Below are positions 1 through 64,000 of a stretch of DNA of 64,000 bases, piece by piece. The DNA comes from Desulfomonilia bacterium (GTDB taxonomy: Bacteria > Desulfobacterota > Desulfomonilia > UBA1062): assembly GCA_050014195.1 (NCBI GenBank), contig JBEKDT010000015.1:64953-128952 (forward strand). The letters are read 5' to 3'. The position numbers and the translations under genes are program-made. The stretch's first letter is position 1, and the number at the start of each line of letters is the position of its first letter. Under the pieces are notes generated by a model. The model saw only the letters and a list, made by a program, of their open reading frames with translations, ran no database searches and had not been told where the DNA came from.

Positions 1-2
1 GG

Positions 3-2801
3 GACAACAACCGCTTCATTGCCGTGTGCCAGCTCAAGGTGCGCATCCTGGGCACAGAATACCACATCATCCCGGACATTGTGCTGTTCCTCAATGGCCT
101 GCCCGTGGTGGTGATCGAGTGCAAGTCGCCCAAGGTCAAGGACGCCATCCCAGAGGCCATCGACCAGATGCTCCGGTACAGCGAGCAGCGAGGCGCCAAG
201 GGCGAAGGCAGCGCGCCGCTGTTCTATTACAACCAGATTATGATCGCCACCTGTCGCAATGAGGCCAAGTTCGGCACCATCACGACATACACCGAGAAAT
301 ATTTCTACCGTTGGGCCGATCCGTACCCACGCACCGTGGACAAACTGGATCACCACGGCAGCGGCCCCAACGACCAGCAGCGCCTGGTGGCAGGGATGCT
401 CGACCGCGACAACCTGCTGGATCTCATCCGCACCTTCACGCTGTTCTCCACCAATGACAAGGGAGAGACCATCAAGATTGTTGGCCGCTACCAGCAGTTC
501 CGCGCGGTCAAGCTGGCAGTGAAGCGATTGCTTGAAGGCAAGAACCCCCGCGAGCGCAGCGGCATCATCTGGCATACCCAGGGATCGGGCAAATCGCTGA
601 CCATGATGTTCATGGTGCGCGAGATGTATCGACACGCCCGGCTCTCCAACTGGAAGGTGGTCTTTGTGACCGACCGCACCCAGCTGGAAGGCCAGCTTTC
701 CGAGACCAGCCATAGCATCGGATTTACGGTCAAGGTGGCTGATAGCATCAGAACGTTGAAAGAGCTGCTGAGGTCGGACTCATCGGATCTGGCCATGGCC
801 ATGATCCACAAGTTCCGGGAAGCCGATCTGACCGAGACCTTCCCGGAGCTGAATGCCAGCCCGCATATCCTGGTGATGACCGACGAGGCGCACCGATCCT
901 AGTACGCCATGCTCGGAGCCAACCTGGACAAGGGCATCCCCAATGCCGCCCGCATCGGCTACACCGGCACACCCATCGACAAGACCGAGCGGGTCTTCGG
1001 CGACTATATCGACAAATACACCATGCGCCAGTCCATCGATGACGGCGTGACCCTGGAGATCGTGTACGAAGGCCGCACCCATAAAGCCGAGGTGGCCGAC
1101 CCAAAAGGCATGGACACGGCCTTTGCGGATGTGTTCAGCGATTACAACCTTCAGCAGCGACTCCAGATTCTTGGTTATGGCTCTCGTGAAGCATACCTGG
1201 AGGCCGAACCGACCATCGAGGCTAAGGCCAAAGACATGGTGACTCACTACCTGGACCATGTATTTCCCAATGGCTACAAGGCACAGGTGGTAGCTACGTC
1301 CCGAGAGGCTGCGGTGCGCTACAAGAAGCACATCGACGATGCACTGGCTGCTGCCCTTACCGAACTGGAGAAGGCAAACCCTAGGAAGCTCGACCTTGTT
1401 CGATTGAAGATGCTGACCACGGATGTCATCATCTCAGGCAGTCACAATGACCTGCCGCACCTGAAAATGTATTCGGACAGCTCCAGGCACGAGGCAAGTA
1501 TCAAGAGCTTTAAATTGTCCTTTGACAGCGAAGATGAAGGTATCAAAGGCAACATGGGGATCTTGATCGTAAACAACATGCTCATTACCGGCTTCGATGC
1601 CCCGGTGGAACAGGTCATGTATCTCGACAAGGTTATTGTGGCCCATAACCTCCTCCAGGCCATTGCCCGCGTGAACCGCGTGGGCGGCGAGTCCAAGGAC
1701 AAGGGATTCGTGGTCGATTATGTGGGGGTCGGCCACCACCTGAAAGAAGCCATTGACAGCTATGATGAGCGTGAGCAAAAGGAAGTGATCGATTGCCTGA
1801 GCTTCCCCGAGGAAGAACTGCGGGAACTGGGTGCCAGCCATACGGCCATTATGGAACTGCTCAAGAAGAACGGCCTTACGGACCTGACTGATCACGATGC
1901 CTTCTTCGACCTGTTCTATGACGAAGACCTGCGCTTTGACTACATTCTGGCGTTCAAGCACTTCACGAAGTGCCTGAACCTGGTCTTTCCTGCGAAGGAA
2001 GCGCTTACTTTCATGGCCGACTACCAGGCCTTGAACGAGATCAATGTGATGGCAGCCAAGCACTTGTATGACGAACGTTTGAGCATGAAAGGCATACCTC
2101 CGAAGCTGCGCGGCATCACCGATGCCTATCTCACGTCAAAAGGGATTGAGGTTAAGGTTGAGCCCATCTCTATCCTGGATGCGGACTTTCAGAAACAGGT
2201 CGATAAGCGCAGCCGAACCAAGACCAAGGCAGCAGAGGTGGAGCACGCCATCCGCCACCACCTCGATGTGGAGCTGGACGACGACCCGGACCTGCAGGCC
2301 TCTTTTGCCGAGGCCCTTGCAGCGATCCTTGAAGAGTTCCGCAACAACTGGCAGAAGATCTATGAAGAGCTTGAGAAACTGCGAACGCGCATCATCAATG
2401 CCAGCAAGGAGCCGACCTATGGGCTGCACCGCAAGAAACAGATGCCTTTTTTCCGCATGTTCAAGCGGGAAATCTTCGGGGAGGGCACGGTTGATCTGCC
2501 GGACGAATCGCTGAAAGCCGCAGAACCCCATGTACCCTATGGCATGAGCGAGGAAGACAAGATAAGCCACTTGGTCGACCTGACGCAGAAGGCCTTTTTG
2601 GTTGTTGAGCGGGAACTGAAGCTCACCGGATTCTGGGAAAGCATCCCTGCTCGGAATAAACTGAAAGCAGATCTTCAGAAGATACTGCTGGCTGAAGAAT
2701 TCAAGAAACTCCCTGGCCTGGTGAAGAACCGTGCCCACATCATCTCCCGCATCATGGAAATCGCCGAGAAGAACAACGACATCATCCTCTACGCCGAGTG
2801 A
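3..2801 (+). pseudogene. hsdR: Type I restriction enzyme R subunit (HsdR), 5' end outside window, interrupted by in-frame TAG at 900-902
   Basis: ORFs 24-902 and 909-2801 share a frame. Motifs: PD..IECK nuclease, HTQGSGKS Walker A, DEAHRS*Y (normally DEAHRSQY), YTGTP, LLQAIARVNR. Confidence 0.9.
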
Positions 2802-3490
2802 TCATGATGGACCTGACCTACACTATTCAAAGATCAGCCAAGAGGCGCAAGCTGACCATCACGGTGGAACGCGACCGCAGCGTGGTGGTACATGCACCGG
2901 TTGGTATATCTGACGAGAAGATCCAGCAGGTGGTGGAGTCAAAACATCAATGGATCTACGAAAAGACCGGCCATTCTCAGAAATACCGGGTTCTGCCCCA
3001 TCCTCCCGGCAAGGAACTGGTCAGCGGTGAATCGACGCTCTATCTGGGGAGACAATACCGCATCGAGCTTGTAAAAAAAGGGTTGGATAGGGTTAAGTTC
3101 GTCCAGCGATTCTTCATTCCTGCAGCACAGGGAGAAAGACATCATGAGTTCTTGCGGGAATGGTATATCAACAGGGCCAAAGAAAAGATCATCCCACGGG
3201 TGAAGGTTCACGCCAGGGAACTCGGCGTTGATGTCGCCAGGGTAAAGATCGTTAATAACCGTTACCGCTGGGGTTCATGCACCCTGAATGACAATGTAAA
3301 TCTTAACTGGCGCTTGATCAAGGCACCCATGTTTGTCATCGACTATGTCATCATCCACGAACTCGCTCACCTTATAGAGCCGAACCACACGCCCCGGTTC
3401 TGGAATATCGTCCGCGCACAAGCCCCGACTATGGATAAGGCCAAGGCCTGGTTGAAGGAGCATGGGCAAGTGCTGGAACAATCGATATGA
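2798..3490 (+). CDS. M48/YgjP-like (DUF45) zinc metallopeptidase, common downstream partner of type I RM
   Basis: RWGSC, IDYVIIHELAHL and NHTPRFW motifs; GTGA overlap with hsdR stop. Confidence 0.85.
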   Translation: MIMMDLTYTIQRSAKRRKLTITVERDRSVVVHAPVGISDEKIQQVVESKHQWIYEKTGHSQKYRVLPHPPGKELVSGESTLYLGRQYRIELVKKGLDRVKFVQRFFIPAAQGERHHEFLREWYINRAKEKIIPRVKVHARELGVDVARVKIVNNRYRWGSCTLNDNVNLNWRLIKAPMFVIDYVIIHELAHLIEPNHTPRFWNIVRAQAPTMDKAKAWLKEHGQVLEQSI

Positions 3491-3587
3491 CAGGGGCAGA
3501 AACTGGGGGTCATCCATTTTCTCAATACCAAGACCTGACAATATTGTAGCTTGATTGAGAAATGGAACAAAACCTTTTGCCTGTCAT

Positions 3588-3821
3588 TTATTCGGCTTCA
3601 ATAATAACGCCACATTGCTCACATTGATAGCGGGTCTTTTCCTGATCGATTGCCGGGACTTCCTCGAAGTCATATTGCTTCTTGCCGTGCACCTCAAAAC
3701 ATTCCGGGCAATACCCTTCTGACAGCTCATCGGCGGTAATGGTCAGATGGCAGTGCAGGCAGCGCAGTCTGCTTTTCTGCTGTGGCAGGAGGACCAGGTG
3801 GAGATGTCTGCATGATGTCAT
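3588..3821 (-). CDS. Small multi-CxxC zinc-ribbon hypothetical protein
   Basis: CLHC, CPEC and CEQC motifs in 77 aa. Confidence 0.55.
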   Translation of the reverse strand: MTSCRHLHLVLLPQQKSRLRCLHCHLTITADELSEGYCPECFEVHGKKQYDFEEVPAIDQEKTRYQCEQCGVIIEAE

Positions 3822-3907
3822 ACGACAAGCCTTTAAAGAATTTATTGCAGTGAATCAAGTGCTCATTTAGGAGTGAACAGAAAGCATGTGCCACCCATTA
3901 AAAGGTT

Positions 3908-4147
3908 CTGAAGAAGAGATGGGGGTCAGGTCCCAACAATCAACATTCTTCTTGAAGCCATCACCAAATCATGTTTCATATGGCCCGGTCTCTTTGCGCT
4001 CGGGATAGGTGGAGCAGCCGTAAAGTTTGTTGACGGGTGTCGGGCCTTTCTTTGCAGTGGACAGTATCGTCGCGCTGCCGCTCCAGGGGCACGGCAGTGG
4101 TGCTGGGTTATCACGGACAGGTGTTTGAAAGGCTGCGGGTTTGTTTC
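3908..4147. repeat. Copy 1 of a ~240-bp imperfect direct repeat (duplicated 3' end of the mrr-like gene plus downstream DNA)
   Basis: Aligns with 5689-5928 (ctgaa.aagagatgggggtcaggtcccaacaatcaa...gaaaggctgc.ggtttgttt) with scattered substitutions. Confidence 0.9.
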
Positions 4148-4295
4148 TAGCCCATCAGGGGGTCACTATAGCAGTGCACATGTTATTTAAGCATTGTTGA
4201 ACAAGATTGCTCAGAAGTGCTCTTATTCAATTATTCTTGAATAACCATGTGCATGGTACTATACTGTTCAACAATCCTTGAATAAGGGGGCTGGA

Positions 4296-5444
4296 ATGAA
4301 GATGAACAGGAGTGGAGTGTATATCCAGCAATCGTCAGGATACAAGGCATTCATACCCAAGCCTCTGCCCCCGGACCCACCCATCCAGTTCAGCGGGAAT
4401 ATGCCAAAGCTGCTTTCCCAGGCGGACAGAGCCTTAGCTCGGCTGGACAGCCTTGGTGACATATTGCCCAATGTGGATCTCTTCATTGCCATGTTTGTGA
4501 GGAAAGAGGCAGTGCTCAGCTCGCAGATCGAAGGCACACAGGCCTCCCTTGAGGACCTATTCCAGTACGAGAGTGGACAGTCACCCGAGAAGGTCAATGA
4601 TGTGGATGAGGTGGTGAACTACATCAAGGCCCTCAATTATGGCATGGAGCGCTTGGACAGCCTGCCCATGAGCAACCGCCTCATCAGGGAGATCCATGAG
4701 GTGCTGCTCAAGGGGGTGCGTGGCGCAAGGAAGACCCCAGGGAAATTCAAGAGAACCCAGAATTGGATCGGCTCTCCGGGATCTACCCTGGCTGATGCAA
4801 GCTTTGTCCCTCCACCTCCTCATGAGGCAACCAAGGCCATGGGTGAACTGGAGAAATATCTCCACCTCGACAGCGACTTCCCAGCCCTCATCAACTGCGC
4901 CCTCATCCACTATCAGTTTGAGACCATCCACCCGTTCCTCGACGGTAACGGCAGGATTGGCCGCCTGCTCATAACCTTCTACCTTTACTGGAAAGACATC
5001 CTGCACAAGCCGTTGCTCTATCTGAGTTACTTCTTCAAGAAGAACAGGCAGGAATACTATGACCGCCTCACCATGGTGAGGAACTCTGGCAATTATGAGC
5101 AGTGGCTGGATTTCTTCCTCAGGGGAGTCACCGAGGTGTCGGATTTGGCCATAGAGACTGCGAAGAAGATCCTTGAACTACAGACAAACCACCGGAACCT
5201 GCTCTGGCAGGAGAAGATGTCGTCACCGCTGGCTGTGGGGCTCCTGGAGAAGCTCTTCTATACCCCATACATGTCCGTGATGAATGTGGCCGAGGCATTT
5301 TCCATCTCCTATCAGACGGCATCGCTCCTCGTGACTCAGTTCGAGAAAAACGGCATCCTCAAGGAGATCACGGGCAAGAAGCGGGATAAACGGTATGTGT
5401 ACAAGCAGTACATCGACATCCTCTCGGAAGGGACAAGACCGTGA
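4296..5444 (+). CDS. fic: Fic family protein (Fic_N + Fic + C-terminal wHTH)
   Basis: SSQIEG inhibitory motif and HPFLDGNGRIGR catalytic motif; ATG at 4296 chosen over TTG 4278. Confidence 0.9.
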   Translation: MKMNRSGVYIQQSSGYKAFIPKPLPPDPPIQFSGNMPKLLSQADRALARLDSLGDILPNVDLFIAMFVRKEAVLSSQIEGTQASLEDLFQYESGQSPEKVNDVDEVVNYIKALNYGMERLDSLPMSNRLIREIHEVLLKGVRGARKTPGKFKRTQNWIGSPGSTLADASFVPPPPHEATKAMGELEKYLHLDSDFPALINCALIHYQFETIHPFLDGNGRIGRLLITFYLYWKDILHKPLLYLSYFFKKNRQEYYDRLTMVRNSGNYEQWLDFFLRGVTEVSDLAIETAKKILELQTNHRNLLWQEKMSSPLAVGLLEKLFYTPYMSVMNVAEAFSISYQTASLLVTQFEKNGILKEITGKKRDKRYVYKQYIDILSEGTRP

Positions 5445-5690
5445 AGGATGTAGAGATTGCGGCCAGACTTAAAAATCTTTTCTCTTCTCCCCGGATTGTG
5501 TTCTAGTATGACGAAGGTTCTGAATTCAGCGACACAGTGCGAACCTGAACTTGGAGGGTATTCAAATCCTGCGGCTCGATGAAACCGACCCATTCGCCGT
5601 CAAGGTTATGATCGAGTATGATAACCCCGATGGTAAGTACCTCATCTATGGCCCCTTTGCCGAGCCTCTGGAGAAGGATGACTGGCTGCT
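5441..5690 (+). pseudogene. pglZ: 5' remnant of BREX PglZ (type A-like)
   Basis: GTG overlapping fic stop gives MKDVEIAARLKNLFSSPRIVF*YDEGSEFSDTVR; after a 1-nt frameshift LNLEGIQILRLDE...DNPDGKYLIYGPFAEPLEKDDWLL, resembling the PglZ N-terminus (RIVFWYD...YLLY..P...DWLLD). Confidence 0.7.
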
Positions 5691-5928
5691 GAAAAAGAGA
5701 TGGGGGTCAGGTCCCAACAATCAATATACTTCTTGAAGCCATCACCAAATCATGTTTCAAACGGCCCGGTCTCCTTGCGCTCGGGATAGGTGGAGCAGCC
5801 GTAAAGTTTGTTGACGGGTGTCGAGCCTTTCTTTGCAGTGTGCAGTATCGTCGCGCTGCCGCTCCAGGGGCACGGCAGTGGTGCAGGGTTATCGCGGACA
5901 GGTGTCTGAAAGGCTGCTGGTTTGTTTT
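5689..5928. repeat. Copy 2 of the ~240-bp direct repeat
   Basis: Matches 3908-4147. Confidence 0.9.
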
Positions 5929-6613
5929 TTGGTAATGGGACGAGATCGGCCTTGCTCCGGCCGATCATTGCAAAGAGCTGTTTGCCGTTGACGAGCTTGA
6001 TGGGGTTGCCTTTGGAAAAATCGATCGCCTCCTGGGTAAAGATGCCTGAGGTAATAACGATTCCTCCCGAGGCCTTCTCGTCGTAAACGACTCCGAGCAG
6101 TTCGTGGACAATGACGACGTCCACGCTCTCCATCTTCCAGTGCTTGCACTGGACAAAGATGGTCTCGCCGTTCTTTTTCAGGACAAGGTCCACTCCCTTG
6201 TATGCCCCGCCGCCTCCGGTCTCAATGACGGTGTAGCCTCTTCTTCTGTATGCATCGCCCACGATCCGCTCGAAATCCCGCCAGCTCAGTGCCCGGAGTG
6301 TTTCCCAATTCTTCCGGCTCTTGAAAAGAACGATCCTCTTTTTGCGGATGAAAACTGAATTCAAGAAAAAGAGGCCTGCCGTTACGAGAAAAAAGAACAA
6401 GGCCGAGTTGGCAAATGTCGGGCCTGATTGCGCCAGGCTTCTCAAAAAGATATCATGAGGAATGCCGTTGGGACTTGGTGCTGCATGGTAATTACCCCAC
6501 ATTGCCGGGAATGCATACTTCAATAATCCATAGCTGAGGACTGCAAGAATAACGCTGACCCACCATAATGCCTCAATCAGGTCATCAGCAAGTGAGGTGA
6601 TTTTTCTTGCCAT
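5750..6613 (-). CDS. Membrane-anchored Mrr-like restriction endonuclease with degenerate C-terminal topoisomerase-type Zn ribbon
   Basis: Two N-terminal hydrophobic helices; LSWRDFE..GVDLVL..VQCKHW..GIVITSGIFTQEA Mrr_cat pattern; CPWSG/YGCSTYP tail. Confidence 0.8.
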   Translation of the reverse strand: MARKITSLADDLIEALWWVSVILAVLSYGLLKYAFPAMWGNYHAAPSPNGIPHDIFLRSLAQSGPTFANSALFFFLVTAGLFFLNSVFIRKKRIVLFKSRKNWETLRALSWRDFERIVGDAYRRRGYTVIETGGGGAYKGVDLVLKKNGETIFVQCKHWKMESVDVVIVHELLGVVYDEKASGGIVITSGIFTQEAIDFSKGNPIKLVNGKQLFAMIGRSKADLVPLPKNKPAAFQTPVRDNPAPLPCPWSGSATILHTAKKGSTPVNKLYGCSTYPERKETGPFET

Positions 6614-6881
6614 GATCTAATCCTTTCCCGGTAGTATGCTTGATTATAGCTTTATCTAAATTTCACCAGATATGTATTAATAACTTCGGATCAGGGAAAA
6701 ACCAGTCAGACCAAGAAAAAATGAGACGGATTTATCGTATCATCGCTGTCCTCAAGCACGCCGGTGGGAATTTCACAGCAGCTCATCATGGAGGAGGTCT
6801 TGTCAAAGGGCCGGAAGGGTTCCATGCCTGCGCCCGGGTAATCGCGCCTGGTTGTGTGGTTTACCTTGAATCAGCTGGTTT

Positions 6882-7052
6882 TTAGTTATTGCCGCACCGC
6901 GCCTGCATGGCAGCGATGTCTTCAGGGGCAAGCCCTTTGCAATCGGAATTAATCCTGTAATACATGATGGAACCCGGGTTTTTGCTGTGCTCGAGACCCT
7001 GGGCATGGCCGAACTCATGGGCCAGCGTACGCACAAGCATGTTGTGGCCGCT
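6882..7052 (-). pseudogene. 3' (catalytic) part of a matrixin/M10 metzincin metalloprotease gene, separated from its 5' part by the integrated element
   Basis: Manual translation: SGHNMLVRTLAHEFGHAQGLEHSKNPGSIMYY...RCGNN*; HExxHxxGxxH plus SIM Met-turn. Not in the ORF track. Confidence 0.9.
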
Positions 7053-7088
7053 TAAATGTTAAATCTTCTTATATACTCCCTTTTATAG
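7051..7088. repeat. Left attachment junction (core CT + element arm TAAATGTTAAATCTTCTT)
   Basis: Arm 7053-7070 matches the reverse complement of 20637-20654 at 15/18 positions; a tcccttt block recurs further in. Confidence 0.85.
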
Positions 7089-7246
7089 TCACTGGCAAAA
7101 TCTCTGCATCCCATAGATCATCAATATCGTAATAGTATCATAAACTTGGAACCCACTTTGACAAATTGATGTAAAATATATTTTAAGCTTTGGTGTAATG
7201 AAATTTATTTTATAATGAAGATAAAAAATATTTTGGAGGAACATCA

Positions 7247-7480
7247 ATGAATACCAAAGCCATACATCTATCTCACATAAATGTGAATTCCTGGCAGCGT
7301 TTCAAATCGTGCGCAGCTATAAAAAATATGGCTATTAACGATCTAGCGAACGTGATGATTGAGGAATTCGTGGATGATTTCGAGGAAAAACTCTTTCGAG
7401 AAGCCTATCACAAGAAGCTTGCCGACCCCACTACCGATCTCAGTAAACCTATAACAGTCAAACTCACGAGGACGAAGTAA
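7247..7480 (+). CDS. Putative ribbon-helix-helix DNA-binding protein
   Basis: GGAGGA RBS; short beta-like KAIHLSHI followed by amphipathic helices WQRFKSCAAIKNMAINDLANVMIEEFV. Confidence 0.55.
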   Translation: MNTKAIHLSHINVNSWQRFKSCAAIKNMAINDLANVMIEEFVDDFEEKLFREAYHKKLADPTTDLSKPITVKLTRTK

Positions 7481-7481
7481 T

Positions 7482-7700
7482 ATGAAAAACATCAGCGAGT
7501 GTGAGAGTTTCGAGGAATGGGCAATGTCGTTCAGTGATGATGAATTCAAGGAATTCGTCGCTGACAAATTTGGTGAACTTTCGATGGATCTGCGGAATAG
7601 AGATTTTAACATTGATCTCGTCTTACCAATCGTCGAATCAATAAAACAGGCTGTTTTTATACGTTATCAGTCGAAAGATCCGACAATCACAAATCATTAA
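7482..7700 (+). CDS. Small acidic hypothetical protein
   Basis: Starts 1 nt after the previous stop. Confidence 0.55.
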   Translation: MKNISECESFEEWAMSFSDDEFKEFVADKFGELSMDLRNRDFNIDLVLPIVESIKQAVFIRYQSKDPTITNH

Positions 7701-7924
7701 AAACACAATGAACATCCCAGGCCTGTATAAACCCCTATGTTTGTCAAATAAACATCACCTGGGACATCTCAGGAAGGAAAGCACTCATTGTAGAAAGGAA
7801 CCGCATTCTTGCGGATTCTATAGAACAGGTGGGATAGGGTCGCTCCCGACAAGAACGGTAAACTCCTTGGACCGTTCTTCCCACTTTTTATCATTCCATG
7901 GAGAACATGCACCGAGGAGGCATA

Positions 7925-8506
7925 ATGGAACGGGTTTCACGACGAATCTATCATAATGACCCTAAATTCAAGCCCAAGACTATCAAAGGTAAGACCAGAT
8001 GGCAGCATGACAATAGCAAATGGCCCCTCAATTTCGGGTGGATGGAGAAGGACAAAAGTATCTGGCGCAGACTCAATAATCCCAAGGATCGGAGTTTCCA
8101 TCACATGATTACAATCCTACAACACTTATGGGAGAAAAGGCTGGATCTGTTCGAGAGTAAATTTATTGCTGAACGTATAAACGCTGGTTTGTACAATACG
8201 CATAAATACGATGATGAGGGAAAGGAACGGAGATGGCCCTTTGTGATGTGTGCTCCACTTGATTATGATTATTTAGAAGCCCGAGACCTGGATCAAAGAA
8301 AGATCAGCTATTGTCTCAATGCACTCGTGAAGTGTGGCTTCTTACGAAGTTTCCGTCGGATAGGTCGCAATGGTCCAGTGAACTATGCAATCGGCTATTA
8401 CATAGTGACATCACACGCTCCTTATGGCCGTGCATATCCTTTTTTGAAGAGTAACCCAGCGTGTCAAAAAGCACTGATTAATTTCAAATTCAGGGAGAAG
8501 ATGTAG
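7925..8506 (+). CDS. Putative winged-helix replication initiator
   Basis: GAGGAGG RBS before ATG 7925; C-terminal QRKISYCLNALVKCGFLRSFRRIG..NYAIG resembles wHTH; iteron-like repeats follow immediately. Confidence 0.45.
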   Translation: MERVSRRIYHNDPKFKPKTIKGKTRWQHDNSKWPLNFGWMEKDKSIWRRLNNPKDRSFHHMITILQHLWEKRLDLFESKFIAERINAGLYNTHKYDDEGKERRWPFVMCAPLDYDYLEARDLDQRKISYCLNALVKCGFLRSFRRIGRNGPVNYAIGYYIVTSHAPYGRAYPFLKSNPACQKALINFKFREKM

Positions 8507-8517
8507 TGATTTTGAAA

Positions 8518-8578
8518 TGTAAAAAGATCTACCCATGGTTTGTAAAAAGATCTAGCCATGGGGCATGGATAGATCTTT
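8518..8578. repeat. Iteron-like repeats (candidate origin or packaging site)
   Basis: TGTAAAAAGATCTA(C/G)CCATGG at 8518-8538 and 8541-8561; inverted partial copy CATGGATAGATCTTT at 8564-8578; AT-rich tract follows. Confidence 0.7.
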
Positions 8579-9299
8579 ATCATATTTGATGGTTGGTTGA
8601 TTAATGTTGAATAACAATATGTTACACGATAAATTGAAAAAATCAATTGTGGCACATATTATACCTATTTTTAGGTATCCCTTATATAGTACCAATAGGT
8701 TCTTCTTCACTTCGTTCAGAAGAACATTGAGCAAACTTCGTTTGCTCTATCTCCCTCTTCTCTTTTTCAATGGAAGGAATGGAAAGACTATCCCATTCAG
8801 ATTGAAAGAGTTTGTTTTTCCCCATTAGGGGAATTTTAGTCGGGAGCCTAAGTTTTGGAGGCTCCATATGAAATTGAAGGTTTCAAAGGTTGCCAGAGTG
8901 TTTCTCAGTATCCATTTGGCAAGTGACCTATTCGGGTCCAGTGCCAGGGGATTTCCCATCTACCAAGAAGCACATGATTCATTGAAGATCAATCCAAGTA
9001 CCCTCGCCACTGTAAGATGGGTGGATGATCGGGAGCTACTTACATCACTCAAATATTGGAGGCGTGATGGGTATGTGTATGGGTTGTTGCTGAACCGATT
9101 GGTTACGGGAGACCTCCCATGTGCTGGGTATGAAGGCAGTCGGGAGCCATATGGTGATTTTTGAGGATTAATCCGGGCTTACCAAGTCTAAAGTCTTAAG
9201 TTATACTTTAGACTTTGGCACAAGAAGGCATAAAAAACGAGGAATAAACTAATCATTTGAAATGTAATAAATAAATACAACGGGTTATGAGGTAATTGA

Positions 9300-11111
9300 A
9301 TGACACTTACACGAACCAGATTCCCAATCAAAGAGGATAAAGCACCAGACATCGACCCTACCATTGACCCTGAAACTGACATCGATCAGGAACATAAAAC
9401 CAACATACCCACTACCAAACAGAGAGGGTTCCCTAAAGGATCTCCAAGGCCTCCGAGGATAGCCGAGCGCTGGCAGGAGAACACGGAAGAAGCCTTCTAT
9501 GCCTGGTTGGAAGATGTCAAGCCCATGATCCTTACACGATCAGGTAGGTATGAGGTCTTCCGACCCACACCTGAGCAGAAGACAATCATCAAGGCCGTCT
9601 TCACACAAGAAAATGGAAAGCTTAAGCACTCCATGATCCTGTCCATTCAGCCTCGTAGACACGGCAAGAGTACAGTCTTTGCAATCATAGCACTCTTCTT
9701 TTTCTGTTCCAGGAAGAACTACACCATTTCTTTGCTAGGTAATAACGATACGCACACCGATAGGACAATGCTCAGGAAGCTCAAGTCCATCATCCAGCAT
9801 ACCGGAGGCTTAAGAATTCGGATAGACCCCGACAGGGACATCCTTCATGACTGTATACGCCAGGAAACCTGGGGAAACCAAATAATCAAGCAAGGCGTTT
9901 CAAGTGCATCCGCATTCGGAGAGCGTATAAATCTGCTATGGGTATCGGACCTCCATGCAGCCCCTGACATCTCGATATTCAACGCAGTCCAGGCCTCACT
10001 CTTAGACTCGGAAGATTCCCTGATCCTCATAGACAGCAATGCAGATTCCATAGGCGGTCCCGTTCATGGCTTGGAAGAAGAAGCCATGTCCGACCCTTCA
10101 ATATTTTGCAGACACCTGGAATACAAGGATTTTGAAGAGTTTACAGAGAAAGCCCCTGCATGGATTGACCGATCCAGAGCCAAGCGCATACAAAGAACAG
10201 CCTTGGAAGCAGACTACCAGCGCGACATCCTCGGCAAACGCTCATCAGTAGCCAATGCTCTCTTCCCCGAAATCCTTATCAGGGCAGCTATGGACAGCTA
10301 TAAAATCCCCGTTCTTGACATCAAAGACCTCGCCCATGGCAGACCCTACAAGGTCGGTGCTGGTTTAGACCGAGCAAAGCTGTTGTCTCCGATAATGGGA
10401 GGAGATCACAGCGTCCTGACGACCGTTGCCAAGGTCGCCCAGACATCAGGTGAGCCCGAATATTTCATCCTCGACATGCACGATTTTACCTTGAACCTCA
10501 GCAAGGCAATAAAGGCCAGGATCATAGAGAATCACAAGAGATACACCCTCACCAATGTTGTCTTAGAATCATTCGAGACAGTAGACCTTCTCCCATATCT
10601 GGCAGAAATGCAAATTTCCCATGAGTCAATCCATGCAACAGACGTCGCACAGAACACGATATTCCCTGAGTTCTACCGCATAGTGAAGGACGGTAGGCTC
10701 CATATCCCGGCAAACTGCACCCAGCTTGCCGATGAAATGCGCTCATTCATTTATACCGCAAAGAAACATGGACAATACAGCTTTGGGCATTCATCAAGCC
10801 AGTTCCATGACGATGCCGTGTACGCCACTGCATGGGCGATCTTCTCTCTCAGGAATGAGATTCTTAGCATGTATCAGCTTGATCTACTCGATTGTCAGAA
10901 TCAATCCTCGCTCAAACGGGCTCTATGTTTCTTATTTGGTGGTTCAAAAGTCATGCACTGCTCTGAAGGCTGTGCTGCATTCCATTCAGTCCAGGACATG
11001 CACCAAGACTTCCTGGCATTCAATCAGTTGGACAGCGAGCTTAACTTGGTTGAGTTTTTCAAGGCATACGTCCAGACCAAAGACACCATCAAACAATATC
11101 AGGTGCTGTAA
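9300..11111 (+). CDS. terL: Terminase large subunit
   Basis: PTPEQ adenine-binding motif, QPRRHGKST Walker A, GLDRA and FHDDAVYA nuclease acidic motifs; upstream of portal and capsid genes. Confidence 0.85.
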   Translation: MTLTRTRFPIKEDKAPDIDPTIDPETDIDQEHKTNIPTTKQRGFPKGSPRPPRIAERWQENTEEAFYAWLEDVKPMILTRSGRYEVFRPTPEQKTIIKAVFTQENGKLKHSMILSIQPRRHGKSTVFAIIALFFFCSRKNYTISLLGNNDTHTDRTMLRKLKSIIQHTGGLRIRIDPDRDILHDCIRQETWGNQIIKQGVSSASAFGERINLLWVSDLHAAPDISIFNAVQASLLDSEDSLILIDSNADSIGGPVHGLEEEAMSDPSIFCRHLEYKDFEEFTEKAPAWIDRSRAKRIQRTALEADYQRDILGKRSSVANALFPEILIRAAMDSYKIPVLDIKDLAHGRPYKVGAGLDRAKLLSPIMGGDHSVLTTVAKVAQTSGEPEYFILDMHDFTLNLSKAIKARIIENHKRYTLTNVVLESFETVDLLPYLAEMQISHESIHATDVAQNTIFPEFYRIVKDGRLHIPANCTQLADEMRSFIYTAKKHGQYSFGHSSSQFHDDAVYATAWAIFSLRNEILSMYQLDLLDCQNQSSLKRALCFLFGGSKVMHCSEGCAAFHSVQDMHQDFLAFNQLDSELNLVEFFKAYVQTKDTIKQYQVL

Positions 11112-11317
11112 TGTACGAGAAGACAGAAGATTTATGGCTCCCATTAATAGGAGATGGTCAGATAGAATTTAGATGTGCAGCCTGCCGGAGATATTTTGGG
11201 AGAGGTTTATTCCCACCAGGATCTTTCCTGCTTCATAAATGTGGGAAGTGTGACCGGATAAACAGGCTTGGAGCCCATGGCGCTTCATTGGCATCACTCG
11301 GGGTAATAAAAAAATAA
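11111..11317 (+). CDS. Mu Com-like zinc-finger protein
   Basis: EFRCAACRRYFGRG...HKCGKCDRIN; TAATG overlap with terL. Confidence 0.65.
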   Translation: MYEKTEDLWLPLIGDGQIEFRCAACRRYFGRGLFPPGSFLLHKCGKCDRINRLGAHGASLASLGVIKK

Positions 11318-11332
11318 GGAAGGTAACAAGTA

Positions 11333-11533
11333 ATGGCAACAGGAACAGTAAAATGGTTCAACAGAGAAAAAGGGTATGGGTTTATCACAGTAGACGGTGG
11401 AAGTGATGTCTTTGTGCATTGGAAAAACATCTTAGGAGATGGGTTCAAGATGCTGGTTGAAGGCGATTCCGTAAGATTCGACATCGAGGAAGGCCCGAAG
11501 GGAGATCAGGCAGTTAACGTGAGGGAAGAATAA
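11333..11533 (+). CDS. Cold-shock protein (CspA family)
   Basis: [16 protein letters not shown] (RNP1), DVFVHW (RNP2), [10 protein letters not shown]. Confidence 0.95.
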
Positions 11534-12051
11534 TGATCAAGCAAAATGGCAAATGGACGAGGATTCCACCCGAGCTTGAGCGGGCTTTTTACGCCCACCA
11601 TGAGGCCGGTCATGTGGTGATGCATTACCTCAAAAAAGTGAGATTTGCTTATGTGACTATCAATGGAACCATGTCTGAACGTCCAGATGTTAAATCTTTC
11701 GTCTGCGTTAATCCAATATCCTTTGAGAAAAGGAAAAAGGTACTGGAAAGGGAATTTCTTCTTGATATGGCCGGGACAATTGCCGAAAAAATTTATCTCA
11801 AGTCCAAAGGCTATGAGGTGTGTCCCGGGTATACAAAAAGTGACTTGCGGTTAATCATGAACAAGGCTGAAAAGTATTTTGGGATTACAGAACCAGATGT
11901 AATTGACAAAAAACTAAAAGAACTTGAGCCCGAGTGCAAAAATCTCATTGAACAGAACTGTAAAGCTATTACAGCCATTGTGGAAGCCCTACTGAAAGAA
12001 GAGACGATAGGATACAAAAAGGCCAGAGAGATCATCAAAAGAATAAAATAA
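11533..12051 (+). CDS. Stand-alone M41 (FtsH-type) zinc peptidase domain protein
   Basis: AHHEAGH, MAGTIAEKI, SDL and AIVEALLKEETI match the FtsH protease domain; no AAA or TM part. Confidence 0.7.
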   Translation: MIKQNGKWTRIPPELERAFYAHHEAGHVVMHYLKKVRFAYVTINGTMSERPDVKSFVCVNPISFEKRKKVLEREFLLDMAGTIAEKIYLKSKGYEVCPGYTKSDLRLIMNKAEKYFGITEPDVIDKKLKELEPECKNLIEQNCKAITAIVEALLKEETIGYKKAREIIKRIK

Positions 12052-12077
12052 GTTTTCGTCTTGTTATAGAAAAAAAC

Positions 12078-12176
12078 TATAATAACATATATCACGAAAA
12101 GCCCCCTTTTCATGCATAGAGCCCCATGGAGGCCAGCCGACGGCCAAACCATTGGGGCTCTTTTGCTTTTAGGAGG
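12078..12176 (+). promoter_or_regulatory. -10 box plus structured 5' leader of the portal gene
   Basis: TATAAT 12078-12083; stem AGAGCCCCA (12118-12126)/TGGGGCTCT (12153-12161) followed by T-runs; AGGAGG at 12171-12176. Confidence 0.5.
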
Positions 12177-12183
12177 TTAGTGA

Positions 12184-13530
12184 ATGTTTTGGAACAGCGT
12201 TGTTGACGATGTAGCATTTCGAACATGGGGATTCAGTGCGACTGACCCCGTCTTGATGCGGAAGCAGGAACACCTCCGCAGGATTGAGTATTACCACGAC
12301 TTACAGTTAGATTTCCTGCGGATGCAGCTTACCCGACATTTCGCAGATGCAAGCAAGATCACGCCGATGTTTATCAATGTGACCCGAAAAGTCATAAACA
12401 ACATTGCCAGGGTTTACATTTATCCGGTCACGAGGCAGATCGTCAAAGGCTCAACAACCGACACCGAACTTTTCCAAGCAATTGCCCTCACATCGTCTCT
12501 TGGAAGAAAACTCAAGCTGGCAAGTCGATATTGCAAGCTCCTTAAAACCCTTCTGCTCAGGCCAATATGGCGTGATGGTCACATGGACTTGGACCTGATA
12601 ACGGGTGACAAAACCGATGTCACTTATGGTGATGTTCCGGAGCAGTTACTATCGGTCAAAATAACGATCTATCCTGACTCAGGAAAGCTCGAAGACCTAA
12701 CATATAGCCTTTGGACTGCCCAAGAGTTCCAGACGCTTGACTACAGAAATAAAGTGATTGCAAGCCAGCCAAATCCTTACGGCGTTTTGCCATTCGTCCC
12801 GATCTGGGATGGTGTTCCAGTTCGAGATTTTTGGATCGATGGCGGTGACGATCTGATCACAGCCCAGGATGCCGTTAACGAGAGGTTGACCGATTTATGC
12901 TATGTTTTACGCCTTCAAGGATACGGTCAGCCTTATACAATCGGTGTACCACAAAGCACCGACTTTTATTTGGGACCAGGTGCAGTAACCCAACTGCCAC
13001 AGGGATGTAGCATGGGCTTTGCCTCAACTAACGCCCCAATCAGCGCGATCATCGAAGCAATAAAATTTCTCATAGGTCAGACAGCTGTCTCGTATGGCCT
13101 GTCCGCGCATATTCTAATTGACGAACCGGAACGATCTTCCGGAATTAGCAAGATAATTTCTAGCCAGGAGCTAGATGAAGCCCGGCAGGACGAGGTCGAG
13201 CTTTTCATGGATTACGAGCATAACTTATTCAATATGTTCAAGGTTCTATGGAACCATCACAATCCTGGTAAACAGTTTTCCAAGAATGCAGAATTAAAAG
13301 TATCATTTGAAGATCCTAAACCAGAAGTTGATCCTCTGGTCCAAGCGAACGCATGGACTGCATTGATGGGCATGGGCGTCATATCGCCTGTGGACATCGT
13401 CATGGCTCGCAATCCTGACATAACGAGTAGACAAGATGCCCTCGCATATTTGCTGACTGTAGAATCCGAGATGAGAACCCTCAATGAGGGATATCCCATA
13501 ACCCCAAATCCAGGAAGGACGGTACCCTAA
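12184..13530 (+). CDS. Phage portal protein (SPP1 gp6-like)
   Basis: 448 aa; INVTRKVINNIA, QPNPYGVLPFVP, SSGIS, LKVSFEDPKP; position between terL and scaffold. Confidence 0.85.
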   Translation: MFWNSVVDDVAFRTWGFSATDPVLMRKQEHLRRIEYYHDLQLDFLRMQLTRHFADASKITPMFINVTRKVINNIARVYIYPVTRQIVKGSTTDTELFQAIALTSSLGRKLKLASRYCKLLKTLLLRPIWRDGHMDLDLITGDKTDVTYGDVPEQLLSVKITIYPDSGKLEDLTYSLWTAQEFQTLDYRNKVIASQPNPYGVLPFVPIWDGVPVRDFWIDGGDDLITAQDAVNERLTDLCYVLRLQGYGQPYTIGVPQSTDFYLGPGAVTQLPQGCSMGFASTNAPISAIIEAIKFLIGQTAVSYGLSAHILIDEPERSSGISKIISSQELDEARQDEVELFMDYEHNLFNMFKVLWNHHNPGKQFSKNAELKVSFEDPKPEVDPLVQANAWTALMGMGVISPVDIVMARNPDITSRQDALAYLLTVESEMRTLNEGYPITPNPGRTVP

Positions 13531-13925
13531 TGGAAAAAGAAGCAATCGTCAACGCAGACGGAAAAAGCGATGAAACAAAGGAAAAAGCCCAGGCCCAGGG
13601 CACGGACAATGCCACCGAAAAAGGCAGCAAGATGATTCCCAAGGAACGATTCGATCAGGTCAACCAGCAGAAAAAAGAGGCTCTTGAAGCCCTGCAATCC
13701 ATTGTTGATGAACTCATCGAGGACATCCCGGAAGAGTTTAAAGACCTCGTCCCTGACCTATCACCAGCAGTTAAAATAATGTGGATCAGGAACGCGCAGA
13801 AAAAGGGAATCTTTGGGAAGACATCTCCTGATGGGCTAGACACAAAGAGATCCGGGAATACGGCCCCCAGAAATCTTGAAGGTCTTAGTACACACGATTT
13901 AAGGAAACTTGGTTACAAAAACTAA
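13530..13925 (+). CDS. Capsid scaffolding protein
   Basis: Charged N-terminus, MIPKERFDQVN motif seen in phage scaffolds, directly upstream of MCP. Confidence 0.75.
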   Translation: MEKEAIVNADGKSDETKEKAQAQGTDNATEKGSKMIPKERFDQVNQQKKEALEALQSIVDELIEDIPEEFKDLVPDLSPAVKIMWIRNAQKKGIFGKTSPDGLDTKRSGNTAPRNLEGLSTHDLRKLGYKN

Positions 13926-14004
13926 AAAATAAATCCATTGTCTCAACATAGTTAGAGGCCATTGAAGAGCCCTTGTTTCTGACGTGGAAACAGGAGGAAA
14001 ATCA

Positions 14005-14925
14005 ATGGCTTTAACATTGTTAGATCAAGCTAAACTTTGCGTTGATCCGCTTCAAAAAGGCATTATCGAAGAGTACCCGCGAACTTCTGAGGTGCTTCAA
14101 CGACTACCCTTTATGTCAGTTTCAAGTGATACTTACAGATACAACAGGGAAGAAATTTTGCCAGGTGTCGGTTTTCGAGGCGTGAACGAGAGCTATAATG
14201 AAAGCACTGGCATACTCAATCCCCAGATCGAGACACTCATGATCTCAGGTGGGTTTAGCGATGTTGACCGTGCTCTAATTAAAACACAGGGAAATGTAAA
14301 CGATCTTCGGGCAATTTATGACGGACTAAAGGCCAAGGCATTAAGCCTGTTCTGGACTAAAGAATTCTTTAAGGGTGACACTACAGTCAACCCACGAGGA
14401 TTCGATGGTCTTGAAAAACGTCTGACTGGTCCGCAGCTCCTCGATATGGGCTCAAGTGCAGGTGGTGACACCTTGACCCTTGCCATGCTCGACGAGCTGA
14501 TCGACTGCTGCCCATGGGGTGTTGATTGTTTGTTTATGAACAGGACCATGAGGAGAAAGGTCAATGCCTTGATTCGTGCTTCCGGTGCAGCAATCGAGAC
14601 GGTCTCTGATGCCTTCGGTCAACAGATACCTTCATATGCATCCATACCAATCGGGATAATTTGGATCGATGAAAAAGGTAATGAAATCCTTGATTTCAAT
14701 GAACCTGCGCCTGGTGATGGTGCTACTGTTACCACCTCAATTTATGCAGTTAAATTTGGTGCAGGGCAGTACGTTTCAGGATTGCAGGTCAGTCCTATAG
14801 AAGTGCTCGATCTCGGCTTGTACGCTGGCGGTATCAAGTTCAGAACGCTGATCGAGTGGATCAGTGGCATGGCTGTCTTTAACTCAAGGGCAGCAGCGCG
14901 TCTACGTGGAATTAAAAACGCATAA
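14005..14925 (+). CDS. Major capsid protein (HK97 fold, no delta domain)
   Basis: AGGAGG RBS 13992-13997; MALTLLDQAKL..LPF..YRYNREEILPGVGFRGVNE..GFDGL..AAARLRGI resembles widespread phage MCPs. Confidence 0.88.
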   Translation: MALTLLDQAKLCVDPLQKGIIEEYPRTSEVLQRLPFMSVSSDTYRYNREEILPGVGFRGVNESYNESTGILNPQIETLMISGGFSDVDRALIKTQGNVNDLRAIYDGLKAKALSLFWTKEFFKGDTTVNPRGFDGLEKRLTGPQLLDMGSSAGGDTLTLAMLDELIDCCPWGVDCLFMNRTMRRKVNALIRASGAAIETVSDAFGQQIPSYASIPIGIIWIDEKGNEILDFNEPAPGDGATVTTSIYAVKFGAGQYVSGLQVSPIEVLDLGLYAGGIKFRTLIEWISGMAVFNSRAAARLRGIKNA

Positions 14926-15047
14926 TAGTGTCTCACTCCCAGGAGTGAGTGTTTTACCCGACCGGTCTGCCACTCAGACCTGTGTCATATTCTTAAATGG
15001 GGAGCAAGGATCGGCCTTGCTCCCCAGCCTCCAAGAAAGGATGAAGC

Positions 15048-15239
15048 ATGGAACGTAAAAGAGGTAGGCCCAAGAAAAGTATAAAACTGATGGAAAATAG
15101 GGTTGGGTTCTTCATTGAGATTTACAAGGATCTTCATCAGCAACTTAAGACTGAGTCCGACAGGCAAGGTGTGCCCATGTGCAAGTTTGTAGAAATAGCA
15201 ATCAAAGAATTACTTAAGTCATGTACAATGACATCTTAA
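15048..15239 (+). CDS. Putative ribbon-helix-helix protein with N-terminal AT-hook
   Basis: RKRGRPKK, then VGFFIEIYKDLHQQLKTESDRQGVPMCKFVEIAI. Confidence 0.6.
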   Translation: MERKRGRPKKSIKLMENRVGFFIEIYKDLHQQLKTESDRQGVPMCKFVEIAIKELLKSCTMTS

Positions 15240-16228
15240 AATTCCAGCATCGTGTAGATCAACGAAGCAATGCTCTTGCCTCGGATATGATCCGAGAGCT
15301 TGATGCTGCAAGGGTTGAAATCCTTGGAAAACTGGCTGATCTGCAAGATCGTTACATTCGAGGCGACTACAACACCGAGACATTTCAACGTAAACAGGCT
15401 TTCTTACTGCATCAGAGGAACGAGGTTGAAGATACCCTTGATAGTGTTTTCAGCAATATTGGAGATCAACTCCAATCAGCCTCAGAAGACGTTATCGCAG
15501 CGACAACCGTACACACGATCAGTACAATGAACAATAGCACTGGCCTTGACATCCAGTTCTTCCACTTGGACCCTGAACTTGTCCAGGCATGGTTCCAGAC
15601 CGGCCTTATCGAAGGCTCGACCCTCACAGACTGGCTCAATAAGCTAAAACAGTCCACAGCCGACAGAATAATTAAGGCACAAAGACAATCCCTCATTCAG
15701 GGCGAGAGTGTGGGGGGAATGGTCAAACGATTACGCCAGGAGGGCGTTGAGGGAAGTTATCGAGACCTCACTGGCCTTGCCCGAACCAGTATGCTTTCGG
15801 CTGCAAACTATGCTCGTGAACAAACCGTTACTCAGGGCTTCGGGGATGTGCTCACGGGCTGGCAATATTGCGCCACGCTAGATTCGAGGACGTGTTTGGT
15901 GTGTGGGGATTTGGATGGAACCACATATGGCCCTACAGATCAAAAAGAAGATTTACCCTTACATTGGTGCTGCCGATGTTGCTACATTCCACTAGTAGGT
16001 GGTGAGGGTGCTAACACTGATGATCGTCCAGCCGTTACAGATGAAAGAGTTGAGAGGTTTGACGGCACATACAACGAGTGGATGCAATCGCAATTAGAAT
16101 CCGACCCCGGCTTCGTCAAGGATGTTTTAGGCCCTGGAAGGTTTGATTTATTCAAAGATGGGAAAATAAGCCTTTCAAATATGGTTACAAATGGCGAAAT
16201 AACAACCCTTGCAGACCTCAAAGGATAG
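15221..16228 (+). CDS. Minor head morphogenesis protein (SPP1 gp7/Mu gpF family)
   Basis: LARTS, WQYCATLDSRTCLVCGDLDG, PLHWCCRC, TYNEWM, VLGPGRFDLF. Confidence 0.9.
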   Translation: MYNDILKFQHRVDQRSNALASDMIRELDAARVEILGKLADLQDRYIRGDYNTETFQRKQAFLLHQRNEVEDTLDSVFSNIGDQLQSASEDVIAATTVHTISTMNNSTGLDIQFFHLDPELVQAWFQTGLIEGSTLTDWLNKLKQSTADRIIKAQRQSLIQGESVGGMVKRLRQEGVEGSYRDLTGLARTSMLSAANYAREQTVTQGFGDVLTGWQYCATLDSRTCLVCGDLDGTTYGPTDQKEDLPLHWCCRCCYIPLVGGEGANTDDRPAVTDERVERFDGTYNEWMQSQLESDPGFVKDVLGPGRFDLFKDGKISLSNMVTNGEITTLADLKG

Positions 16229-16254
16229 GGGTTTTCAGAGGTCGGGGCTAACCT

Positions 16255-16482
16255 TTATCCTTCTATAGCCACTAAAACCGCTCCATTAACATATGAAGCA
16301 TAGCGATGATTTAAGTAAGTTACAATTTCATTATCCCATTTTAACTCATCCCCTTGATTATCTCTTGGCTTCCTATCTTTTATAGTCACCTCCATTGAAC
16401 TATATACTCCAAACTGAACGCTAAAACCTTTGGCCTTCCCGTCTCTCATCGTTCCACTAATCATTATAAACTTATATTCCAT
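16255..16482 (-). CDS. Hypothetical protein
   Basis: AAGGAG RBS before MEYKFIM; overlaps the upstream ORF. Confidence 0.5.
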   Translation of the reverse strand: MEYKFIMISGTMRDGKAKGFSVQFGVYSSMEVTIKDRKPRDNQGDELKWDNEIVTYLNHRYASYVNGAVLVAIEG

Positions 16483-16762
16483 TGCTTGACTCTCCTTTTT
16501 CTGGCTCCCCATATAGGGATACCCAGACTGCTCTTTTCATTTCTTTGGTTATGTATTTACCAACTATCGTTCTACAATCTTCAGCAAGTGCAATAAGCTC
16601 CTTTTTTGCTTTCTTTATGCGTTTGTCGGTCCAATTAGGGGTAACATCTAGAAGGTCACACCATTCAATATGACTGAGCATGTCATCCAAAACACATAAC
16701 TGGGTTAACAATTCGCCAATGTCTATACTGCCTGCAACCTTACCATTTTTTAACTTACCCAT
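16472..16762 (-). CDS. Hypothetical protein
   Basis: GAGGTG RBS, 96 aa. Confidence 0.55.
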   Translation of the reverse strand: MGKLKNGKVAGSIDIGELLTQLCVLDDMLSHIEWCDLLDVTPNWTDKRIKKAKKELIALAEDCRTIVGKYITKEMKRAVWVSLYGEPEKGESSNGI

Positions 16763-16995
16763 TTTTCACCTCTCTCGTTCATCATGCTTACATTATATCA
16801 TATTTTCAGATGAAACACGGTTTTCGGATAGGGTTTCAACAGGTCAGGGCAAAACCTTATCTCCTATATCTTTCTTTAATAATACAATCAATTTATATCT
16901 TTCACGAAATGTGAAAGATAGTCTTGTTTTTTAAATAAATAAAAATTATTATGAATATATCTTGTTATATCAAAAGCCTATGAAAGGAGAGAATT

Positions 16996-17349
16996 ATGGT
17001 TGCAAAAAAGGGACAAGTTAAGAAGTCAGGCAATGGCGATACCATTGAAAAGATCAATCGCAAACCAGTCCAGAAAAAGGCGGCTATCAAGGACGATCAA
17101 ACAGCAGCCCCCAAAGAAATCAAAACAGATGTTTTCGGTAACAGAGTCAATACCCAGTCCAGCCTGATCAATGAACTCCTCCTGAAAGGCACGAAGAAGG
17201 ACGTCATTGTCAAGGCTATCATGGACAAGTTCAACAGTCCTGAGAAGACGGCTACCGGCAAACTTCGGGGGCACATCAAACACCTCAAGAAAGAAGGACA
17301 TTCTGTAACCGAGAAGGATGACACCTATACCATAAAGATAAAAGGCTAG
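16996..17349 (+). CDS. Lysine-rich putative DNA-binding protein (C-terminal wHTH-like)
   Basis: AAGGAG RBS; very basic; SLINELLLKG..KLRGHIKHLKKEGHSVTEKDDTYTI. Confidence 0.6.
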   Translation: MVAKKGQVKKSGNGDTIEKINRKPVQKKAAIKDDQTAAPKEIKTDVFGNRVNTQSSLINELLLKGTKKDVIVKAIMDKFNSPEKTATGKLRGHIKHLKKEGHSVTEKDDTYTIKIKG

Positions 17350-17357
17350 GGGGCGAT

Positions 17358-17552
17358 ATGGATCTGATTGAACGTCAGGCAAAAGCGGATCAAGTCAAAA
17401 ACAGGGTGTTCAGTATTCTTACTGTGGCCTTAGCTCAGGTCAGGAATACAGTTGAGGAGTCCGGTCTTGAGATGAGAGACTGTGGCATCAGTGTTGAGCG
17501 ATACCAGGCCGGAGATCATTCAATATTCGTCGATCTCAGGATGAAGATATAA
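17358..17552 (+). CDS. Hypothetical protein
   Basis: AGGGGG RBS; followed by a terminator. Confidence 0.55.
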   Translation: MDLIERQAKADQVKNRVFSILTVALAQVRNTVEESGLEMRDCGISVERYQAGDHSIFVDLRMKI

Positions 17553-17585
17553 AAATATAACCCGCACCTACGAAAGACCTCCCTT

Positions 17586-17614
17586 GGCCCCGGTGCAATG
17601 CCGGGGCCTTTTTT
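17586..17614 (+). terminator. Rho-independent terminator
   Basis: GGCCCCGG-loop-CCGGGGCC followed by TTTTTT. Confidence 0.85.
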
Positions 17615-17666
17615 ATGCCCCTCGATGAATTTGGGGAGTCCTTTTAAGGCCCCGCCGCAACTGTGT

Positions 17667-17897
17667 CTAATCCTTCAATGGAATCCAGGCCCAACGGTGA
17701 AAGCCTTCTCTAAGCTTATATTTATAACAATCACCATTCGAATAAGTTGATGTCAGGATTCCTTGATCAGCATTGTAATCCCAGGTAAAAATATCACCGT
17801 ATGTTCCTCGGACCTGACACTTAAAACTTTTCTTTAAATCTATACTCAAAAAATCCAACTCGTCCTCGTCCCAAATTTCCTTATCTCCCAGATCCAT
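17667..17897 (-). CDS. Hypothetical protein
   Basis: AGGAG RBS before MDLGDKEIW. Confidence 0.5.
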   Translation of the reverse strand: MDLGDKEIWDEDELDFLSIDLKKSFKCQVRGTYGDIFTWDYNADQGILTSTYSNGDCYKYKLREGFHRWAWIPLKD

Positions 17898-18074
17898 TGT
17901 GATTCTCCTATAAATTTTTATTCGACGAATAAACAATCGTACAGACTATCGTAGCACACTTTTTTCAAAACCTTGTTCAGTCTGGAAAAATAGTTTTTAT
18001 GAGTAATTATCTTGTTTTATTTATATATTTATTTTATGATATTCTTAAAATAAATAAGGCAGGAGGGCCAAGTT

Positions 18075-18317
18075 ATGGCGGAAAAATTGAGGGCTTTTAC
18101 CCTTTACATCGAAGATATAAAGCTCCGTAAGATGAAGGCGATAGCAGCCTACAAGGATAAAAAGACAAGGGAAATTGTCAACGAGATGTTCGATCTCTAC
18201 CTGGCAAAGTTCGCTGAAACTGAGCAAGGCAAGCAGCTTATGGCATCCTTTGAAGAAGAACACAAAGGGGAAATCAAACTTACTCGCCTGAAGAAACCGG
18301 AATCACAAAAACCATGA
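18075..18317 (+). CDS. Putative ribbon-helix-helix protein upstream of the recombinases
   Basis: AGGAGG RBS; RAFTLYIEDIKLRKMKAIAAYKDKKTREIVNEMFDLYL. Confidence 0.6.
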   Translation: MAEKLRAFTLYIEDIKLRKMKAIAAYKDKKTREIVNEMFDLYLAKFAETEQGKQLMASFEEEHKGEIKLTRLKKPESQKP

Positions 18318-18334
18318 TATAATAAGGGGGAAAT

Positions 18335-19042
18335 ATGGCTGATGTGTACATGGTCACTAGAACATCGACAAATCACCAGGACCTTTCCATTGAGGCCCAG
18401 GATGCAGCCCTGAGAAAATGGGCTATGAATCATGGGCACATTGTGAAGGGTATTTCCACAGAGGACGGGGTGAGTGGTGGACGGGACATTAAGAAGCGTC
18501 ATATTATGAAGATCCTCAACAAGATGGGCAAAGGTGACATCCTGGCTACGTATTCATGGAGTAGGCTGACGAGAAGCCTTTCAGACCTGATGGAAATTGC
18601 CAAGATCCTGGAAAAGAAGGGGTCACATTTGGTGAGTCTCGTAGAGCAGATTGATACGAGCACCCCACAGGGCAGACTCTTCTATCACATCATGGGGTCT
18701 ATGCATCAGTTTGAAAGAGAGCTGATTGCTCAGCGAGTTAGGTTTGGACTGGACCACAAACGGTCAAAATCTGAGAAGTTGGGTGGCATGATTCCATTCG
18801 GCTATGATGTGAAGGTGGTTCCCGGTATGAATCGCAAGGGTGAGCCGACCAAGATCAAGAAGCTGGTCCCAAACGAGAAAGAGCATTTTATCATAGAGAA
18901 GATACTTACATTGCGACGGGAGTCATGCACTTTGAAGAATATTGCCAATACACTGAATGCCGAGGGCATCCCGACCAAGAATGGCAGTGTATGGCTTTCG
19001 GGCCAGATAAATAGGATAGTTCGACGGGAGGCAAGGGCATGA
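18335..19042 (+). CDS. Serine recombinase (resolvase catalytic domain + short recombinase DNA-binding domain)
   Basis: TRTST catalytic Ser, EDGVSG, SRLTRS, IDTSTPQGRL, FERELIAQR, PFGY, IANTLNAEG. Confidence 0.92.
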   Translation: MADVYMVTRTSTNHQDLSIEAQDAALRKWAMNHGHIVKGISTEDGVSGGRDIKKRHIMKILNKMGKGDILATYSWSRLTRSLSDLMEIAKILEKKGSHLVSLVEQIDTSTPQGRLFYHIMGSMHQFERELIAQRVRFGLDHKRSKSEKLGGMIPFGYDVKVVPGMNRKGEPTKIKKLVPNEKEHFIIEKILTLRRESCTLKNIANTLNAEGIPTKNGSVWLSGQINRIVRREARA

Positions 19043-20658
19043 CTACGGATGGATTGAAACCACCTCTACGTTTTGGGGTGCTGTGCCGTGTTAGCACCGA
19101 ACCTCAGGAAAAGCGTGGGGAATCCCTGAACAATCAAAAGAAGCAGGTCGAGTCTGCCGTGAAATATCTTGGTGGGATAATTACCATGCGATATGAGGGG
19201 CAAGAGCATAGTACACCAGGATCTGAACGAGAGATGCTTGACAGGGCTCTCGTAGATTCTGGCAAAGGTCTCTTCGATGCATTTATGGTCCCTGATCTCA
19301 CAAGATGGACCAGGGACAATGAAAAGAATAAGCAGAGTATCAGAATTTTTAGGATGAACAAGATACGCTTTTTTGTAGGAACGATGGAGTTCAATTTAAA
19401 CAAGTCTCATGATCGAATGATGATTGGAATGACGACAGAGGTCGGAGAAGGCACCGCTGGCTATATGGCAGAGAGGAGCAAGGAATGTCGTCATGATCTA
19501 TTTAGTAAAGGAGTGCCATGTGTCGGTCAGAAACCCTATGGACGAAAGTATGACAAGAAGACAGGCACATGGAGTATCGACGAAGAAAAGAAGGAAATGA
19601 TTAAGATAGCAGTCAAGAAGTTTCTATCAAAGATAGGCCGTGAGAAAATAGGCCGTGAGAAAATTGCAGAGGAAATGGGAATTTCTCCAAGCACATTGTA
19701 TATCATCTTCAAAAAATTCCTTGGTGATACATGGACCACTAAAATGGGGACAATGAAAATCCCTCCCCTGATTGAGGATCAGAAAATCATTAAAGCAGTC
19801 CATGAGAGACTTGAAAACAACAAGACCATCAACCATGATCCACGTGGGAAACATGCATATCTGTTATCCAGCATCATATTTTGCGCTGATTGCGGACTCA
19901 CCCTGAATGGCGTTCCCGATCAGATGAACTATGGAAAGACTGAGGCCCAATATAAATATAGGTACAGACACCCAAAGAACAAAAGCATCAAGCGTTTTTG
20001 CCCAAATTATAAAGCATGGGACATCAGGGCAGAGGACATAGAAGAAGCTGTGATAATCCAAATGCTATATCTTTTTGGACATAGAGAAGCATTAGAGAAG
20101 TCCATATTAAGAACTGTCCCCAATAATGAAAAATTGCAAGAACTGTCTGCCACCAAGGCAAGGTATAATAAGGAGTTCGATAATATTGAAAAAGAAATAC
20201 AGACCCTCATTGAAAAAACCGTCAAAGGAATATTTACGGATGAAGAAGCAAGACCCACTATGGAAAAATATCGTGAACGCAAGAGATTCCTCAAACTAGA
20301 GATGGATAATCTCGATACTCAGATTGGACAATCACCAACCAAAAAAGAGCTTAGTGCACTTGCCAAAAGAGTTCACCAACAGGCTTGGAAGGCACTTTAT
20401 CAAAATCCTGCAAAAATGACATGGACTCAGAAACGGGAACTTTTGTTAAAGGTATTTTTAGGGAAGCATGTCTCTGGCGATAAACCAGGTATCTATGTCA
20501 AAAAAGTTGATGATGTCGTGCATTATTCTATCAAAGGACTAATCAATCAGGAGATTGAGGGGTGTCTTCCAATGAGCGATTGGGAGAGGGAAGAATTGCT
20601 AGATAATCCTATAAAAGCAAAAGGGAATAATATAACAAGTAAATTTAACAATTACTGA
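19039..20658 (+). CDS. Large serine recombinase (integrase); stop codon formed at the right att junction
   Basis: CRVST catalytic Ser, DLTRWTR, PYG, YLLSSIIFCADCG Zn ribbon, long coiled coil; ATGA overlap with the upstream recombinase. Confidence 0.92.
   Translation: MTTDGLKPPLRFGVLCRVSTEPQEKRGESLNNQKKQVESAVKYLGGIITMRYEGQEHSTPGSEREMLDRALVDSGKGLFDAFMVPDLTRWTRDNEKNKQSIRIFRMNKIRFFVGTMEFNLNKSHDRMMIGMTTEVGEGTAGYMAERSKECRHDLFSKGVPCVGQKPYGRKYDKKTGTWSIDEEKKEMIKIAVKKFLSKIGREKIGREKIAEEMGISPSTLYIIFKKFLGDTWTTKMGTMKIPPLIEDQKIIKAVHERLENNKTINHDPRGKHAYLLSSIIFCADCGLTLNGVPDQMNYGKTEAQYKYRYRHPKNKSIKRFCPNYKAWDIRAEDIEEAVIIQMLYLFGHREALEKSILRTVPNNEKLQELSATKARYNKEFDNIEKEIQTLIEKTVKGIFTDEEARPTMEKYRERKRFLKLEMDNLDTQIGQSPTKKELSALAKRVHQQAWKALYQNPAKMTWTQKRELLLKVFLGKHVSGDKPGIYVKKVDDVVHYSIKGLINQEIEGCLPMSDWEREELLDNPIKAKGNNITSKFNNY
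20619..20656. repeat. Right attachment junction (arm AAGTAAATTTAACAATTA + core CT)
   Basis: Inverted counterpart of 7053-7070. Confidence 0.85.
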
Positions 20659-21412
20659 ATTGAAAAATGGTTATGCTTTCCCTGAACATGGTCCTCTCAT
20701 ACAGACCGGAAGCGAACTTCCCGGTCAGTTCGTTGCATGTGTTTTTGTAGCTCATCACCTGCGAATTGTGGTTTGATGCTATGGAACCGATGTCTGCAAC
20801 AATACCGTTCAGGTCGTCCACCGTCTTCTGCAGGTCCGCTTGTTGGGCCTGGAGGCCTTCCAACTCGGCATCGAGGGACTGCTTCTGCCCGGAAAGACTT
20901 TGAAAGGTTCCCCTGGAGACGGTGTCATCCTTATTCGCTGCATCAAGCTCAGCCCTGTAGGCATTCAGGTGCCTCATGTATGCATCATATTGCGCTGAAT
21001 AGGCGGCATTCTTCCGCTCCACCTCGGCTTTAAGATCATTGTACAGGGACATGAGCTCATCATACGATGCCTTTGCATCGTCTATGCCTCTGCTGATGTT
21101 TTTCAGATTGTCCGTTACTGCCTGCCGGTTGTCATACACCAGGTCTATCTCGATGGAGCCGGCCGGGTCTTCCTGGAAGATCTTGTGCCCGATGGCCTTC
21201 TCCCACATGGCGACCGCCTCATGAACGGCATCCGTAACCTCCTGCCTGCTCAATCCGAAGCGCTCATCGATGGAGTTGATGCGGTAGGTCATGATCGTGT
21301 TGAATGCCTCTGATCTGCCCTGGAAGATGCAGACAAAGAGGATACAGATGATGATTTGTGGCAGATACCTGATGGGGCTTAAGGGGTGGCTCGTGTATGC
21401 ATTTTTCATCAT
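20645..21412 (-). pseudogene. 5' part of the matrixin-family metalloprotease (signal/TM segment, N-terminal metzincin strands, coiled coil), truncated by the element
   Basis: TYRINSIDERFGLSRQEV..AVAMWEKAIG..IEIDLVYDNRQ, coiled coil, ends ITIFQFS|NC* at the att core; joins in frame to 6882-7050. Confidence 0.88.
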
Positions 21413-21462
21413 GGTGGTACAGATATTTTTCGGGTGATATTCTAAAAAGCTTAACAGGCTAC

Positions 21463-21702
21463 TTGTTCTCACCACGAAGGACTTAGCGCAGCATAGCCGC
21501 AACCAAAATGAGCTTGGGATTTGAGCAGACATAGAAGTCCTTCACCACGAAGAGCACTTTAGGACACGAAGAAAGGAAACCTTTTGAAATAGTGGAACGG
21601 TTCAAAGAACCCACGATTGTCTGTTATGCATTTCTTAGATCATCTTCGTGCTCTTCGTGTCCTTCGTGGTGAAATTTCCCTGTGTGTGCTCTTCAACGAT
21701 CC
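21463..21702. repeat. Palindromic MITE-like repeat, copy A (CACCACGAAG...CTTCGTGGTG arms)
   Basis: Shares both flanks with 31697-31861; carries an extra nested segment at about 21483-21540. Confidence 0.75.
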
Positions 21703-21744
21703 GGGGAATTCCAGGGACACCCTACTTAATTCTTGCATTCCAGA

Positions 21745-22056
21745 CTACGCTGCTTCGTGATGCGGTTGCACCTCGCTATCGATTCTTTCCTTGAGTTTCT
21801 CCTGCGCTACCTCGAGATCGTAGTGGGTCTGAAGGTTCATCCAGCTCTGGGCATCGGTGTTGAAGAAACGTGCAAGCCTCAGGACAGTGTCTGCAGTGAT
21901 GGAACGCTTACCTGCAATAATCTCTCCTATGCGCCTCTGGGGAACGCCTATGGATTTGGCCAGACGGTACTGGGTAATGCCCATGGGCTTGAGGAAATCC
22001 TCCAGGAGTATCTCTCCGGGATGAACAGGGGGCAGTGCCCTCTTCATAATCTTCAT
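21745..22056 (-). CDS. higA: HigA/VapI-type addiction module antitoxin
   Basis: PVHPGEILLEDFLKPMGITQYRLA..RSITADTVLRLARFF..WMNLQTHYDL. Confidence 0.93.
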   Translation of the reverse strand: MKIMKRALPPVHPGEILLEDFLKPMGITQYRLAKSIGVPQRRIGEIIAGKRSITADTVLRLARFFNTDAQSWMNLQTHYDLEVAQEKLKERIDSEVQPHHEAA

Positions 22057-22077
22057 GGGATGTCTCCTTTTTCTTTT

Positions 22078-22107
22078 TCAGTGGTAATCCACTATCTCCA
22101 CATCAGC
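22078..22107 (-). pseudogene. higB: C-terminal remnant of higB toxin
   Basis: ADVEIVDYH* immediately upstream of higA is the typical HigB C-terminus; the rest is absent. Confidence 0.7.
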
Positions 22108-22133
22108 GGTCAAATCTATTTTACGATCAACAA

Positions 22134-22832
22134 TCAAATCTTAAAGGCCTCAATGGAGCTCATAAATTCATACATCTTATCCGATGCGTTTCTGATGATC
22201 CTCAGCAGTTCCTTCCTCCATCTTCCCGGCATGCCTGCATAGATGTCCCGGAGCATGCGCCTCTGGCTCTCATGGCCTAAAAGATATTCGCCCACCTGCC
22301 GCGCCGTCTCGATGTCCTTCTCCCTCTTGAATGATTTTGTGCGCCTGCCGCTTATGATGAACTTGTGCAGTACATAGGCTGCCGGCTCCGGCACATTGAT
22401 GGATATGCCGTTGTAAGAAGCCCTCATCACATGCCCCTGGAGAAGATCCAGATACCTCAATCCCTGGGCGTCTACATGGAGCTTCTCGATAGCGTAAGGC
22501 TTGTCCCTGCCTTTGCCCCTTTCGGGCGTGAGAAATTCCACTTCAAGATCCGGATGGACATATTTCACGTATCCGTCCAGCATCGAAATATTCCTATCGA
22601 ACCCAAGCCTTTCCAGGATCCGGGAGACATCAACATCCTTTTGAATATGCGGCGGGTTGGGGACCATGAAGTCTAGATCCGTCGTCCTCTGCATGGAGAT
22701 CTCTGCCGGGTTGCCGAAGTATTCCCTGTACACCAGCGGACACCATCCGCCGATGAGAATGATGTCCTGAAGGACCTCCTCCTCATCGAGTCTGGTCAAA
22801 ACCGCAAAGAACAGATCATGTTCTCTTCCCAC
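22134..22832 (-). CDS. Nucleotidyltransferase-fold protein (GSU2403/AbiEii-like)
   Basis: ILIGGW..RTTDLDF..VEFLTP..PEPAAYVLHK..KREKD. Confidence 0.8.
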   Translation of the reverse strand: MGREHDLFFAVLTRLDEEEVLQDIILIGGWCPLVYREYFGNPAEISMQRTTDLDFMVPNPPHIQKDVDVSRILERLGFDRNISMLDGYVKYVHPDLEVEFLTPERGKGRDKPYAIEKLHVDAQGLRYLDLLQGHVMRASYNGISINVPEPAAYVLHKFIISGRRTKSFKREKDIETARQVGEYLLGHESQRRMLRDIYAGMPGRWRKELLRIIRNASDKMYEFMSSIEAFKI

Positions 22833-23130
22833 GCAGGGCCCTCTTTACTTCCTTGAGATTTTCCCTCACCTGGCGCAGTTTGGCCTGGTATTCCCTTCTC
22901 TGGTGGATACGGTTATCAAGGGCATCACGCACCTCAGGGACATCTCTGCCGACATAATCGAAGATGACCTTCTCGCCCTCACGCCGGGCAAGATAGAGGT
23001 ACCTTCTGCCTCCCCTCTCTTTTGCTGAAATTGATCCCCGGGGGGCTTCCTCGATCTTCTTCCTGTAGAAATCCAGGAGCTCTTCCAGCCGTTTCCGCTC
23101 TTCTTCCAGGATACCCATCATGACGCTCAT
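22816..23130 (-). CDS. Small basic partner protein of the nucleotidyltransferase (putative antitoxin/regulator)
   Basis: PRGSISAKERGGRRYLYL..FDYVG; overlaps the downstream gene; AGGAGG RBS. Confidence 0.7.
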   Translation of the reverse strand: MSVMMGILEEERKRLEELLDFYRKKIEEAPRGSISAKERGGRRYLYLARREGEKVIFDYVGRDVPEVRDALDNRIHQRREYQAKLRQVRENLKEVKRALRGKRT

Positions 23131-23140
23131 GCCTTCCTCC

Positions 23141-23238
23141 TGTCTAACAACTGGCCTATATTCTAATAATTGTTAGGCAATAAGTCAAGAGGGGAATTGC
23201 CTAACAATAAATAGTTTGAACATTCTTTGTTAGGCAAT
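23141..23238 (-). promoter_or_regulatory. sigma70 promoter with four operator-like boxes
   Basis: TTGACT (23188-23183), 17 bp, TAGAAT (23165-23160); TTGTTAGGCAAT at 23170 and 23227, inverted at 23196, partial inverted at 23141. Confidence 0.75.
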
Positions 23239-23468
23239 GATCCATCGAGCTTCATGATGATAAGGACAAATCTCCCCTGTCCCCTCTTTACAAAAGAGGG
23301 TGACCTTTAACCAAGGTATGGAGCCGATTCATGTCTCCACAAGTTTCTTTCATGGATAACAGCGAGCCTCTCATGATGCGGGGTGTTTGCGATGGACTGA
23401 AGCAGTGATCTGGAGGGTTATGTTAAAGCTCAACCCACCCTACAAAACTGAGAAATCTTTTAAAAAAA

Positions 23469-23662
23469 GCAAATTGCAAAAGTCCGAGATTGTCATTCCC
23501 GCGGAAGCTTCGAATCCAGTCTCTTCAAGAACTTCTGGATCCCCGCTTTCGCGGGGGTGACACTATTTTTGAGTTTTGCATTTGTCTCAATAGAAATGAC
23601 ATATCGCGTAATCCTGCGAGGAGACCCTCGTGCACTGGATTCGAAGCTTACGCGGGAATGAC
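23469..23662. repeat. Cluster of GTCATTCCCGCG-type REP-like palindromes
   Basis: gtcattcccgcggaagcttcgaatccag...ctggatccccgctttcgcgggggtgac plus an inverted unit near 23635-23662; similar unit near 63558. Confidence 0.75.
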
Positions 23663-23788
23663 ACTGAGGGTGTTTTCTCTTGGCTCATCAATTTATTAAG
23701 GTGCACGATAATACAACATTCCATGCTTATGCTCAGACAGACACCATCCGCCTTGACCCCATAGGCGTGCTCTGGTAATGCACAATTC

Positions 23789-24610
23789 ATGGATTTTCCC
23801 CTCATCGAGAAGGCCGTGAATCTGCTTCTAAGAGCGAAGCATGCGGTAGTCCTCACCGGTGCGGGGATATCGACCGAGTCAGGCGTTCCCGACTTCAGGT
23901 CTCCGGGCGGCATCTGGGAGCGTTATGACCCGAGCCTCTTCTTCTACGCCCGTTTTCTTGCAGAACCCGATGTGGTCTGGAAGTGCCTGATCGAGATGAA
24001 CTCCTCGGGCGAGATGTCTTTGTGGGAGGCCAGGCCCAACCAGGGCCACCTGGCGCTTTCCGCGCTGGAGGAGATGGGGATCGTCAAGGTAGTCATCACC
24101 CAGAACATCGACAACCTGCACCAGAAGGCAGGCAGCAAGCATGTCATCGAGTTCCACGGGAATATGCTCGTTTTCCGGTGTCTGAAGTGCGGACGCAAAT
24201 ACGGATTCGTGCAGCTCCTGGAGATTATCGCATCAAGCCCGTTCCTTCCGCCTCTTTGCGAATGTTCCGGCGTGCTTAAGCCGGATGCCGTATTCTTCGG
24301 CGAGGCCATCCCGCAAGATGCCCTGAAGGAGTCATTCCGGCACGCCCAGGAGTGCGATCTGATGCTCGTGATCGGGACCTCGGCCCAGATCGAGCCTGCG
24401 GCGTCTCTGCCCATCGTAGCCAAAGGGATGCACTCCATGTTCAGAGGAATGGGCAGCCTTATCGCAAAGACGGGCTGCCATGTCATTGAGATCAACCGGG
24501 AGCCCACGCCGCTCACCGGCGAGGTGTCGGATTTCATCATACAGGGCAGCGCCGGAGAAATCCTTTCGACCATTGCCGGAAAGGTCAAGGAAAAGAGGGC
24601 GGCAGTATGA
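23789..24610 (+). CDS. cobB: NAD-dependent protein deacylase (sirtuin)
   Basis: TGAGISTESGVPDFR, TQNIDNLHQKAG, HG, CxxC, KPDAVFFGE, GTS. Confidence 0.93.
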   Translation: MDFPLIEKAVNLLLRAKHAVVLTGAGISTESGVPDFRSPGGIWERYDPSLFFYARFLAEPDVVWKCLIEMNSSGEMSLWEARPNQGHLALSALEEMGIVKVVITQNIDNLHQKAGSKHVIEFHGNMLVFRCLKCGRKYGFVQLLEIIASSPFLPPLCECSGVLKPDAVFFGEAIPQDALKESFRHAQECDLMLVIGTSAQIEPAASLPIVAKGMHSMFRGMGSLIAKTGCHVIEINREPTPLTGEVSDFIIQGSAGEILSTIAGKVKEKRAAV

Positions 24611-25419
24611 TCACCGGCAGGACAAAAGTCTTTACCATCCTCGCCCATCCATCAACCCATGTCATGGCCCCTCTCATCTACAACCACATCTTCACTTCCA
24701 TGGGGCTCGACATGACCTATATCAGCCATGACGTTCTGCCCGAAGCCATTGCAGAGACCATAAAGTCGTTCTCAGGCTGGTGCAACCTGGGAGGGTTCAA
24801 TGTAACCATCCCCCACAAAGAGGCCGTGGCCGCCCTTGTGGACAGCCGGTGCGAGGTTTCCACCCGGACACGTGTCGTGAATACGGTGGTGAGGCATGAA
24901 GACGGACAATTGTCCGGCCACAACACCGACGGCCTTGGTGCAGTGAAGGCCCTGGGCCTGGTTCATGGGGCTGCATGCCTGATGATAGGCGCAGGGGGTG
25001 CAGCCCGGGCCATTGTGGATGCCCTGCTGCACGAGGGCGCAAAGAGCGTGCTCATCCTGACCCGCTCGCGCGAAGGGGCGCTGCGGCTGCTAAGCCTGTT
25101 CCCCGGCAGTCCGGTGGGCATATACAATGGCGAACCCTTAAAAGATATCGAGGTTGTGGTACAGGCAACCCCGGTGGCGGACAAGATCCCCTTCGGGCTC
25201 GATCCGGCCGGATTCACGCGCGGCACGCGCATCCTGGAGACCGTCATGCGGCCCACGGCCCTGTCGGAGGCGGCCGTGCATCATGGGCTTACGCTCATCG
25301 GCGGCCATGCCATGCTCTATCACCAGACAAGCAGGAACTTCGAGCTGTTTACCGGCCGTGAGCTCCCGAAGGATCGGTTGGATGATGCATTCGCATCGCT
25401 CGGGTACCGCCTGCCATGA
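24607..25419 (+). CDS. aroE: Shikimate dehydrogenase family protein
   Basis: GFNVTIPHK, VNTV, GHNTDGLG, GAGGAARA. Confidence 0.85.
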   Translation: MITGRTKVFTILAHPSTHVMAPLIYNHIFTSMGLDMTYISHDVLPEAIAETIKSFSGWCNLGGFNVTIPHKEAVAALVDSRCEVSTRTRVVNTVVRHEDGQLSGHNTDGLGAVKALGLVHGAACLMIGAGGAARAIVDALLHEGAKSVLILTRSREGALRLLSLFPGSPVGIYNGEPLKDIEVVVQATPVADKIPFGLDPAGFTRGTRILETVMRPTALSEAAVHHGLTLIGGHAMLYHQTSRNFELFTGRELPKDRLDDAFASLGYRLP

Positions 25420-25613
25420 GAGTCTACCTGATCTGCACAAAACGCAAGTCAAGGCCCAAGGTCGCCTTGGAGGTGTGCAAGGCCTGCAGATATAACAGGT
25501 CGTGCAGACAATACGTGAACTACAGAAACCCTCTTCTCTTCCCCGAGCTTGAAAAACCTCAAGGAAATGCAATTTCTTGACAGTATAGATCAATGGAACT
25601 ATGTTAAATCCAT

Positions 25614-26114
25614 ATGCCGCGCAAAGAGATCCTCATCTACCCCGAATCCGCGCTGAAGGCCAGGGCCCAGGAGGTCGACAAGATCGACCTCGATATCATA
25701 ACACTCGCGGATGACATGAAAGACGCCATGTATAATGCCCCGGGCGTGGGCCTTGCCGCCCCCCAGGTGGGGTGCTCCAAGCGGCTCATCCTCGTGGACC
25801 CCTCTGCAAACAAGGACTCGGGCAGTCTCCTGGTCATTATCAACCCGGTCATTGTGGAGAGTGAGGGCTCGGTGGAAGACAGTGAGATGTGCCTGAGCGT
25901 GCCCGAGGTCTCCGTGGATGTGAAGAGGGCTGAAAGGGTCCTTCTCAAAGGGGTCAACCTCGACGGCAAAGAGATCCGCATAGAGGCGGAAGGGTTTCTG
26001 GCACGCATATTCCAGCATGAGATCGACCATCTCAACGGCAAGGTCATTTTGGATTACGCCTCGACTCTCAAGCGGGCCATCTATCTGAAGAAGAGGAAAA
26101 AGGGCAAGATATGA
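25614..26114 (+). CDS. def: Peptide deformylase
   Basis: GVGLAAPQVG, EMCLS, QHEIDHLNG. Confidence 0.95.
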   Translation: MPRKEILIYPESALKARAQEVDKIDLDIITLADDMKDAMYNAPGVGLAAPQVGCSKRLILVDPSANKDSGSLLVIINPVIVESEGSVEDSEMCLSVPEVSVDVKRAERVLLKGVNLDGKEIRIEAEGFLARIFQHEIDHLNGKVILDYASTLKRAIYLKKRKKGKI

Positions 26115-27058
26115 GACTCGCCTTCATGGGCACGCCGGATTTTGCCGTGCCCACCCTATCCACCCTTGTCGAATCGAAACGACATGACATTGCGTTCGTC
26201 ATCACCCAGCCGGACAAACCCAAAGGCAGGGGGATGCACCTCCAGAGCCCGCCCGTCAAAGAGCTGGCCCAGAAAGCCGGTCTAAAGGTATATCAGCCCC
26301 AGTCACTGAAAGACAACAGTGAGGTCCGGGATCTTTTTGCAGCTTCCATGCTCGATGCAGTGATCGTGGTGGCCTATGGGAAGATGATCCCTTCTGATAT
26401 GCTCAATGTGCCACGGATCGGATTCCTCAATGTCCATGCCTCGCTGCTGCCGGATCTCCGGGGCGCCTCACCCATCAACCGGGCCGTCATGGCCGGATAC
26501 ACGACCACCGGCATCAGCATCATGAAGATCGATGAGGGAATGGATTCAGGCCCGGTATACATGCAGTCGTCGATTCCCATCAATGAGGAAGACGATGCGG
26601 TGGGTCTGTCGGAAAGGCTGAGTGCCCTTGGAGCAGTCAAGGTCCTGGAGGCCCTTGTCCTCATTGAAGATGGAAAGATGCAGCCTGTGCCTCAGGACCA
26701 TGCGCGGGCAACATACGCACCCATGCTCACCAAGGAAGATGGGGCCATCGACTGGGGCAAAGACCCGAGGACCATACATAATCTGATCCGGGGGCTTGTA
26801 CCATGGCCGTGCGCCTACACCTACCTCCAGGGAAAGATGCTCAAGATCATGAAGGATTCTTACGAGATAGATGATCATGGTACTCAGGTGGGAACGCTCC
26901 TGAAGGACAAATCCGGCGTGAGGATTGCGTGCAATGGCGGTTATATCATCCCCAAAGTCCTCCACCTCGAGGGAAAGAAGGCCATTGATGCAGCCGCATT
27001 CTCAAACGGGTTGAAGACAGACCGGACAATAGTGGGGGCCAAACAGGAGACTCTATGA
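26111..27058 (+). CDS. fmt: Methionyl-tRNA formyltransferase
   Basis: FMGTPDFA, TQPDKPKGRG, NVHASLLP. Confidence 0.96.
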   Translation: MRLAFMGTPDFAVPTLSTLVESKRHDIAFVITQPDKPKGRGMHLQSPPVKELAQKAGLKVYQPQSLKDNSEVRDLFAASMLDAVIVVAYGKMIPSDMLNVPRIGFLNVHASLLPDLRGASPINRAVMAGYTTTGISIMKIDEGMDSGPVYMQSSIPINEEDDAVGLSERLSALGAVKVLEALVLIEDGKMQPVPQDHARATYAPMLTKEDGAIDWGKDPRTIHNLIRGLVPWPCAYTYLQGKMLKIMKDSYEIDDHGTQVGTLLKDKSGVRIACNGGYIIPKVLHLEGKKAIDAAAFSNGLKTDRTIVGAKQETL

Positions 27059-27711
27059 TCATTGCACCATCCATTTTATCCGCCGACTTCTCAAACCTGG
27101 GGCGGGATATCGGTGTCGTTGTGGATGCCGGCGCACAATGGATACACGTGGATGTGATGGACGGTGTTTTTGTCCCGAATATCACCATCGGACCGGTCGT
27201 GGTGAAGGGTATAAGGAAGGCTACAAAGGCATTCCTTGACTGCCACCTCATGATCATGGAGCCGGAGCGGTATATTGATGATTTCATCAACGCCGGCGCC
27301 GACGGAATCACCGTGCATGTGGAGGCCACCCGGCACCTCCAGCGGACATTGGCCATGATCAGGGAAAAAGGCTTGGAATCAGGGGTCTCATTAAACCCGT
27401 CCACTCCTTTGGACACCATCAAATATTGCCTGGACAACATCGATTTGGTACTTATCATGAGCGTAAACCCGGGATTCGGCGGACAGACCTTCATCGATGC
27501 GGTAATACCGAAGATCGCCGACACAAAAAAGATGATTTCCGGAAGGGCCATTCAATTGCAGGTGGACGGTGGCGTCAACAAGGATAATATAGCCAGGCTG
27601 GCACAGATGGGTGTAGATAATGTGGTGGCAGGGTCGAGTGTCTTTGGGACGGATGACCCTGGAAAAACCATAAAGGAGATGTTTGAAATTGTATCCTCAG
27701 TTCCCTATTAG
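27055..27711 (+). CDS. rpe: Ribulose-phosphate 3-epimerase
   Basis: IAPSILSADF, HVDVMDG, MSVNPGFGGQ, VDGG. Confidence 0.97.
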   Translation: MIIAPSILSADFSNLGRDIGVVVDAGAQWIHVDVMDGVFVPNITIGPVVVKGIRKATKAFLDCHLMIMEPERYIDDFINAGADGITVHVEATRHLQRTLAMIREKGLESGVSLNPSTPLDTIKYCLDNIDLVLIMSVNPGFGGQTFIDAVIPKIADTKKMISGRAIQLQVDGGVNKDNIARLAQMGVDNVVAGSSVFGTDDPGKTIKEMFEIVSSVPY

Positions 27712-29299
27712 ACTTGCCGTTTCCCTTGTGCTTCTTGGTTTGCTCATCGGGTGCGCCCACGCACCTGTTGTCAAGAAATCACCGTATGAAACCATACAGG
27801 ATAAGAATCTTATTATCATGCTCGCCCGGTATGAGGAGAACAAAGGCGACTGGTCCGCTGCAATGGACTTGTATTCACGCGTTAACGACCCTTTTGCATG
27901 GCTTGCCAGGGCGAGAATCTACTTCATCATTGAAGACAATGTAACAGCCCTTGATTTCCTCCAGAAGGTTATCGACGATGGGACATATATAGGGGATGCA
28001 CTCGAGTTGAGGACCAGGATCTATGCCAAGGACGGTAACTGGAAACTGGCTATCCAGGATACCGAGGTCCTCGTCAAAAAATATCCGGACAATATCCAGA
28101 TCAAGCTCTTTCTTGCAAATCTCAAGGTTATCACCGGTGACTTCAAACAGGCTCGGAACATCCTCAAGAGCCTGCTCGGGAAGAATGATGACAGCATAAT
28201 CTATTACACCATATCCAAGGCATGCATGGGTGAACGGGATTTCGCGTGCGCAAAGGATGCTTTAAAAAAGGCCATCGATTCTAGAAGCGATTTTGAACCT
28301 GCATATCTCGATCTTGCCAGGATAGAAGATCTCCTGGGCGAGTCAAACCAAGCAGAAGAAACATACAATAAGCTCCTGGATATCAACCCTTTCTCCAATG
28401 AGGCACATCTGGCCCTGGTTGACCATTATATCGATCAAAAGCGGTATAAGGACGCCATAACCCATCTGAAGTCGGTCATTGAGGTGAATCCGGATACTCT
28501 GATGTTGCGGAAACTCATCATCCTCGAACTTCAGGACGGCATGTTTCAGGATGCCCTGTCTCTCATCAATAACCTTAAGGAGATGACGGATGACGACAAG
28601 TACTACCTTGCCCTGGCCTATGCGGGTCTTGAACGGTATGACGATGCGCTGAAGACACTCAAGGATATACCCGTTACGGGAAGGTTGGGTTGCGATATCA
28701 CCATGCTTGAATCTTCCATCCTCAAGAGCATGGACAAGAGCGAGCAGGCAGTTAAGCTCTTGGAGACTTCATGGAAAGACTACGCCGATCTCGGTACCTG
28801 CAATGAGATAGGCTATCAGCTTGCAACAGAGCTGGATACCATCGGGAGAAGGGATGAGGGCTTACAAATCGCCTCAAAGCTGTTGGAGAAGGATCCCCAA
28901 GACCCCATTGCCCTGAACTTTATGGGATACGTGTGGGCGGATCGGGATATGAACCTGGACAAGGCATACTCCATGATCAAAGAGGCCCTTGATATGAAGC
29001 CCGATGATCCTTTCATCCTTGACTCCATGGCATGGGTGCTCTTCAAGATGGGCAAGCCTAAAGAAGCGCTCGTTTACCTAGAGAAGGTATTGAAGATCTT
29101 GAAAGACGATGCAACCGTAAATGAGCACATGGGTGATATCCTCATGAGCCTCGGGCAGACCGATAAGGCCCTGGACTATTACCTCAAGTCATCTATCCTG
29201 AACAGGTCGGTGAACGACTCCTTAAAGGAGAAGATCAACAAACTCATCAAGCAGGACAGAAAAGAAAGTGATGAGCTCAAGGAGAGGGTCCTTCCATGA
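27683..29299 (+). CDS. TPR-repeat lipoprotein
   Basis: LLIGC lipobox; TPR helices; ALNFMGYVWAD..ILDSMAWV. Confidence 0.85.
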   Translation: MKLYPQFPIRLAVSLVLLGLLIGCAHAPVVKKSPYETIQDKNLIIMLARYEENKGDWSAAMDLYSRVNDPFAWLARARIYFIIEDNVTALDFLQKVIDDGTYIGDALELRTRIYAKDGNWKLAIQDTEVLVKKYPDNIQIKLFLANLKVITGDFKQARNILKSLLGKNDDSIIYYTISKACMGERDFACAKDALKKAIDSRSDFEPAYLDLARIEDLLGESNQAEETYNKLLDINPFSNEAHLALVDHYIDQKRYKDAITHLKSVIEVNPDTLMLRKLIILELQDGMFQDALSLINNLKEMTDDDKYYLALAYAGLERYDDALKTLKDIPVTGRLGCDITMLESSILKSMDKSEQAVKLLETSWKDYADLGTCNEIGYQLATELDTIGRRDEGLQIASKLLEKDPQDPIALNFMGYVWADRDMNLDKAYSMIKEALDMKPDDPFILDSMAWVLFKMGKPKEALVYLEKVLKILKDDATVNEHMGDILMSLGQTDKALDYYLKSSILNRSVNDSLKEKINKLIKQDRKESDELKERVLP

Positions 29300-30321
29300 G
29301 CAACGAAGTAAAGGTCGGAATTTTTGTTGTCTTTATCTTTATCATCTTTGTAGTCCTTTCCGTAAAAATCGGGGAAATGAACCTGTCTAAGAAAGGGACA
29401 TATCCGATCACCATGGTCTTTCCCACGGTTGAAGGACTCAGTATCTCCTCCAACATCGAGCTTGCAGGGGTGAACGTCGGCAAGGTGACCGGGATCACGC
29501 TGAACAAAGATTACACTGCCGTCGTAACAGCGGCCCTTAACGAGGACATCAAGCTCCCCATAGACAGCACCGCATCAATCGGGACCAAGGGTGTGCTTGG
29601 CGACAGGATCATCGTATTATCACCGGGCGTCTCAAAGAATTATATTGATCCCGGGGGGAACCTGGCCAGGACAAAGGTTCCGCCTTCGATGGACACGCTC
29701 CTCATACAGGTCGGCGAGCTTGCAAGCAACCTCACACAATTGAGTGCATCGCTCACTACAGCCTTCGGAGACCAGGAGACAATGAGGGACATCGTCGTAA
29801 ACCTGCGTGATCTGAGTGCAAACACCTCATCTCTGGTAGCCGAGAACAAAGACAACATCTCTGACATCCTCACCAACATGAAGGAGATAACGAACAATTT
29901 CACCGTAGTTTCCCAGAACCTCACCAGCACAAGTAAAAACATCGATGAGATGGTCGGTACCATTAATTCCGGCCAGGGATCTCTGGGAAAGCTCGTCACG
30001 GATGAAACGCTTTATAATTCCATGGTGGATTTCATGGAATCCGCCCGACTGGTGATGGACCGGATAAACGGAGACGGCACCCTTGGCTTGCTCATGAGCG
30101 ACAGTACTCTTTATTACAATCTCGCTGATACGACAAAGAACCTCAAGGTCATCACCGACGAACTCGCTTCGGGTAAAGGAACCCTGGGACATCTCCTGAC
30201 CGATGAGGAACTCTATGCGAACCTCAAGGAGACAATCCAGAGCGCAAACCGTGCCGCCCAGGGTCTTGAAGAGCAGACGCCGATCTCGGTTATGGGGACA
30301 ATATTAGGCCTGGTATGGTAG
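29296..30321 (+). CDS. MlaD/MCE family protein
   Basis: EVKVGIFV TM, GL..AGVNVGKV, GVLGDR.I..PG, helical tail. Confidence 0.88.
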   Translation: MSNEVKVGIFVVFIFIIFVVLSVKIGEMNLSKKGTYPITMVFPTVEGLSISSNIELAGVNVGKVTGITLNKDYTAVVTAALNEDIKLPIDSTASIGTKGVLGDRIIVLSPGVSKNYIDPGGNLARTKVPPSMDTLLIQVGELASNLTQLSASLTTAFGDQETMRDIVVNLRDLSANTSSLVAENKDNISDILTNMKEITNNFTVVSQNLTSTSKNIDEMVGTINSGQGSLGKLVTDETLYNSMVDFMESARLVMDRINGDGTLGLLMSDSTLYYNLADTTKNLKVITDELASGKGTLGHLLTDEELYANLKETIQSANRAAQGLEEQTPISVMGTILGLVW

Positions 30322-30325
30322 TGTA

Positions 30326-31642
30326 ATGACCCCCAAGTGGTGTTTTTGCGCCATAAGCCTCTTCATATTCATAACGATCCTGCCCTCTTTGCATGCATCC
30401 GCCGCGCAGATCGATGCCGACCCTCTGATCTCTTATGAATCTCACGGTGATGAGTACACATTCCACGGATTTGGCCCGATCTTTGAGTTCTCTGACCATA
30501 TAAGCGCTATAAGACCTTTTTACTTTAAGGATAAAGATACCTCGGAAACGGACATCATCTATCCCCTCGGGCAATTCACACCCGGAAGCTCCCGATTCAC
30601 CCCCTTGTATACCTCTGTCGACCAGGAGGATCAAAAACACACGGACCTCTTTCCTGTCTTCTACGGGAGTTACAAAGATAGATCCTATTGGGGAATATTT
30701 CCCCTCTATGGTACCATGGAGCACCGGTTCGGGTACACGAAGGCCCGCTTCATCCTCCTGCCTCTCTATGCTGAAACCGAAATGGATGACACGGCGACCT
30801 ACTCGTTTCTCTGGCCTGTTTTCTCTTACAGCAAGGGGAGGCTCTACAGGGTCTTTCCCCTCTATGAATGGAAGAGGTCGACCGATACAACCTATCAGTA
30901 TTTCCTCTGGCCTTTTGTCCATCATAAGATAGGCCCCGACGACAGGAGGATGGATGCATTCCTGCCGCTCTTCAGATATGACCGGGGACCTCATTATCAG
31001 AATATATCGATTCTCTGGCCATTCTTTAACTACAACCGGGACGACACCTCACATCATGTGAGCGCCGATTTTCCCTGGCCCCTTATCAGGACGGCATCAG
31101 GCGCATATGAAGAAACAAAGGTGTTCCCTTTGTATTGGACCAAGACCGAAGGCAATGCATATTCCGGGAAGACCATACTATGGCCTTTATGGTCCAGCGC
31201 ATCATGGCACTATGAAGACACCGGCATGGACCAGAAGAACATCACTATCCTCCTCACCAACCGCTTGACCACAAAGACGACGCAGGATGGACAGATATTG
31301 AGGAGATTGTATCTCTGGCCTTTTTATTATTCTTCCCAGGATGGGGCCAGGAGCGAATGGCATTTCCCTGCCATCTTTCCGCTCTTCTTTGATGAAGGCT
31401 TTTCCCGAACCTGGGGGCCGGTTCTCAGCATCGCCGAAGGCACCACCAATGAAGATTCTTCTGAGACAAGCATTCTCTGGAGGATAATTACCTGGAGTAA
31501 AACAGGGCAGACATCGAAATGGTCCTTCTCATTCCTTGCTTCATCAACAAAAACTCCGGAGTATCGCCAGTGGGGATTCCTTGGGAACCTTTTGAGCATC
31601 AAGCAGAATATCTCATCAGATAAAGGCAATGAAAGGGATTAG
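30326..31642 (+). CDS. Exported aromatic-rich protein with recurring (L/F)WP/FP motifs
   Basis: Signal peptide; repeated FLWP, IFPLY, ILWP units. Confidence 0.7.
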   Translation: MTPKWCFCAISLFIFITILPSLHASAAQIDADPLISYESHGDEYTFHGFGPIFEFSDHISAIRPFYFKDKDTSETDIIYPLGQFTPGSSRFTPLYTSVDQEDQKHTDLFPVFYGSYKDRSYWGIFPLYGTMEHRFGYTKARFILLPLYAETEMDDTATYSFLWPVFSYSKGRLYRVFPLYEWKRSTDTTYQYFLWPFVHHKIGPDDRRMDAFLPLFRYDRGPHYQNISILWPFFNYNRDDTSHHVSADFPWPLIRTASGAYEETKVFPLYWTKTEGNAYSGKTILWPLWSSASWHYEDTGMDQKNITILLTNRLTTKTTQDGQILRRLYLWPFYYSSQDGARSEWHFPAIFPLFFDEGFSRTWGPVLSIAEGTTNEDSSETSILWRIITWSKTGQTSKWSFSFLASSTKTPEYRQWGFLGNLLSIKQNISSDKGNERD

Positions 31643-31696
31643 CTGGTTCTTCTCTGTGAAGCATACTTTTTTGGTTTACATCCTTTTCCCAGCCCA

Positions 31697-31861
31697 TTGT
31701 TCTCACCACGAAGGACACGAAGAGCACGAAAAAGATCTAAAAAACCAATACAAACACTCTTGGATCCATTGAACCGGCCAGCGATTTCAAAAGACTTTCT
31801 TTCTTCGTGTCCTTCGTGCTCTTCGTGGTGAAATATCCCTCTGTGTGCTCTTCAACGATCC
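31697..31861. repeat. Palindromic MITE-like repeat, copy B
   Basis: caccacgaaggacacgaagagcacgaa...ttcgtgtccttcgtgctcttcgtggtg; flanks shared with copy A. Confidence 0.75.
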
Positions 31862-32045
31862 AAGTATGCTTTACGGTGATGAACCTTTAAGTTATTGCAA
31901 TATGGTCTCAACACCATAGTATGGTCAAAGAACCCCTGGCTGTAAGGGAATACCTTGCCTCCCCGATACCTCCCCTTTATTATTAAGAGTGAAATATCAA
32001 ACTATTATTTATACGTTGCTATTAATTATCCATCATGAAGCTCAC

Positions 32046-32060
32046 TGGCATACTTTTCGC
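32046..32060 (+). promoter_or_regulatory. Candidate sigma54 promoter for the CoA-transferase genes
   Basis: TGGCATACTTTTCGC: GG-N10-GC, about 40 nt before the ATG. Confidence 0.5.
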
Positions 32061-32101
32061 TAAATATAAAGATTGCAGGGAAACCAAGGGGGTAACACCA
32101 C

Positions 32102-33190
32102 ATGAGTTCATTTCAGTATAATCAAGAGGCTCTAAAAAATCTCAAGATCGATGATACAAGCATCCTGGACCGGCTTGTTGACTACGAATCGGCTCGAGAA
32201 GTCCATCGCAAAAAGGACCATGCAAAGGTCGACAAGAGAATGTCAATCAAGGACGCCATCGCGACCTTTGTGGCAGACGGCGATATCATGACCGATTCAG
32301 GGTTTGCCTATGTCAGGACACCCCACCAGGCCTATTGGGAGATCATGCGCCAGGGGAAGAAGAACTTGCAGTGCATCGGTGCGCCCAACACGAACCACAG
32401 CTTCCTGATCTTCAACAACAACTGCAATTACTCGCACAACTCCTACGTGGGTGTTGAGATGCGGGGCATCGACCGGAATTACGACCGCATGCTCAGGGCA
32501 GGCAGGGTGAAGATCCTCTCGGAGTGGAGCCATGGAGGCGTGGCCCTTGGGCTCAAGGCGGCCCAACTCGGTACTCCCGGTGTGTTCAGCAAACAGATGC
32601 TCGGATCGGACATCGTCAAATATAATCCGTACATCCAGGTTGTGCAGAACCCTCTGAAAAAAGATCCTGACCCGGTGGTCTTCATCCCGGCTCTCTACCC
32701 CGATGTCTCCATCATCCACTGCCAGGTGGCGGACAAATTCGGCAATGCATACATCTATGGCCCCACGGTCAATGATGTGGCAATCGCCTCTGCGGCACGC
32801 AAGCTCATCATCACGGCCGAAGAGATCGTGCCCGAGTCCGACATCCGCAGCAGGAAAGGGACCGTCATCCCGTTCTTCTATGCGGATGCCGTGGTGGAGT
32901 TGCCCTTTGGAGCCGTCCCCGGGAATATGCCCGGCTACTACTACTGGTCCCGCCAGTGGTGGGAGAAACTTATCAGATTCGGTTGTGCCAGCGACGAGAA
33001 CCTCAAGGTATTCTTCGACGAATGGGTCCACGGTGTTAAGGACCAGTTCGAGTTCGTGGACAAGCTGGGCGGGGCCAAGTGGATCGCCGAGGCCAGGATT
33101 CAGACCAAGGCGGCCGAAGGCGACCACGAGGACATAGACTTCTCATACGAAGAATACACCCGGACACACGACTCCGGGCTTTATTACTAA
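32102..33190 (+). CDS. Family I CoA-transferase alpha subunit (glutaconate CoA-transferase-like)
   Basis: KRMSIKDAIATFVADGD, LGSDI, IPALYPDVSIIH..AD..GN, ITAEEIV. Confidence 0.85.
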   Translation: MSSFQYNQEALKNLKIDDTSILDRLVDYESAREVHRKKDHAKVDKRMSIKDAIATFVADGDIMTDSGFAYVRTPHQAYWEIMRQGKKNLQCIGAPNTNHSFLIFNNNCNYSHNSYVGVEMRGIDRNYDRMLRAGRVKILSEWSHGGVALGLKAAQLGTPGVFSKQMLGSDIVKYNPYIQVVQNPLKKDPDPVVFIPALYPDVSIIHCQVADKFGNAYIYGPTVNDVAIASAARKLIITAEEIVPESDIRSRKGTVIPFFYADAVVELPFGAVPGNMPGYYYWSRQWWEKLIRFGCASDENLKVFFDEWVHGVKDQFEFVDKLGGAKWIAEARIQTKAAEGDHEDIDFSYEEYTRTHDSGLYY

Positions 33191-33205
33191 AGACCGGAGG
33201 CTACC

Positions 33206-33997
33206 ATGAAAGACTTGAACGCACCTGCCAATCCGCTGGAGATGCTTGCATACATCATTGCAAAGCAGATCCACGACCATAAGATCGTCTATATCGGCAC
33301 CGGAATCCCCATGGTGGCGGCAATCCTGGCAAAGAGGACCCATGCCCCGAACATCACCATGGTCTATGAGTCGGGCGGCCAGGACCCCATAGAAGGCGAC
33401 ATGCCCTGGTCCGTGGGCTGCCCGTTCACCTGGCGCAAGGCCCCGGCCGTCATGGAGATGTCCTATTCCTTTGCCCAATGCTACAACGGATACGTAGACA
33501 TTGCCTTTCTGGGCTTTGCCCAGGTGGATATGTACGGCAATGTGAACACCCATCAGATCGGGACCGACCTCCTCCACCCAAAGGTCCGCATGACCGGCTC
33601 CGGCGGCAACAACGACCTCGCATCGCTCTCCGACAACCTGATCCTTGTTGGTGTCCAGACTCCGGACAAGTTCGTCGGAAAAGTCGATTTCATGACCTCG
33701 GTCGGTTATCTTCGCGGGGGGAATACGCGTAAGGAAGCCGGCCTGATCGGCAACGGTCCTTCAACGGTAATCTCCCAATGCGGTGAGTTTGATTTCGAGC
33801 CGGTGACAAAACGCATGCGCGTCAAGTCGCTGCTCCCCGGGTGGACCTTTGACTTCACCCAGCAGTTCACGGGCTTCGAGCTGCTAAAGCCCGAGGGCGA
33901 GATCCCGCAGACTCCGGTGATCCCGGACGACATCCTGAAGCTCCTCAGGACCGAGGTGGATCCCAGGGGCGTGTTCACCACCATGCCCACTGCCTGA
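33206..33997 (+). CDS. Family I CoA-transferase beta subunit
   Basis: YIGTGIP, THAP..VYESG (catalytic Glu), AQVDMYGNVN, GSGGNND. Confidence 0.87.
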   Translation: MKDLNAPANPLEMLAYIIAKQIHDHKIVYIGTGIPMVAAILAKRTHAPNITMVYESGGQDPIEGDMPWSVGCPFTWRKAPAVMEMSYSFAQCYNGYVDIAFLGFAQVDMYGNVNTHQIGTDLLHPKVRMTGSGGNNDLASLSDNLILVGVQTPDKFVGKVDFMTSVGYLRGGNTRKEAGLIGNGPSTVISQCGEFDFEPVTKRMRVKSLLPGWTFDFTQQFTGFELLKPEGEIPQTPVIPDDILKLLRTEVDPRGVFTTMPTA

Positions 33998-34014
33998 TCA
34001 TGCATAAACAAAAC

Positions 34015-34111
34015 GGGATGCCCTTATACCGGGGCATCCCTCTTGATAAAGCTCTTAGCCACCTTTCTTTACCGATACCGGGTATCTTTCAGACATCAGA
34101 TACCCGGTATC
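34015..34111. terminator. Two hairpins between convergent genes
   Basis: GGGATGCCC/GGGCATCCC (34015-34040) and perfect 14-bp IR GATACCGGGTATCT (34074-34087/34098-34111). Confidence 0.65.
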
Positions 34112-34126
34112 TTTCCAGTATGAATT

Positions 34127-34624
34127 CTATTCGAACGTAACGAACCGGTCCTTCTTGGCCCCGCAGACTGGACATTCCTCCGGCAGAACGCCATCGGAGA
34201 CATACCCGCAGACATCGCACACATAATAGGTGGTCTGCCTCTCCTCCAGCACGTGGTCCATGGCCTCTTTATAGAGCTTGGCATGGATCTCTTCCACGTC
34301 CTTGGACTGGCTGAAGTAGACCGATGCAGGGATGTCCCCCACCTCTTCGGCATCTTTAATGAATCTGTCGTATGCCACGCCTGCAACCCTTGTTTCCGAC
34401 TCGAAGCTCTCGGCAAGGTTTTCCTCGGTGCTCTTGATCTCCTTCAGGATCCTCAAAGCCCTCTTGCCATGGAGCTCTTCAGAAAAAGAGATCACGCGGA
34501 ACAGCTTGGCGAGCTGGGGGTAACCCTCCTGATCCGCCTTTTCCGCAAAGACCTTAAGCCTGAGGCTGGCCTTTGATTCACCAGCGTAGGCCTGATGTAT
34601 GGCATCTTTTATCTTGTCATCCAT
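34127..34624 (-). CDS. rbr: Rubrerythrin
   Basis: AYAGES, EELH, EEIH diiron motifs; C-terminal CDVCGY..CPVCG. Confidence 0.92.
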   Translation of the reverse strand: MDDKIKDAIHQAYAGESKASLRLKVFAEKADQEGYPQLAKLFRVISFSEELHGKRALRILKEIKSTEENLAESFESETRVAGVAYDRFIKDAEEVGDIPASVYFSQSKDVEEIHAKLYKEAMDHVLEERQTTYYVCDVCGYVSDGVLPEECPVCGAKKDRFVTFE

Positions 34625-35513
34625 TGCATGCTCCTCCCATGGAATTCATTGTTCGCCGGTCCATATACGTATATTTCATAATCTCAGCCAGATTGATATC
34701 ATTTCTGATACCGGTCCTGGTAAGGGCGAAATCATACCTCACCGGGTCTTCAGGGACAATAGCGCGGAACCGTCCCGTCACCTCAAGGGCTGTCTTGAGA
34801 TCGGCCTGAGCGCGAGATGTCAAACCAAGTTTCATGCAGATCCTGTGCATGTGCACATCCAGGGGAACGATGAGTTTTGAGGCCGATATCCCATCCCACC
34901 CGCCAGGGTCGACGGCATCATTGCGCACCATCCACCTGAGGAAAAGATGGAATCTCTTGCAGGCACTCCCTTTTTCCGGACAGGGGAGAAGGCTGTTTTC
35001 TTTTGTACTCAGGCAGGCCTTGATCCGGTGCACAAACGACTCCAGACAGGTGACGACATCAGGGTCATCAGGGTCATACCGCATCATAAAGCATTGATAA
35101 AGGGATCCATGCGTTTGAATGACATCCCGGATGGCCATGAGAAAATCCACGAGTTCTTCACCGGTCGTGAATCGATGTTTGAAACCGGGGAATAGAGCTT
35201 TCAGGGTCTCCCGTGAAACGTCTTCAAGAAATTGCCTCGGAGAGGGCCCCATCTTCTCAAGGATGCATGAGATGCTTTTCAGAATCTGGGCAACCCTGCC
35301 GTATGCGAGTGAAGAAGCGATGATGCCGACTATCTCCCGGTCTGCGATATCGGGGTAGCCCTCGAGGAACTCCAGCGGATCGGGATGAATGAACTCGGGT
35401 CTGTTATAGGTGGTATAGAGTTCTTCGAGAAACCTGGCTGTGTGAACTACTAAGCGTCTCATATCTTCATTCCGGCTGCATGATGTTTTCATCCGGGATG
35501 GATATCGGTCCAT
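34617..35513 (-). CDS. TIGR02757/DUF2400 family protein
   Basis: DPLEF, LAYGRV, SACKR..LFLRWMVR..VDPG.W, PLDVH, DPVRYDFAL. Confidence 0.88.
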   Translation of the reverse strand: MDRYPSRMKTSCSRNEDMRRLVVHTARFLEELYTTYNRPEFIHPDPLEFLEGYPDIADREIVGIIASSLAYGRVAQILKSISCILEKMGPSPRQFLEDVSRETLKALFPGFKHRFTTGEELVDFLMAIRDVIQTHGSLYQCFMMRYDPDDPDVVTCLESFVHRIKACLSTKENSLLPCPEKGSACKRFHLFLRWMVRNDAVDPGGWDGISASKLIVPLDVHMHRICMKLGLTSRAQADLKTALEVTGRFRAIVPEDPVRYDFALTRTGIRNDINLAEIMKYTYMDRRTMNSMGGACNG

Positions 35514-35671
35514 TACTCAGGCGAGAACTCACTCTTCGGTGCACCGCATACCGGACAGGTCCAGTCATCCGGCAGCTTGTCAAAAGGCGTCCCGGGAGGG
35601 ATGTTACCATCAGAATCACCTTTCTCCGGATCATATACATAACCACAAACACTACAAACGTATTTCTGCAT
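35513..35671 (-). CDS. Rubredoxin (52 aa, not in the ORF track)
   Basis: Manual translation [42 protein letters not shown]; GGAGG RBS. Confidence 0.95.
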
Positions 35672-35697
35672 CATAACCTCCACGGATTTTTCTTCAG

Positions 35698-36930
35698 CTA
35701 CGAAACGCCCTTTTTAAGCCTCTCGGCTACGTTCTTTCCGAGCTCAAAGCATTTCTGCAATGTATCTTTATCCGGCACATATTTGGCCTTGATCGGCTCG
35801 CTGACCGGATCAACCTTCATCTCTGTCAGTATGTCATGAATCTGTTTCGGCGACTCACCGCTCCATCCATAGGAGCCGAATGACGCACCAATAAGGTTTA
35901 ACGGCCTTAAGCCCTTCAGATAAGTAAGCACATCGGCCATGGCGGGCAGCATATTGTTATTGAGCGTGGAAGAGCCTGCAATGAGGGCGCCGGCATCGAG
36001 GACCTCATAGGCCACGTCACTGCGGTGGAATGACCCCATGGACATCACCTTTACCCGTGAGCCTCCCGCAACCAGCCCCTCCTCTATCGCCCTGGCCATG
36101 TGCTCCGTGCTGTGCCACATGGTGTGATAGACGACAACGGCCTTATCGGTGGGTTTCTGCTCCGCCCAGGTCTTGTACAGGCCGAGTATCCAGGCAAGGT
36201 CCTTCCTCCAGACCGGACCATGATCGGGTGCCACGATCCGGATGTCAAGGCCTGAGGCGGCAACCTTGTCAAGCAGCTTTAAAACGAGCGGTGAATAGGG
36301 GAGCAGGATATTGCCGTAATACGTAGCGGCTTCATATTCGATAGTATCCTTTTTGATCTCATCTGCAAAGCGCTCACCCGTTGCCAGATGCATGCCGAAG
36401 GCGTCCTGGGAGAAGAGAACTTTTTCTTCATGCAGATAGCTGAACATGCTGTCGGGCCAGTGGAGCATGCGGGTCTCCATAAAGGTAATATTCATATTAC
36501 CGAGGCTGATCTTCTGGCCGTCTTTGACCGGGATGATATCATCATCGAGTACAAAGTGCTCATGAAGGGTCTTGACACCCATCTGCGAGGCAAAGACCTT
36601 CTCGGGATTCACCTCTTTTATTATCTCATCGAGGCAGCCGGAATGGTCCATCTCGGAATGGTCGGAGATTATGTAGTCGATCTCTTTCGGGTCAATGAGC
36701 CCGGCAATGCGGGCAAGCATCTCATCCTTGAACGGGGCCTTCACCGTATCGATGAGTGTTATTTTATCGGCAAGTACCAGAAATGCATTGTAGGTGCTGC
36801 CCCGCTTGGTCGTGTATCCATGGAAATCGCGAATCGTCCAATCGACGGCACCAACCCAGTAAACATGTTCACTGATTTTGATGGGCTTGAAAATACCGGA
36901 CACTTTTGCACTCCTTTTGCTCGTATTCAT
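35698..36930 (-). CDS. fprA: Flavodiiron protein (FprA/Roo)
   Basis: [31 protein letters not shown], flavodoxin domain with GSYGWSGE. Confidence 0.93.
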
Positions 36931-37098
36931 ATATAATGCTTACATCAGCTCAGACCATCATGCACTGCATGCCTTAAAGGAAAATGTATCCTACTTGCTG
37001 ATACAGCATGCGGCAAGCTTTTTTTGTTAAACCGATTTTCCCGTATGATCCCAGGCCGTACTGTTATGAAAAAAAGTTGCTTCCCTTGGATTATAGCA

Positions 37099-37614
37099 TC
37101 ACGCCTGGGTCTGGACCGGAGGAATGAAGACCCTCTGAGCAAGCTCGCGGTCGAGCATCAGGATACCATAGCCGTTATCCCCGATGAGCTTGAGCTGTTG
37201 AACGAGGGTATCTGCGTTCGCCTCTTCCTCCACCTGTTCATTGACGAACCACTGGAGCATGGTGTTCGTTGCATGTTCCTTCTCCCTGATGGCCAGATCA
37301 ACCAGTGAATGGATAAGCGAAGTCACCTTCTGCTCGTGCTTATAGACTTCCTCGAACACGGCTAAAGGCGAGGCCCACTTTATGGGGGGCTTGTCAATGG
37401 CATCAAGGATAACCCTGCCGCCGCGGTCCACTACGAACTTGTAGAACTTGTCGGCATGGGTCATCTCCTCGAGGGCCTGGACGCGCATCCAGTTGGCGAA
37501 ACCCCGGAGATTTACGGATTGGAAGTAGGAATTCATGGACAGATAAAGATATGCGGAATAGAGCTCCGCATTGATCTGTTTGTTCAGTGCCGCCTCCATC
37601 TTTTTATTGATCAT
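37099..37614 (-). CDS. ftnA: Ferritin
   Basis: QINAELYSAYLY, EEMTHA, HEQKVT, QWFVNEQVEEE. Confidence 0.95.
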   Translation of the reverse strand: MINKKMEAALNKQINAELYSAYLYLSMNSYFQSVNLRGFANWMRVQALEEMTHADKFYKFVVDRGGRVILDAIDKPPIKWASPLAVFEEVYKHEQKVTSLIHSLVDLAIREKEHATNTMLQWFVNEQVEEEANADTLVQQLKLIGDNGYGILMLDRELAQRVFIPPVQTQA

Positions 37615-37626
37615 ACACCTCTCCTC

Positions 37627-38001
37627 CTAGGCCTTCCAAAGACCATGCAGGTTGCAATACTCCCTGGCAGTAATCTGCTTGGCATTTAAGCAGAATTCCG
37701 CCTCCGGGGCATCGCCTGGTTTCAGGAACTTCCTATAGGCCACACCATCGGCAATGAGCTCAATCCATTCGATGTAATGCTTCTCCTCCATGGGATGGGT
37801 GACGCTGCCCACCTTCACTTTGAAGCCGCCTACCGTCTTCTCGATAACCGGGACATGCTTTTCCTTTGCAGCATCCACCGTATTTTCCTTATACAGCTTC
37901 ATGGGCTGGCCGCAGCAGACAAGCTCTCCCTTGCCGTCATGGAGCACTTCGACAATATTACCGCACACCTCACATTTGTATACCTCAAGCCTGTTCGTCA
38001 C
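37627..38001 (-). CDS. dfx: Desulfoferrodoxin (superoxide reductase)
   Basis: [29 protein letters not shown]. Confidence 0.96.
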
Positions 38002-38015
38002 GATTCATTCCTCCT

Positions 38016-38034
38016 ATTGATAATGATTATCAAT
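38016..38034. promoter_or_regulatory. Fur-family operator palindrome
   Basis: ATTGATAATGATTATCAAT, perfect 9-1-9 palindrome abutting the dfx RBS; TTGACA on minus strand at 38064-38059. Confidence 0.8.
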
Positions 38035-38522
38035 ATAACTAGTTATGAATACTCTCCCTGTCAAGGGCATTTTGAGATACCTCTGTTTATTATAATCATG
38101 AGATGAGTAAAAACACCCCTCTTTGTATGAGACACCGAATCGGGTACAAACCTCCCCCGTCCCTGGAAGGCATAGTCCGGTGAATAATGGGCACCGTCTA
38201 TCTGATACACTTCGGTGCAAACCCTTTCTCCCGTCTTGAGAGACATTGTCCCCTCTCCCCTACGCAGACAGCCTAGTCCCCTCGCCCCTTGCGGGAGAAG
38301 GACAGGATGAGGGGGTCAGTCCCATATTCATCTGGAATCCAATTCCAACATCATCTTCATTGAAAATCGTTATGTGCACCTCAGCGCTCTCCGCCTGAAA
38401 ACCTTTCACCTTGCCGGGCTAATACAAATGGGCTTAAATACAAGATTCATAGGCCCAACGGCCTTATAATTTCCATATTGACAGGGGTGTGTTTGGCTGT
38501 TATTAAAGACATCCGTCATGCT

Positions 38523-38608
38523 GCCGAAGTGGTGGAATTGGCAGACACGCCATCTTGAGGGGGTGGTGGGTAACTCCCGTCCGGGTTCAAATCCCGGCTT
38601 CGGCACCA
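38523..38608 (+). tRNA. tRNA-Leu(GAG)
   Basis: GCCGAAG/CTTCGGC acceptor stem, anticodon loop TT-GAG-GG, variable arm, GGTTCAAATCC, CCA end; upstream TTGACA-17-TATTAA. Confidence 0.96.
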
Positions 38609-38655
38609 CTGAACTAATATTTTATACTTAAAGAGTAGAAAGAGAGTTGGCATCC

Positions 38656-38850
38656 ATGTCAAGAAGGTGTGATATTTGTGGAAAAGGCCCGCAGACAGGG
38701 CATAATGTTTCCCATGCGCAGAACAAGACGAAAAAAGTCTGGCTCCCGAATCTCCAGAAGGTGCGGATAGAGACTGCCCAGGGGGTCAAGAGCGTTAAGG
38801 TATGCACCCAGTGCATTAAATCCGACAAGATCCGGAAACACGCTGCCTGA
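38656..38850 (+). CDS. rpmB: 50S ribosomal protein L28
   Basis: [27 protein letters not shown]. Confidence 0.96.
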
Positions 38851-39032
38851 TTCGAGCATCATCTCTAGTTACCACCTTATTATCTTTTCAATTATGAGGT
38901 GCGTCCTCTCCTGAGCGGATGACCGAAACCGTCATCAACATCACCGATTAATTCCATATTCACCTTTTTGAGAATACATGCTAATGGGGAACTCCAGAAA
39001 ATGACAAATGATATGCTCTGTGGAATTATGTC

Positions 39033-39503
39033 ATGACCAACAGATATCCCCTCATAGCACTTCTGCTCGTTATCCTCACAGGATGCGCCACTGCTCCCCC
39101 TCCTGCACCCATGATCGATGATACATATTTCTTTCTCGGCCGGTTCGACAAGGTCTGGGATGTAACCCTGAAAGTGCTGGAGAAGAGATCCTTGGCCATA
39201 AAGGACATACATAAGGAAAAAGGCGAGATAATTACCCGCTTCGTGAATTATTCCGTAGGGCCGCATGCCCACCAAGACCTGGAAAATATAGCTGAAAGGC
39301 CTGATCTTCTTCTGGGCCTCTATACCCAGGTGGGTTATTCCCTGACCATAAGACTCACTCCCATTAATGATATGAGCACACAGGTGAAGGTGACGGCCAA
39401 TATCGAAGCATATGATACGAATGTCACCCAGAAGTGGCAGAAATGCCTTTCAAAGGACATTCTCGAAAGGGAAATTCTGGAACAAATCAGGGCTTCCCTG
39501 TAA
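39033..39503 (+). CDS. Lipoprotein of unknown function
   Basis: ILTGC lipobox. Confidence 0.75.
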   Translation: MTNRYPLIALLLVILTGCATAPPPAPMIDDTYFFLGRFDKVWDVTLKVLEKRSLAIKDIHKEKGEIITRFVNYSVGPHAHQDLENIAERPDLLLGLYTQVGYSLTIRLTPINDMSTQVKVTANIEAYDTNVTQKWQKCLSKDILEREILEQIRASL

Positions 39504-39547
39504 GGAAACAACCGGTACGATACTTCCGGGTATCTTCATAACCCATT

Positions 39548-41683
39548 TTATAAAGCGGACAATACCCTATCAATCCTATCCACCCCTTTGAGTTTTCTGA
39601 TCTCGGTGGAGAGCCTTTCAAGCTCATGTATGTCTTTGACCATAACCCTGAACACACACTTGGAATGACCATCCGGCAGGGAGGAGGCATTCAGCTTTGT
39701 GATGTTGATATTTTTAGCCCCGAGGATTGCCGTGATGGAACCGAGCATACCCGGCTTGTCTTCGCATATGACCGAGATTTCGATCTCATGTGCTTCACTG
39801 ATGCCCGATTCCCATTCCACGGGAATCAGCCGCTGGGAGTCAACTTCATCGACATACGGGCAGCTCGTGCGGTGAACCGTGATCCCCTTGCCGCGTGTGA
39901 TGAACCCGATAATTTCATCTCCGGGGATGGGCCTGCAGCAGCGGGCATATCGAATGAGCAGGTTCTCAACACCCTTTACCACAACGCTGGAGCCCACCTG
40001 CTTCTTCTGCGGGGCAACCTCCTTATATTCCTTCTTCTGCTCCTCGGGCATGATCTTGTGGATCACCTGATTTACCGATGTCCTCCCGAAACCGATTGCA
40101 GCAAAGAGATCATCCGCCGTCTTAAAGGAGAACTCCCTTGCAAGGTGTTCAAGATCAACGTCCTTTGCCACATGCTGGCTCTTGAGCTTCTTTTCCAGCA
40201 TCTCCCTGCCGAGTGCGATACTCTGTTCGCGTTCCTGGGTTCTCAGCCAGTTCTGTATCTTGTTTCTGGCCCTCGATGTCTTGGCTATCCTCAGCCAGTC
40301 TTTACTGGGATGCTGCTTGGGAGACCTTAAAATCTCGATTACGTCTCCGCTCTTAAGCTCGTAGTTCAGCTTCACGATCTGGCCGTTGACCTTTGCACCC
40401 GTGCACTGATTCCCGAGCTGGGTATGAACGCTGTAGGCAAAATCAAGGGGGGTCGCCCCCATAGGAAACTGAAGCACCTCTCCTTGAGGGGTGAAGACAA
40501 AGACATCTTCCGGGTAGAGATCGAGCTTGACGCTCTGGAGAAATTCCCGCGGATCCTTGAGTTCCTTTTGTGATTCAAGCAGACGTCTGAGCCAGGAAAG
40601 TTCCTGTCCTTCCTGATTCTTGAGCTTCGGTTGATCCTTGAGTTTGGAGTAATCTTTATAAAGCCAATGTGCAGCTATGCCTTCATTGGCAATAAAATCC
40701 ATCTCAAACGTCCTGATCTGAATCTCGATCCGCTCCCCCTCAGGGCCGAACACCGTTGTGTGCAAAGACTGGTACTTATTCGGCTTGGGCATAGCGATGA
40801 AGTCCTTAATCCTCTGTTGGATGGGCTTCCACATGGAGTGGATGATGCCCAGCGTCTCATAACACTCACCCACGGTTGTTACGAGCACCCGTACTCCAAG
40901 CACGTCATAAATGTTCTCCAGAGAGATTCCCTGGCGCTTGAGCTTCTGATAGACGCTGTAGATATGTTTGATCCTGCCCTTGAGTTCCGCCTTGATCCCC
41001 GCCTCTGTAAGCTTGGCCTGGATCTGGGCAATGACGCCCTGGAGATATTCCTCTTTTTCCTTGGCAATGGAGTCCAACCTTGCCTTGAGGATCCGGTAGT
41101 CCTCCGGTTCCAAATATTTTAAACTGAGCTCTTCCAGCTCCACCTGGAGCCAGTGGATACCAAGCCTGTTGGACAGCGGGGCATAGATGTCAAGGGTCTC
41201 CTGTGCGATCCTGATCTGTGATTCCCGTTTATGGTACTCAAGGGTGCGCATGTTGTGGAGACGGTCCACCAGCTTTATGAGAAGGACCCTTAAATCCTTG
41301 CTCATGGCGAGGATCATCTTACGGAAATTCTCCGCCTGCTGTTCTTCCACGGAGCGGAAGTTCATCTTGCTTATCTTGGTGAGCCCGTCCACCACCTGGA
41401 CGACTTCATCGCCGAAATCCGCCTTGATTTGATCGGTTTTGATGAGACTGTCCTCGATGGTGTCATGGAGAAGGGAAGCAACCACGGCCGTTGCATCAAG
41501 GTGCATCTGGGCCACCATAAAGGCCACTTCCAGGGGATGGTTGAGGTATGGCTCCCCGCTCAGCCTTGTCTGGCCCTGATGTACCCGGGCGGAAAAGACA
41601 TAGGCCTTCTCGATCAGCCGCTTATCCGCCTCCGGTACAAATTCAGAGACTTCATCAAGTATGTCATTTATTCGTACGGTCAA
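39548..41683 (-). CDS. spoT: Bifunctional (p)ppGpp synthetase/hydrolase
   Basis: HQGQTRLSGEPY, LLHDTIED, DRLHNMRTL, YQSLHT, EIQIRT, TGS and ACT domains; start (TTG 41683) uncertain. Confidence 0.93.
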   Translation of the reverse strand: MTVRINDILDEVSEFVPEADKRLIEKAYVFSARVHQGQTRLSGEPYLNHPLEVAFMVAQMHLDATAVVASLLHDTIEDSLIKTDQIKADFGDEVVQVVDGLTKISKMNFRSVEEQQAENFRKMILAMSKDLRVLLIKLVDRLHNMRTLEYHKRESQIRIAQETLDIYAPLSNRLGIHWLQVELEELSLKYLEPEDYRILKARLDSIAKEKEEYLQGVIAQIQAKLTEAGIKAELKGRIKHIYSVYQKLKRQGISLENIYDVLGVRVLVTTVGECYETLGIIHSMWKPIQQRIKDFIAMPKPNKYQSLHTTVFGPEGERIEIQIRTFEMDFIANEGIAAHWLYKDYSKLKDQPKLKNQEGQELSWLRRLLESQKELKDPREFLQSVKLDLYPEDVFVFTPQGEVLQFPMGATPLDFAYSVHTQLGNQCTGAKVNGQIVKLNYELKSGDVIEILRSPKQHPSKDWLRIAKTSRARNKIQNWLRTQEREQSIALGREMLEKKLKSQHVAKDVDLEHLAREFSFKTADDLFAAIGFGRTSVNQVIHKIMPEEQKKEYKEVAPQKKQVGSSVVVKGVENLLIRYARCCRPIPGDEIIGFITRGKGITVHRTSCPYVDEVDSQRLIPVEWESGISEAHEIEISVICEDKPGMLGSITAILGAKNINITKLNASSLPDGHSKCVFRVMVKDIHELERLSTEIRKLKGVDRIDRVLSAL

Positions 41684-43403
41684 TGACGAGACCCTTCGCC
41701 TCAAGCAGCTCTGTGCAATAGGTCACGATCCCATCAAGGGGGACCTTCTCGACCTTACCGCTCGCCCTGTCCTTGAGTTCAACAACACCCCCTGCGAGGT
41801 CCTTTGCTCCTACGGTTATCCTTATAGGGACACCGATGAGATCGGCGTCCTTGAATTTCACGCCGGGTCTCACATCCCGATCATCAAGCAATACATCATA
41901 GCCTTCGGTATTAAGGCCGTCGTAGATACGCATTGCCGCTTCCATGGCAGGCCCCTCGCTCACGTTGATAGCAAGTACCTCTACGTGGTAGGGAGCTATA
42001 GTTACAGGGAACAGTATCCCGAACTCATCATGATTCTGCTCCAGGGCAGCCGCTACCGTCCTGCCCACACCTATACCATAACAGCCCATGATCAGGGGCT
42101 TTTGCCTTCCATCCTCATCGAGGAAGAGTGCGTTCATGGCCTTTGAATACTTCGTACCGAGTTTGAAGACGTGCCCCACTTCGATGCCGCGGATGATCTC
42201 AAGCTTTCCGGTCCGGCACCGGGGGCAGCTGTCTGTGGCCATGGCCGAGCGGATGTCGGCCACAATATCGACCTTGACATCCCGTGAGAACCATACATCC
42301 TTGATATGGTAATCCTGTTTGTTTCCGCCTGTCACGTAGGAGCCGCCTTTAAGGAGCGAGGCGTCCGCCACCTTTTTCAACATTAAACCTACAGGCCCGG
42401 CAAACCCCCGGGGCGCTTTGGTATATTCTTCTATGGCAGCTTCATCGGCGAGTTCCACTGACTCACACGTAAGGGCCCGCCTCAGCTTTGCCTCGCTGAT
42501 CTCGTGATCGCCCCTGACCAGGGCCGCCACCGGGCCGTTTTCCGTCATGTAAATAAGGGTCTTGATCAACGCAGCCGGCTCTATATGCAAGAATTCGCAC
42601 ACCTCTTCCACGGTCCTGATATCCGGGGTATGAACCTCGATGGGCTTCCCTCCGGGGGCCTTGGGGAACGATATATCCTCGGGCATTGCGATCTCGGCCC
42701 TCTCCTGGTTTGCGGCATAATCACACGAGTCACAGCTTAAGATGGCATCCTCACCGGTATCGGCCAGGACCATGAATTCGTGGGAAAAATTCCCGCCGAT
42801 GGGGCCCGAATCCGCTTCCACCGCTTTAAACTTAAGGCCGCACCTCTTGAAGATCTTTTCATAGGCCTCGAACATGGCCGCATAGCTCTTTTCCGCACCC
42901 TGGTCGTCCTGATCAAAGGAGTACGCATCCTTCATGATGAACTCCCGTGCCCTCATCACCCCGAAGCGCGGCCTGATCTCATCGCGGAACTTTGTCTGTA
43001 TCTGGTAGAGGTTGAGCGGCACATCCTTATAGGAATGGATATAATCCCTCACGATTTCCGTGATGACTTCCTCATGGGTGGGCCCGATGACGAATTCCGC
43101 TCCCTTGCGGTCCATCAACCTGAGGAGTTCTTTCCCATACAGAGACCACCTGCCGCTCTCCTTCCAGATCTCGGAGGGCTGGACGGCAGGGAGGAGGACC
43201 TCCTGGGCGCCGGCGGCGTTCATCTCTTCACGGATGATCTTCTCAACCTTCTGTATGGCCTTCAGTCCATAGGGCAGGTACGAATAGATGCCAGAGGCCA
43301 GCTTCTTTATCATGCATGCCCTGAGCATGAGCTTATGGCTCACCACCTCGGCATCACGGGGATCTTCTTTAAGGGTGTGGAGAAACAGAGAGGACATCTT
43401 CAT
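41664..43403 (-). CDS. proS: Prolyl-tRNA synthetase
   Basis: GPTHEE, KFRDEIRPRFG, GIEVGHVFKLG, MGCYGIG. Confidence 0.97.
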   Translation of the reverse strand: MKMSSLFLHTLKEDPRDAEVVSHKLMLRACMIKKLASGIYSYLPYGLKAIQKVEKIIREEMNAAGAQEVLLPAVQPSEIWKESGRWSLYGKELLRLMDRKGAEFVIGPTHEEVITEIVRDYIHSYKDVPLNLYQIQTKFRDEIRPRFGVMRAREFIMKDAYSFDQDDQGAEKSYAAMFEAYEKIFKRCGLKFKAVEADSGPIGGNFSHEFMVLADTGEDAILSCDSCDYAANQERAEIAMPEDISFPKAPGGKPIEVHTPDIRTVEEVCEFLHIEPAALIKTLIYMTENGPVAALVRGDHEISEAKLRRALTCESVELADEAAIEEYTKAPRGFAGPVGLMLKKVADASLLKGGSYVTGGNKQDYHIKDVWFSRDVKVDIVADIRSAMATDSCPRCRTGKLEIIRGIEVGHVFKLGTKYSKAMNALFLDEDGRQKPLIMGCYGIGVGRTVAAALEQNHDEFGILFPVTIAPYHVEVLAINVSEGPAMEAAMRIYDGLNTEGYDVLLDDRDVRPGVKFKDADLIGVPIRITVGAKDLAGGVVELKDRASGKVEKVPLDGIVTYCTELLEAKGLVIDRTNK

Positions 43404-44464
43404 GAAACAGTCTCCTTACGTATTTCGTTCACGATCGATTGCACAATGTCGGCCGTCTTGATACGCGCTAAAGGCTTGCCATGAGAAAACAGCACAGCCC
43501 CCTTTTTATCGCAGGCAACACCGAGATCCGCTATCCTGGCCTCTCCCGGTCCGTTGACTACACAGCCCATGACGGCCACCACCATATGTCTTTTGATGTC
43601 CTTGAGGGCATCTTCAACCTCGGATGCGATTGAGGCAACATCCGCACATGAACGGGCGCACGTGGGACATGCGATGACGCGAACCCCCTCGTTCCTGAGT
43701 CCGAGGCACTCCAGGAGGATCCTGCCGGCGAAGACCTCCTGGACCGGGTCGGCCGAGAGCGAGATCCGTATCGTATCTCCAATACCCTCTTCGAGTAACG
43801 TTCCGATACCGGCGGAGGAGCGGATGAGGCCCGAGAGCAGGGGGCCGGCCTCGGTCACCCCGAGGTGCAGAGGCCATGAACACAGCCTGGAGAACCGCCT
43901 ATATGCATCGATGGTCTCGAGGACATCGGAAGATTTCAGCGATACCTTCAGGGATTCCACCCCCATGTCCTCAAGCATCTCCACATACTGCCCGGCGCTT
44001 TCAACCAGAGCCCCCACCTTATCGTGCCCATGTTTTGCAAGGAGAGATTTTCTCACCGAGCCGAGGTTGACCCCCACCCGGATCGGAACTCCGTTCTGTA
44101 TGGCGACATGTGCCACCGCCTTGAGCTTCTCTTTTCCACCGATATTGCCGGGATTGATCCGGATGCCGTCGGCACCCTCCTCCATGGCGCCGACGGCAAG
44201 CCGGTAATCGAAGTGGATGTCGGCTATCAGCGGAATACGGATGCCTCTCTTGATCTCTCCAAAGGCCTGAACGGAATCTTCATCCGGCACGCTGACGCGG
44301 ATGATATCACAACCGGCCTTTTCGAGCTCTTCTATCTGTGAGATGGTCCCTTCTATATCGGTGGTTAAGGTATTGGTCATGGACTGGATGCTGACCGGCG
44401 AACCGCCGCCGACCGGATATTTCCCGATAAAAATTCTGCGTGTCTGTGCACGATGAGACGTCAT
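43400..44464 (-). CDS. ispG: HMBPP synthase
   Basis: IQSMTNT, ADIHFD, RINPGN, HLGVTEAG, CPTC..MGCVVNGPGE. Confidence 0.97.
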   Translation of the reverse strand: MTSHRAQTRRIFIGKYPVGGGSPVSIQSMTNTLTTDIEGTISQIEELEKAGCDIIRVSVPDEDSVQAFGEIKRGIRIPLIADIHFDYRLAVGAMEEGADGIRINPGNIGGKEKLKAVAHVAIQNGVPIRVGVNLGSVRKSLLAKHGHDKVGALVESAGQYVEMLEDMGVESLKVSLKSSDVLETIDAYRRFSRLCSWPLHLGVTEAGPLLSGLIRSSAGIGTLLEEGIGDTIRISLSADPVQEVFAGRILLECLGLRNEGVRVIACPTCARSCADVASIASEVEDALKDIKRHMVVAVMGCVVNGPGEARIADLGVACDKKGAVLFSHGKPLARIKTADIVQSIVNEIRKETVS

Positions 44465-44533
44465 TCAAAAAGAGTACCATATTTAGGGGTTGCGACTCAA
44501 GATTGGAAGGCATTTGAACGATAAGATCAAGAG

Positions 44534-46471
44534 ATGGGTAAATTGTCTCCTGAGCAGATCGAGAGCATTCTCGATAATGTGGGCGAGCTGCCCACTTTGC
44601 CCTCCATTGCCACTGCCATTATGGAAAAGACCATGGAGGCGAACGTGAATGCCCGGCAGATTGCCGAGCTGGTGGAGAAGGACCAGGCGCTTGCACTGAA
44701 GGTGCTCAAGGTTGCAAATTCACCATTCTACCGGAGGATCAAGGAGATCTCCACCATACGCGGGGCGGTTGTTCTCTTAGGTTTCAATGTCTTGAAAAGC
44801 ATCGTGCTCAGCATCAGCGTGATCAACCTGTTTAACGAAAAGGAACGCCGTGTACTCGATTTCTACAAATTCTGGCAGCACAGCATCGCCTGTGCGGTGT
44901 GCGCCAAATCCATTGCCGCCAGAATCTTACCGGCCTCTTCCGAGGATGCATTTGTAGCAGGCCTGCTGCATGACCTCGGCAAGGTGATCGCCGACCAGCT
45001 CATCTGCAAACACGGTGAATACAATGAGGTATTCGAGGCCATGAATCGGGCGGGGGCGGATATCATAGAAATAGAGCAGGATCTCCTGGGAATCGATCAC
45101 GCCTCCATCGGCAAATACCTCATGGAGCGGTGGAACCTGCCGGGCCACTTGAGCAAGGCGGTCGGATATCATCACAGCATTATCGACATCACCGATGATG
45201 TGCAAACCAAGCGGCTTTGCTCCATCATTCATGTGGCCGACATGGTTGCCAACCACTTGGGGCTCGGCATGAACCCGACACAGACTGGGTTCATTGACCC
45301 GTCTCTGCTTAACCAACTGAATCTCACAAGCCAGGACATCCAGGACATCTCCATTTCCTTGAAGGACAACATCTCAAACATCAGCGATGAGCTGGGTATT
45401 CCTACGGCGGAGCCAAAGACTTATTTCGAGGTATTGCAGACGGCAAATGCCCAACTCGGCAAACTCAGCCTTGACCTGGAACAGAAGAAGATGGCCCTGG
45501 AACGAAGGACCCTGGAGCTGTCAAACCTCAACCAGATGAGCACAAACCTCCAGGCATCCATAAAGCTCTCGGAGATCCTGAACATCATTGCATCTCACAC
45601 GCTGACCATACTTGATGCAAAGAAGACCCGCTGCCTGATCCGCCTCAACAACCTGCGCATCATGGTCACGGAATCCTTTGTGCTTGGAGAATCTCCCCAG
45701 ACAAAGACGGGGGTTGCAAGCGCCACCAAGGAACTGCTGGACAGGACCAATGGAATATTCCCCAGATCCGGGGGTATTATCTTTGCCGCCTTGAAGGTGG
45801 ATGGCAAGACCATCGGGGCCATCGAGGTTCTTCTGAAGGATAACCTGGTGCAAGACGAGATCAATCAGAAGGCGCTGCTGTTACGCACCATTGCCGAGGT
45901 AAGCTCACAGGCAATACAGCGGGCTATGCTCATTACCAAGAATATGAAGGCCCAGAGGTTGGCTGCAGTAACGAAAACAGCCATTGCCGCAAACCATGAG
46001 ATCAACTCGCCCCTGACCACCATCTTGCTGAAACTTGATATGCTTACGGGCGAGAGGCAATTGAGCCCGGCTGCCAAGAACATCGTCGCAGAGATAAAGG
46101 GCGAGGCCATGGCCATCAGGAATGTGGTGAAGAAGATGCTGGAGATATCCGACGTGGTCGAAACAACCTATGCACAGAATGAGAAGATGCTCGACCTCAA
46201 AGGGGCCGTCAAGGGAGCCTCACCGGGTCCTTCGGCCAAGGGCCGGACGCATCCTCAGAACGACGTGGCCGGGTTCGAGGATTACATTGAGGAACGACCC
46301 AAAGGTGAGGCCGGGGAACAGGTATCCAAGCCGGGGACAATCGAGCAGACACCTGGATTCGAAGACTACCTGGAAGACAAGCCCAAAGTGACTTCTGATG
46401 TAAAAGCCGCATCAAGGGGTTCAGGAACGAACTCCGATACCCCCGGCTTCGAGGATTACCTGGATAAATAG
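44534..46471 (+). CDS. HDOD-domain signalling protein with HisKA-like helix and repetitive tail
   Basis: LPTLP, DQALALKVLKVANS, FWQHS, GLLHDLGK, HEINSPL; no HATPase; three GFEDY repeats. Confidence 0.85.
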   Translation: MGKLSPEQIESILDNVGELPTLPSIATAIMEKTMEANVNARQIAELVEKDQALALKVLKVANSPFYRRIKEISTIRGAVVLLGFNVLKSIVLSISVINLFNEKERRVLDFYKFWQHSIACAVCAKSIAARILPASSEDAFVAGLLHDLGKVIADQLICKHGEYNEVFEAMNRAGADIIEIEQDLLGIDHASIGKYLMERWNLPGHLSKAVGYHHSIIDITDDVQTKRLCSIIHVADMVANHLGLGMNPTQTGFIDPSLLNQLNLTSQDIQDISISLKDNISNISDELGIPTAEPKTYFEVLQTANAQLGKLSLDLEQKKMALERRTLELSNLNQMSTNLQASIKLSEILNIIASHTLTILDAKKTRCLIRLNNLRIMVTESFVLGESPQTKTGVASATKELLDRTNGIFPRSGGIIFAALKVDGKTIGAIEVLLKDNLVQDEINQKALLLRTIAEVSSQAIQRAMLITKNMKAQRLAAVTKTAIAANHEINSPLTTILLKLDMLTGERQLSPAAKNIVAEIKGEAMAIRNVVKKMLEISDVVETTYAQNEKMLDLKGAVKGASPGPSAKGRTHPQNDVAGFEDYIEERPKGEAGEQVSKPGTIEQTPGFEDYLEDKPKVTSDVKAASRGSGTNSDTPGFEDYLDK

Positions 46472-46606
46472 GGTTATTATTCACCTCAAAGAAAACACCA
46501 TATTCCTTAAGTATTTTCTTTCAGGCTTCACCAGTAGATTCTCAGGTAACTTTCCCTTATAGTATACCGGTAAGCACTTATATCTTCATGAAGAGGGGGC
46601 AGCTGT

Positions 46607-47593
46607 ATGGAGACACTCATCAATGCTCAGGGCCGGATCGACTGGGGGATATATGATGAACCGGTTAAGAATGTGAACTATCTCGACTATGACCTCCAGA
46701 CTCCCATGGGCCTTAAAATTCCAAGGCCCCTGAAACGCATCCTGGCAAACCAGTTCCATTTTGTCGGCATCATGGGGCCGGATATCATCGGTGGGCTGGC
46801 CGTGGTCGACCTGAAATTTCTGGCCAACGGTTTTTTCTATCTCTATGACCGGCAGGCTAAACGTATCTATGAGGCAAAAGCCCTTGCCGTTTCAGGGGTA
46901 AGTATCAGACCAACACCCGAGCAGCCGCTCAGCAGCTTTTCTTCCGGCGGGTTAAAGATCAATATCGATAGTTCGCAGGTGTCTGCAAAGGGCAAAAAGA
47001 TATCGCTTCAGCTTGACCTTGATGCCCACAGCACGAAACCCCTTCGTATCTGCACGCGGGCAGGATACCGGGGATGGGTCTACACCCAGAAGACAAGCCC
47101 TGTCGGTGTCCGTGGATCTGCGAGAATCGGTGATAGACAGATCGAGATATCTTCACCATCCACGCAAGCCCTTACGGATTGGACATGCGGGTATATGAGG
47201 AGGAGGACCTGCTGGAACTGGGCCGCCTCGGCCTTTACACTGCCCGACGGAAGATCGCTGGGGCTCAACCTCTCATGCGGTGTGAACGAGACAAGCTTCA
47301 CGGAAAATGCATTCTGGATTGATGGGGCCATGACCAAGGTGGACACCGTCAATTATGTCTTCGATAAGCACGATCTCATGAAACCCTGGCTCATCGCATC
47401 GTTTGACAAGAAGGTCGATCTGACCTTCCATCCCGAGGCATCCCGCTCGGAGAAGATCAATGCAGGGTTTGTGGCATCACGCTTCACCCAGCTCATCGGC
47501 ATGTTCGAGGGGGTTTTAAAGACCGATAACGGTGAGGTTATCCGGATTAAAGACTGCCCGGGCTTTGCCGAGGACCACTATGCCAAGTGGTGA
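46607..47593 (+). CDS. DUF2804 family protein
   Basis: WVYTQK, DWTCGYMRRRTCWNW, GLNL..GVNET..EN.FW, FAEDHYAKW. Confidence 0.75.
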   Translation: METLINAQGRIDWGIYDEPVKNVNYLDYDLQTPMGLKIPRPLKRILANQFHFVGIMGPDIIGGLAVVDLKFLANGFFYLYDRQAKRIYEAKALAVSGVSIRPTPEQPLSSFSSGGLKINIDSSQVSAKGKKISLQLDLDAHSTKPLRICTRAGYRGWVYTQKTSPVGVRGSARIGDRQIEISSPSTQALTDWTCGYMRRRTCWNWAASAFTLPDGRSLGLNLSCGVNETSFTENAFWIDGAMTKVDTVNYVFDKHDLMKPWLIASFDKKVDLTFHPEASRSEKINAGFVASRFTQLIGMFEGVLKTDNGEVIRIKDCPGFAEDHYAKW

Positions 47594-48525
47594 ATCCTCT
47601 GGCTGATCTGGTTCAGCCAGTCACGGTACATGACCGAAAGCACCATGAAATCCTTCTCATTATCAACATCGAGTGCCGCACCGCCGATTGTGGTCTCAAC
47701 GATCTTGAACCTGGCGCTTAAGATGGCCGATATGAGCATTTCCAGCCTCGCCCTGGTGACCGGGTAGCTTACGATACGGGAAAGGGCTTCGAACCCGACT
47801 GCGGTCAGGCCTGCCGATATCTGCAGGAGCAGGAAGAGGACGAGGGTCGTGCCGATCTTACCCGGACCAAGCTTGACAATCTCCAAGATCGCTCTGAGGA
47901 TATTAAAGAATTTCTTCTGGTAACGGTATTCATAGACCTTAAGCACGAGATCAATGCTGTTCAGAAGGACAAAGGGCCTGGCCATGTGGAGGTTATTCTG
48001 CCTGAAGTTCCCTTCCCGGGTATGGAAGGTGGCCATCTTGATGCCGGGCCTGCCTTTTCTTGGTCCGAAGAGCGTGAGGATATCTTCGGATGTGATCCCG
48101 GCAATATAGTCATACTTCTCCATATCGCAGCGCGATATGAACTGCTCAAGCTCTTCGACACAGATCAGGGGGATATCTCCGGAGAGGAAGAGAATATGCT
48201 TAAAGAAATACTTCTCGATCAAGGACCCGGTTATCTCGGAACTCTGCCGATACTCACCCAAGGTTTGGAGAAACCCTTCCCAACCGTTCTCAGCAAGGCT
48301 TCTCTTCTGCGGCACGATATGCACGCCGGTGTCGCCTATTACCTCTTCGAACTTCTCTTTGGGGCCCACCACCACGACATTCTCGATATGTCTGCAGGCC
48401 TTCAGGGTCTCGACGATATGCCGGATTATCGGCTTACCGCCGATATCGAGCAGTGCCTTGTTCTTCTTGAACACCCTCCGCGCCGCCCTGCCGTCGCCTG
48501 CAACAACTACTGCATCAATACCCAT
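47578..48525 (-). CDS. MobA-like NTP-transferase domain protein
   Basis: AVVVAG..NKALLDIGGKP, SGDIPL, LDVDNEKD. Confidence 0.75.
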   Translation of the reverse strand: MGIDAVVVAGDGRAARRVFKKNKALLDIGGKPIIRHIVETLKACRHIENVVVVGPKEKFEEVIGDTGVHIVPQKRSLAENGWEGFLQTLGEYRQSSEITGSLIEKYFFKHILFLSGDIPLICVEELEQFISRCDMEKYDYIAGITSEDILTLFGPRKGRPGIKMATFHTREGNFRQNNLHMARPFVLLNSIDLVLKVYEYRYQKKFFNILRAILEIVKLGPGKIGTTLVLFLLLQISAGLTAVGFEALSRIVSYPVTRARLEMLISAILSARFKIVETTIGGAALDVDNEKDFMVLSVMYRDWLNQISQRIHHLA

Positions 48526-48672
48526 GGAATGTTATGAACTTGAAAACAACCAAGATGTCAAGTCAGACTAACATTTTATCATAAGACATCTTGAGAAGCT
48601 GAACATCTCCTTCTGATATTAACCTTATAAGATAAGGCACTCAAATAGACTGGAATAATGGTATAAATCACC

Positions 48673-49380
48673 ATGCAATCGACTTCCCGGATATCCATCC
48701 TCCAGGGTCTGGCGGCAGCTATACCCATCTGGATCGGATATATTGCCGTTGGTATCCCCTTCGGGGTCCTGGCAGGCAAGGCAGGGCTCTCCCCCTTGCA
48801 GATTGCACTCATGTCCGTAATCGTCTTTGCCGGGAGCTCCCAGTTCATCGCAGTCTCCATGATGGCCTCAGGGGCATCCATGCTCCCCATCATCATAACG
48901 ACCTTTTTCGTTAATCTCAGACACCTGCTCATGAGCGCCACTCTGGCACTTCATCTCAGAGGGGCATCAAGAGGCTTATTAAGTCTGTTTGCCTATGGTG
49001 TTACTGATGAGAGCTTTGCAGTGAACCTCACCAGGTTCATGAACGGCGATTGGGATATAAAGAGGTCGCTCGTGGTGAATCACACAGCCAATGTCGTATG
49101 GATAGCAAGCACCATAGCCGGTGGCTATCTCGGGGAGATCATTCCGGAAGGGGCTTTTGGCATCGACTATGCGCTCACTGCCATGTTCATTTCATTGCTG
49201 GTACTTCAGTTGAAAAATAATCTTATCCTCATCACCACGATTCTGTCCGGTTTTCTGTCCGTGATCTTTTCCCTACTCTTGCCCGGTGCCTGGAATATCG
49301 TCATCTCATCCATGCTCGCTGCATCTTTGGGTGTTGCAATTCTGGCCGTCCTTCAAAGAAAGAGAACAGGGGCTTCTTGA
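48673..49380 (+). CDS. azlC: AzlC family amino-acid exporter
   Basis: FAGSSQF, VNLRHLLM, TDESFA. Confidence 0.92.
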   Translation: MQSTSRISILQGLAAAIPIWIGYIAVGIPFGVLAGKAGLSPLQIALMSVIVFAGSSQFIAVSMMASGASMLPIIITTFFVNLRHLLMSATLALHLRGASRGLLSLFAYGVTDESFAVNLTRFMNGDWDIKRSLVVNHTANVVWIASTIAGGYLGEIIPEGAFGIDYALTAMFISLLVLQLKNNLILITTILSGFLSVIFSLLLPGAWNIVISSMLAASLGVAILAVLQRKRTGAS

Positions 49381-49703
49381 TGACATTTGAAAACTATCTC
49401 CTCTGCGTGCTCGGCATGGGGCTTGTCACTTTCATACCACGGTGGATACCCCTTGCCTGGCTGTCCACAAGGGATATCCCCGAGATCATGAAGGAGTGGC
49501 TGAGATTCATACCGGCATGTATCTTAAGCGCATTGGTGGCTCCTGCGATCTTTCTCGATGCATCAACAGGGCGATTCCAGATGCTGCAGCCCAGGTTCCT
49601 TGCTGCGATACCCACCTTGTTCTTTGCCCTGAAGACAAGATCGCTCGGAGGCACGGTCATAGTAGGGATGGTCGTATACTGGATCATGAACAAGCTTATC
49701 TGA
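49377..49703 (+). CDS. azlD: AzlD family protein
   Basis: MGLVTFIPR..P..LSALVAP; follows azlC. Confidence 0.88.
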   Translation: MMTFENYLLCVLGMGLVTFIPRWIPLAWLSTRDIPEIMKEWLRFIPACILSALVAPAIFLDASTGRFQMLQPRFLAAIPTLFFALKTRSLGGTVIVGMVVYWIMNKLI

Positions 49704-49843
49704 TCCTGATTTAAGGACCATTGTCATCTATAAGGGGAACCAGCCATGTTGAGACACAAGGGAGAATCCTCCATCGACACTTGACATCTGAGAAGTCTTC
49801 AGATATATCCGTGCCCTATTTATCGTGCTAAGGAGTAGTGCGC

Positions 49844-50272
49844 ATGGGTACATTTCAAGCAAGAAAAGAAGAGGTAGCCAGGCAGTGGGTCCTGGTGGAC
49901 GCCACAGACATGGTGCTCGGCAGGCTTGCCGTGCAGGTTGCCTCCATCCTCAGGGGTAAGACCAAGCCGGAATTCACCCCCCATACCGATGTGGGTGATT
50001 TCGTCGTCATAATCAATGCCGGCAAGGTCAGGGTCACCGGCAACAAACTTGAACAGAAGACCTACTATCACCACAGCGGATACATGGGCGGCATCAAGAG
50101 CGCAACCATGAAGGAGATCCTCAATAAGAAGCCCGAAGATGTCATCAGGCATGCGGTGAAGGGGATGCTCCCCAAGAACTCTCTTGGCAGGGCCATGTTC
50201 AAGAAGCTCAAGGTCTATATCGGGGATGTCCATCCGCACGAGGCACAGAAGCCTCAGCTATTAAGCAAGTAA
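49844..50272 (+). CDS. rplM: 50S ribosomal protein L13
   Basis: WVLVDA..LGRLA..GK.KP.FTPH.D.GD, GMLPK. Confidence 0.97.
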
Positions 50273-50284
50273 GAGGGATTTGGT

Positions 50285-50677
50285 ATGGCAGAGAAAATAT
50301 ACGCCACTGGACGTAGGAAGAACGCAACTGCGCGGGTATGGCTGTCCCCGGGTACCGGAGAGATGACGGTAAACGGCAAACCCATGGATGATTATTTTCC
50401 ACGGGAAACACTGAAGATGTCAGCGAAACAGCCCTTTGACATCACCGACACCAAAGGGCAGTTCGATATCTATGCCACTGTCAGCGGCGGTGGGATTTCC
50501 GGTCAGGCCGGCGCTTTGCGCCATGGCATCTCACGGGCGCTTGCATCCTTTGATATCGAGAGATTCCGATCCAAACTGAAGGCCGCCGGGTTCCTTACCC
50601 GGGATCCCCGGATGGTGGAGCGCAAGAAATACGGACTCCACAAGGCCCGCAAGAGACCTCAGTTCTCCAAGAGGTAG
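50285..50677 (+). CDS. rpsI: 30S ribosomal protein S9
   Basis: [26 protein letters not shown]. Confidence 0.98.
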
Positions 50678-50684
50678 CACTTCT

Positions 50685-51713
50685 TTGACGATCTCCATAG
50701 GTATCCTGGGAGCCACAGGGTATACCGGTGCGGAGCTTATAAGGCTGCTTCATTCGCACCCAGCGGCCAGGATCACCTACTGTTCATCACGGCAGTATAA
50801 CGGGAAGTCCATCTCCGACGTACTCGAATTTCTGAAGGGTTCGGTAGACATAGGCCTTGAGGAGTTTGACGCCTCAGCCATAAAAAAAAGGTGTGATGTC
50901 GTATTCAGCTGCCTCCCCCACGGCGTGAGCATGGGCTTCATCGCTCAAATCATCGACTCGGTGAAGGTGGTGGACCTGAGTGCGGACTCCCGCATCCGCG
51001 ATGCCTCGACTTACCGTGAGTGGTATCAGGATCATACAAACCCGGAGCTGCTCGAAGAAGCTGTCTATGGGCTCAGCGAGGTCTATCGTAATGAGATCAG
51101 GGATGCAAGGCTCGTGGCAAATCCCGGGTGTTACCCCACCAGTGTGCTGCTCCCTCTCATACCGCTTCTAAAGGCCAGGATCATATCATCCAAGGACATT
51201 ATCGTGGACAGCAAGAGCGGTGTCTCCGGCGCAGGGAGAGGCTTAAGCCTGAAGACCCACATCTGCGAGACAGGCGAATCGTTCTTAGCCTATAAAGTCG
51301 GCCGTTCCCACAGGCATCTCCCCGAGATGGAACAGGAGCTGAGCAGGGCTGCAGGTGAAAAAGTCAGCATCGAGTTCACCCCGCACCTCATACCCATAAG
51401 CCGCGGTATGCTATCCACCATCTACATGAATACATCTGCCGACGAGGAAGACCTCATAAACTGCCTCAAGGGCTTCTACCAGGGCTCACAATTCGTACGG
51501 GTCATCAACGCTCTGCCTGCCACCAAGGACGTCCGCGGCACCAACAGGTGCCTCATGAGTGTAGTGAAGAACAAGGCCTCCAGCAGGGCCACCATCATAA
51601 GCGTTATCGACAACCTCACCAAGGGTGCATCGGGCCAGGCCGTACAGAACATGAACCTCATGTTCGGACTGGATGAGGCAGCCGGTCTTGACTATGTCCC
51701 GGTATTTCCCTAA
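50685..51713 (+). CDS. argC: N-acetyl-gamma-glutamyl-phosphate reductase
   Basis: GATGYTG, ANPGCYPT, SGVSGAG, DNLTKGASGQA. Confidence 0.96.
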   Translation: MTISIGILGATGYTGAELIRLLHSHPAARITYCSSRQYNGKSISDVLEFLKGSVDIGLEEFDASAIKKRCDVVFSCLPHGVSMGFIAQIIDSVKVVDLSADSRIRDASTYREWYQDHTNPELLEEAVYGLSEVYRNEIRDARLVANPGCYPTSVLLPLIPLLKARIISSKDIIVDSKSGVSGAGRGLSLKTHICETGESFLAYKVGRSHRHLPEMEQELSRAAGEKVSIEFTPHLIPISRGMLSTIYMNTSADEEDLINCLKGFYQGSQFVRVINALPATKDVRGTNRCLMSVVKNKASSRATIISVIDNLTKGASGQAVQNMNLMFGLDEAAGLDYVPVFP

Positions 51714-51817
51714 ATCTGACAACAGGGTTTAGGCGCCGAATCCTAAGGTGCGCGGGTATTGATCATAACAGTAAAGAAGTGTGGCAACCGTGCGAGGGCA
51801 AGGTAAGGAGGCAAGCC

Positions 51818-52639
51818 ATGACAGGACCTGTCCGCAGACCGGTCATCGCAGGCAGTTGGTATCCGGGCAATCCGGACACTTTGAAAAAGGACATCAAGGG
51901 GTATCTGAAAGAGGCATCCATCCCTGAGATCTCCCAAAAACCCGTTGCCATCATCACCCCCCATGCAGGTTATATGTATTCCGGGCCTGTAGCGGCCTAC
52001 GCATATAAGGCCCTCACCGGATATGATTACTCCACCGTGGTAGTCATCAGCCCCTCCCACAGGGCGTACTTCCCCTTCATATCAGTCTGGCCAAAGGGTT
52101 CCTATGAAACACCGCTCGGCATGATAGATGTGGATGAAGACCTCTGCGAGAGGCTCTTAAAGTCCGGGGATATCCAGGGTGATACCCATGCACACACCGC
52201 AGAGCACGCCCTTGAGATACAACTCCCCTTCCTCCAGAGTGTCCTCAAACCGTTCAAACTTTGCCCGCTCATCATGGGCAGGCAGGATCTGTCCCTGTGC
52301 GAGAGTCTCGCGGAGTCCCTTCACAAGAATATTAAAGACCCTGATAATACGCTCCTCGTCGCGAGCTCGGATCTCTCCCATTTTCATTCTTCCCATACGG
52401 CTGAGAATATGGACCGGCAGGTCGTAGCACGCATCGATGCCTTCGATATCTCCGGCTTGAGCCTGGATTTCGAAAGGGCCTACAGCGAGGCCTGCGGGGG
52501 CGGACCCATCCTTACCGCACTGCTTTACGCCAAGCTGCTGTCGAAGACCAATGCCAGGGTGCTCCGGTACGCCCACTCAGGCCATATCACGGGCGACAAC
52601 TCCTCGGTGGTGGGATACCTCGCGGCAATTGTGTATTAA
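51818..52639 (+). CDS. amrB: MEMO1 family protein (AmmeMemoRadiSam protein B)
   Basis: RRPVIAGSWYP, PHAGYMYSG, EHALEIQLPFLQ, SSDLSH, ACG, VVGY. Confidence 0.9.
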   Translation: MTGPVRRPVIAGSWYPGNPDTLKKDIKGYLKEASIPEISQKPVAIITPHAGYMYSGPVAAYAYKALTGYDYSTVVVISPSHRAYFPFISVWPKGSYETPLGMIDVDEDLCERLLKSGDIQGDTHAHTAEHALEIQLPFLQSVLKPFKLCPLIMGRQDLSLCESLAESLHKNIKDPDNTLLVASSDLSHFHSSHTAENMDRQVVARIDAFDISGLSLDFERAYSEACGGGPILTALLYAKLLSKTNARVLRYAHSGHITGDNSSVVGYLAAIVY

Positions 52640-52642
52640 AAG

Positions 52643-53593
52643 ATGCTGAAAAAGACCATCCTCTATTCTTCGGCCGTTATCATCGCCCTGATCATTGTTG
52701 ATGTTGCCATTTATTTCGTGTACCCGAACATATCTGCGCTCAAGAAAGAAGCCCCCCGGAAGACCGCGTTCATGGAATACCGGGAGAAAGAGTGGGCAAT
52801 TGAAGGGATACCAAAAACAATCACTCAGAAATGGGTGCCCTTGAAGAGGATATCCCCCTATCTCATCAAGGCGGTCATCATTGCGGAAGACGACAAATTC
52901 TGGCAGCATGAGGGCTTCGATCTCGAGGCAATGCATCAGGCTTTTGAAAAGGATATCAAAAAAAGGCAGTTCAAGGTCGGGGGCTCCACTATAAGCCAGC
53001 AGCTGGCCAAAAACCTCTATCTCTCCCCTTCCAAAAACCCTATTCGAAAGATCAAGGAGGCCATCATCACCTGGCGGATGGAACGGACACTGTCGAAGAG
53101 AAGGATCGTTGAGCTCTATCTCAACATGGCCGAATGGGGGGACGGGATCTTCGGCATCGAGGCCGCAGCACAGCATTACTTTTCAAAGCATGCATCAAAC
53201 CTGAGCCCGGAAGAAGCGGCAAGGCTTGCCACGGTACTCCCCAATCCAAGGAGATTCAGCCCTGTCGGAAACTCAAAGTATGTTCAGAATCGCTCGGCAA
53301 GGATATACCGGATCATGGTTGCCCGGGGCATCGTGATACCCGAATATGAAGAGGTCATGAAAGCTCCTGAAGAGAAGATAGAGGATACAGCGGCAGGAAC
53401 GCTGACCGGGGTTACCGGCACGACGGGCATAACGCCTCCTTCCAAGGATTCAGTACAGGAAAACCCTTCTGACGAATCACGTCAGGGGACAGAGAAAACA
53501 AATCCTCCCGATGCGGCATCACCGGATGCCGCCGGAAGCAGTCCTTCTGCCCCTAATCCGGGGGAGGGTGCAGGGAATGAGGGAAACAACTAA
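52643..53593 (+). CDS. mtgA: Monofunctional peptidoglycan transglycosylase
   Basis: AEDDKFWQHEGFD, GGSTISQQLAKNL, RKIKEA, ELYLN. Confidence 0.93.
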   Translation: MLKKTILYSSAVIIALIIVDVAIYFVYPNISALKKEAPRKTAFMEYREKEWAIEGIPKTITQKWVPLKRISPYLIKAVIIAEDDKFWQHEGFDLEAMHQAFEKDIKKRQFKVGGSTISQQLAKNLYLSPSKNPIRKIKEAIITWRMERTLSKRRIVELYLNMAEWGDGIFGIEAAAQHYFSKHASNLSPEEAARLATVLPNPRRFSPVGNSKYVQNRSARIYRIMVARGIVIPEYEEVMKAPEEKIEDTAAGTLTGVTGTTGITPPSKDSVQENPSDESRQGTEKTNPPDAASPDAAGSSPSAPNPGEGAGNEGNN

Positions 53594-53696
53594 AGCGCAT
53601 GTGTCTTCTTGCTGAAACCCGGATCTTGCGTTGGTAAGCGAAGCAGCCATTGCAGCGGTATACGTACCTGATCTGGTTTTAAGATGGAGGCTGACC

Positions 53697-54119
53697 ATGG
53701 CAATTCGAATCGTTCGGCTCGGAAGCCCCCGCACTCTCGGCGAGGGTTTGCGCATCGGCACGGTCAGGCGCCCTCCGAGAGGGGTGCCGAAGAGCGAGTT
53801 TGCATCACGAAATTTCTATGATGTGTGGCTGCCCAACCTGGCGCCCAGTGAGGAGCTTGTCAAGGAAGCACGGTCATCTAAAGATGCGGCGAGTTGGCGG
53901 TCTTTTGTCAGAAAATACCGCACGGAGATGAAACGCCCGGAGAACAGCCGGGTTATCGATCTGCTTGCAGCATTATCGCACCATACGGATTTTTCTCTCG
54001 GTTGTTACTGCGCCGATGAGCAGCACTGCCACCGCTCAGTGCTTCGCGAGCTCCTTGCCGAACGCGGTGCTTCAATAGATACTTCAGCGGGATCTCAAAA
54101 GATACCAACACCTAGGTGA
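53697..54119 (+). CDS. DUF488 family protein
   Basis: RIGTVRRPPRGV, WLPNLAPS, CHRSVL; GGAGG RBS. Confidence 0.85.
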   Translation: MAIRIVRLGSPRTLGEGLRIGTVRRPPRGVPKSEFASRNFYDVWLPNLAPSEELVKEARSSKDAASWRSFVRKYRTEMKRPENSRVIDLLAALSHHTDFSLGCYCADEQHCHRSVLRELLAERGASIDTSAGSQKIPTPR

Positions 54120-54177
54120 GTGCTATTGCTCCAGGAAGCGCTTGAACCCAAGGAATAAATTTATTGAGCAAACATGA

Positions 54178-55557
54178 TCAATCCCTCTCAAAGGGGATAT
54201 GGTATTTCTCCAGTTTCCTTTCAAATGTCGGCCGGGAGATGCCAAGCAGATCACATATCTCACCCTTATTCAGTTTCGTATCCCGGATAACCTTCCTGAT
54301 ATGCAGTTCTTCTACTTCATCAAGGGTGAGGAACCTGCCCGAGGCATCCCGTGAAAGGTCACTGTCCTGTTCTCTTGTATTTTGGAGCCCGGAAACCACA
54401 TTCAAGTCAGGGAAATCGGACTTTATGAGAACCTGCCCCTTGGAGACAACCGCTGCACGGACAAGGAGGTTTTCAAGCTCCCTGATGTTTCCCGGCCAGC
54501 CGTATTGCCTGAAGATCTCAAGCATCTCATCCGAGACCCCTGCGATATGCTTGTGGAGGTCGATATTGATCTTGGCCAATAAATAATCAATGAGTGGTTT
54601 TAAGTCTTCCTTCCGTTCTCTTAAGGGGGGAATATGGATGGTGACGATATTCAGCCGGTAGTACAAATCATCCCTGAACTGCCCTTCTTTTATCATTGCC
54701 CTTAAGTCCTTATTGGTTGCTGCAATGATTCTGGCATTTACCTTGATCCGGTCCTTCCCACCCACACGCTCGAATTCCCTCTCCTGAAGGACCCTAAGCA
54801 GCTTCGCCTGGAGATTCAATGACATCTCGCTGATTTCATCCAGGAATACCGTGCCATACCGTGCAAGCTCGAACTTGCCCGGTTTCCGGGTGATCGCCCC
54901 GGTAAATGAACCCTTCTCATGGCCGAACAGCTCTGATTCAAGCAGGGTCTCAACAATCGCCGAGCAGTTTATTGCAATATAAGGTTCATCGGCAGCGGTA
55001 TTATTATGAATCACCTTTGCGATCAGTTCCTTGCCTGTTCCGCTTTCTCCCTCTATCAGCACCGGGGTCCTGCTCTGCGAGACTACGCCGATGGTCTTGA
55101 ATATCTCCCTCATCCCGGGGCCTTCACCTATGATATCGCCGACCTTGTAATCCCGTGACGACTCTACAAGAAGCCCCTTTATCTTTTTCTCCATCTCCAA
55201 CGCATGGATCGCCTTTTTAATGGCGATATCGAGCTCATTTACATCGACGGGTTTGTGGATATAGTCGAATGCCCCCTCTTTCATGGCCTTTATCGTGGAT
55301 TCCATGTCATGATGGGCCGTGATCATGATGACCTTCACATTCTCATCCTCTTCCCGCAGCTCTTCAAGGATGGTAAAACCGTTTACATCGGGAAGCCTGA
55401 TATCCAGGATAACCACATCGGGTGATATCTGCGTATATTGATTAAGGCCTTCCGTGCCGGTGGGTGCGGTATTGACCTCATACCCCTCTTCGGTCAGATA
55501 CAGATCGAGTGTCTCACGGATCGAGCTGTCATCATCAATAACAAGTATCTTCGACAT
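54178..55557 (-). CDS. sigma54-dependent response regulator (NtrC family)
   Basis: REC domain, [29 protein letters not shown], Fis-type HTH. Confidence 0.95.
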
Positions 55558-55631
55558 ATTCCTGTTCCTCTATAACATTATTGCATGCAAAGAACACCCC
55601 TCCGGCGTTCCACTGAATTTGTAATCAATCA

Positions 55632-58190
55632 TTACCTCTTGGGAAGGGTTATGATGAACCGTGTCCCTTCCCCCTTCTTGCTCTTGACCTCTATCTCTCC
55701 ATCGTGCTGATCAATGATTTTCTTTACCTGGGTGAGACCGAGGCCGGTTCCATAATTTTTCTTGGTGAAAAAGGGGTTATATACATAGGGAAGATCTTCT
55801 TCATCTATACCGCAACCGTTATCTTCGATCTCTATGACAAGGGTATCATCTTCATTCCTCAAAGAGATCATGAGCCTTCCGCCCGGCTCCATTGCATCAA
55901 TGGCATTCTGGAAAATATTGATGAGTGCCTGGGTCATCATTTGCGGATCAACGGGAATGACACCAATGCCTTCGGCATATCTCTTCTGTATATCGATATC
56001 CTTGTCTTTGACGGATTTCTCAACCATGGCAAGAGACCCCTCTATGATTGACTTCATATCCGAATGTTCCTTATGGGGATCTGACGGCTTTGCATAGATG
56101 AGCACATCACTCACAAGCTTCTCAAGGTGCTCAACCTCTCTCTGTGCGATCTTGAACCTCTTGAGATCATTCCCTTCCGGCTGCATGCGTTTTTCCAGGA
56201 TCTGCAGGCTCATTTTTATCGATGAAAGAGGGTTTCTCACTTCATGGGCGATACCGGCGGATAATTGACCGATGGCAGCGAGCTTTTGGCTCTCGTAATA
56301 TTTTTTCTCGAGCTCTTTCAGCTCGGTGATATCCCGTTCGACCAGAACGAATCTGTCTGTGCCTTTTACCGGACTCGGTGTCATCAAGAGATGCTTTTTT
56401 AGGCCTTTATTAGAAACCATTTCAAGTTCATAAGGTTTAAAAATCCCCTTTTTTGCGTCCTCCCATTTTGAGATGGCATAGTCTCTGTGTTCCGGGGCCA
56501 CATATTCCGTGAAGTGTTTCCCCTTGGGATCATATGTGCCCCTGCGTATCTGCCTGCTGACATAGTTGATGATGCCGTCTTTGTTCAGCTCATATATCTT
56601 ATCAGGCAGACTGTTTAAGATACTCTTGAGATAACTGAAGAGCTCCTCGACCTCCCTTCTGAGCCTGATATTCTCTTCAAGCTCGTTCTGGAGGGTTTCG
56701 GCATATTCTTGAAGGTTCTTGGTGAGCTCCACCTCTTTCGATACATCGAGAAAGGTCTCGATGGCTGCTACAATATCGCCTTTTTCATCAAAGATCGGTG
56801 CAGCAAGGAAATGCAGGTGGCGCTCCTTGCCGCTGAGGTTTTTAAAATATTTTACCGCCTCATATGCCCCTTCAATGGACTCGGATCTTCTTACCTTGCC
56901 TTCTCCGTAATATGTTTCAAAGGTATCCACATTATGATCAATGATGAAATCCGCCAGGAACGGCCTTTTCTCTTTGTAAAACGGTTTATAGTAATTATCC
57001 GTGTTGATCATCTCTTCCGAGCTGTAACCGGTAAGATCGGTACACGCACGATTCCACAAGATAACTCTATGACTTTTATTGAGCACAAATGTCGGTACCG
57101 GGGAGCCTTCAACGATCCCTTCAATAGTCATCTTTTCGCGTAGGAGCTTTCCTTGCCACTCCTCCCGCTCTTGGAGCCTTTTGAGCTCTTCATGGAGCCG
57201 GAGTCTTTTTACATCAGAGCGTGCAATCGAGATGGCCGTAATAACGACGACTGCAATGAGGCCGATCGCCCCCCAAATAATGTTTAACGATGCGCTGCGA
57301 ATAGGTTTCAAGACCTCGTCATACGGAGTCACGAGTACAACCCACCACTGCGTAATGCCTATGCGTATGGGGGCATAGGCAATAATGCACTTCTCCTCCT
57401 CGCCCTTATCGTTAAGAATAATCTCATTGTAATGTTGAGACGTGTAGGAAAACATTCTAAATAGCGTATTCCCCCCGGGTGTCAGTTGCGCAATATTTTT
57501 CCCGATATTTCTCTGATCAGGATGAAAGACAATGATTCCGGATTCATCAAGCAGCCAGTACGTATTCATATCATGAGTTTGCTCACGCGACATGAATCGC
57601 TTGATAAGCAACTGTGGAGATAAAACGGCCAGTACCGCTCCATCATACGTGTGATCAGATGATAAAATCGGCAGGCCTATTCCTATGGTCTTGCCGGGAG
57701 ATGCCTGGTTCTTGCTGTCATTTACATTAAACCCACTGATCTCCCCGGTAAATCTTTGATTCATCTTCTTCAGTACATGGTAGAGAGAAGCATCCTCAAT
57801 CTTCTTCCCATATAATTTTGATGAAAGATTTTCCGGGTACCCATAGACAACTACATCATCTTTATCTATCTCCACAACGGCGAGCACGATATCCTTAAGC
57901 TCATCAGAGAGGGCTTTCATTTCCTCTCGTTTCTTTGCTTCATCCGCAGCAAACGCCGGTAATAGCTTTGGGAGCATGCTCAAACCCTTCTCGCACCCGG
58001 CTATGGATTCCTCAATGCGGGACGCGCTCTGGTATGCGAGAGATGCCTGCTGAGAGCTGAACAAATCGATTATGGCACGTTCACGTACGTAGTAAACAGT
58101 AAGTGCAAGAAGGATAATCAGCACAATTACAATTAATGAGGTAAACCAGAGGGAATATCTTAGATAAATTCTGGAAATCTTTTTTTTCAT
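55632..58190 (-). CDS. Sensor histidine kinase (Cache + PAS)
   Basis: Two TMs, PAS domains, AHEVRNPL, N box, DNGCG, PFFT..GTGLGL. Confidence 0.93.
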   Translation of the reverse strand: MKKKISRIYLRYSLWFTSLIVIVLIILLALTVYYVRERAIIDLFSSQQASLAYQSASRIEESIAGCEKGLSMLPKLLPAFAADEAKKREEMKALSDELKDIVLAVVEIDKDDVVVYGYPENLSSKLYGKKIEDASLYHVLKKMNQRFTGEISGFNVNDSKNQASPGKTIGIGLPILSSDHTYDGAVLAVLSPQLLIKRFMSREQTHDMNTYWLLDESGIIVFHPDQRNIGKNIAQLTPGGNTLFRMFSYTSQHYNEIILNDKGEEEKCIIAYAPIRIGITQWWVVLVTPYDEVLKPIRSASLNIIWGAIGLIAVVVITAISIARSDVKRLRLHEELKRLQEREEWQGKLLREKMTIEGIVEGSPVPTFVLNKSHRVILWNRACTDLTGYSSEEMINTDNYYKPFYKEKRPFLADFIIDHNVDTFETYYGEGKVRRSESIEGAYEAVKYFKNLSGKERHLHFLAAPIFDEKGDIVAAIETFLDVSKEVELTKNLQEYAETLQNELEENIRLRREVEELFSYLKSILNSLPDKIYELNKDGIINYVSRQIRRGTYDPKGKHFTEYVAPEHRDYAISKWEDAKKGIFKPYELEMVSNKGLKKHLLMTPSPVKGTDRFVLVERDITELKELEKKYYESQKLAAIGQLSAGIAHEVRNPLSSIKMSLQILEKRMQPEGNDLKRFKIAQREVEHLEKLVSDVLIYAKPSDPHKEHSDMKSIIEGSLAMVEKSVKDKDIDIQKRYAEGIGVIPVDPQMMTQALINIFQNAIDAMEPGGRLMISLRNEDDTLVIEIEDNGCGIDEEDLPYVYNPFFTKKNYGTGLGLTQVKKIIDQHDGEIEVKSKKGEGTRFIITLPKR

Positions 58191-58267
58191 GCAGGATGAT
58201 TGTCTCTTATCCTTTTCTTAGATGCAATGAATTAAGATACTTTTTACATAAGTAAGCTTCGGTGCGG

Positions 58268-58438
58268 CTAAGCGTTTTTATCACCCTCCTCGTGCTCTGC
58301 AAATGCGATTAAAACGTAGATTGCAAAGGCAAAAAGCAGGGAGATGAGTAACGTTATGAAACCACTCTTGATGCCTATTACCAGTTCGCAGAATAACCAG
58401 GATACAAGATATGCTGCAATGGCTGCAATCTCCCTCAT
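58268..58438 (-). CDS. Small two-TM membrane protein (56 aa, not in the ORF track)
   Basis: Manual translation MREIAAIAAYLVSWLFCELVIGIKSGFITLLISLLFAFAIYVLIAFAEHEEGDKNA; purine-rich RBS. Confidence 0.5.
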   Translation of the reverse strand: MREIAAIAAYLVSWLFCELVIGIKSGFITLLISLLFAFAIYVLIAFAEHEEGDKNA

Positions 58439-58863
58439 CCCTATCCCTTTAGATCAGCTCTGTTTTTTTGCTGTTGCCCATTTTATATATTATACTGCTC
58501 AAGGAAAGTCACGAACTGTCTAAGAGCACATCCCAAATCCTTTCCTTACACGATACCCCTTGCCTGGAAGACCATATTCCCTTATCTTTACACCATTCCA
58601 TCATGATTCTATTGCACCTCATTAAGGTTCTTTACGTAGGCCTCCAGAGGAGATTTTTTAGATGTGTCATTGAGTATAAACGTTCAGGGGAGAACTTTCA
58701 GATCCATGGGGCATGTAACACTTTTTGTTCAATCCCACTGTCCTGTATTGAACGATCCGTTTAATAACACCATCCGGAGGCTGATGCTGCTTTTGGGGGT
58801 TATATGAGAAATGAACCATGTATTTCATAATGTTAGATCAAATCTTCTGTTGCCGAGATGTTG

Positions 58864-58878
58864 TGGCATGTCTATTGC
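58864..58878 (+). promoter_or_regulatory. sigma54 (-24/-12) promoter upstream of atpE
   Basis: TGGCATGTCTATTGC matches TGGCA-N6-TTGC. Confidence 0.7.
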
Positions 58879-58955
58879 TTTTTACTTGAAACAGAAATGA
58901 GGTCTCAGTCAAAAAATGCTTACGAAAAAATTACCAGTAAGAAAGGAGAATAAAA

Positions 58956-59333
58956 ATGTTTCGTAACGCTACTAAAATCTTATTCACATTCGCAGCAACA
59001 GTGGCCCTTTCGCTTTTAGCGTCACAGGGCGTCTTCGCAGCTGATGCTATTCCGGCCGCTCAAGATCCATTGATCAAGGTTATCTTCTCGGTAGGCGCCA
59101 TGCTCGGGGCAGGCTTTGCCATCGGGTTAGGGTGCATCGGTGCAGGTGCCGGTATCGGCGCGGCTGCTGCAGGCGCATCTGAGGCAGTGGGCAGAAACCC
59201 GGCTGCTCAGGGAAAAATCATGATGACCATGATGGTCGGTATGGCCATGGCTGAATCCATCGCAATCTATGCGCTGGTCATTACGCTCATCCTCATCTTC
59301 GCCAACCCATTTAAGACATTCCTGTTCGGATAA
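58956..59333 (+). CDS. atpE: ATP synthase F0 subunit c, stand-alone copy with N-terminal extension
   Basis: GxGxGxG helix, RNP loop, AESIAIY with the ion-binding Glu. Confidence 0.93.
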   Translation: MFRNATKILFTFAATVALSLLASQGVFAADAIPAAQDPLIKVIFSVGAMLGAGFAIGLGCIGAGAGIGAAAAGASEAVGRNPAAQGKIMMTMMVGMAMAESIAIYALVITLILIFANPFKTFLFG

Positions 59334-59386
59334 GATATCACCGGGGGATTTTTTAACAGAACGATTCACAGAATAAGGGGGAAAAA

Positions 59387-60676
59387 ATGCCTGAATCAAT
59401 CAAAGGAAGTCGCATCTTAACGGTTGCAAGGTTATTTTTCCTGCTCGTCGTAATCCCCTTATTACTGATCGCTTCCCTCATTGCCTTCAGCATTTTCCAT
59501 CTTGGCGGCTTATCCAAAACAGGTACGATGAATGCTCTTGACAAGAAATCACAACAAGAGCTCAGTGTACGCGCAACTGATCTGGCAGAAAATATTGCCA
59601 CTTTCTTGCGCGAACGTCAGAGGGATGTGTTAACCTGCACAATCCTTCCTGCTACCCCGGAGACATACAAACAGTTCTTGGATACCAAGACATATGACTT
59701 CTGGGTTAAGAAAGATACGGGCATCGTAAAGGAACAGCTGCCATTATATGTGGAGATGTCACTCACTGATAACAATGGAAATGAGCTCATTAAAATTCAA
59801 GACGGGAAGATCGTTCCCAAGAAAGACTTGGTCAACGTGAGTAATCCCGCCAATACAACCTACAAGTCTGAGGATTACTTCCTCAAGGCAAAAGAGCTCA
59901 GCAAGGGTGAGTTATACATCTCTCATGTCACCGGGTGGTATGTTAACAAGGCTGAATTTGAGAAAGGGAAGAGATTTGAGGGGATTATCCGAATGGCAAC
60001 TCCGCTGTTCGACAAGCAGGGATTCATCGGGGTCATTACTCTCGCACTTGATTCAAGGGCCCTTGCCAAATATACGGATAACATCGTACCGACCGAGGCC
60101 ACGTATGTCATCAAGGCGGACGCCTCCACGGGAAACTACGCATTTATGGTTGATGACAGAGGGTTTGTTATCGCACATCCCAATGACTATCACATAGAAG
60201 GCCTCTATAAGGACGGTACTCCTGTCCCGCCCGTTACCTCGGCTATTTACGAGGAGATGAAGAAAAAGGGTGAAGAGGTGTTGAACCTCAATCAGCTCGG
60301 CGGCATTGATCCGGCCATGCCGGAGGTTGCCAAAGAAGCCGTTTCGGGCAAGTCTGGGATAAAGACCTATAATTTCGAAGGCCATACAAAGATAGTGTCA
60401 TATGCTCCCATACCTTTCTATTCAAAGGATTATCCGAAACCCTCCGGATTCGGGTGGGTTGGACTGGGTGTGGATGTTGAGAAGTTCAACGAGCAGGCCA
60501 AGATCGCTTCCGGGAAGGTAGAGAAGGAAGCCCAGGGATGGTTGACGACCATTATCCTGATCCTCTTCGGGGCAATGGTTATACTCTTCGGCATCGCAGC
60601 CATACTTGCAAAGGGAATCAACAGATCCATAGCATCCGAGGCCCCGCCAGGGACGCCGGATGATGATGAAGACTAA
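59387..60676 (+). CDS. Membrane-anchored Cache-domain protein lacking a cytoplasmic output domain
   Basis: TM - large periplasmic region (YF..A, YAFMVD..G.VIAHP, YAPI) - TM - short acidic tail. Confidence 0.7.
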   Translation: MPESIKGSRILTVARLFFLLVVIPLLLIASLIAFSIFHLGGLSKTGTMNALDKKSQQELSVRATDLAENIATFLRERQRDVLTCTILPATPETYKQFLDTKTYDFWVKKDTGIVKEQLPLYVEMSLTDNNGNELIKIQDGKIVPKKDLVNVSNPANTTYKSEDYFLKAKELSKGELYISHVTGWYVNKAEFEKGKRFEGIIRMATPLFDKQGFIGVITLALDSRALAKYTDNIVPTEATYVIKADASTGNYAFMVDDRGFVIAHPNDYHIEGLYKDGTPVPPVTSAIYEEMKKKGEEVLNLNQLGGIDPAMPEVAKEAVSGKSGIKTYNFEGHTKIVSYAPIPFYSKDYPKPSGFGWVGLGVDVEKFNEQAKIASGKVEKEAQGWLTTIILILFGAMVILFGIAAILAKGINRSIASEAPPGTPDDDED

Positions 60677-60701
60677 TTGAATAATTGAAGAGTACGTGTC
60701 A

Positions 60702-60733
60702 AGAAGGCCCCGTCTTTTACGACGGGGCCTTCT
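60702..60733. terminator. Bidirectional intrinsic terminator
   Basis: AGAAGGCCCCGTC/GACGGGGCCTTCT between convergent genes. Confidence 0.85.
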
Positions 60734-60750
60734 TATTTTATACGGCTCAG

Positions 60751-61542
60751 TCAATTATCCTTTAACCCCGGCATAAAGAAAATGTGCGGTTTCATGGAGA
60801 TCGGGTCTTTCCCCACTTCCACCCTGGTCCGGTATACATGTTCGATGTTTTCACGGGTAATCACCTCTTCCGGAGTTCCCTGGCTATGGATACGGCCATG
60901 ATCCAACAATGCGAGGGATGTGCAGTAGAGGCAGGCCAGGTTCAACTCGTGCAGGGTTACGAGCACGGTGAGCCCTTTTGTGCGTGAAAGGTCTTTTACC
61001 AGGTCCAGCAGCCTTATCTGGTGGCCGATGTCCAGGTGTGTAGTGGGCTCGTCCATGAGGAGTATCTCCGGTTTCTGGGCGAGCCCGCATGCCAGGAACA
61101 CACGCTGCATCTCTCCTCCTGAGAGCCTCTGGATACGTTTGTGTCTGACATCAGCAAGATCGAGCGTCTCCAGGGTCTCCTGAACGACCTCCCGGTCTTC
61201 GTGCGTGAACGGCATCATTCTGCCCCGATGCGGATACCTCCCCATGAGCACGTATTCTTCTACGGAAAACGGGAAGGACACCGAATGGACCTGGGGGATG
61301 AAGGCTGCCTTTCGGGCGAGCCTTTTCTTCGGCATTGAGCGTATGTCTTCATTGCCAAGGAACATGGACCCGCTCCAGGGCTTCAACAATCCGGATATGC
61401 ACTTGAACAGCGTGGTCTTGCCGCTCCCGTTGGGGCCTATGATACCGAAGATGCTCCCTTGGCTGACGTTCAATGAAACCCCGTCTACCACCCTCTGATC
61501 CTGGTATCCTACCGTAAGGTCTTGCACCAGTAGATGTATCAT
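60751..61542 (-). CDS. Cobalamin/iron-siderophore ABC transporter ATPase
   Basis: GPNGSGKT, LSGGEMQR, DEPTTHLD. Confidence 0.9.
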   Translation of the reverse strand: MIHLLVQDLTVGYQDQRVVDGVSLNVSQGSIFGIIGPNGSGKTTLFKCISGLLKPWSGSMFLGNEDIRSMPKKRLARKAAFIPQVHSVSFPFSVEEYVLMGRYPHRGRMMPFTHEDREVVQETLETLDLADVRHKRIQRLSGGEMQRVFLACGLAQKPEILLMDEPTTHLDIGHQIRLLDLVKDLSRTKGLTVLVTLHELNLACLYCTSLALLDHGRIHSQGTPEEVITRENIEHVYRTRVEVGKDPISMKPHIFFMPGLKDN

Positions 61543-62529
61543 CTAGATGACCTCCGGCGGAGATGCCTTGAGCAGGTAGAGCAGGAAGAAGACCCCGCCT
61601 GCGATCCCGGTAATCACGCCCACAGGGAGCTCATAGGGCCTTATGATGATCTGGGAGAGCGTATCACACAGCAGCAGGAATGTGCTCCCTGCAAGCATGG
61701 ATGCAAAAAGGAGCACCTGATGCTCAGCGCCGAAGGCCCTGCGCATGGCATGGGGTATGATAAGCCCTACAAACCCGATGATGCCGGAGACGGCCACACA
61801 TACCCCGGTGAGCAGTGAGGCGAGCCCGAGCAAAACGGCCTTGAGCACACCCGGAGAGAACCCCAGGAGGTGTGCCTTTTCATCCCCCAGGGAGATGAGG
61901 TTCATATCCCTGGCGAACAGGCTTAAGAGCAGAATAAGGGGGAACACGGTCAAGAGAAGCACGGGAGTCGATAGAGTATCGACGGAGCCGAGGCTGCCCA
62001 TGATCCAGAGGACTGATGCATGGACCTCGCGGGAGGTGGCTATGGTGAAGATGAACATCACCACCGAGGACAGGAGAAAGCTTAACACCACACCGCATAA
62101 GATGATGGTTGTGGTGGAGAAATCCCTGAAGGTGGACATGATGATCACCGCTCCTATGCTCATGAGGCATCCGGTAAAGCACAGGCCCACCATGGGCAGG
62201 CCCGAAAGCCCCAGCATGATGGCTATGGTTGCGCCGAGCGCCCCTCCTGCGGAGACCCCCAGGGTATAGGGCTCGGCCAGCGGGTTTCTCAGCACAGCCT
62301 GGAAGGCCACTCCGCATACTGCAAGGCTTGCACCCACGATAACAGCCCTGATGATTCGTGGAATGCGCAGCTCCCAGATGAGGGTGTGGATCGTGCCTTG
62401 TTGCCACGGATGGATCAGCGCATCGATGATTGCACCGGCCGGAAGCTCTGAGCCTCCCATGAAGACACCGAAGGCCAGTGCGCAGGTAAGCAGAAAAAAC
62501 AGAATGAGAAAGGAGGAGGTTCTACTCAT
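61543..62529 (-). CDS. FecCD/BtuC-type ABC permease
   Basis: RIPR, RNPLAEPYTLGVSAG, GIIGFVGLIIPH. Confidence 0.92.
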   Translation of the reverse strand: MSRTSSFLILFFLLTCALAFGVFMGGSELPAGAIIDALIHPWQQGTIHTLIWELRIPRIIRAVIVGASLAVCGVAFQAVLRNPLAEPYTLGVSAGGALGATIAIMLGLSGLPMVGLCFTGCLMSIGAVIIMSTFRDFSTTTIILCGVVLSFLLSSVVMFIFTIATSREVHASVLWIMGSLGSVDTLSTPVLLLTVFPLILLLSLFARDMNLISLGDEKAHLLGFSPGVLKAVLLGLASLLTGVCVAVSGIIGFVGLIIPHAMRRAFGAEHQVLLFASMLAGSTFLLLCDTLSQIIIRPYELPVGVITGIAGGVFFLLYLLKASPPEVI

Positions 62530-63389
62530 AACATGCCGGGGTAGAGCAGGGCTAATACTGCTTTATATCCCTTCAGGTACATGACCGGTGTGGGCTGACA
62601 GACCAGGTTTGCAGAGATCTCGTAGACCCTTTTATCATTAACCGCCTTGATAGTGTCGAATCTGTCCCATACACTATGACCGGAGCCGGAATCCATCTGG
62701 TTCACCACCACAATGACATCCGGGTTACGCTTGATGACCTCTTCGGCATTCACCCTTGGATAGTGCATGGGCGCATCTCCAAATATATTGATGCAGCCTG
62801 CCCTGCGGATGAGCTCGCCTGAGAAGGTGGCATCATTCGCGCTCACAAAAGGATTCTCACCGAGCTGCCAGAACACCTTCAGTTGTTTCTGCACCCTGAT
62901 CTTAGCCTGTATCCTTTCCATCTCGGCCCGAACCTTGTTGAGGACCTCCCCGGCCTGTTGAGACCTCCCCAGCATGGCGCCCAGGTCCTTGAAGGTTGCG
63001 CACATGCACGGGAAGCTTTCGCACCCATTGAACACATGTATCCTACACCCCAGCTTCTTAAGAGCCTCCACGTCCGACTTGCTGTTGCAGTCCGTGCTCG
63101 CCAGCACGAGCTGTGGCCGCAGCGAGTAGGTTTTCTCGATGTTGATGCGCGCAGGAGACCCCACCATTTCTTTCGTTGAACCTGCCATATCCGGGGTATA
63201 ACTTGTCACACCTATGAGCAAACCCTCGGCGCCAAGGTCATAGATCTCCCTTGTGATGTTGGGCGCCAGTGAAACTACCCTTTGGGGAAGCTGGTCCCGG
63301 CTGTAGGAGTCCGATGGGATGATGAGAAACAGAGAGGAGATCACCATGATCATAAACAAGATAGGTCCGGCATGCATCAGCTTTTTCAT
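62526..63389 (-). CDS. BtuF-like periplasmic binding protein
   Basis: RVVSLAPNIT, AGCINIF, EEVIKRNPDVI. Confidence 0.88.
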   Translation of the reverse strand: MKKLMHAGPILFMIMVISSLFLIIPSDSYSRDQLPQRVVSLAPNITREIYDLGAEGLLIGVTSYTPDMAGSTKEMVGSPARINIEKTYSLRPQLVLASTDCNSKSDVEALKKLGCRIHVFNGCESFPCMCATFKDLGAMLGRSQQAGEVLNKVRAEMERIQAKIRVQKQLKVFWQLGENPFVSANDATFSGELIRRAGCINIFGDAPMHYPRVNAEEVIKRNPDVIVVVNQMDSGSGHSVWDRFDTIKAVNDKRVYEISANLVCQPTPVMYLKGYKAVLALLYPGML

Positions 63390-63557
63390 ACGTGCATCAT
63401 AATCTATACCCAGATCCTGATGGCAGGCAAGGAGTTCGGTGAGCTTAATTTATGGAGGAGCAATAACGAAATAAAAAGAAACATTTTGTTATCCTCACCA
63501 TTGTCATTCCAAATTCAGTTGAGCAATACTTGTGACTGCGCTTTCTTATCCCTATAT

Positions 63558-63922
63558 GTCATTCCTGCGGAAGCGGGAATCTAGTTAATCTTTATTGTGA
63601 CTTTCTTTTTGTGACACAATTCGGCAGGATAGCCGAATTGGACGCACTTCACGTGCGCCCGAAGGGCGAAGGCCATGGATGGCCTGAGTCAAAAAGAAAG
63701 TCACCAAAGAAAAGGCACCCCACTGAACCCGCCCTAAAGGGTCCGTTCGCTCGCTTGGAAAATCCGGGCCGCGTCGAAATTTCTTCAGGATAGAAGAAAT
63801 TGACGCACCGAAGGTGCGCCCGTAGGGTGAGGGACAGGGATGTCCCGAGTCAAACTCGCTTCACTTTGCTTATTGTTCATTTCTTTGCTTGCCCAAAGAA
63901 ATGAACCAAAGAAAGGGCACCC
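63558..63922. repeat. Nested palindromic REP/MITE-like units
   Basis: Two gacgcac..gtgcgcccg.agggyga..gagtcaaa units and two tttctt..ccaaagaaa..gcaccc units. Confidence 0.6.
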
Positions 63923-63923
63923 G

Positions 63924-63980
63924 GTACAGTCTATAGACATAGGTGACACTTTCGTAAAGAGACATGGGTAACACTTTTTT
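63924..63980. mobile_element. Possible IS end (IS481-like) at the window edge
   Basis: Two spaced repeats GACATAGGTGACACTTT / GACATGGGTAACACTTT; no transposase visible in the window. Confidence 0.3.
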
Positions 63981-64000
63981 TGGGGTATGAGTGCCTTGAA

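Follow-up and report, generated by a model that had tools for sequence, protein, structure and literature searches.

Analysis of a 64,000-nucleotide stretch of a Desulfomonilia bacterium genome (the window) showed that a 13.6-kb element with its own head and packaging genes was inserted in a host protease gene. On balance, the element was best explained as a capsid-forming phage satellite of an undescribed lineage, similar to the capsid-forming PICIs (cf-PICIs) but outside that family, which has lost its own adaptor and is mobile and probably functional. Its satellite status, that is, helper dependence and particle formation, is predicted from gene content. Judged by its sequence, the element is not a one-off remnant, since the same gene order was kept in diverged relatives.

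Insertion site and boundaries

The insert was 13,604 bp long, of low GC, and located at 7053-20654 between duplicated copies of CT; the GC content was 0.38-0.49 between about 7000 and 20650 and about 0.50-0.52 in the flanks. The element split a minus-strand host gene encoding a matrixin-type metalloprotease (Peptidase_M10-like). By comparison with uninterrupted orthologues, the C-terminal part of this gene was assigned to 6882-7052 and the N-terminal part to 20657-21532, both on the minus strand. The HExxH zinc motif was located in the C-part, in the ORF ending at 6882, and the minus-strand ORF at 20645-21532 encoded the N-part, the true start of the gene probably lying downstream of 21532. 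When the flanks were joined in silico, the frame stayed open over 348 aa and included the HExxH motif; the intact orthologues were 308-345 aa.

In a genome of the same genus (G004, locus L003, 86% identity), the protease gene was unbroken across the exact junction. In the DNA comparison, homology between this genome and the window ended at the right junction and restarted at the left, with only AG in common (CT on the plus strand). The CT crossover dinucleotide was placed at 7051-7052 (left copy, attL core), where the homology to G004 starts, and at 20655-20656 (right copy, attR core), at the G004 junction; a contig joint from the peat-metagenome run X8, with two shared letters, supported both positions. 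The left inverted arm (7053-7064) and the right inverted arm (20643-20654), the two attP half-sites, formed a 12-nt inverted repeat matching at 11 of 12 positions. A 2-bp crossover between short arms that form an imperfect inverted repeat, without long direct repeats, matches a large serine recombinase system. The original prediction of two intact junctions with a duplicated CT core and inverted arms was thus confirmed by the G004 orthologue, the X8 contig and the arms.

The X8 contig linked 7050 to 20655 and omitted exactly 13,604 bp, so that the element is precisely inserted and an empty site exists. The depth was 9.8 at the empty-site joint and 31 for the occupied form, and contigs of X8 also broke at both element junctions. 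The empty site could come from strains that never carried the element, instead of from excision. No circular-junction contig was seen in four metagenome runs, where contigs drop rare forms. This weak evidence, together with the shorter side of the empty-site joint (only 28 nt), was counted against the satellite reading.

Recombinases

Two serine recombinases, as predicted, were encoded on the plus strand, both with PF00239 and the catalytic-serine motif. The small one (235 aa; 18335-19042) matched PF00239 (E = 8.5e-34) and the start of PF07508, and the large one (539 aa; 19039-20658) matched PF00239, PF13408 and phrog_95. PF07508 was reported for the 235-aa recombinase only and not for the 539-aa protein, which had the features of a large serine recombinase: a resolvase catalytic domain with a nucleophilic serine and a zinc-ribbon/recombinase C-terminal region (PF13408). 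The stop codon of its gene straddled attR, and the computed length of the ORF rose from 539 aa in the integrated element to 565 aa in the circle. We infer that the large recombinase, with or alongside the small one, inserts the element at CT inside the protease gene and excises it; excision would restore the protease gene exactly. In the related element L174, the homologue of the small recombinase was likewise paired with a large one.

Head and packaging genes

PHROGs and Pfam searches over the element ORFs showed that the head and packaging genes, all on the plus strand, were intact. The large terminase TerL (603 aa; 9300-11111) matched phrog_2 (E = 1.5e-13) and phrog_9 (E = 6e-9), with Pfam Terminase_6N/6C under the cut-off. 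The major capsid protein (MCP; 313 aa; 13984-14925) matched phrog_212 (E = 2e-76) and PF20911, and the Mu-F/SPP1 gp7-type head morphogenesis protein (335 aa; 15221-16228) matched phrog_241 (E = 5e-45) and PF04233 (E = 5e-11).

The 448-aa ORF at 12184-13530 is a probable portal, as suggested by phrog_104 (E = 0.0044), its size, its position between TerL and scaffold/MCP, and counterparts of 48-57% identity in the related elements L095 and L174; it had no matches among PDB sequences or to the portal of phage Tripp. The 131-aa ORF at 13530-13925 may encode the scaffolding protein: it matched PF06810 (E = 0.014), lay immediately upstream of the MCP gene as in phage Tripp, had conserved synteny, and was matched at E = 2e-41 by an HMM built from the same-position ORFs of the relatives. 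Uninterrupted genes for TerL, portal, scaffold, MCP and gp7/gpF had been predicted; TerL and MCP proved clear, gp7/gpF corresponded to the Mu-F protein, and the portal and scaffold assignments are tentative.

Conserved small proteins

Three small plus-strand ORFs accompanied the head genes in the relatives. The 202-aa protein o202 (7898-8506) had homologues in the corresponding place of both L095 and L174; in L174, an ORF of 412 aa matched it through its C-terminal part. Its AF2 model (pLDDT 65.7) had a winged-helix core with only weak winged-helix/plasmid-Rep matches (Foldseek E = 0.1; VIA Z up to 5.8), and o202 is a candidate replication initiator or DNA-recognition protein. A repeat search found iteron-like repeats at 8518-8578 (15-23-nt unit, two direct copies and one inverted), a candidate ori or pac site. 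The predicted rep/ori is therefore kept as a lead that draws on the o202 fold matches and then on these three repeat copies.

The 98-aa protein o98 (8868-9164), just 5' of TerL, had a homologue in the corresponding place of L174, with 41% identity, and a search of 1.84 billion proteins found seven representative clusters for it. Its AF2 model (pLDDT 85.5) was a small alpha/beta fold that matched no known fold in the structure search; from its position, a TerS-like role is possible. The 68-aa zinc-ribbon-like protein o68 (11111-11317), 3' of TerL, was conserved in L174 (homologue at E = 4e-10), had a weakly matching homologue in L095, and matched no family in PHROGs or Pfam.

Functions missing from the element

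No tail, neck, holin or endolysin family was found above noise in any element ORF with PHROGs and Pfam, so that the neck, tail and lysis modules of a complete tailed prophage (Caudoviricetes) were absent; the sole "tail" match was an 85-aa ORF at E = 0.0064. The Ad1 adaptor of the relatives and clusters c8, c9 and c10, searched as HMMs, had no match in the six-frame translation of the window (best E 0.055 to 1.7), on which the control HMMs for scaffold and Mu-F gave 2e-41 and 1e-107. The Ad1 and c8 HMMs likewise had no match in L174 or L095 (Ad1 positive controls, E = 1e-48 to 1e-58).

With the genes for head, packaging and recombinases set aside, the longest ORF was 202 aa, in agreement with the prediction that the other ORFs are under about 200 aa and resemble no tail, neck or lysis protein. 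No podovirus-type tail or neck protein emerged among the small ORFs from PHROGs, Pfam, the adaptor HMMs or the folding of two conserved proteins, which gave the winged-helix core and the alpha/beta fold described above.

An AlpA-type regulator and a primase-replicase had no match in any element ORF (Pfam and PHROGs, E up to 0.05 and 0.01, respectively). With the same databases, no prohead protease family was found, the scaffold and Mu-F protein standing in its place, and no family match was obtained for an HNH nuclease or a small terminase; the conserved o98 and o68, on either side of TerL, carry no family assignment.

Closest relatives and family placement

The nearest relatives, L174/L094 and L095, had the same head-only layout (MCP 68%, TerL 56-57%, portal 48-57% identity). 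L174 and L095 are two further diverged metagenomic elements, with shared proteins 29-68% identical to those of the window. L174, bounded on one 14.9-kb contig, was about 14.6 kb and lay inside a UPF0047 gene. Its order matched that of the window: winged-helix protein, o98, TerL, o68, cargo, portal, scaffold, MCP, Mu-F, variable region, then the small and the large recombinase. L095 had the winged-helix protein through Mu-F in common with the window. The same synteny at similar size, proposed as a check on the prediction, was found in L174, and the synteny of this part in L095.

The window clade (four rows, SH-like support 97) was nested among 88 rows of small elements. The next relatives were also small and combined head genes and the Ad1 adaptor with a tyrosine integrase and a primase (D5/DnaG); the closest homologues were therefore not tailed prophages of 35-50 kb. 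Searched with tblastn against 50,697 phage records, the window TerL and portal gave no match, and the MCP was at most 52% identical to those of phages.

These small capsid-encoding elements (L011-L024 and most of L094-L170) form a large, undescribed family, with named members mainly from Desulfobacterota MAGs. Their TerL, portal, scaffold, MCP and Mu-F genes were homologous to those of the window, in the same order and with similar element size (TerL 30-48%, portal 30-50%, MCP 50-66% identity). Outside the window clade, most members carried a tyrosine integrase, a primase of D5 or DnaG type, c8, the Ad1 adaptor (phrog_477), c9 (which has a helix-turn-helix resembling that of sigma-70 region 4) and sometimes Hc1. 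The window clade lacked all of these and had the serine recombinase pair with o202, o98 and o68 instead. Among the families listed for 75 downstream ORFs of 11 small-element loci, none was a tail family. The wider family is not uniformly tail-less, because a tape-measure-like gene was found in two distinct related elements (on five loci).

The element could also be a defective remnant, left when a once larger phage or satellite was stripped of the genes for neck, tail and replication; it would still integrate and excise, yielding no transmissible particles. The distribution of genes resembles such a loss, as the sisters have c8, the Ad1 adaptor and c9, the outer relatives also have primases, and the window clade has none of them, nor a recognisable replicase or TerS. 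This origin is nevertheless unlikely: the same reduced gene set and order persisted in three elements at 29-68% protein identity with all large genes open, which decaying DNA would not be expected to show. The presence of both occupied and exact empty sites in the population and the conserved o202, o98 and o68 beside the head genes also argue against it.

Comparison with known systems

The element was compared with cf-PICIs by the criteria of 10.1101/2022.09.08.507074 and SatelliteFinder (PMC10085698). Like cf-PICIs such as EcCIEDL933, which are integrated elements of about 10-18 kb, it had a recombinase at the right end, its own capsid protein, large terminase and portal (the last a weak match in a conserved position), a variable accessory-gene slot, no tail or lysis genes, and head genes well apart from those of known phages. 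In contrast to cf-PICIs, it lacked the AlpA regulator, primase-replicase, prohead protease, and head-tail adaptor or connector, and gave no family match to an HNH nuclease; its head was of the scaffold plus Mu-F type instead of the protease type, and its two recombinases were of the serine type, whereas cf-PICIs usually have a tyrosine integrase. As far as their descriptions go, cf-PICIs are reported in Proteobacteria and Firmicutes, whereas the named window relatives came mainly from Desulfobacterota MAGs. The likeness is one of shared fold classes.

EPIPs of Mycolicibacterium, actinobacterial satellites that depend on a helper, have a genome of about 11 kb that encodes a serine integrase along with scaffold and capsid proteins. 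TerS, a head-to-tail adaptor, a stopper and a tape measure protein are reported for them, TerL and portal are not (PMC12822802). Compared by description, the window element has TerL and a probable portal and lacks adaptor, stopper and tape measure. The temperate siphovirus Tripp of Paenibacillus (54 kb) has an MCP of the same family, about 50% identical to that of the window, and a broadly similar order (TerL, portal, Mu-F-like minor head protein, scaffold, MCP); unlike in the window, its MCP is followed by a stretch of about 10 kb that encodes the neck, the tape measure, Dit and tail proteins as well as holin and endolysin.

The original prediction of a different lineage of capsid-forming satellite or tail-less particle, with a scaffold-type head and serine recombinases, is supported by these comparisons, with the satellite status as its inferred part; serine recombinases alone are not a new trait, being already present in other satellites.

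Helper search and proposed life cycle

The host genome (4.2 Mb, 29 contigs, 100% complete by marker genes) had no match to PF05065, PF04860, PF04984, PF03237 or PF03354, and a sub-threshold match only to PF10145. The MCP was single-copy, and the genome showed neither a sheath or HK97-capsid family nor another portal or TerL, nor any convincing tape-measure family. These results make it very unlikely that the element belongs to a split or multipartite phage with neck, tail and lysis encoded at another place in the genome or on a co-induced partner, even though prophage contigs are often missing from MAGs and related elements occur in tandem arrays, as on one IMG/VR contig with two MCP copies about 16 kb apart.

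The same lack of helper-type genes, and the absence of neck genes from three diverged elements, would fit a particle that needs no tail of its own: DNA-filled tail-less heads would be the end product, freed on host lysis and delivered without a dedicated neck, through extracellular tails docking directly on the portal (adaptor-less "tail piracy") or through uptake by competent cells. SPP1- and P22-type heads normally lose packaged DNA without head-completion proteins, which counts against this route; in addition, the element lacks a lysis function and no such system is known. The cf-PICIs, described as building their own heads and taking only tails (10.1101/2022.09.08.507074; 10.1101/2025.02.11.637232), bear on it in both directions: they reportedly release tail-less capsids that acquire tails later, and their tail compatibility is reportedly decided by the element's own adaptor and connector (10.1101/2025.02.11.637232), both needed for tail capture. 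Such tail-independent delivery is rather unlikely.

In the preferred satellite reading, induction would lead to replication of the element, perhaps from the repeats beside the winged-helix protein. Procapsids would be built from its portal, scaffold, capsid protein and Mu-F protein, and its own large terminase would fill the heads with element DNA. Since neither a head-tail adaptor nor a head-closure protein is encoded, and tail and lysis genes are also lacking, the element would depend on a co-infecting or co-resident helper phage for neck, tail and lysis. The base-exact junctions, the restored protease frame, the empty site, the intact head genes, the absence of tail-like and neck-like matches above noise, the layout conserved under divergence, the placement among small elements apart from known phages, the contrast with phage Tripp and the cf-PICI precedent were counted for the satellite reading. 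Counted against it were the lack of a helper, of a recognisable primase/replicase or small terminase, and, in the window clade, of the adaptor and connector that set cf-PICI tail docking, as well as the weak portal call.

Variable and cargo genes

Two small plus-strand ORFs (77 and 72 aa; 7247-7700) had no matches in PHROGs or Pfam and were not conserved in L174, L095 or L176. The variable regulatory/accessory region at 16255-18317 contained small ORFs on both strands, without a neck or tail family in PHROGs or Pfam and with none conserved in L174, L095 or L176; Atlas leads to DUF3489/HTH were under the reliable score. Within this region lay a 117-aa probable winged-helix protein (16996-17349) and a strong terminator-like hairpin (17586-17608). 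A small ribbon-helix-helix (Arc/Omega-like) protein was encoded on the plus strand at 15048-15239 (phrog_3180, E = 1e-6; PF07764 and PF12651 under the cut-off).

Between TerL and portal, the plus-strand cargo at 11333-12051 comprised two genes, one for a cold-shock-domain protein (66 aa; PF00313, E = 1e-26) and one for an M41-like metallopeptidase of 172 aa that contains an HExxH motif (PF01434, E = 7e-8, 32.9 bits, above the cut-off). The peptidase was not conserved in the relatives; this slot held a reverse transcriptase plus HTH in L174 and other cargo in L095, and would thus carry exchangeable accessory genes.

Boundaries of the element and the interrupted host gene

The GC content of the window was about 0.50-0.52 in the flanks, versus 0.38-0.49 at roughly 7000-20650. 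The inserted element was placed at 7053-20654 (13,604 bp, with CT flanking each end) on the basis of the alignment with a related locus, the restored frame of the interrupted host gene and the intact orthologues of that gene. The insert split a minus-strand host gene. Its N-terminal part was a 295-aa ORF (20645-21532) that was matrixin-like, with a weak match to Peptidase_M10, and the remainder, including the HExxH zinc motif, lay in a short ORF ending at 6882. With the N-terminal part as query, matches were obtained in 13 of 41 related genomes, the longest of the open frames being about 410 aa. At locus L003 of genome G004 (same genus, 86% identity), the protease gene was uninterrupted across the junction position; the DNA of this locus aligned with the right flank of the window up to the junction and with the left flank from the junction, and the overlap consisted of AG only (CT on the plus strand). 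Joining the flanks in silico gave a 348-aa frame including the zinc motif, and intact protease orthologues were 308-345 aa long with 74-91% identity, one of them being named 'matrixin family metalloprotease [Desulfomonilia bacterium]'.

As read from the sequence, the terminal 12 nt on either side of the element agreed, in inverted orientation, at 11 of 12 positions, which is how a serine-recombinase attP typically looks. The intact junctions, duplicated CT core and inverted arms of the original prediction were thus borne out by the L003 alignment and the arm match.

At window positions 21460-21700 the summed contig depth rose about 5- to 8-fold, and many contigs terminated there with loose ends. 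The first 25 or so residues of the annotated N-terminal ORF shared 79-84% identity with two other contigs of the same genome. This stretch is probably a short dispersed repeat, with the true start of the protease gene located further in. The neighbourhood (4278-6613 and 22134-22832) encoded a Fic/DOC protein, an Mrr-type restriction endonuclease and an NTP_transf_8 nucleotidyltransferase. A Fic gene also adjoined the protease gene in genome G003 of the same genus, so at least this neighbour represents host synteny.

Empty site and recombinases

Logan contigs from four peat-metagenome runs were placed on window positions 6000-21700; the 24 runs listed were all peat or wetland metagenomes, and none was recorded as RNA. 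In run X8, one contig passed directly from 7050 to 20655; exactly 13,604 bp were left out, and the two sides had 2 letters in common. The depth of this empty-site joint was 9.8 versus 31 for the occupied form, and the contigs of this run broke at 7023-7052 and 20655-20684, as expected where an assembly graph branches. On its shorter side the joint extended over just 28 nt, less than the placement method handles comfortably, yet its position was, to the base, that of the junction independently predicted from the orthologue. In run X3, a single contig spanned the entire occupied locus. Empty and occupied sites therefore coexist, which is compatible with both excision and strain difference. No joint of a circular junction was found in the four contig sets, in which rare forms are not expected to be revealed, and no terminal direct repeats were found on the IMG/VR relatives L091-L170 (L094 and L095 included) or on the metagenome contigs L174 and L176.

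The element encoded a 235-aa and a large 539-aa serine recombinase, both of which kept the nucleophile motif. The attP crossover lay within the 3' end of the large recombinase gene (window 20653-20658), and the stop codon consisted of one core base and two host bases; the ORF was 539 aa in the integrated form versus 565 aa in the circular form constructed in silico. In the relative L174, the large-recombinase ORF extended about 60 nt into host DNA (about 14750-14813). Since the end of the ORF lies across the attachment junction, integration rewrites the C-terminal tail of the recombinase, and this tail could act as a switch. The locus offers two new serine recombinases whose attB and attP sites are precisely delimited.

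Gene content of the element

The 24 ORFs of the element, together with flanking and alternative-frame ORFs, were scanned against PHROGs and Pfam. Clear assignments were obtained for TerL (phrog_2, E 1.5e-13), MCP (phrog_212, E 2e-76; PF20911), the SPP1 gp7-type head morphogenesis protein Mu-F (phrog_241, E 5e-45; PF04233), a cold-shock-domain protein, a 172-aa M41-like peptidase with an HExxH motif (PF01434, 32.9 bits) and an Arc/Omega-like ribbon-helix-helix protein. The matches of the portal (phrog_104, E 0.0044) and the scaffold (PF06810, E 0.014) were weak. A portal profile of 11 homologues gave no match among PDB sequences at E up to 1, and hhalign against the annotated portal of phage Tripp gave a probability of 1.6%. 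Both calls were accepted, given the size and position of the genes and the fact that in relatives they are strictly conserved together with TerL and MCP. Among the genes originally predicted, TerL, MCP, Mu-F and the two serine recombinases were therefore clear, whereas portal and scaffold were only weakly assigned.

The largest ORF besides the head, packaging and recombinase genes was 202 aa, and no neck, tail, holin or endolysin family was found among the element ORFs by PHROGs and Pfam, in agreement with the prediction that the other ORFs were under about 200 aa and encoded no tail, neck or lysis function. The sole 'tail' match within the element was to an 85-aa minus-strand ORF (E 0.0064).

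Scanning the element for Rfam families (E up to 0.1) and tRNA genes gave no match, and promoter-like sites were not commoner than in shuffled sequences. Terminator-like hairpins were located at 14932-14949, directly 3' of the capsid gene, and at 17586-17608, after a 64-aa ORF; in the latter, 8 of the 10 base pairs of the stem were GC, and a run of T residues came next. Since this hairpin overlaps a listed 50-aa ORF, that ORF is unlikely to be a gene.

The 202-aa protein o202 (7898-8506, plus strand) was modelled at a pLDDT of 65.7 with a winged-helix core. The top Foldseek matches were plasmid Rep initiators and TubR, which were not significant (E 0.1), and in VIA the Z scores of up to 5.8 reflected a generic winged helix, under the level that exceeds a common arrangement. 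Three copies of a 15-23-nt repeat were located 3' of the o202 gene, and a more distant relative, L176, carried a bona fide Rep_3 initiator. The candidate rep/ori originally proposed thus retained the winged-helix core and the repeats, but the Rep-like fold matches were not significant.

The o98 protein (8868-9164, plus strand) belonged to a family of 7 representative clusters among 1.84 billion proteins. Its AF2 model (pLDDT 85.5) was a small alpha/beta domain, for which no fold match was found by Foldseek in PDB (best E about 1) or BFVD (best E 0.2), or in VIA (best Z 3.3). From its position just upstream of TerL, a packaging role might be guessed. As modelled, neither o202 nor o98 appeared to resemble a neck protein. 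Assignment of o98 as a kinase fragment was rejected, as the Atlas look-alikes had low shared-feature counts and the Atlas model was poor. For the 117-aa ORF at 16996-17349, which probably encodes a winged-helix protein, the Atlas leads to winged-helix/DUF3489 scored under the reliable level.

The adaptor-less clade

The metagenome contig L174 (14,862 bp) carried homologues in the order of the window element, with identities of 29% (o202), 41% (o98), 57% (TerL), 41% (o68, 11111-11317 on the plus strand of the window), 57% (portal), 62% (scaffold), 68% (MCP), 60% (Mu-F), 38% (small recombinase) and 37% (large recombinase). Because its two ends (1-110 and 14750-14862) were the two halves of a UPF0047-family gene, both boundaries of this element of about 14.6 kb lie on the one contig. 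An additional intact UPF0047 gene was located between its two recombinase genes (4556-4972 in the IMG/VR locus L094, which is identical to part of L174) and looks like a spare copy of the gene disrupted by the insertion; the window element carried no copy of the matrixin gene that it split. The IMG/VR locus L095 (12.5 kb, incomplete) had the stretch from o202 to Mu-F in common with the window. The search for shared synteny proposed with the original prediction thus found the layout kept in the diverged L174 and in part in L095.

HMMs of the head-tail adaptor Ad1 and of cluster c8 gave no match in the window, L174 or L095, with positive controls at E 1e-48 or better. In a midpoint-rooted FastTree tree of 159 MCP rows, L095 and L094/L174 grouped with the window in one clade with an SH-like support of 97. 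This clade was sister (support 96) to L012/L013/L102, which carry c8, Ad1 and c9, and both lay within an 88-row group of small elements. Given this nesting, the adaptor-less, serine-recombinase layout is a derived state retained through deep divergence. That the window element is a non-transmissible remnant, which would make the finding an ordinary one, is improbable; gene set and order were conserved across diverged copies.

The region between Mu-F and the recombinases was different in all three elements, as was the slot from TerL/o68 to portal. In the window (11111-12051) this slot held the cold-shock protein and the M41-like HExxH peptidase, in L174 (4535-6530) a reverse transcriptase and an HTH protein on the opposite strand, which possibly form a defence system, and in L095 (3262-6520) genes without known function. 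The TerL-portal slot is a cargo hot spot.

The wider family of relatives

The host genome had one copy of the MCP gene, and among 60 related genomes a single weak match was found (E 2e-5). The best non-self matches in a collection of 5.8 billion proteins had 69% identity, and the named matches came from Desulfarculus, Desulfovibrionaceae, Desulfobacteraceae and similar MAGs. A query of the genome contigs with the single MCP returned nothing, whereas alignment-based scans recovered 80 genome loci, 80 IMG/VR loci and 14 metagenome loci. Six of these loci (L091-L093 and L171-L173) were the window's own sequence in integrated form and were not independent.

The nearest genome loci (L011-L024) shared the order TerL, portal, scaffold, MCP, (c8), (c4), Mu-F, (c9). 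Cluster c4 was identified as the head-tail adaptor Ad1 (phrog_477, E 2.5e-22); by family scans of the cluster representatives, c7 was a tyrosine integrase, c20 and c21 were D5-type and DnaG-type primases, c22 was an ERCC4 nuclease and c9 was a region-4-like helix-turn-helix protein. The 75 ORFs located 3' of MCP at 11 loci included Ad1 (5), Hc1 (2), integrases, methylases, anti-repressors and host enzymes. No tail family was present among the 25 of 71 families listed for these ORFs, a scope that a single weak match could escape.

In tblastn searches of 77 IMG/VR relatives, MCP was found in 77, scaffold in 73, portal in 62, TerL in 50, c8 in 49, Mu-F in 42, Ad1 in 22, c9 in 22, tyrosine integrase in 12, small serine recombinase in 7 and large serine recombinase in 1. 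The contigs were all at most 27 kb and many were 11-16 kb, to which provirus trimming by IMG/VR could contribute. Two distinct elements, found on the five loci L104-L106 and L108-L109, encoded a tape-measure-like protein of 941-1057 aa immediately following Mu-F, and neither tail tube nor chaperone genes separated the two. This protein may be either an internal head/ejection protein or a tape measure like that of EPIP satellites; tail-type genes are thus not missing from every member of the wider family.

The 12,594-bp metagenome contig L176 had an Ad1 adaptor between portal and scaffold, which places it outside the adaptor-less clade, and a small serine recombinase. It started and ended in near-identical, not identical, scaffold-gene sequence, giving a wrap-like unit of about 12.5 kb; these ends fit a circle, a concatemer or a tandem array and were not counted as proof of a free form. 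One 27,380-bp IMG/VR contig (L110/L113) contained two family MCP genes about 16 kb apart, each followed by serine recombinase genes, and is probably a tandem array of two elements.

Helper, interpretation and comparison with known systems

The host genome (4.2 Mb, 29 contigs, 100% complete by markers) was searched for phage families. No HK97-type capsid, PF04860 portal, sheath, Terminase_6N or TerL_ATPase was found; there was one tape-measure match, under the cut-off, along with the element's own Mu-F. A search for PF20557 (Ad1-type) gave no match in the host genome, but its control also matched in no genome, so that this negative carries no weight. No resident helper was evident; prophages can be missed in a MAG, and the helper may be a lytic phage. 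That the element is one part of a split phage is very improbable, and a particle that functions independently of tails is unlikely. The reading moderately favoured here is a capsid-forming satellite of a new lineage, with a helper supplying neck, tail and lysis. The head-only integrative element itself was confirmed by the junctions, the ORF scans and the conserved relatives, and the interpretation originally attached to it withstood the tests proposed for it, as L174 was a small bounded relative and neither o202 nor o98 had a neck-like fold.

According to the accessible text of the reports, capsid-forming PICIs (cf-PICIs) are about 15 kb and carry int, alpA and rep with capsid, protease, portal, head-tail connector, HNH, TerS and TerL genes and no tails (10.1101/2022.09.08.507074); their reported hosts are Proteobacteria and Firmicutes, and their median size is given as 14 kb. 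In the accessible part of a later report, their adaptor and connector proteins set the usable tails, and tail-less capsids are released that then pick up free tails (10.1101/2025.02.11.637232). The lifestyle logic and size of the window element were alike, whereas five defining gene features of cf-PICIs were not found in it; it functions in the manner of a cf-PICI without belonging to that group. As a trait in satellites, serine recombinases are not new: serine integrases are mentioned in a paper on PLEs, and EPIP satellites are reported to combine a serine integrase with scaffold and capsid genes (preprint, PMC12822802). The available part of a 2026 paper on small HK97-fold genomes describes portal-less, tail-less elements, which hence differ from the window element. 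In the literature searched, no description of this element family was found, including among Desulfobacterota satellites; supplementary tables of satellite surveys may list such elements.

The capsid-forming satellites described so far have protease-type heads and encode tail adaptors of their own, by which host range is reportedly set. To these the locus adds, in anaerobic environmental bacteria, a large family that had gone unrecognised and has another head type, and it offers a compact, self-contained packaging module of about 7 kb. Within the family, a conserved clade without any adaptor raises the question of how, with no neck of its own, a satellite head can gain a tail or pass on its DNA. 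One answer, rather doubtful at present, is that the window clade has a stable head-only lifestyle without its own neck, in which DNA-filled capsids would dock via the portal onto the neck-tail complexes of unrelated phages or serve as tail-less DNA vehicles. The integration-rewritten 3' end of the recombinase and, in at least one member, the spare copy of the disrupted gene would be part of this lifestyle, and the clade, taken with its adaptor-bearing relatives, would mean that capsid-forming satellites arose independently once more, in anaerobic hosts of the Desulfobacterota type.

The MCP of phage Tripp (Paenibacillus, 54 kb) was about 50% identical to that of the window. Unlike the window element, in which no neck, tail or lysis family was found, Tripp has six small genes after its MCP, along with genes for a tape measure (963 aa), Dit, a tail protein (774 aa), a holin and an endolysin.

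Follow-up and report, generated by a model that had tools for sequence, protein, structure and literature searches.

Is a protease gene that is split by a phage-derived element switched on and off by its host, or is the split a side effect of where the element landed? The question arises at a locus in a 64,000-nt stretch of DNA (the window, meaning the whole stretch analysed), where an insert interrupts the minus-strand gene of a secreted-type matrixin (family M10) at codon 253. We consider it quite probable that a 13.6-kb phage-derived element, integrated by a large serine recombinase (LSR), is a satellite-like or defective, head-only prophage and that no host-controlled switch is involved. 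Prophages in genes that are restored by excision are of a well-known kind, and there is no sign yet that the cell uses this one as a switch. The features of the locus are collected in Table 1.

Table 1. Features of the split matrixin locus (positions in the window).
Feature	Position	Strand	Basis
Fic	4278-5444		Full-length Pfam match
Mrr	5750-6613		Full-length Pfam match
Matrixin C-terminal part, codons 253-308	6885..7052	-	Stop at 6882-6884; P0004 alignment; Pfam PF00413
Integrated element, 13,604 bp (core counted once)	7051..20654	+	X14 contig skip; composition
Crossover dinucleotide CT (AG on gene strand), left junction attL	7051..7052		Junction comparison
202-aa ORF; weak structural likeness to RepA_N winged-helix replication initiators, a lead only	7898..8506	+	TM 0.37-0.41, below the bar for naming
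Two tandem 23-nt direct repeats, family D10	8518..8563		87% identity; just past the 202-aa ORF
Terminase large subunit	9300..11111	+	phrog_2, E 1.5e-13; weak Terminase_6N/6C
Cold-shock domain protein, within the head module	11333..11533	+	PF00313, E 1.3e-26
172-aa HExxH protein like FtsH (M41) peptidase domain	11533..12051	+	PF01434, E 7.3e-8; HEAGH
Portal protein (SPP1 Gp6-like)	12184..13530	+	Feature score 0.98; TM 0.73 to PF05133 cluster; phrog_104, E 0.0044
131-aa acidic, helical protein between portal and capsid	13530..13925	+	phrog_194, E 0.047; L100 homologue 62% identical
Major capsid protein	13984..14925	+	phrog_212, E 2.1e-76
Arc/omega-like ribbon-helix-helix repressor	15048..15239	+	phrog_3180, E 9.6e-7
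Mu F-like head morphogenesis protein	15221..16228	+	PF04233, E 4.8e-11; phrog_241, E 4.8e-45
AT-rich block, small ORFs on both strands (85, 96, 117, 64, 89, 80 aa)	16255..18317		Composition, ORFs
Small serine recombinase, 235 aa	18335..19042	+	PF00239, E 8.5e-34; PF07508, E 1.5e-5
Large serine recombinase (LSR), 539 aa	19039..20658	+	PF00239, E 1.9e-11; PF13408, E 1.2e-6; phrog_95, E 4.1e-41
Matrixin N-terminal part, codons 1-253	20654..21412	-	ORF reading; alignment to P0004
Crossover dinucleotide CT, right junction attR	20655..20656		Junction comparison

The first-pass annotation had claimed that a serine-recombinase element splits the gene and that excision at the common dinucleotide restores the frame exactly. 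Both claims are borne out by alignments to an intact orthologue, P0004, which is collinear across the junction. The N-terminal part (P0001, 253 aa) covers its residues 1-253 at 91% identity, and the C-terminal part (P0002, 56 aa) covers residues 253-308 with 55/56 identical, both with 0 gaps; their sole overlap is the common Ser codon containing the core. In two genomes of the same genus, G003 and G004, the DNA runs uninterrupted across the junction, giving an empty site. The exchange is at the 2-bp core CT (plus strand), between a palindromic attP beside the recombinase gene and an attB inside the matrixin gene, with no base lost or gained. When attP is reconstructed, the core is flanked by the arms of an imperfect palindrome, which match at 11/12 positions beside the core and, with small indels, farther out. 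The T of the attR core is also the first base of the LSR stop codon TGA, and the LSR ORF crosses the crossover site. The G+C content is about 0.40-0.47 in the element versus 0.50-0.60 in the flanks.

In the integrated state, the minus-strand ORF from the ATG at 21412 ends ...ITIFQF-S(AGT)-N-C-stop at 20645-20656, just as it had been read before. At the other junction, the minus strand from 7052 (AG-C GGC CAC AAC ATG...) encodes S-GHNMLVRTLAHEFGHAQGLEH...SIMYY...CGNN-stop and contains the HExxHxxGxxH motif and Met-turn that had been ascribed to the joined halves. This C-terminal part comprises the active-site helix (HEFGHAQGLEH), the Met-turn (SIMYY), and the C-terminal helix, and by itself it matches PF00413 Matrixin with E 5.8e-10 and 39.7 bits, the cut-off being 24 bits. 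In a model of P0004, the N-terminal part provides a signal/anchor helix, the protease fold's initial strands and helix, and a coiled-coil hairpin. The earlier expectation of a non-catalytic coiled-coil fragment agrees with this model, in which the 255-aa fragment left by integration ends two residues ahead of the active-site helix. Since this fragment, without the zinc-binding helix, is the only possible product while the element is integrated, the matrixin gene is off.

The best PDB matches of the matrixin model are the catalytic domains of MMP-11, MMP-8, and MMP-1 (E 2.9e-4, target TM 0.64-0.69). The protein resembles the matrixins (MEROPS M10A; vertebrate MMP catalytic domains) in its zinc-binding motif, Met-turn, and Pfam match. 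However, unlike the vertebrate enzymes, it has, in the model, an insertion of about 135 residues that forms a coiled-coil hairpin after strand three and before the final two strands, and it lacks a pro-domain cysteine switch and a hemopexin domain. Intact orthologues are 308-345 aa long, those of 308-315 aa aligning gap-free with both parts (residues 1-253 and 253-308), and the closest named one is from a Desulfomonilia MAG; the host is a peat bacterium. Neither part of the split gene has stops or other decay. The pN/pS of the parts against orthologues is 0.12-0.46, a value that mostly reflects the period before insertion and is uninformative on selection after it. Near codon 231, the orthologue in G003 carries a 1-nt indel, and members of the genus may therefore be able to do without the gene.

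How is the element distributed in nature? Five public contigs (two IMG/VR and three JGI) are occupied and 100% identical to the window by BLAST, and long pieces of the four peat metagenome runs compared are 100% identical or differ by at most one letter. The attR stretch occurs in at least 24 runs among the matches listed, released 2017-2025. The occupied form dominates in all four runs compared, and the reconstituted attB, a predicted product of excision, was found in one of them, X14; no empty form was seen in the other three. In X14, a single contig passes directly from 7050 to 20655, leaving out 13,604 bases with 2 letters shared at the join, and it occurs alongside the occupied form. At least one sample contains, next to lysogens, cells or sibling strains with the gene intact. 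Insertion in the recent past, the first of two alternatives raised before, fits the empty sites in the two closest genomes and the identity of the five occupied contigs. The idea that the element and the gene halves were joined in this assembly only, through faulty assembly or binning, has next to no probability. It is refuted by the five independent public contigs and the contigs of the four runs that cover the junctions, including single Logan contigs spanning 6146-21492 in X2 and X13.

The depth of the empty-site contig in X14 is 9.8 versus about 31 for the element, with flanks at 29.5-35.7, so that, relative to the occupied form, the empty form has about one quarter to one third of the depth. 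The flank depth is off the value of about 41 expected if 9.8 of cured cells were added. The depth bookkeeping fits neither simple model, and the circle junction, attP, was not seen in the four runs or in the five public contigs. The X14 assembly graph breaks exactly at 7023-7052 and 20655-20684, each side having 28 + 2 shared letters, or k-1 for what we take to be k = 31. Breaks of this type arise when identical flanks are connected by a second path. A sibling strain that has the same flanks and was never infected could have given rise to the empty-site contig.

None of the head-module ORFs is interrupted or shortened, nor is either recombinase gene. Bacillus and Paenibacillus phages of 50-59 kb have capsid genes with 50-52% identity to the major capsid protein of the element. 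The 131-aa protein is probably a scaffold, judging from its position and weak match. The 202-aa ORF has no Pfam or PHROG match, and the direct repeats that follow may be iterons or operators. The AT-rich block is probably a regulatory region; its small ORFs match no family at significance. The 21 ORFs gave no match to a tail, holin, or lysin family at E <= 0.001, nor, with the exception of one 85-aa match at E 0.0064, did the 14 unknown ORFs at E <= 0.5. No head-tail connector was detected in the element, and a search of the genome that carries it for three tail and capsid families gave nothing over the cut-off. Besides its catalytic domain, the small recombinase contains half, the first, of a 'Recombinase' domain; in the PDB it matches invertases of the Gin/Hin type and the catalytic domain of TP901-1. 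The stop of its gene and the start of the LSR gene overlap (ATGA). The LSR has a catalytic domain with CRVSTEPQ (the R-x-S-T-x-x-Q motif), an HTH, and a zinc ribbon. A profile of its clade finds the catalytic domain of the TP901-1 integrase (E 1.2e-13); among full-length solved relatives, the best by this profile is SPbeta YokA/SprA, over 62-465 (E 2.7e-9).

Among 122 genomes of the class, the LSR is present in one, the window's own, and a matrixin gene adjoins none of 80 non-self LSR loci. It had been asked whether related elements hit the same codon, but the one recognisable relative, L100, is in a different gene, UPF0047. L100 is the only element with capsid, MuF, and both recombinases in common. 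Its recombinases are 38% (small) and 37% (LSR) identical to those of the window, and the retention of the pair argues for function. The gene that L100 targets is also present in L100 as a spare copy, which suggests that disruption is a cost to be offset and not a regulatory device.

SPbeta is a complete phage of about 134 kb, the skin element in sigK has the recombinase SpoIVCA, phiSa3 has an integrase of the tyrosine type, and capsid-forming PICI satellites (cfPICI) are about 10-15 kb. The Listeria comK prophage phi10403S exemplifies 'active lysogeny', in which reversible excision without lysis turns a host gene on. Unlike phi10403S, the present element has no tail or lysis genes, and no excised circle or re-integration is seen. 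A close likeness is to SPbeta in Bacillus subtilis spsM where, as far as PMC5499854 describes it, an LSR puts a phage element in a coding gene and precise attL x attR recombination rebuilds the frame. SprA is the integrase there and SprB the directionality factor, through which excision is tied to sporulation, according to the same account (PMC5499854). By contrast, the present element spans 13.6 kb, has head genes only, and carries a pair of recombinase genes; no SprB-like factor was identified in it, and no developmental programme is known for its host. It is also like the skin element and the gin element in gerE (for gin, PMC5595907), reduced or non-phage serine-recombinase elements whose excision reconstitutes a split gene. 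Those, however, are vertically kept, mother-cell-specific rearrangements of spore formers, whereas in the present case occupancy is limited to a single clone and the nearest relatives have an empty site. phiSa3 in the Staphylococcus aureus beta-toxin gene hlb likewise interrupts a secreted-enzyme gene, with occupied and restored forms in populations, but in the account given it is a complete phage of another host, in which regulation by cues was tested (PMC6597384). Like cfPICI as characterised in PMC10085698, the element encodes a terminase large subunit, portal, and capsid of its own but has neither tail nor holin genes. It differs from that description in having serine recombinases in place of a PICI-type integrase and a capsid related to those of Bacillus/Paenibacillus siphophages; a primase-replicase, HNH, prohead protease, and head-tail adaptor/connector were not detected in it. 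Its host phylum is outside those that PMC10085698 reports for cfPICI, to the extent of that account.

Could conditional excision nevertheless turn the exported matrixin on, the element then being kept or re-integrated? SPbeta/spsM, skin/sigK, and the Listeria comK prophage are the models for such regulation. Excision would rebuild the gene exactly, its parts are stop-free with a pN/pS of 0.12-0.46, and both forms occur in one run, X14, where the empty share is far above usual rates of spontaneous curing. The element depth in X14 is not below that of the flanks, as expected if excised copies persist in the cell, and the weak RepA_N-like ORF with its repeats could support episomal maintenance. 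We do not favour regulated switching, however, and regard it as very unlikely. The attP junction is missing from every run and contig compared and the empty form from three of the four runs, no directionality factor was identified, and the pN/pS mostly predates the insertion. We know of no terminal differentiation in the host group. The interruption is not conserved, intact orthologues exist, and the uniformity of the occupied contigs, the rarity of the LSR, the lack of matrixin neighbours, and the other target of L100 with its spare copy all stand against a long-standing, conserved switch.

It is unlikely, too, that the element is a fixed, dead remnant of one past integration that has lost excision, the empty contig coming from uninfected siblings and the matrixin being a pseudogene in this lineage. 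The missing attP, tail and lysis genes, and directionality factor would fit this, as would the dominance of the occupied form, the occurrence of the attR stretch in at least 24 listed runs, and the indel in G003. But the head-module and recombinase genes are intact, the recombinase pair is kept in L100, the att arms are intact and palindromic, and neither matrixin part has decayed. The best reading is an ordinary LSR event into a coding gene, polymorphic in nature. In this reading, the LSR recombined attP with the in-gene attB at the CT core, which split the matrixin gene and turned it off. The element, with its head module (terminase, portal, scaffold-like protein, capsid, MuF), regulators, and two recombinases, would most likely behave as a capsid-forming satellite, for which no helper phage is known, or as a prophage minus tail and lysis genes. 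The satellite reading is proposed because no tail genes were found among the small unknown ORFs. The element is presumably still capable of excision, and inactivation of the matrixin would be a by-product of target choice rather than a host-controlled switch.

The neighbouring defence genes had been described as decayed, in contrast to the split gene. This holds for hsdR, in which an in-frame stop, TAG, lies at 900-902 and breaks the gene, and the contrast is due to this single nonsense codon alone; Mrr, Fic, and a YgjP-like gene all have full-length Pfam matches.

The feature is real and well defined: a precise insertion of the serine-recombinase type separates the matrixin gene into an N-terminal and a C-terminal part, and the gene is thereby off. 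On the minus strand, the ORF that starts at the ATG at 21412 proceeds to ...ITIFQF and then reads AGT-AAT-TGT-TAA. The minus strand from 7052 reads AG/C GGC CAC AAC ATG CTT..., encoding S-GHNMLVRTLAHEFGHAQGLEHSKNPGSIMYY...CGNN, followed by the stop codon. The plus-strand dinucleotide CT is present at both 7051-7052 and 20655-20656, so the split at a shared dinucleotide, claimed in the first-pass annotation of this DNA, is right to the base. By itself, the C-terminal part matches the Pfam Matrixin family PF00413 (E 5.8e-10; 39.7 bits, cut-off 24). With the N-terminal part as query, 15 matches came from a set of 5.8 billion proteins, including intact proteins of 308, 315, and 308 aa with 89, 91, and 84% identity to it, and one match with the source name 'MAG: matrixin family metalloprotease [Desulfomonilia bacterium]'.

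One intact orthologue, P0004, accounts for both parts. Its residues 1-253 correspond to the N-terminal part and 253-308 to the C-terminal part, gap-free in the pairwise and the multiple alignment, and the sole overlap of the two parts on P0004 is the Ser codon holding the shared dinucleotide. G003 and G004, two congeneric genomes, have uninterrupted DNA across the insertion site, with 92-97% identity to the window. Thus, the orthologues are collinear across the junction, and these data, together with a joined contig from peat metagenome run X14, support the earlier claim that excision restores the matrixin frame exactly. The element itself carries no matrixin gene, and the genome has a 38%-identical matrixin paralogue on a different contig. 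The matrixin gene may also be broken in other ways among relatives, judging from two sequences: the G003 orthologue (L002, G003:C17) differs from the window by a 1-nt indel near codon 231, either a frameshift or an assembly error, and P0007, a database protein of 232 aa, no longer follows the family sequence over about its last 10 residues, after which it ends. A literature search pairing matrixin with prophage showed nothing on a split matrixin gene among the titles listed.

The AlphaFold model of P0004 (15-row alignment, mean pLDDT 82.5) begins with a hydrophobic helix at 14-30, followed by a strand, a helix, and two strands at 41-91, a coiled-coil hairpin at 95-229, two strands at 236-249, the active-site helix at 255-269, and a C-terminal helix at 295-306. 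The two-helix hairpin, of about 135 residues, is inserted within the matrixin catalytic domain in this model. The best matches of the model in the PDB are the catalytic domains of MMP-11, MMP-8, and MMP-1 (E 2.9e-4, target TM 0.64-0.69), and these alignments span both sides of the hairpin. In the multiple alignment, the motif columns H264, E265, H268, G271, and H274 hardly vary, and conservation extends to M282 and Y283. The protein is therefore like Matrixin (M10A) in having the HExxHxxGxxH zinc site and the Met-turn within an MMP-like fold. The insertion is at codon 253, two residues before the zinc-binding helix. Since the split lies ahead of this helix, the product of the lysogen cannot be catalytic, and the model agrees with the earlier prediction that the integrated state would make a non-catalytic coiled-coil fragment.

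Hairpin-bearing matrixins are a sizeable uncharacterised family: a threshold of E ≤ 0.001 gives 1,808 matching cluster representatives, and one of E ≤ 1e-30 gives 205. Most have a length of 300-320 aa, with 41-306 matched as a single stretch. The pN/pS values against G003 and G004 are 0.46 and 0.33 for the N-terminal part, and 0.41 and 0.12 for the C-terminal part. As to the selection on the two halves raised in the first-pass annotation, these values fit purifying selection without decay, but they mostly derive from the time before the insertion and so do not separate the possible readings.

Coordinates of the matrixin parts, the inserted element, and neighbouring features
Feature	Coordinates	Remarks
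hsdR	3-2801	type I restriction subunit
Matrixin stop codon	6882-6884	
Matrixin C-terminal part	6885-7052 (-)	
Element	7051-20654	13,604 bp
202-aa ORF and repeats	7898-8563	left end; RepA_N-like structure below threshold, then two 23-nt direct repeats
Terminase large subunit	9300-11111	
Small zinc-ribbon-like ORF		
Cold-shock protein	11333-11533	
HExxH protein	11533-12051	172 aa; FtsH peptidase domain-like
Portal	12184-13530	SPP1-type
Probable scaffold	13530-13925	
Major capsid protein	13984-14925	phrog_212, E 2.1e-76
Arc-like repressor	15048-15239	
Mu F-like head protein	15221-16228	
AT-rich block	16255-18317	small ORFs on both strands
Serine recombinase	18335-19042	235 aa; overlaps LSR start by ATGA
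Large serine recombinase (LSR)	19039-20658	539 aa
Matrixin N-terminal part	20654-21412 (-)	
Dispersed repeat	21480-21700; 31703-31832	about 190-220 nt; first copy just upstream of matrixin start

The capsid protein of the element is 50-52% identical to those encoded by Bacillus and Paenibacillus phages of 50-59 kb. The cold-shock and HExxH genes occupy an unusual cargo position in the head module, between the terminase and the portal. At the left end, the 202-aa ORF and the repeats may be the replication module of the element. About 12 small ORFs are without a name, and all unnamed ORFs have 131 aa or fewer except the 202-aa one. Pfam and PHROG detected no tail, lysis, connector, protease, or primase families in the element; for tail and holin families, there was no match at E ≤ 0.001, the sole tail-like match being that of an 85-aa ORF to a 562-position tail profile, with E 0.0064. 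No small ORF of the element matched a named family in Pfam or PHROG that might mark a directionality factor. The capsid gene and the LSR gene are single copy in the genome, where tape measure, tail sheath, and HK97 capsid gave nothing over the cut-off, a result that concerns these three families and not external helpers. A tRNA-targeting island was ruled out, as there is no tRNA or Rfam match in 5000-24000. A promoter-like site at 7164-7137 (-), pointing outward to the C-terminal part of the matrixin gene, was also rejected, as such sites are no commoner than in shuffled sequence.

The element is like the cfPICI satellites in having its own terminase large subunit, portal, and capsid, and in having no tail or holin gene detected at that threshold. 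Tail and holin genes are forbidden components of cfPICI in SatelliteFinder, according to the portion of PMC10085698 consulted. Unlike cfPICI, the element has no detected connector/adaptor, primase, HNH, or prohead protease, and its integrases are serine recombinases. Because the connector/adaptor and the PICI-type left module are missing, it is outside the cfPICI family as defined in that portion of PMC10085698, and, on gene content, the likeness would be one of way of working rather than of family membership. It is a head-only element with two intact recombinase genes, and appears either to resemble a capsid-forming satellite in its working or to be a prophage that has lost the genes for tail and lysis. 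The same portion of PMC10085698 reports no satellites for the phylum of Desulfomonilia, and this analysis documents a capsid-only, satellite-like element in a Desulfomonilia-related lineage.

The LSR has the serine recombinase catalytic domain (PF00239, E 1.9e-11) with the motif CRVSTEPQ, in which S19 and R17 are invariant or nearly so in a 20-sequence alignment, and a zinc ribbon at residues 275-339 (PF13408, E 1.2e-6); the Pfam 'Recombinase' domain was not detected in its 539 aa. The profile of these 20 sequences matches the catalytic domain of TP901-1 integrase with E 1.2e-13, and its positions 62-465 align to residues 70-504 of SPbeta YokA/SprA with E 2.7e-9. The single sequence has no match in the PDB. 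The nearest non-self protein is 42% identical, and, among 122 genomes of the class, the LSR was found only in the one that contains the window. A single-protein search of genome contigs found no close relative; with an alignment as the query, 76 genome loci came up, with 28-51% identity over the best segment, and these are from Desulfobacterota, Planctomycetota, Bacteroidales, and other groups.

All element proteins were compared with these 76 genome loci and six viral LSR loci. In 10 of the 76, the same strand has a second serine-recombinase catalytic domain within 1 kb upstream. In the window (18335-20658), the small recombinase gene is directly upstream of the large one, and the other loci with such an upstream domain are L022, L034, L052, L054, L057, L059, L064, L066, L085, L087, and L100. 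CcrA and CcrB act together, and by analogy the small and large recombinases may do so as well. Apart from two self contigs, only L100, an IMG/VR contig of 6,660 bp with the sole recognisable relative of the element, also shares several head genes (scaffold 62%, capsid 68%, and MuF 60%); its small recombinase and LSR are 38% and 37% identical to those of the window. In L100 (3827-6660), the first 42 codons of a UPF0047 (YjbQ-type) gene, on the opposite strand, adjoin the recombinase end, and a complete UPF0047 gene, with a 141-aa frame covering Pfam positions 1-117 of 117, is located between the two recombinase genes. Over 46 residues, this complete copy and the broken host copy share 74% identity, and, from its sequence, the complete copy seems to be a spare for the target gene. 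Since the target in L100 differs, and no matrixin gene lies beside the recombinase in any of 80 non-self loci, related elements do not share the target codon, a point that the first-pass annotation had raised.

The element ends were joined by script to rebuild attP. Outward from the core, the attP arms match at 11 of 12 positions, with a further match with small indels; for the attB arms, the count is 15 of 30. The rebuilt attP thus resembles the imperfect palindrome that is expected for a serine integrase. Crossover is at an identical 2-bp core, CT, and there is no target duplication beyond the core (two shared letters in the X14 contig). The LSR ORF spans the crossover, and its stop codon, TGA, consists of the core T and host GA (20653-20658). 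In the excised form, the frame would be open for 26 codons further into the left end of the element (7053-7130), giving 565 aa. Thus, because the LSR stop is made at the right junction, the integration state would change the C-terminus of the LSR. The LSR frame of L100 likewise extends beyond the start of the host gene fragment, and integration of phage Mx8 reportedly alters the 3' end of its int gene in a comparable way. The base-pair-exact set of attB, attP, attL, and attR for a divergent LSR should be useful to integrase tool collections.

Two IMG/VR and three JGI metagenome contigs with the LSR are 100% identical to the window by BLAST, and all are integrated, with no excised circle (attP) among them. 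Of the sampled words of 19000-22500, a stretch with the right junction in it, 84-99% occur in each of the 24 peat or wetland runs listed. These runs possibly come from one campaign, and the assembly may itself derive from some of them, so that they do not count as independent; none is recorded as RNA. The contigs of four runs were aligned to 6000-22500. X2 and X13 each have a single contig across 6146-21492, and the pieces in X7 cover both junctions. The X14 contigs break at exactly 6383-7052, 7023-20684, and 20655-21492, and an extra contig links 7050 to 20655, skipping 13,604 bases, with two letters shared. The reconstituted attB, which the first-pass annotation had proposed to look for, is therefore present in one of the four runs.

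The depth of the joined empty-site contig is 9.8, compared with about 31 for the element. Its shorter side is 28 plus the two shared letters, or 30. We take the contigs of these runs to have been built with k = 31, which makes 30 equal to k-1. A side of k-1 is expected where a short alternative path runs between flanks of identical sequence, so the empty site comes from the same or a nearly identical strain, not from a G003-like relative. The attP back-joint was found in none of the four runs. In X14, the depth of the flanks is 29.5-35.7 and that of the element 31, without the approximately 10 extra on the flanks expected from cured cells, and the circle junction expected from retained episomes is absent. 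Occupied and empty protease alleles thus coexist in a natural peat community, and the question of a switch is testable with existing raw reads.

Ordinary integration into a coding gene is, in our judgment, quite probably what has occurred. The element likely still excises and presumably depends on a helper phage for tails, and the disruption of the matrixin gene is probably incidental. A prophage in a gene that is restored by excision is a textbook mechanism, and skin/sigK and the comK prophage split and restore their genes in the same way. SPbeta/spsM (PMC5499854), in which a gene split by the element is restored by excision, gin/gerE (PMC5595907), and the hlb prophages (PMC6597384) share the mechanism of the window's element. 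The novel points are the lineage of the host, the gene targeted, the capsid-only nature of the element with its pair of small and large recombinases in tandem, and a stop codon formed at the junction. It is unlikely that the element is a dead remnant.

A regulated switch, which would require excision to be regulated and the restored gene to be used, seems slightly less likely still. The interruption of an ORF that precise excision restores is what a gene-reconstituting switch would show. However, the presence of one clone, empty relatives, and no attP argues against a switch as an old, conserved arrangement, as does the different target gene of the related L100 element. Nor is the interruption kept across diverged lineages, given the empty sites of G003 and G004, the intact orthologues, and the finding of the LSR in only one of the genomes searched in the class. 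Also improbable, in our view, is a satellite that would at the same time serve as a reversible on/off switch of an exported matrixin in an anaerobic peat bacterium, through frequent excision, RepA-like persistence, and re-integration. Excision would then have occurred in about a quarter of the cells of one sample, and the C-terminus of the LSR would vary with the integration state, the excised form being 26 residues longer. Such a case, if true, would be the first in which a satellite runs a switch of the active-lysogeny type, and also the first that does not belong with the Firmicutes-type examples above. Ordinary integration remains the reading that we prefer.

The defence genes near the element had been described as decayed. 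This holds for hsdR, which has a single in-frame TAG at 900-902 that splits its SWI2_SNF2 domain, between positions 130 and 136 of 221, across two ORFs, but Mrr, Fic, and the YgjP-like gene look intact. The dispersed repeat upstream of the matrixin start has no Rfam match. It has 65 matches in the genome, with 74-100% identity, and about tenfold depth in all four runs, and is MITE- or REP-like.

Follow-up and report, generated by a model that had tools for sequence, protein, structure and literature searches.

[quoted passage not shown] An attP inside the integrase gene is known from fuselloviruses of the SSV1 type, which employ a tyrosine recombinase, and the integrase (Int) of Mx8 is a tyrosine recombinase as well. 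For the SPbeta integrase SprA, an "extreme C-terminal element" is said to take part in directionality control, as reportedly described by Abe et al. in 2021.

In Mx8, attP is located inside int, and upon integration the gene acquires a different 3' end, the prophage enzyme being active but altered (PMC6070905). The attP of BPs is situated within the repressor gene, where a host base gives rise to the stop codon (PMC9262239). Residue F532 near the C-terminus of the SPbeta Int is termed "important for directionality control" (PMC11722253). A full-text literature search for an attP inside the ORF of a serine integrase found no such description.

The locus analysed here represents such a case: it harbours an integrated element of 13.6 kb in which the ORF of the serine integrase continues through attP. 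We propose, with moderate confidence, that integration is coupled to a switch between two integrase isoforms.

The element, its host gene and its integrase

The window, that is the whole stretch of 64,000 nucleotides that was analysed, contains a phage-like element interrupting a gene for a matrixin-type protease. The main features are as follows:

7053..20654, plus strand: integrated element, 13.6 kb (annotation by Pfam and PHROGs)
6882..7050, minus strand: C-terminal portion of the interrupted host gene (HEFGH zinc motif; Pfam Peptidase_M10, 5.8e-10)
20657..21532, minus strand: N-terminal part of the split matrixin-like protease gene (homologue alignment)
19039..20658, plus strand: large serine integrase gene in its prophage form, 539 aa (Pfam, PHROGs, AlphaFold2, Foldseek)

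The element encodes a large terminase, a major head protein, a Mu-F-like head morphogenesis protein, a cold-shock protein, an M41-like peptidase and two serine recombinases, and its GC content is lower than that of the surroundings. No tail gene was recognised within the 13.6 kb, nor was a directionality factor identified in the element. A megablast search of the whole element against a phage collection gave no match, and all tblastn matches of the integrase in this collection were below 26% identity. Thus, the collection provided no free phage genome showing the uninterrupted integrase ORF.

In the prophage the frame of the N-terminal protease part extends into the element up to a TAA at 20645-20647 (frame 20645..21532, minus strand), while the frame of the C-terminal part including the core covers 6882..7052 on the minus strand. 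The joined halves were aligned to seven full-length homologues of approximately 300-313 aa, the best one being P0026 (E 5.5e-70, 51% identity), and the join was crossed without gap or overlap. At the sequence level the element boundaries are independently confirmed by the two host-gene halves.

The 539-aa integrase contains a Resolvase domain (PF00239, 1.9e-11, residues 16-152) and a Zn_ribbon_recom domain (PF13408, 1.2e-6), and was assigned to phrog_95 integrase (4.1e-41); the Pfam search gave no match to PF07508. The nucleophilic S19 in the motif R-V-S-T-E is invariant across 77 aligned sequences, with the related locus L058 being omitted from alignments A4 and A5 due to an internal stop. 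The AlphaFold2 model (mean pLDDT 87.8) displays long paired helices of the coiled-coil type at residues 363-430. Its confident part extends to a small domain of three strands near the C-terminus (E484-510, H514-521). The tail encoded by the P arm of attP belongs to the residues with a pLDDT below 50 (526-531 and 533-539), a value to be expected of a linker. The best Foldseek hits were the integrases of SPbeta, Bxb1 and PhiC31, all of them full-length matches (E 5e-17 to 7e-10) with the SPbeta integrase (9y66/9dxh, E about 5e-17) at the top. By its catalytic, C-terminal and attP features the protein is a large serine recombinase. The homologue P0004 is identical to the integrase of the window, and two further homologues, P0012 and P0015, are located on contigs of roughly 13 kb.

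The attP site and the circle-form extension

Comparison of both junctions and the search for dyad symmetry revealed the following sites:

7051..7052, plus strand: crossover dinucleotide CT in attL (junction comparison, dyad)
20655..20656, plus strand: crossover dinucleotide CT in attR, the sole dinucleotide common to both junctions
20635..20654, plus strand: P arm of attP, forming the left half of attR in the prophage, 16/20 complementary to 7053-7072
7053..7072, plus strand: P' arm of attP, forming the right half of attL in the prophage (complementarity to the P arm)

The left junction reads ...GGCCG-CT-TAAATG and the right junction ...AATTA-CT-GAATTG. Since the flanking bases on both sides differ between the junctions, the crossover can have taken place at no dinucleotide other than CT. 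The C occupies the third position of the last integrase codon TAC and the T the first position of the stop codon; the TGA at 20656-20658 therefore consists of the second core base T and a host-derived GA. The earlier note, made from the letters of the window, had described the integrase (C-terminus ...SKFNNY) as reading through the right arm into precisely this stop codon, and the junction comparison agrees. The P arm falls within the last seven codons of int.

The element ends lack long direct repeats, and attP is quasi-palindromic with a 2-bp crossover. The 18 nt left of 20655 are complementary to those right of 7052 at 15 positions (16/20 over 20 nt), which bears out the near-palindrome around the 2-bp core proposed in the note. 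When the P arm was scanned against 63,957 positions of the window, at least 15/20 was reached solely at core 7051. Of 400,000 random pairs, none attained 16/20 when the entire window was considered and a single one did so inside the element. Furthermore, the window P arm shares a TAAAT motif at -15 to -11 from the core with relatives such as L027. Wrongly placed boundaries or a chance match, with the insertion having occurred elsewhere, would conflict with the uniqueness of the dyad partner in the 64-kb window, with the drop in GC content inside the element and with host halves that join in frame and align gaplessly to homologues; nothing was found in favour of this explanation, and we assign it a negligible probability.

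Joining the element ends in silico extends the integrase ORF from 539 to 565 aa, as the note had predicted. Two features describe the added part:

7052..7132, plus strand: C-terminal extension of 26 aa plus TAA stop, joined in frame to int solely after excision into the circle
7070..7096, plus strand: conserved motif Y-I-L-P-F-I-V-T-G (motif alignment A3; frame and codon tests)

Direct translation of 7052-7129 yields these 26 residues followed by TAA. The motif, in the context S-S-Y-x-L-P-F-x-V-x-G, is encoded 19-45 nt past the core and thus beyond the dyad arm, and the extension terminates with ...RSSIS. By direct reading, the extension has no in-frame start of its own (ATG, GTG or TTG) after the junction, and a scan of positions 6800-7400 detected no promoter or terminator exceeding shuffled sequences. 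An uninterrupted circle-form ORF was seen in none of the sequences examined, every extension considered here being an in-silico join.

Related loci and the conserved extension motif

A search with the integrase retrieved 71 related loci, the distant relatives sharing 28-51% identity. The integrase was matched in all 71 and the second recombinase in 19, while the other 21 proteins of the element and both host-gene halves had no match in these loci. Judged by these sequence matches, what is common to the relatives is the int-attP module and not the whole element.

In 39 of the 71 loci a partial UPF0047 gene (Pfam PF01894, 7e-37) abuts the 3' end of int, and in 38 of these 39 the int ORF crosses the crossover dinucleotide, the exception being L058. 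Integrase ends of the type ...CHAHY..VYQ, which appear to be conserved, turned out to stem from the UPF0047 target gene being translated in a wrong frame. Among the 22 opposite-strand loci (G2), 20 show the same core codon register as the window (codon position 3 followed by position 1), and in eight the stop codon is likewise composed of the core T and two host bases. The core was pinned to 2 bp by a mismatch on either side in L018, whereas the cores of L017 and L054 (TA and TT) are less certain because their UPF0047-like target is more distant.

Fourteen elements could be rebuilt with both junctions, namely those of 12 UPF0047 loci, the window and L046, which is inserted in a Usp gene; three target genes are thus represented. 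A distal junction was lacking in 26 UPF0047 loci. Complementarity of the P and P' arms amounts to 12-18/20 in 12 of the 13 elements from the UPF0047 loci and the window, and to 8/20 in L018. In loci without UPF0047 the distal arm was sought by brute force, demanding at least 16/20 and the same dinucleotide. The arm of L046 was located from dyad symmetry alone and accepted since it restored the host Usp ORF. The candidate arm of L035, which lacked the motif described below, was probably due to chance, and that of L037 belonged to a long perfect inverted duplication, for which reason this row was excluded. Also excluded were L038 and L067, where int runs off the locus, L060 with a broken int, and L061, where the locus end cuts the proximal junction. 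For the 21 loci that had no junction with UPF0047, the surroundings of the int stop were screened for an intact attP; the best palindrome scored 12/18, so all 21 look integrated.

Counted from the core codon, the tails comprise 17-79 aa in the circle and 1-21 aa in the integrated copies, the latter carrying unrelated host-encoded tails in place of the extension. The circle-only extensions share a motif of the form aromatic-x-[LIV]-x-G, often preceded by LP or IP. With a definition set after the data had been seen, [FY].[LIV].G occurs in the int frame within 30 codons of the core in 9/13 elements and in 0/13 in each of the other forward frames. L046 adds a tenth carrier among the 14 rebuilt elements, and the motif is missing or degenerate in the remaining four (L004, L013, L049 and L052). 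Within alignment A3 the aromatic column holds F or Y in 12/13 sequences, the aliphatic column L, I or V in 13/13 and the glycine column G in 11/13. The int frame stays open for at least 15 codons in all 13 elements, while 20 of 26 reads in other forward frames stop within eight codons. The mean pairwise local score reaches 17.5 in the int frame versus 13.0-16.1 in the five other frames; shuffled sequences score 13.6 +/- 0.36, and 0/300 reach the observed value.

The earlier note had suggested comparing homologous C-termini for conservation of the extension and had named an unconserved extension as speaking against it. In the independently rebuilt relatives the extension is conserved as a protein, and the finding that would have weakened the idea was thus not obtained.

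The conserved stretch might alternatively act at the DNA level, for instance as a promoter element or as an extended binding site of the integrase or an accessory factor in the left element end, with the in-frame peptide being coincidental. Such a signal could account for the motif starting exactly 30 nt from the core in 6/13 elements and for the highest competing score of 16.1 in one reverse frame. However, the other offsets are 19, 24, 34, 39, 39 and 40 nt, and across this range of 19-40 nt the motif is always in the int frame, in both registers G1 and G2. Identity by codon position is 0.44/0.42/0.33, that is lowest at the third position, and all four glycine codons are used for the motif glycine. 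Moreover, the motif has no dyad partner on the P side: over the 13 elements dyad symmetry averages 0.71 at nt 1-20, ends at about 21 nt and averages 0.26 at nt 30-44, where the motif lies, so the motif is not part of the symmetric attP arm. Together with the absence of the strict motif from the other forward frames, this makes a DNA-level signal very improbable.

A role of the extension as stability tag, rendering the circle-form integrase short-lived or stabilised in the manner of the ssrA-like tags of the BPs integrase and repressor, seems quite unlikely; under this view integrase would be present just for a brief period following entry or excision. There is precedent in integration-dependent immunity systems (PMC9262239), and a tail following a disordered linker is typical of degrons. 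Nevertheless, the conserved residues are internal and are followed by 3-60 unconserved residues, unlike the extreme C-terminus of the ssrA type, inspection by eye revealed no -LAA-like end, and the docking result given below, despite its weak support, points to an intramolecular contact. An ssrA-like tag removed as in BPs-type immunity was dismissed by eye, the window extension ending in ...RSSIS and its conserved residues being internal. A sliding-clamp-binding motif was also considered by eye and dismissed, the glutamine being present in L052 only.

The putative isoform switch and its comparison with known systems

In a complex prediction of the integrase with the 26-aa peptide the three runs scored 0.53, 0.56 and 0.53, the best of three controls 0.01. 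At least 62% of the contacts agree between the runs and the partner pLDDT is at least 51; the verdict was "weak support" and no interface was given. The mark used is reached by 116/157 solved complexes and 2/215 mismatched pairs, and scores up to 0.60 comprise just 18/157 solved complexes plus both mismatches that passed; this calibration comprises no chains below 30 residues, the peptide having 26, and the prediction used the analysis's own alignments. The homologue P0015 has a natural end (...SKPFREIFVASYI) that resembles the circle-form tail, and in its AlphaFold2 monomer model this tail (536-550) is undocked with a pLDDT below 50.

According to the proposed switch, the 565-aa protein would be produced from the incoming or excised circle only and would represent the native form for attP x attB integration. 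Integration would then remove the conserved C-terminal element and excision would restore it. Since the prophage product must catalyse excision, the truncated form is expected to remain capable of attL x attR recombination when a directionality factor is present; an excision-competent truncated form implies that the tail would act on the integrative or directionality side. The tail may dock on the integrase and thereby bias it toward integration or away from factor-driven excision. Its gain and loss would make up a genetic toggle comparable to that of Mx8 IntP/IntX, and the tail itself recalls the "extreme C-terminal element" found in SprA. If the tail were needed for binding of the directionality factor, as the C-terminus of SprA seems to be, the truncated prophage form would be excision-defective, and this would count against the proposed assignment of roles. 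The isoforms may differ in stability or directionality, as the note had suggested. A difference in activity is indirectly supported by the conservation of the removed element and, weakly, by the docking prediction.

The integrase clade spans Desulfobacterota, Planctomycetota, Bacteroidota and other phyla. A tentative and rather doubtful extension of the proposal is a clade-wide, DNA-encoded directionality toggle, in which the conserved strand would dock and lock the integrative mode or block the factor site, and integration would prime factor-dependent excision.

It is possible, though on balance improbable, that the arrangement is a by-product of neutral compaction, with int and attP forming one module, the full-length protein being the ordinary integrase, the truncated form being equal or tolerated, and no switch taking place. 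The tail encoded by the P arm and the linker are predicted to be disordered, the tail is undocked in the P0015 monomer model, the length of the extension past the motif varies widely (17-79 aa in all), and the arbitrary host-encoded tails of 1-21 aa indicate that the family tolerates any tail. On the other hand, a motif kept at the protein level across integrases of about 30-40% identity and three target genes implies a role, and it is removed at every integration; the core codon register is kept in the window as well as in 20/22 G2 loci.

The direction of serine integrases is simply controlled, for which they are prized, and the structural basis of this control is still under study. A clade that gains and loses a conserved C-terminal element by recombination would offer a ready-made isoform pair for directionality studies; if the toggle is true, recombination rewrites the recombinase itself in every cycle. 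For genome mining this implies a caution: in this clade an ORF annotated in an integrated state does not correspond to the native protein, since the conserved tail is missing and has in many cases been replaced by one of host origin. The integration-competent enzyme would be recoverable only by reading across the rebuilt attP.

The window integrase resembles those of PhiC31, Bxb1 and A118/LI in domain order, fold, a short quasi-palindromic attP, the 2-bp crossover and an attB inside a gene. With SPbeta SprA it shares the class of large serine integrases, SprA being its best structural match; however, the SprA element is always present in the protein, whereas in the window excision adds the tail and integration takes it away. 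Integration of the SSV1 type cuts the integrase gene into two large parts, while the window integrase loses a short tail. For BPs and Brujita the literature describes an attP near the 3' end of a gene, removal of a C-terminal element upon integration and a host base next to the core creating a new stop, as in the window (PMC9262239, PMC6109161). In those systems it is the repressor that is split and an ssrA-like degradation tag that is removed, the integrase is of the tyrosine type and a tRNA gene serves as attB.

The closest likeness in logic is that to Mx8 IntP/IntX, where attP also lies within the integrase ORF and the prophage and free forms differ in their C-terminus. Homology to Mx8 Int was rejected since the window protein is a serine recombinase according to Pfam and Foldseek; the resemblance is one of logic and not of ancestry. 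In contrast to Mx8, the window enzyme belongs to the large serine recombinases, its core measures 2 bp, the replaced tail is short, and the functional effect is putative. An integration-coupled isoform switch comparable to Mx8 IntP/IntX is considered likely in this clade of serine integrases.

The integrase gene and the split protease gene

The large serine integrase gene int lies at the right-hand edge of a phage-like insertion of 13.6 kb (7053-20654), lower in G+C content, in a matrixin-type protease gene. The relevant features are:

6882..7052, minus strand, C-terminal part of the host gene (HEFGH motif, Peptidase_M10 5.8e-10)
11333-11533, cold-shock protein, element gene
11533-12051, M41-like peptidase fragment, element gene
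18335-19042, plus strand, second serine recombinase, 235 aa (Pfam Resolvase 8.5e-34, with the Recombinase domain limited to its first half)
19039..20658, plus strand, large serine recombinase (int), ORF of 539 aa ending in ...SKFNNY, TGA at 20656-20658
20645..21532, minus strand, N-terminal part of the host gene, one half of the split gene flanking the element

The int product matches Pfam Resolvase (1.9e-11) and Zn_ribbon_recom (1.2e-6) as well as the PHROGs integrase family phrog_95 (4.1e-41), and the PDB structures closest to its confident AlphaFold2 model (mean pLDDT 87.8) are the integrases of SPbeta, Bxb1 and PhiC31 (E 5e-17 to 7e-10). The C-terminal fold of the model comprises helices (435-473), strands (484-490, 493-499, 505-510) and then a helix (514-521); pLDDT is below 50 at residues 526-531 and 533-539, including the part encoded by the attP arm P.

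Among the other products of the element are a large terminase, a major head protein (phrog_212, 2e-76), a Mu-F-like head protein and a probable portal; no recognisable tail, lysis or replication genes were detected in 7053-20654 using Pfam and PHROGs. The gene set resembles that of a capsid-forming satellite or very small phage. The ORF of the second recombinase immediately precedes int, with an ATGA overlap at the int start; its product may be a small resolvase, a truncated integrase or a partner protein.

Used as a query against 1.84 billion representative proteins, the N-terminal part of the host gene yielded 1,403 matches at E <= 1e-3, and the best homologue (310 aa, 51% identity) left about 57 C-terminal residues unmatched. 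In an alignment with seven homologues both host halves meet without gap and without overlap.

The attachment site and the host-completed stop codon

The dinucleotide CT (7051-7052 and 20655-20656) is the only sequence common to both junctions, with differing adjacent bases on either side. It follows that the int stop codon takes its T from the second core base and its GA from host DNA, as the earlier note had proposed. Its further claim of a near-palindromic attP around a 2-bp core also holds, since the two 20-nt arms on the element side, one ending at the right-hand core and the other beginning at the left-hand core, are complementary in 16 of 20 positions about CT (15 of the inner 18); the host arms are complementary at just 10 of 20. 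When the P arm was compared with all 63,957 window positions, at least 15 complementary bases were found at 7051 alone, and among 400,000 random pairs a value of 16/20 was never reached window-wide and once within the element. The arm symmetry is far in excess of chance, and the dyad is located where the host gene, as independent evidence, places the junction.

Translated onwards from 7052, the int frame continues for 26 residues to a TAA, giving 565 aa in the circle versus 539 aa in the prophage, exactly the extension anticipated in the earlier note; the circle-form ORFs of the window and of its relatives are in-silico joins of the two junctions. Past the junction the extension stretch lacks a start codon, and in the prophage no reading frame on the same strand enters it.

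Related integrases and the circle-only extension

In the protein collection int is rare (22 matches, the next best at 42% identity), with one identical partial copy of the protein showing the same prophage-type end, and the phage collection contained no close record for int or the element. A scan of one genome per species revealed 71 related loci (28-51% identity over the best segment), mostly from uncultured Desulfobacterota, Planctomycetota, Bacteroidota and others, which share the integrase with the window and not the rest of the element. In some of them, e.g. L023, L014 and L060, a recombinase similar to the 235-aa protein is located upstream of int.

At first sight many ORFs of the relatives have a C-terminal motif in common, ...CHAHY..VYQ or ...KYALH. 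The former end was seen as out-of-frame UPF0047 in the homologous proteins P0007, P0011, P0013, P0021 and P0023, the loci L001, L010 and L022, and others. As int of the relatives continues into an interrupted UPF0047 (YjbQ-family) gene (Pfam PF01894, 7e-37), these apparently conserved prophage tails represent host sequence translated out of frame or antisense; in database proteins, the ...CHAHY..VYQ motif is an artefact of annotating integrated copies.

A partial UPF0047 gene adjoins the int 3' end in 39 loci, 17 with int on the strand of the target and core AA, and 22 with int on the opposite strand and core TT in the int sense. In all of the 39 but L058 (38 loci), the int ORF extends across the crossover dinucleotide. 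As in the window, the core occupies codon positions 3 and 1 in 20 of the 22 opposite-strand loci, and the stop consists of the core T and two host bases in 8 of these 22. Since L018 is mismatched on both sides of AA, the core is 2 bp long.

Across the 39 loci a single UPF0047 site, the Asn codon of V-N-A-M-H, receives elements in either orientation: insertion is co-directional with core AA and opposite with the complementary core TT, the arm motifs being similar, a natural illustration of the central dinucleotide setting polarity. A complete UPF0047 copy of the element's own lies immediately upstream of int in L012, L013, L018, L023, L036, L041, L050 and L066, and appears to replace the disrupted host gene. 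In L037 a long perfect inverted duplication (~2937-3206 and 11761-12024), including UPF0047-like C-terminal parts, flanks the integrase region.

Both junctions were available for 12 UPF0047 loci, which together with the window give 13 rebuilt elements. Complementarity between the attP arms P and P' amounts to 12-18 of 20 in 12 of these (8 of 20 in L018), and mean dyad symmetry is 0.71 for nt 1-20, falling to chance level past nt 21. Counted from the core codon, the tails measure 1-21 aa in the integrated and 17-79 aa in the circle form.

The circle tails align on a motif, Y-I-L-P-F-I-V-T-G in the window and, among others, L-P-F-S-L, I-P-F-K-L-R-G, L-P-F-E-L-T-G and Y-R-I-T-G in relatives, with an aromatic residue in 12, L/I/V in 13 and Gly in 11 of the 13 sequences. 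The strict pattern [FY].[LIV].G, defined post hoc on data already inspected, occurs within 30 codons of the core in 9/13 elements in the int frame and in 0/13 in each other forward frame. All 13 int frames stay free of stops for 15 codons or more, and 20 of 26 reads in the other forward frames stop within 8 codons. The mean pairwise local score was 17.5 for the int frame and 13.0-16.1 for the other five (16.1 in one reverse frame); shuffles scored 13.6 +/- 0.36, and none of 300 reached 17.5. All four Gly codons are found at the motif, and identity by codon position is 0.44, 0.42 and 0.33, lowest at the third. The motif starts 19-40 nt from the core, outside the symmetric arm, and keeps the frame in either codon register; that the extension is a DNA-level signal seems very improbable.

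A blind distal-arm search among loci without a UPF0047 junction, with dyad symmetry as the sole lead, identified L046 (arms 16/20, core AA, ends 689 and 11583, element of 10.9 kb). The insertion point is codon 3 of a tandem universal stress protein gene, the start of which is restored by joining the flanks (Pfam Usp, 2.4e-35), and its circle tail carries I-I-P-F-Q-I-K-G. Including L046, the strict motif is present in 10 of 14 elements with three unrelated target genes, and the motif is degenerate or absent in 4 of the 14. That the overlap of int with attP is a neutral by-product of compaction is rather unlikely, though this reading keeps some weight. The predicted circle-only extension is conserved at the protein level, and the check among homologues suggested in the earlier note came out in favour of conservation, in the int frame only among forward frames.

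Possible function and comparison with known systems

The pattern of the extension motif is that of the last conserved core strand (H-Y-S-I-K-G in the window, F-E-I-R-G in many relatives). Complex predictions of the integrase with the 26-aa peptide scored 0.53, 0.56 and 0.53 (best of three controls 0.01), with custom-made alignments and a calibration containing no chain below 30 residues; in that calibration 116 of 157 solved complexes attained the mark, as did 2 of 215 mismatches, and scores <=0.60 comprise 18 of the 157 and both mismatches that passed. Contacts agreed by at least 62% between runs, partner pLDDT was at least 51 and no interface was reported. These predictions weakly suggest that the peptide may dock on the integrase. 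In the monomer model of P0015, a homologue with a natural end like the circle-form tail, the tail is undocked. We consider it improbable that the extension serves as a stability tag.

Comparison of the integrated and rejoined forms shows that a conserved C-terminal element of the integrase is lost on integration and regained on excision. Since the full-length protein can be made from the circle alone, it would be the form that integrates, and since the prophage makes the truncated form alone, the latter would have to be enough for excision when a directionality factor is present. In that case the tail would have its role on the integrative or directionality side. Abe et al. 2021 reportedly assign the extreme C-terminus of the SPbeta integrase a part in directionality control.

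Full-text searches, covering few subscription journals, found neither an attP within the ORF of a serine integrase nor serine integrase isoforms that depend on integration. Integration-coupled gene alteration is known from other systems and occurs here as a clade-wide trait of large serine integrases. According to PMC11722253, a residue near the C-terminus of the SPbeta integrase matters for directionality. The proposed integrase switch follows the attP-in-int logic of Mx8 with IntP and IntX, as presented in PMC6070905. Like the BPs repressor, whose stop codon is created by a host base (PMC9262239), int of the window has a stop codon completed by host DNA.
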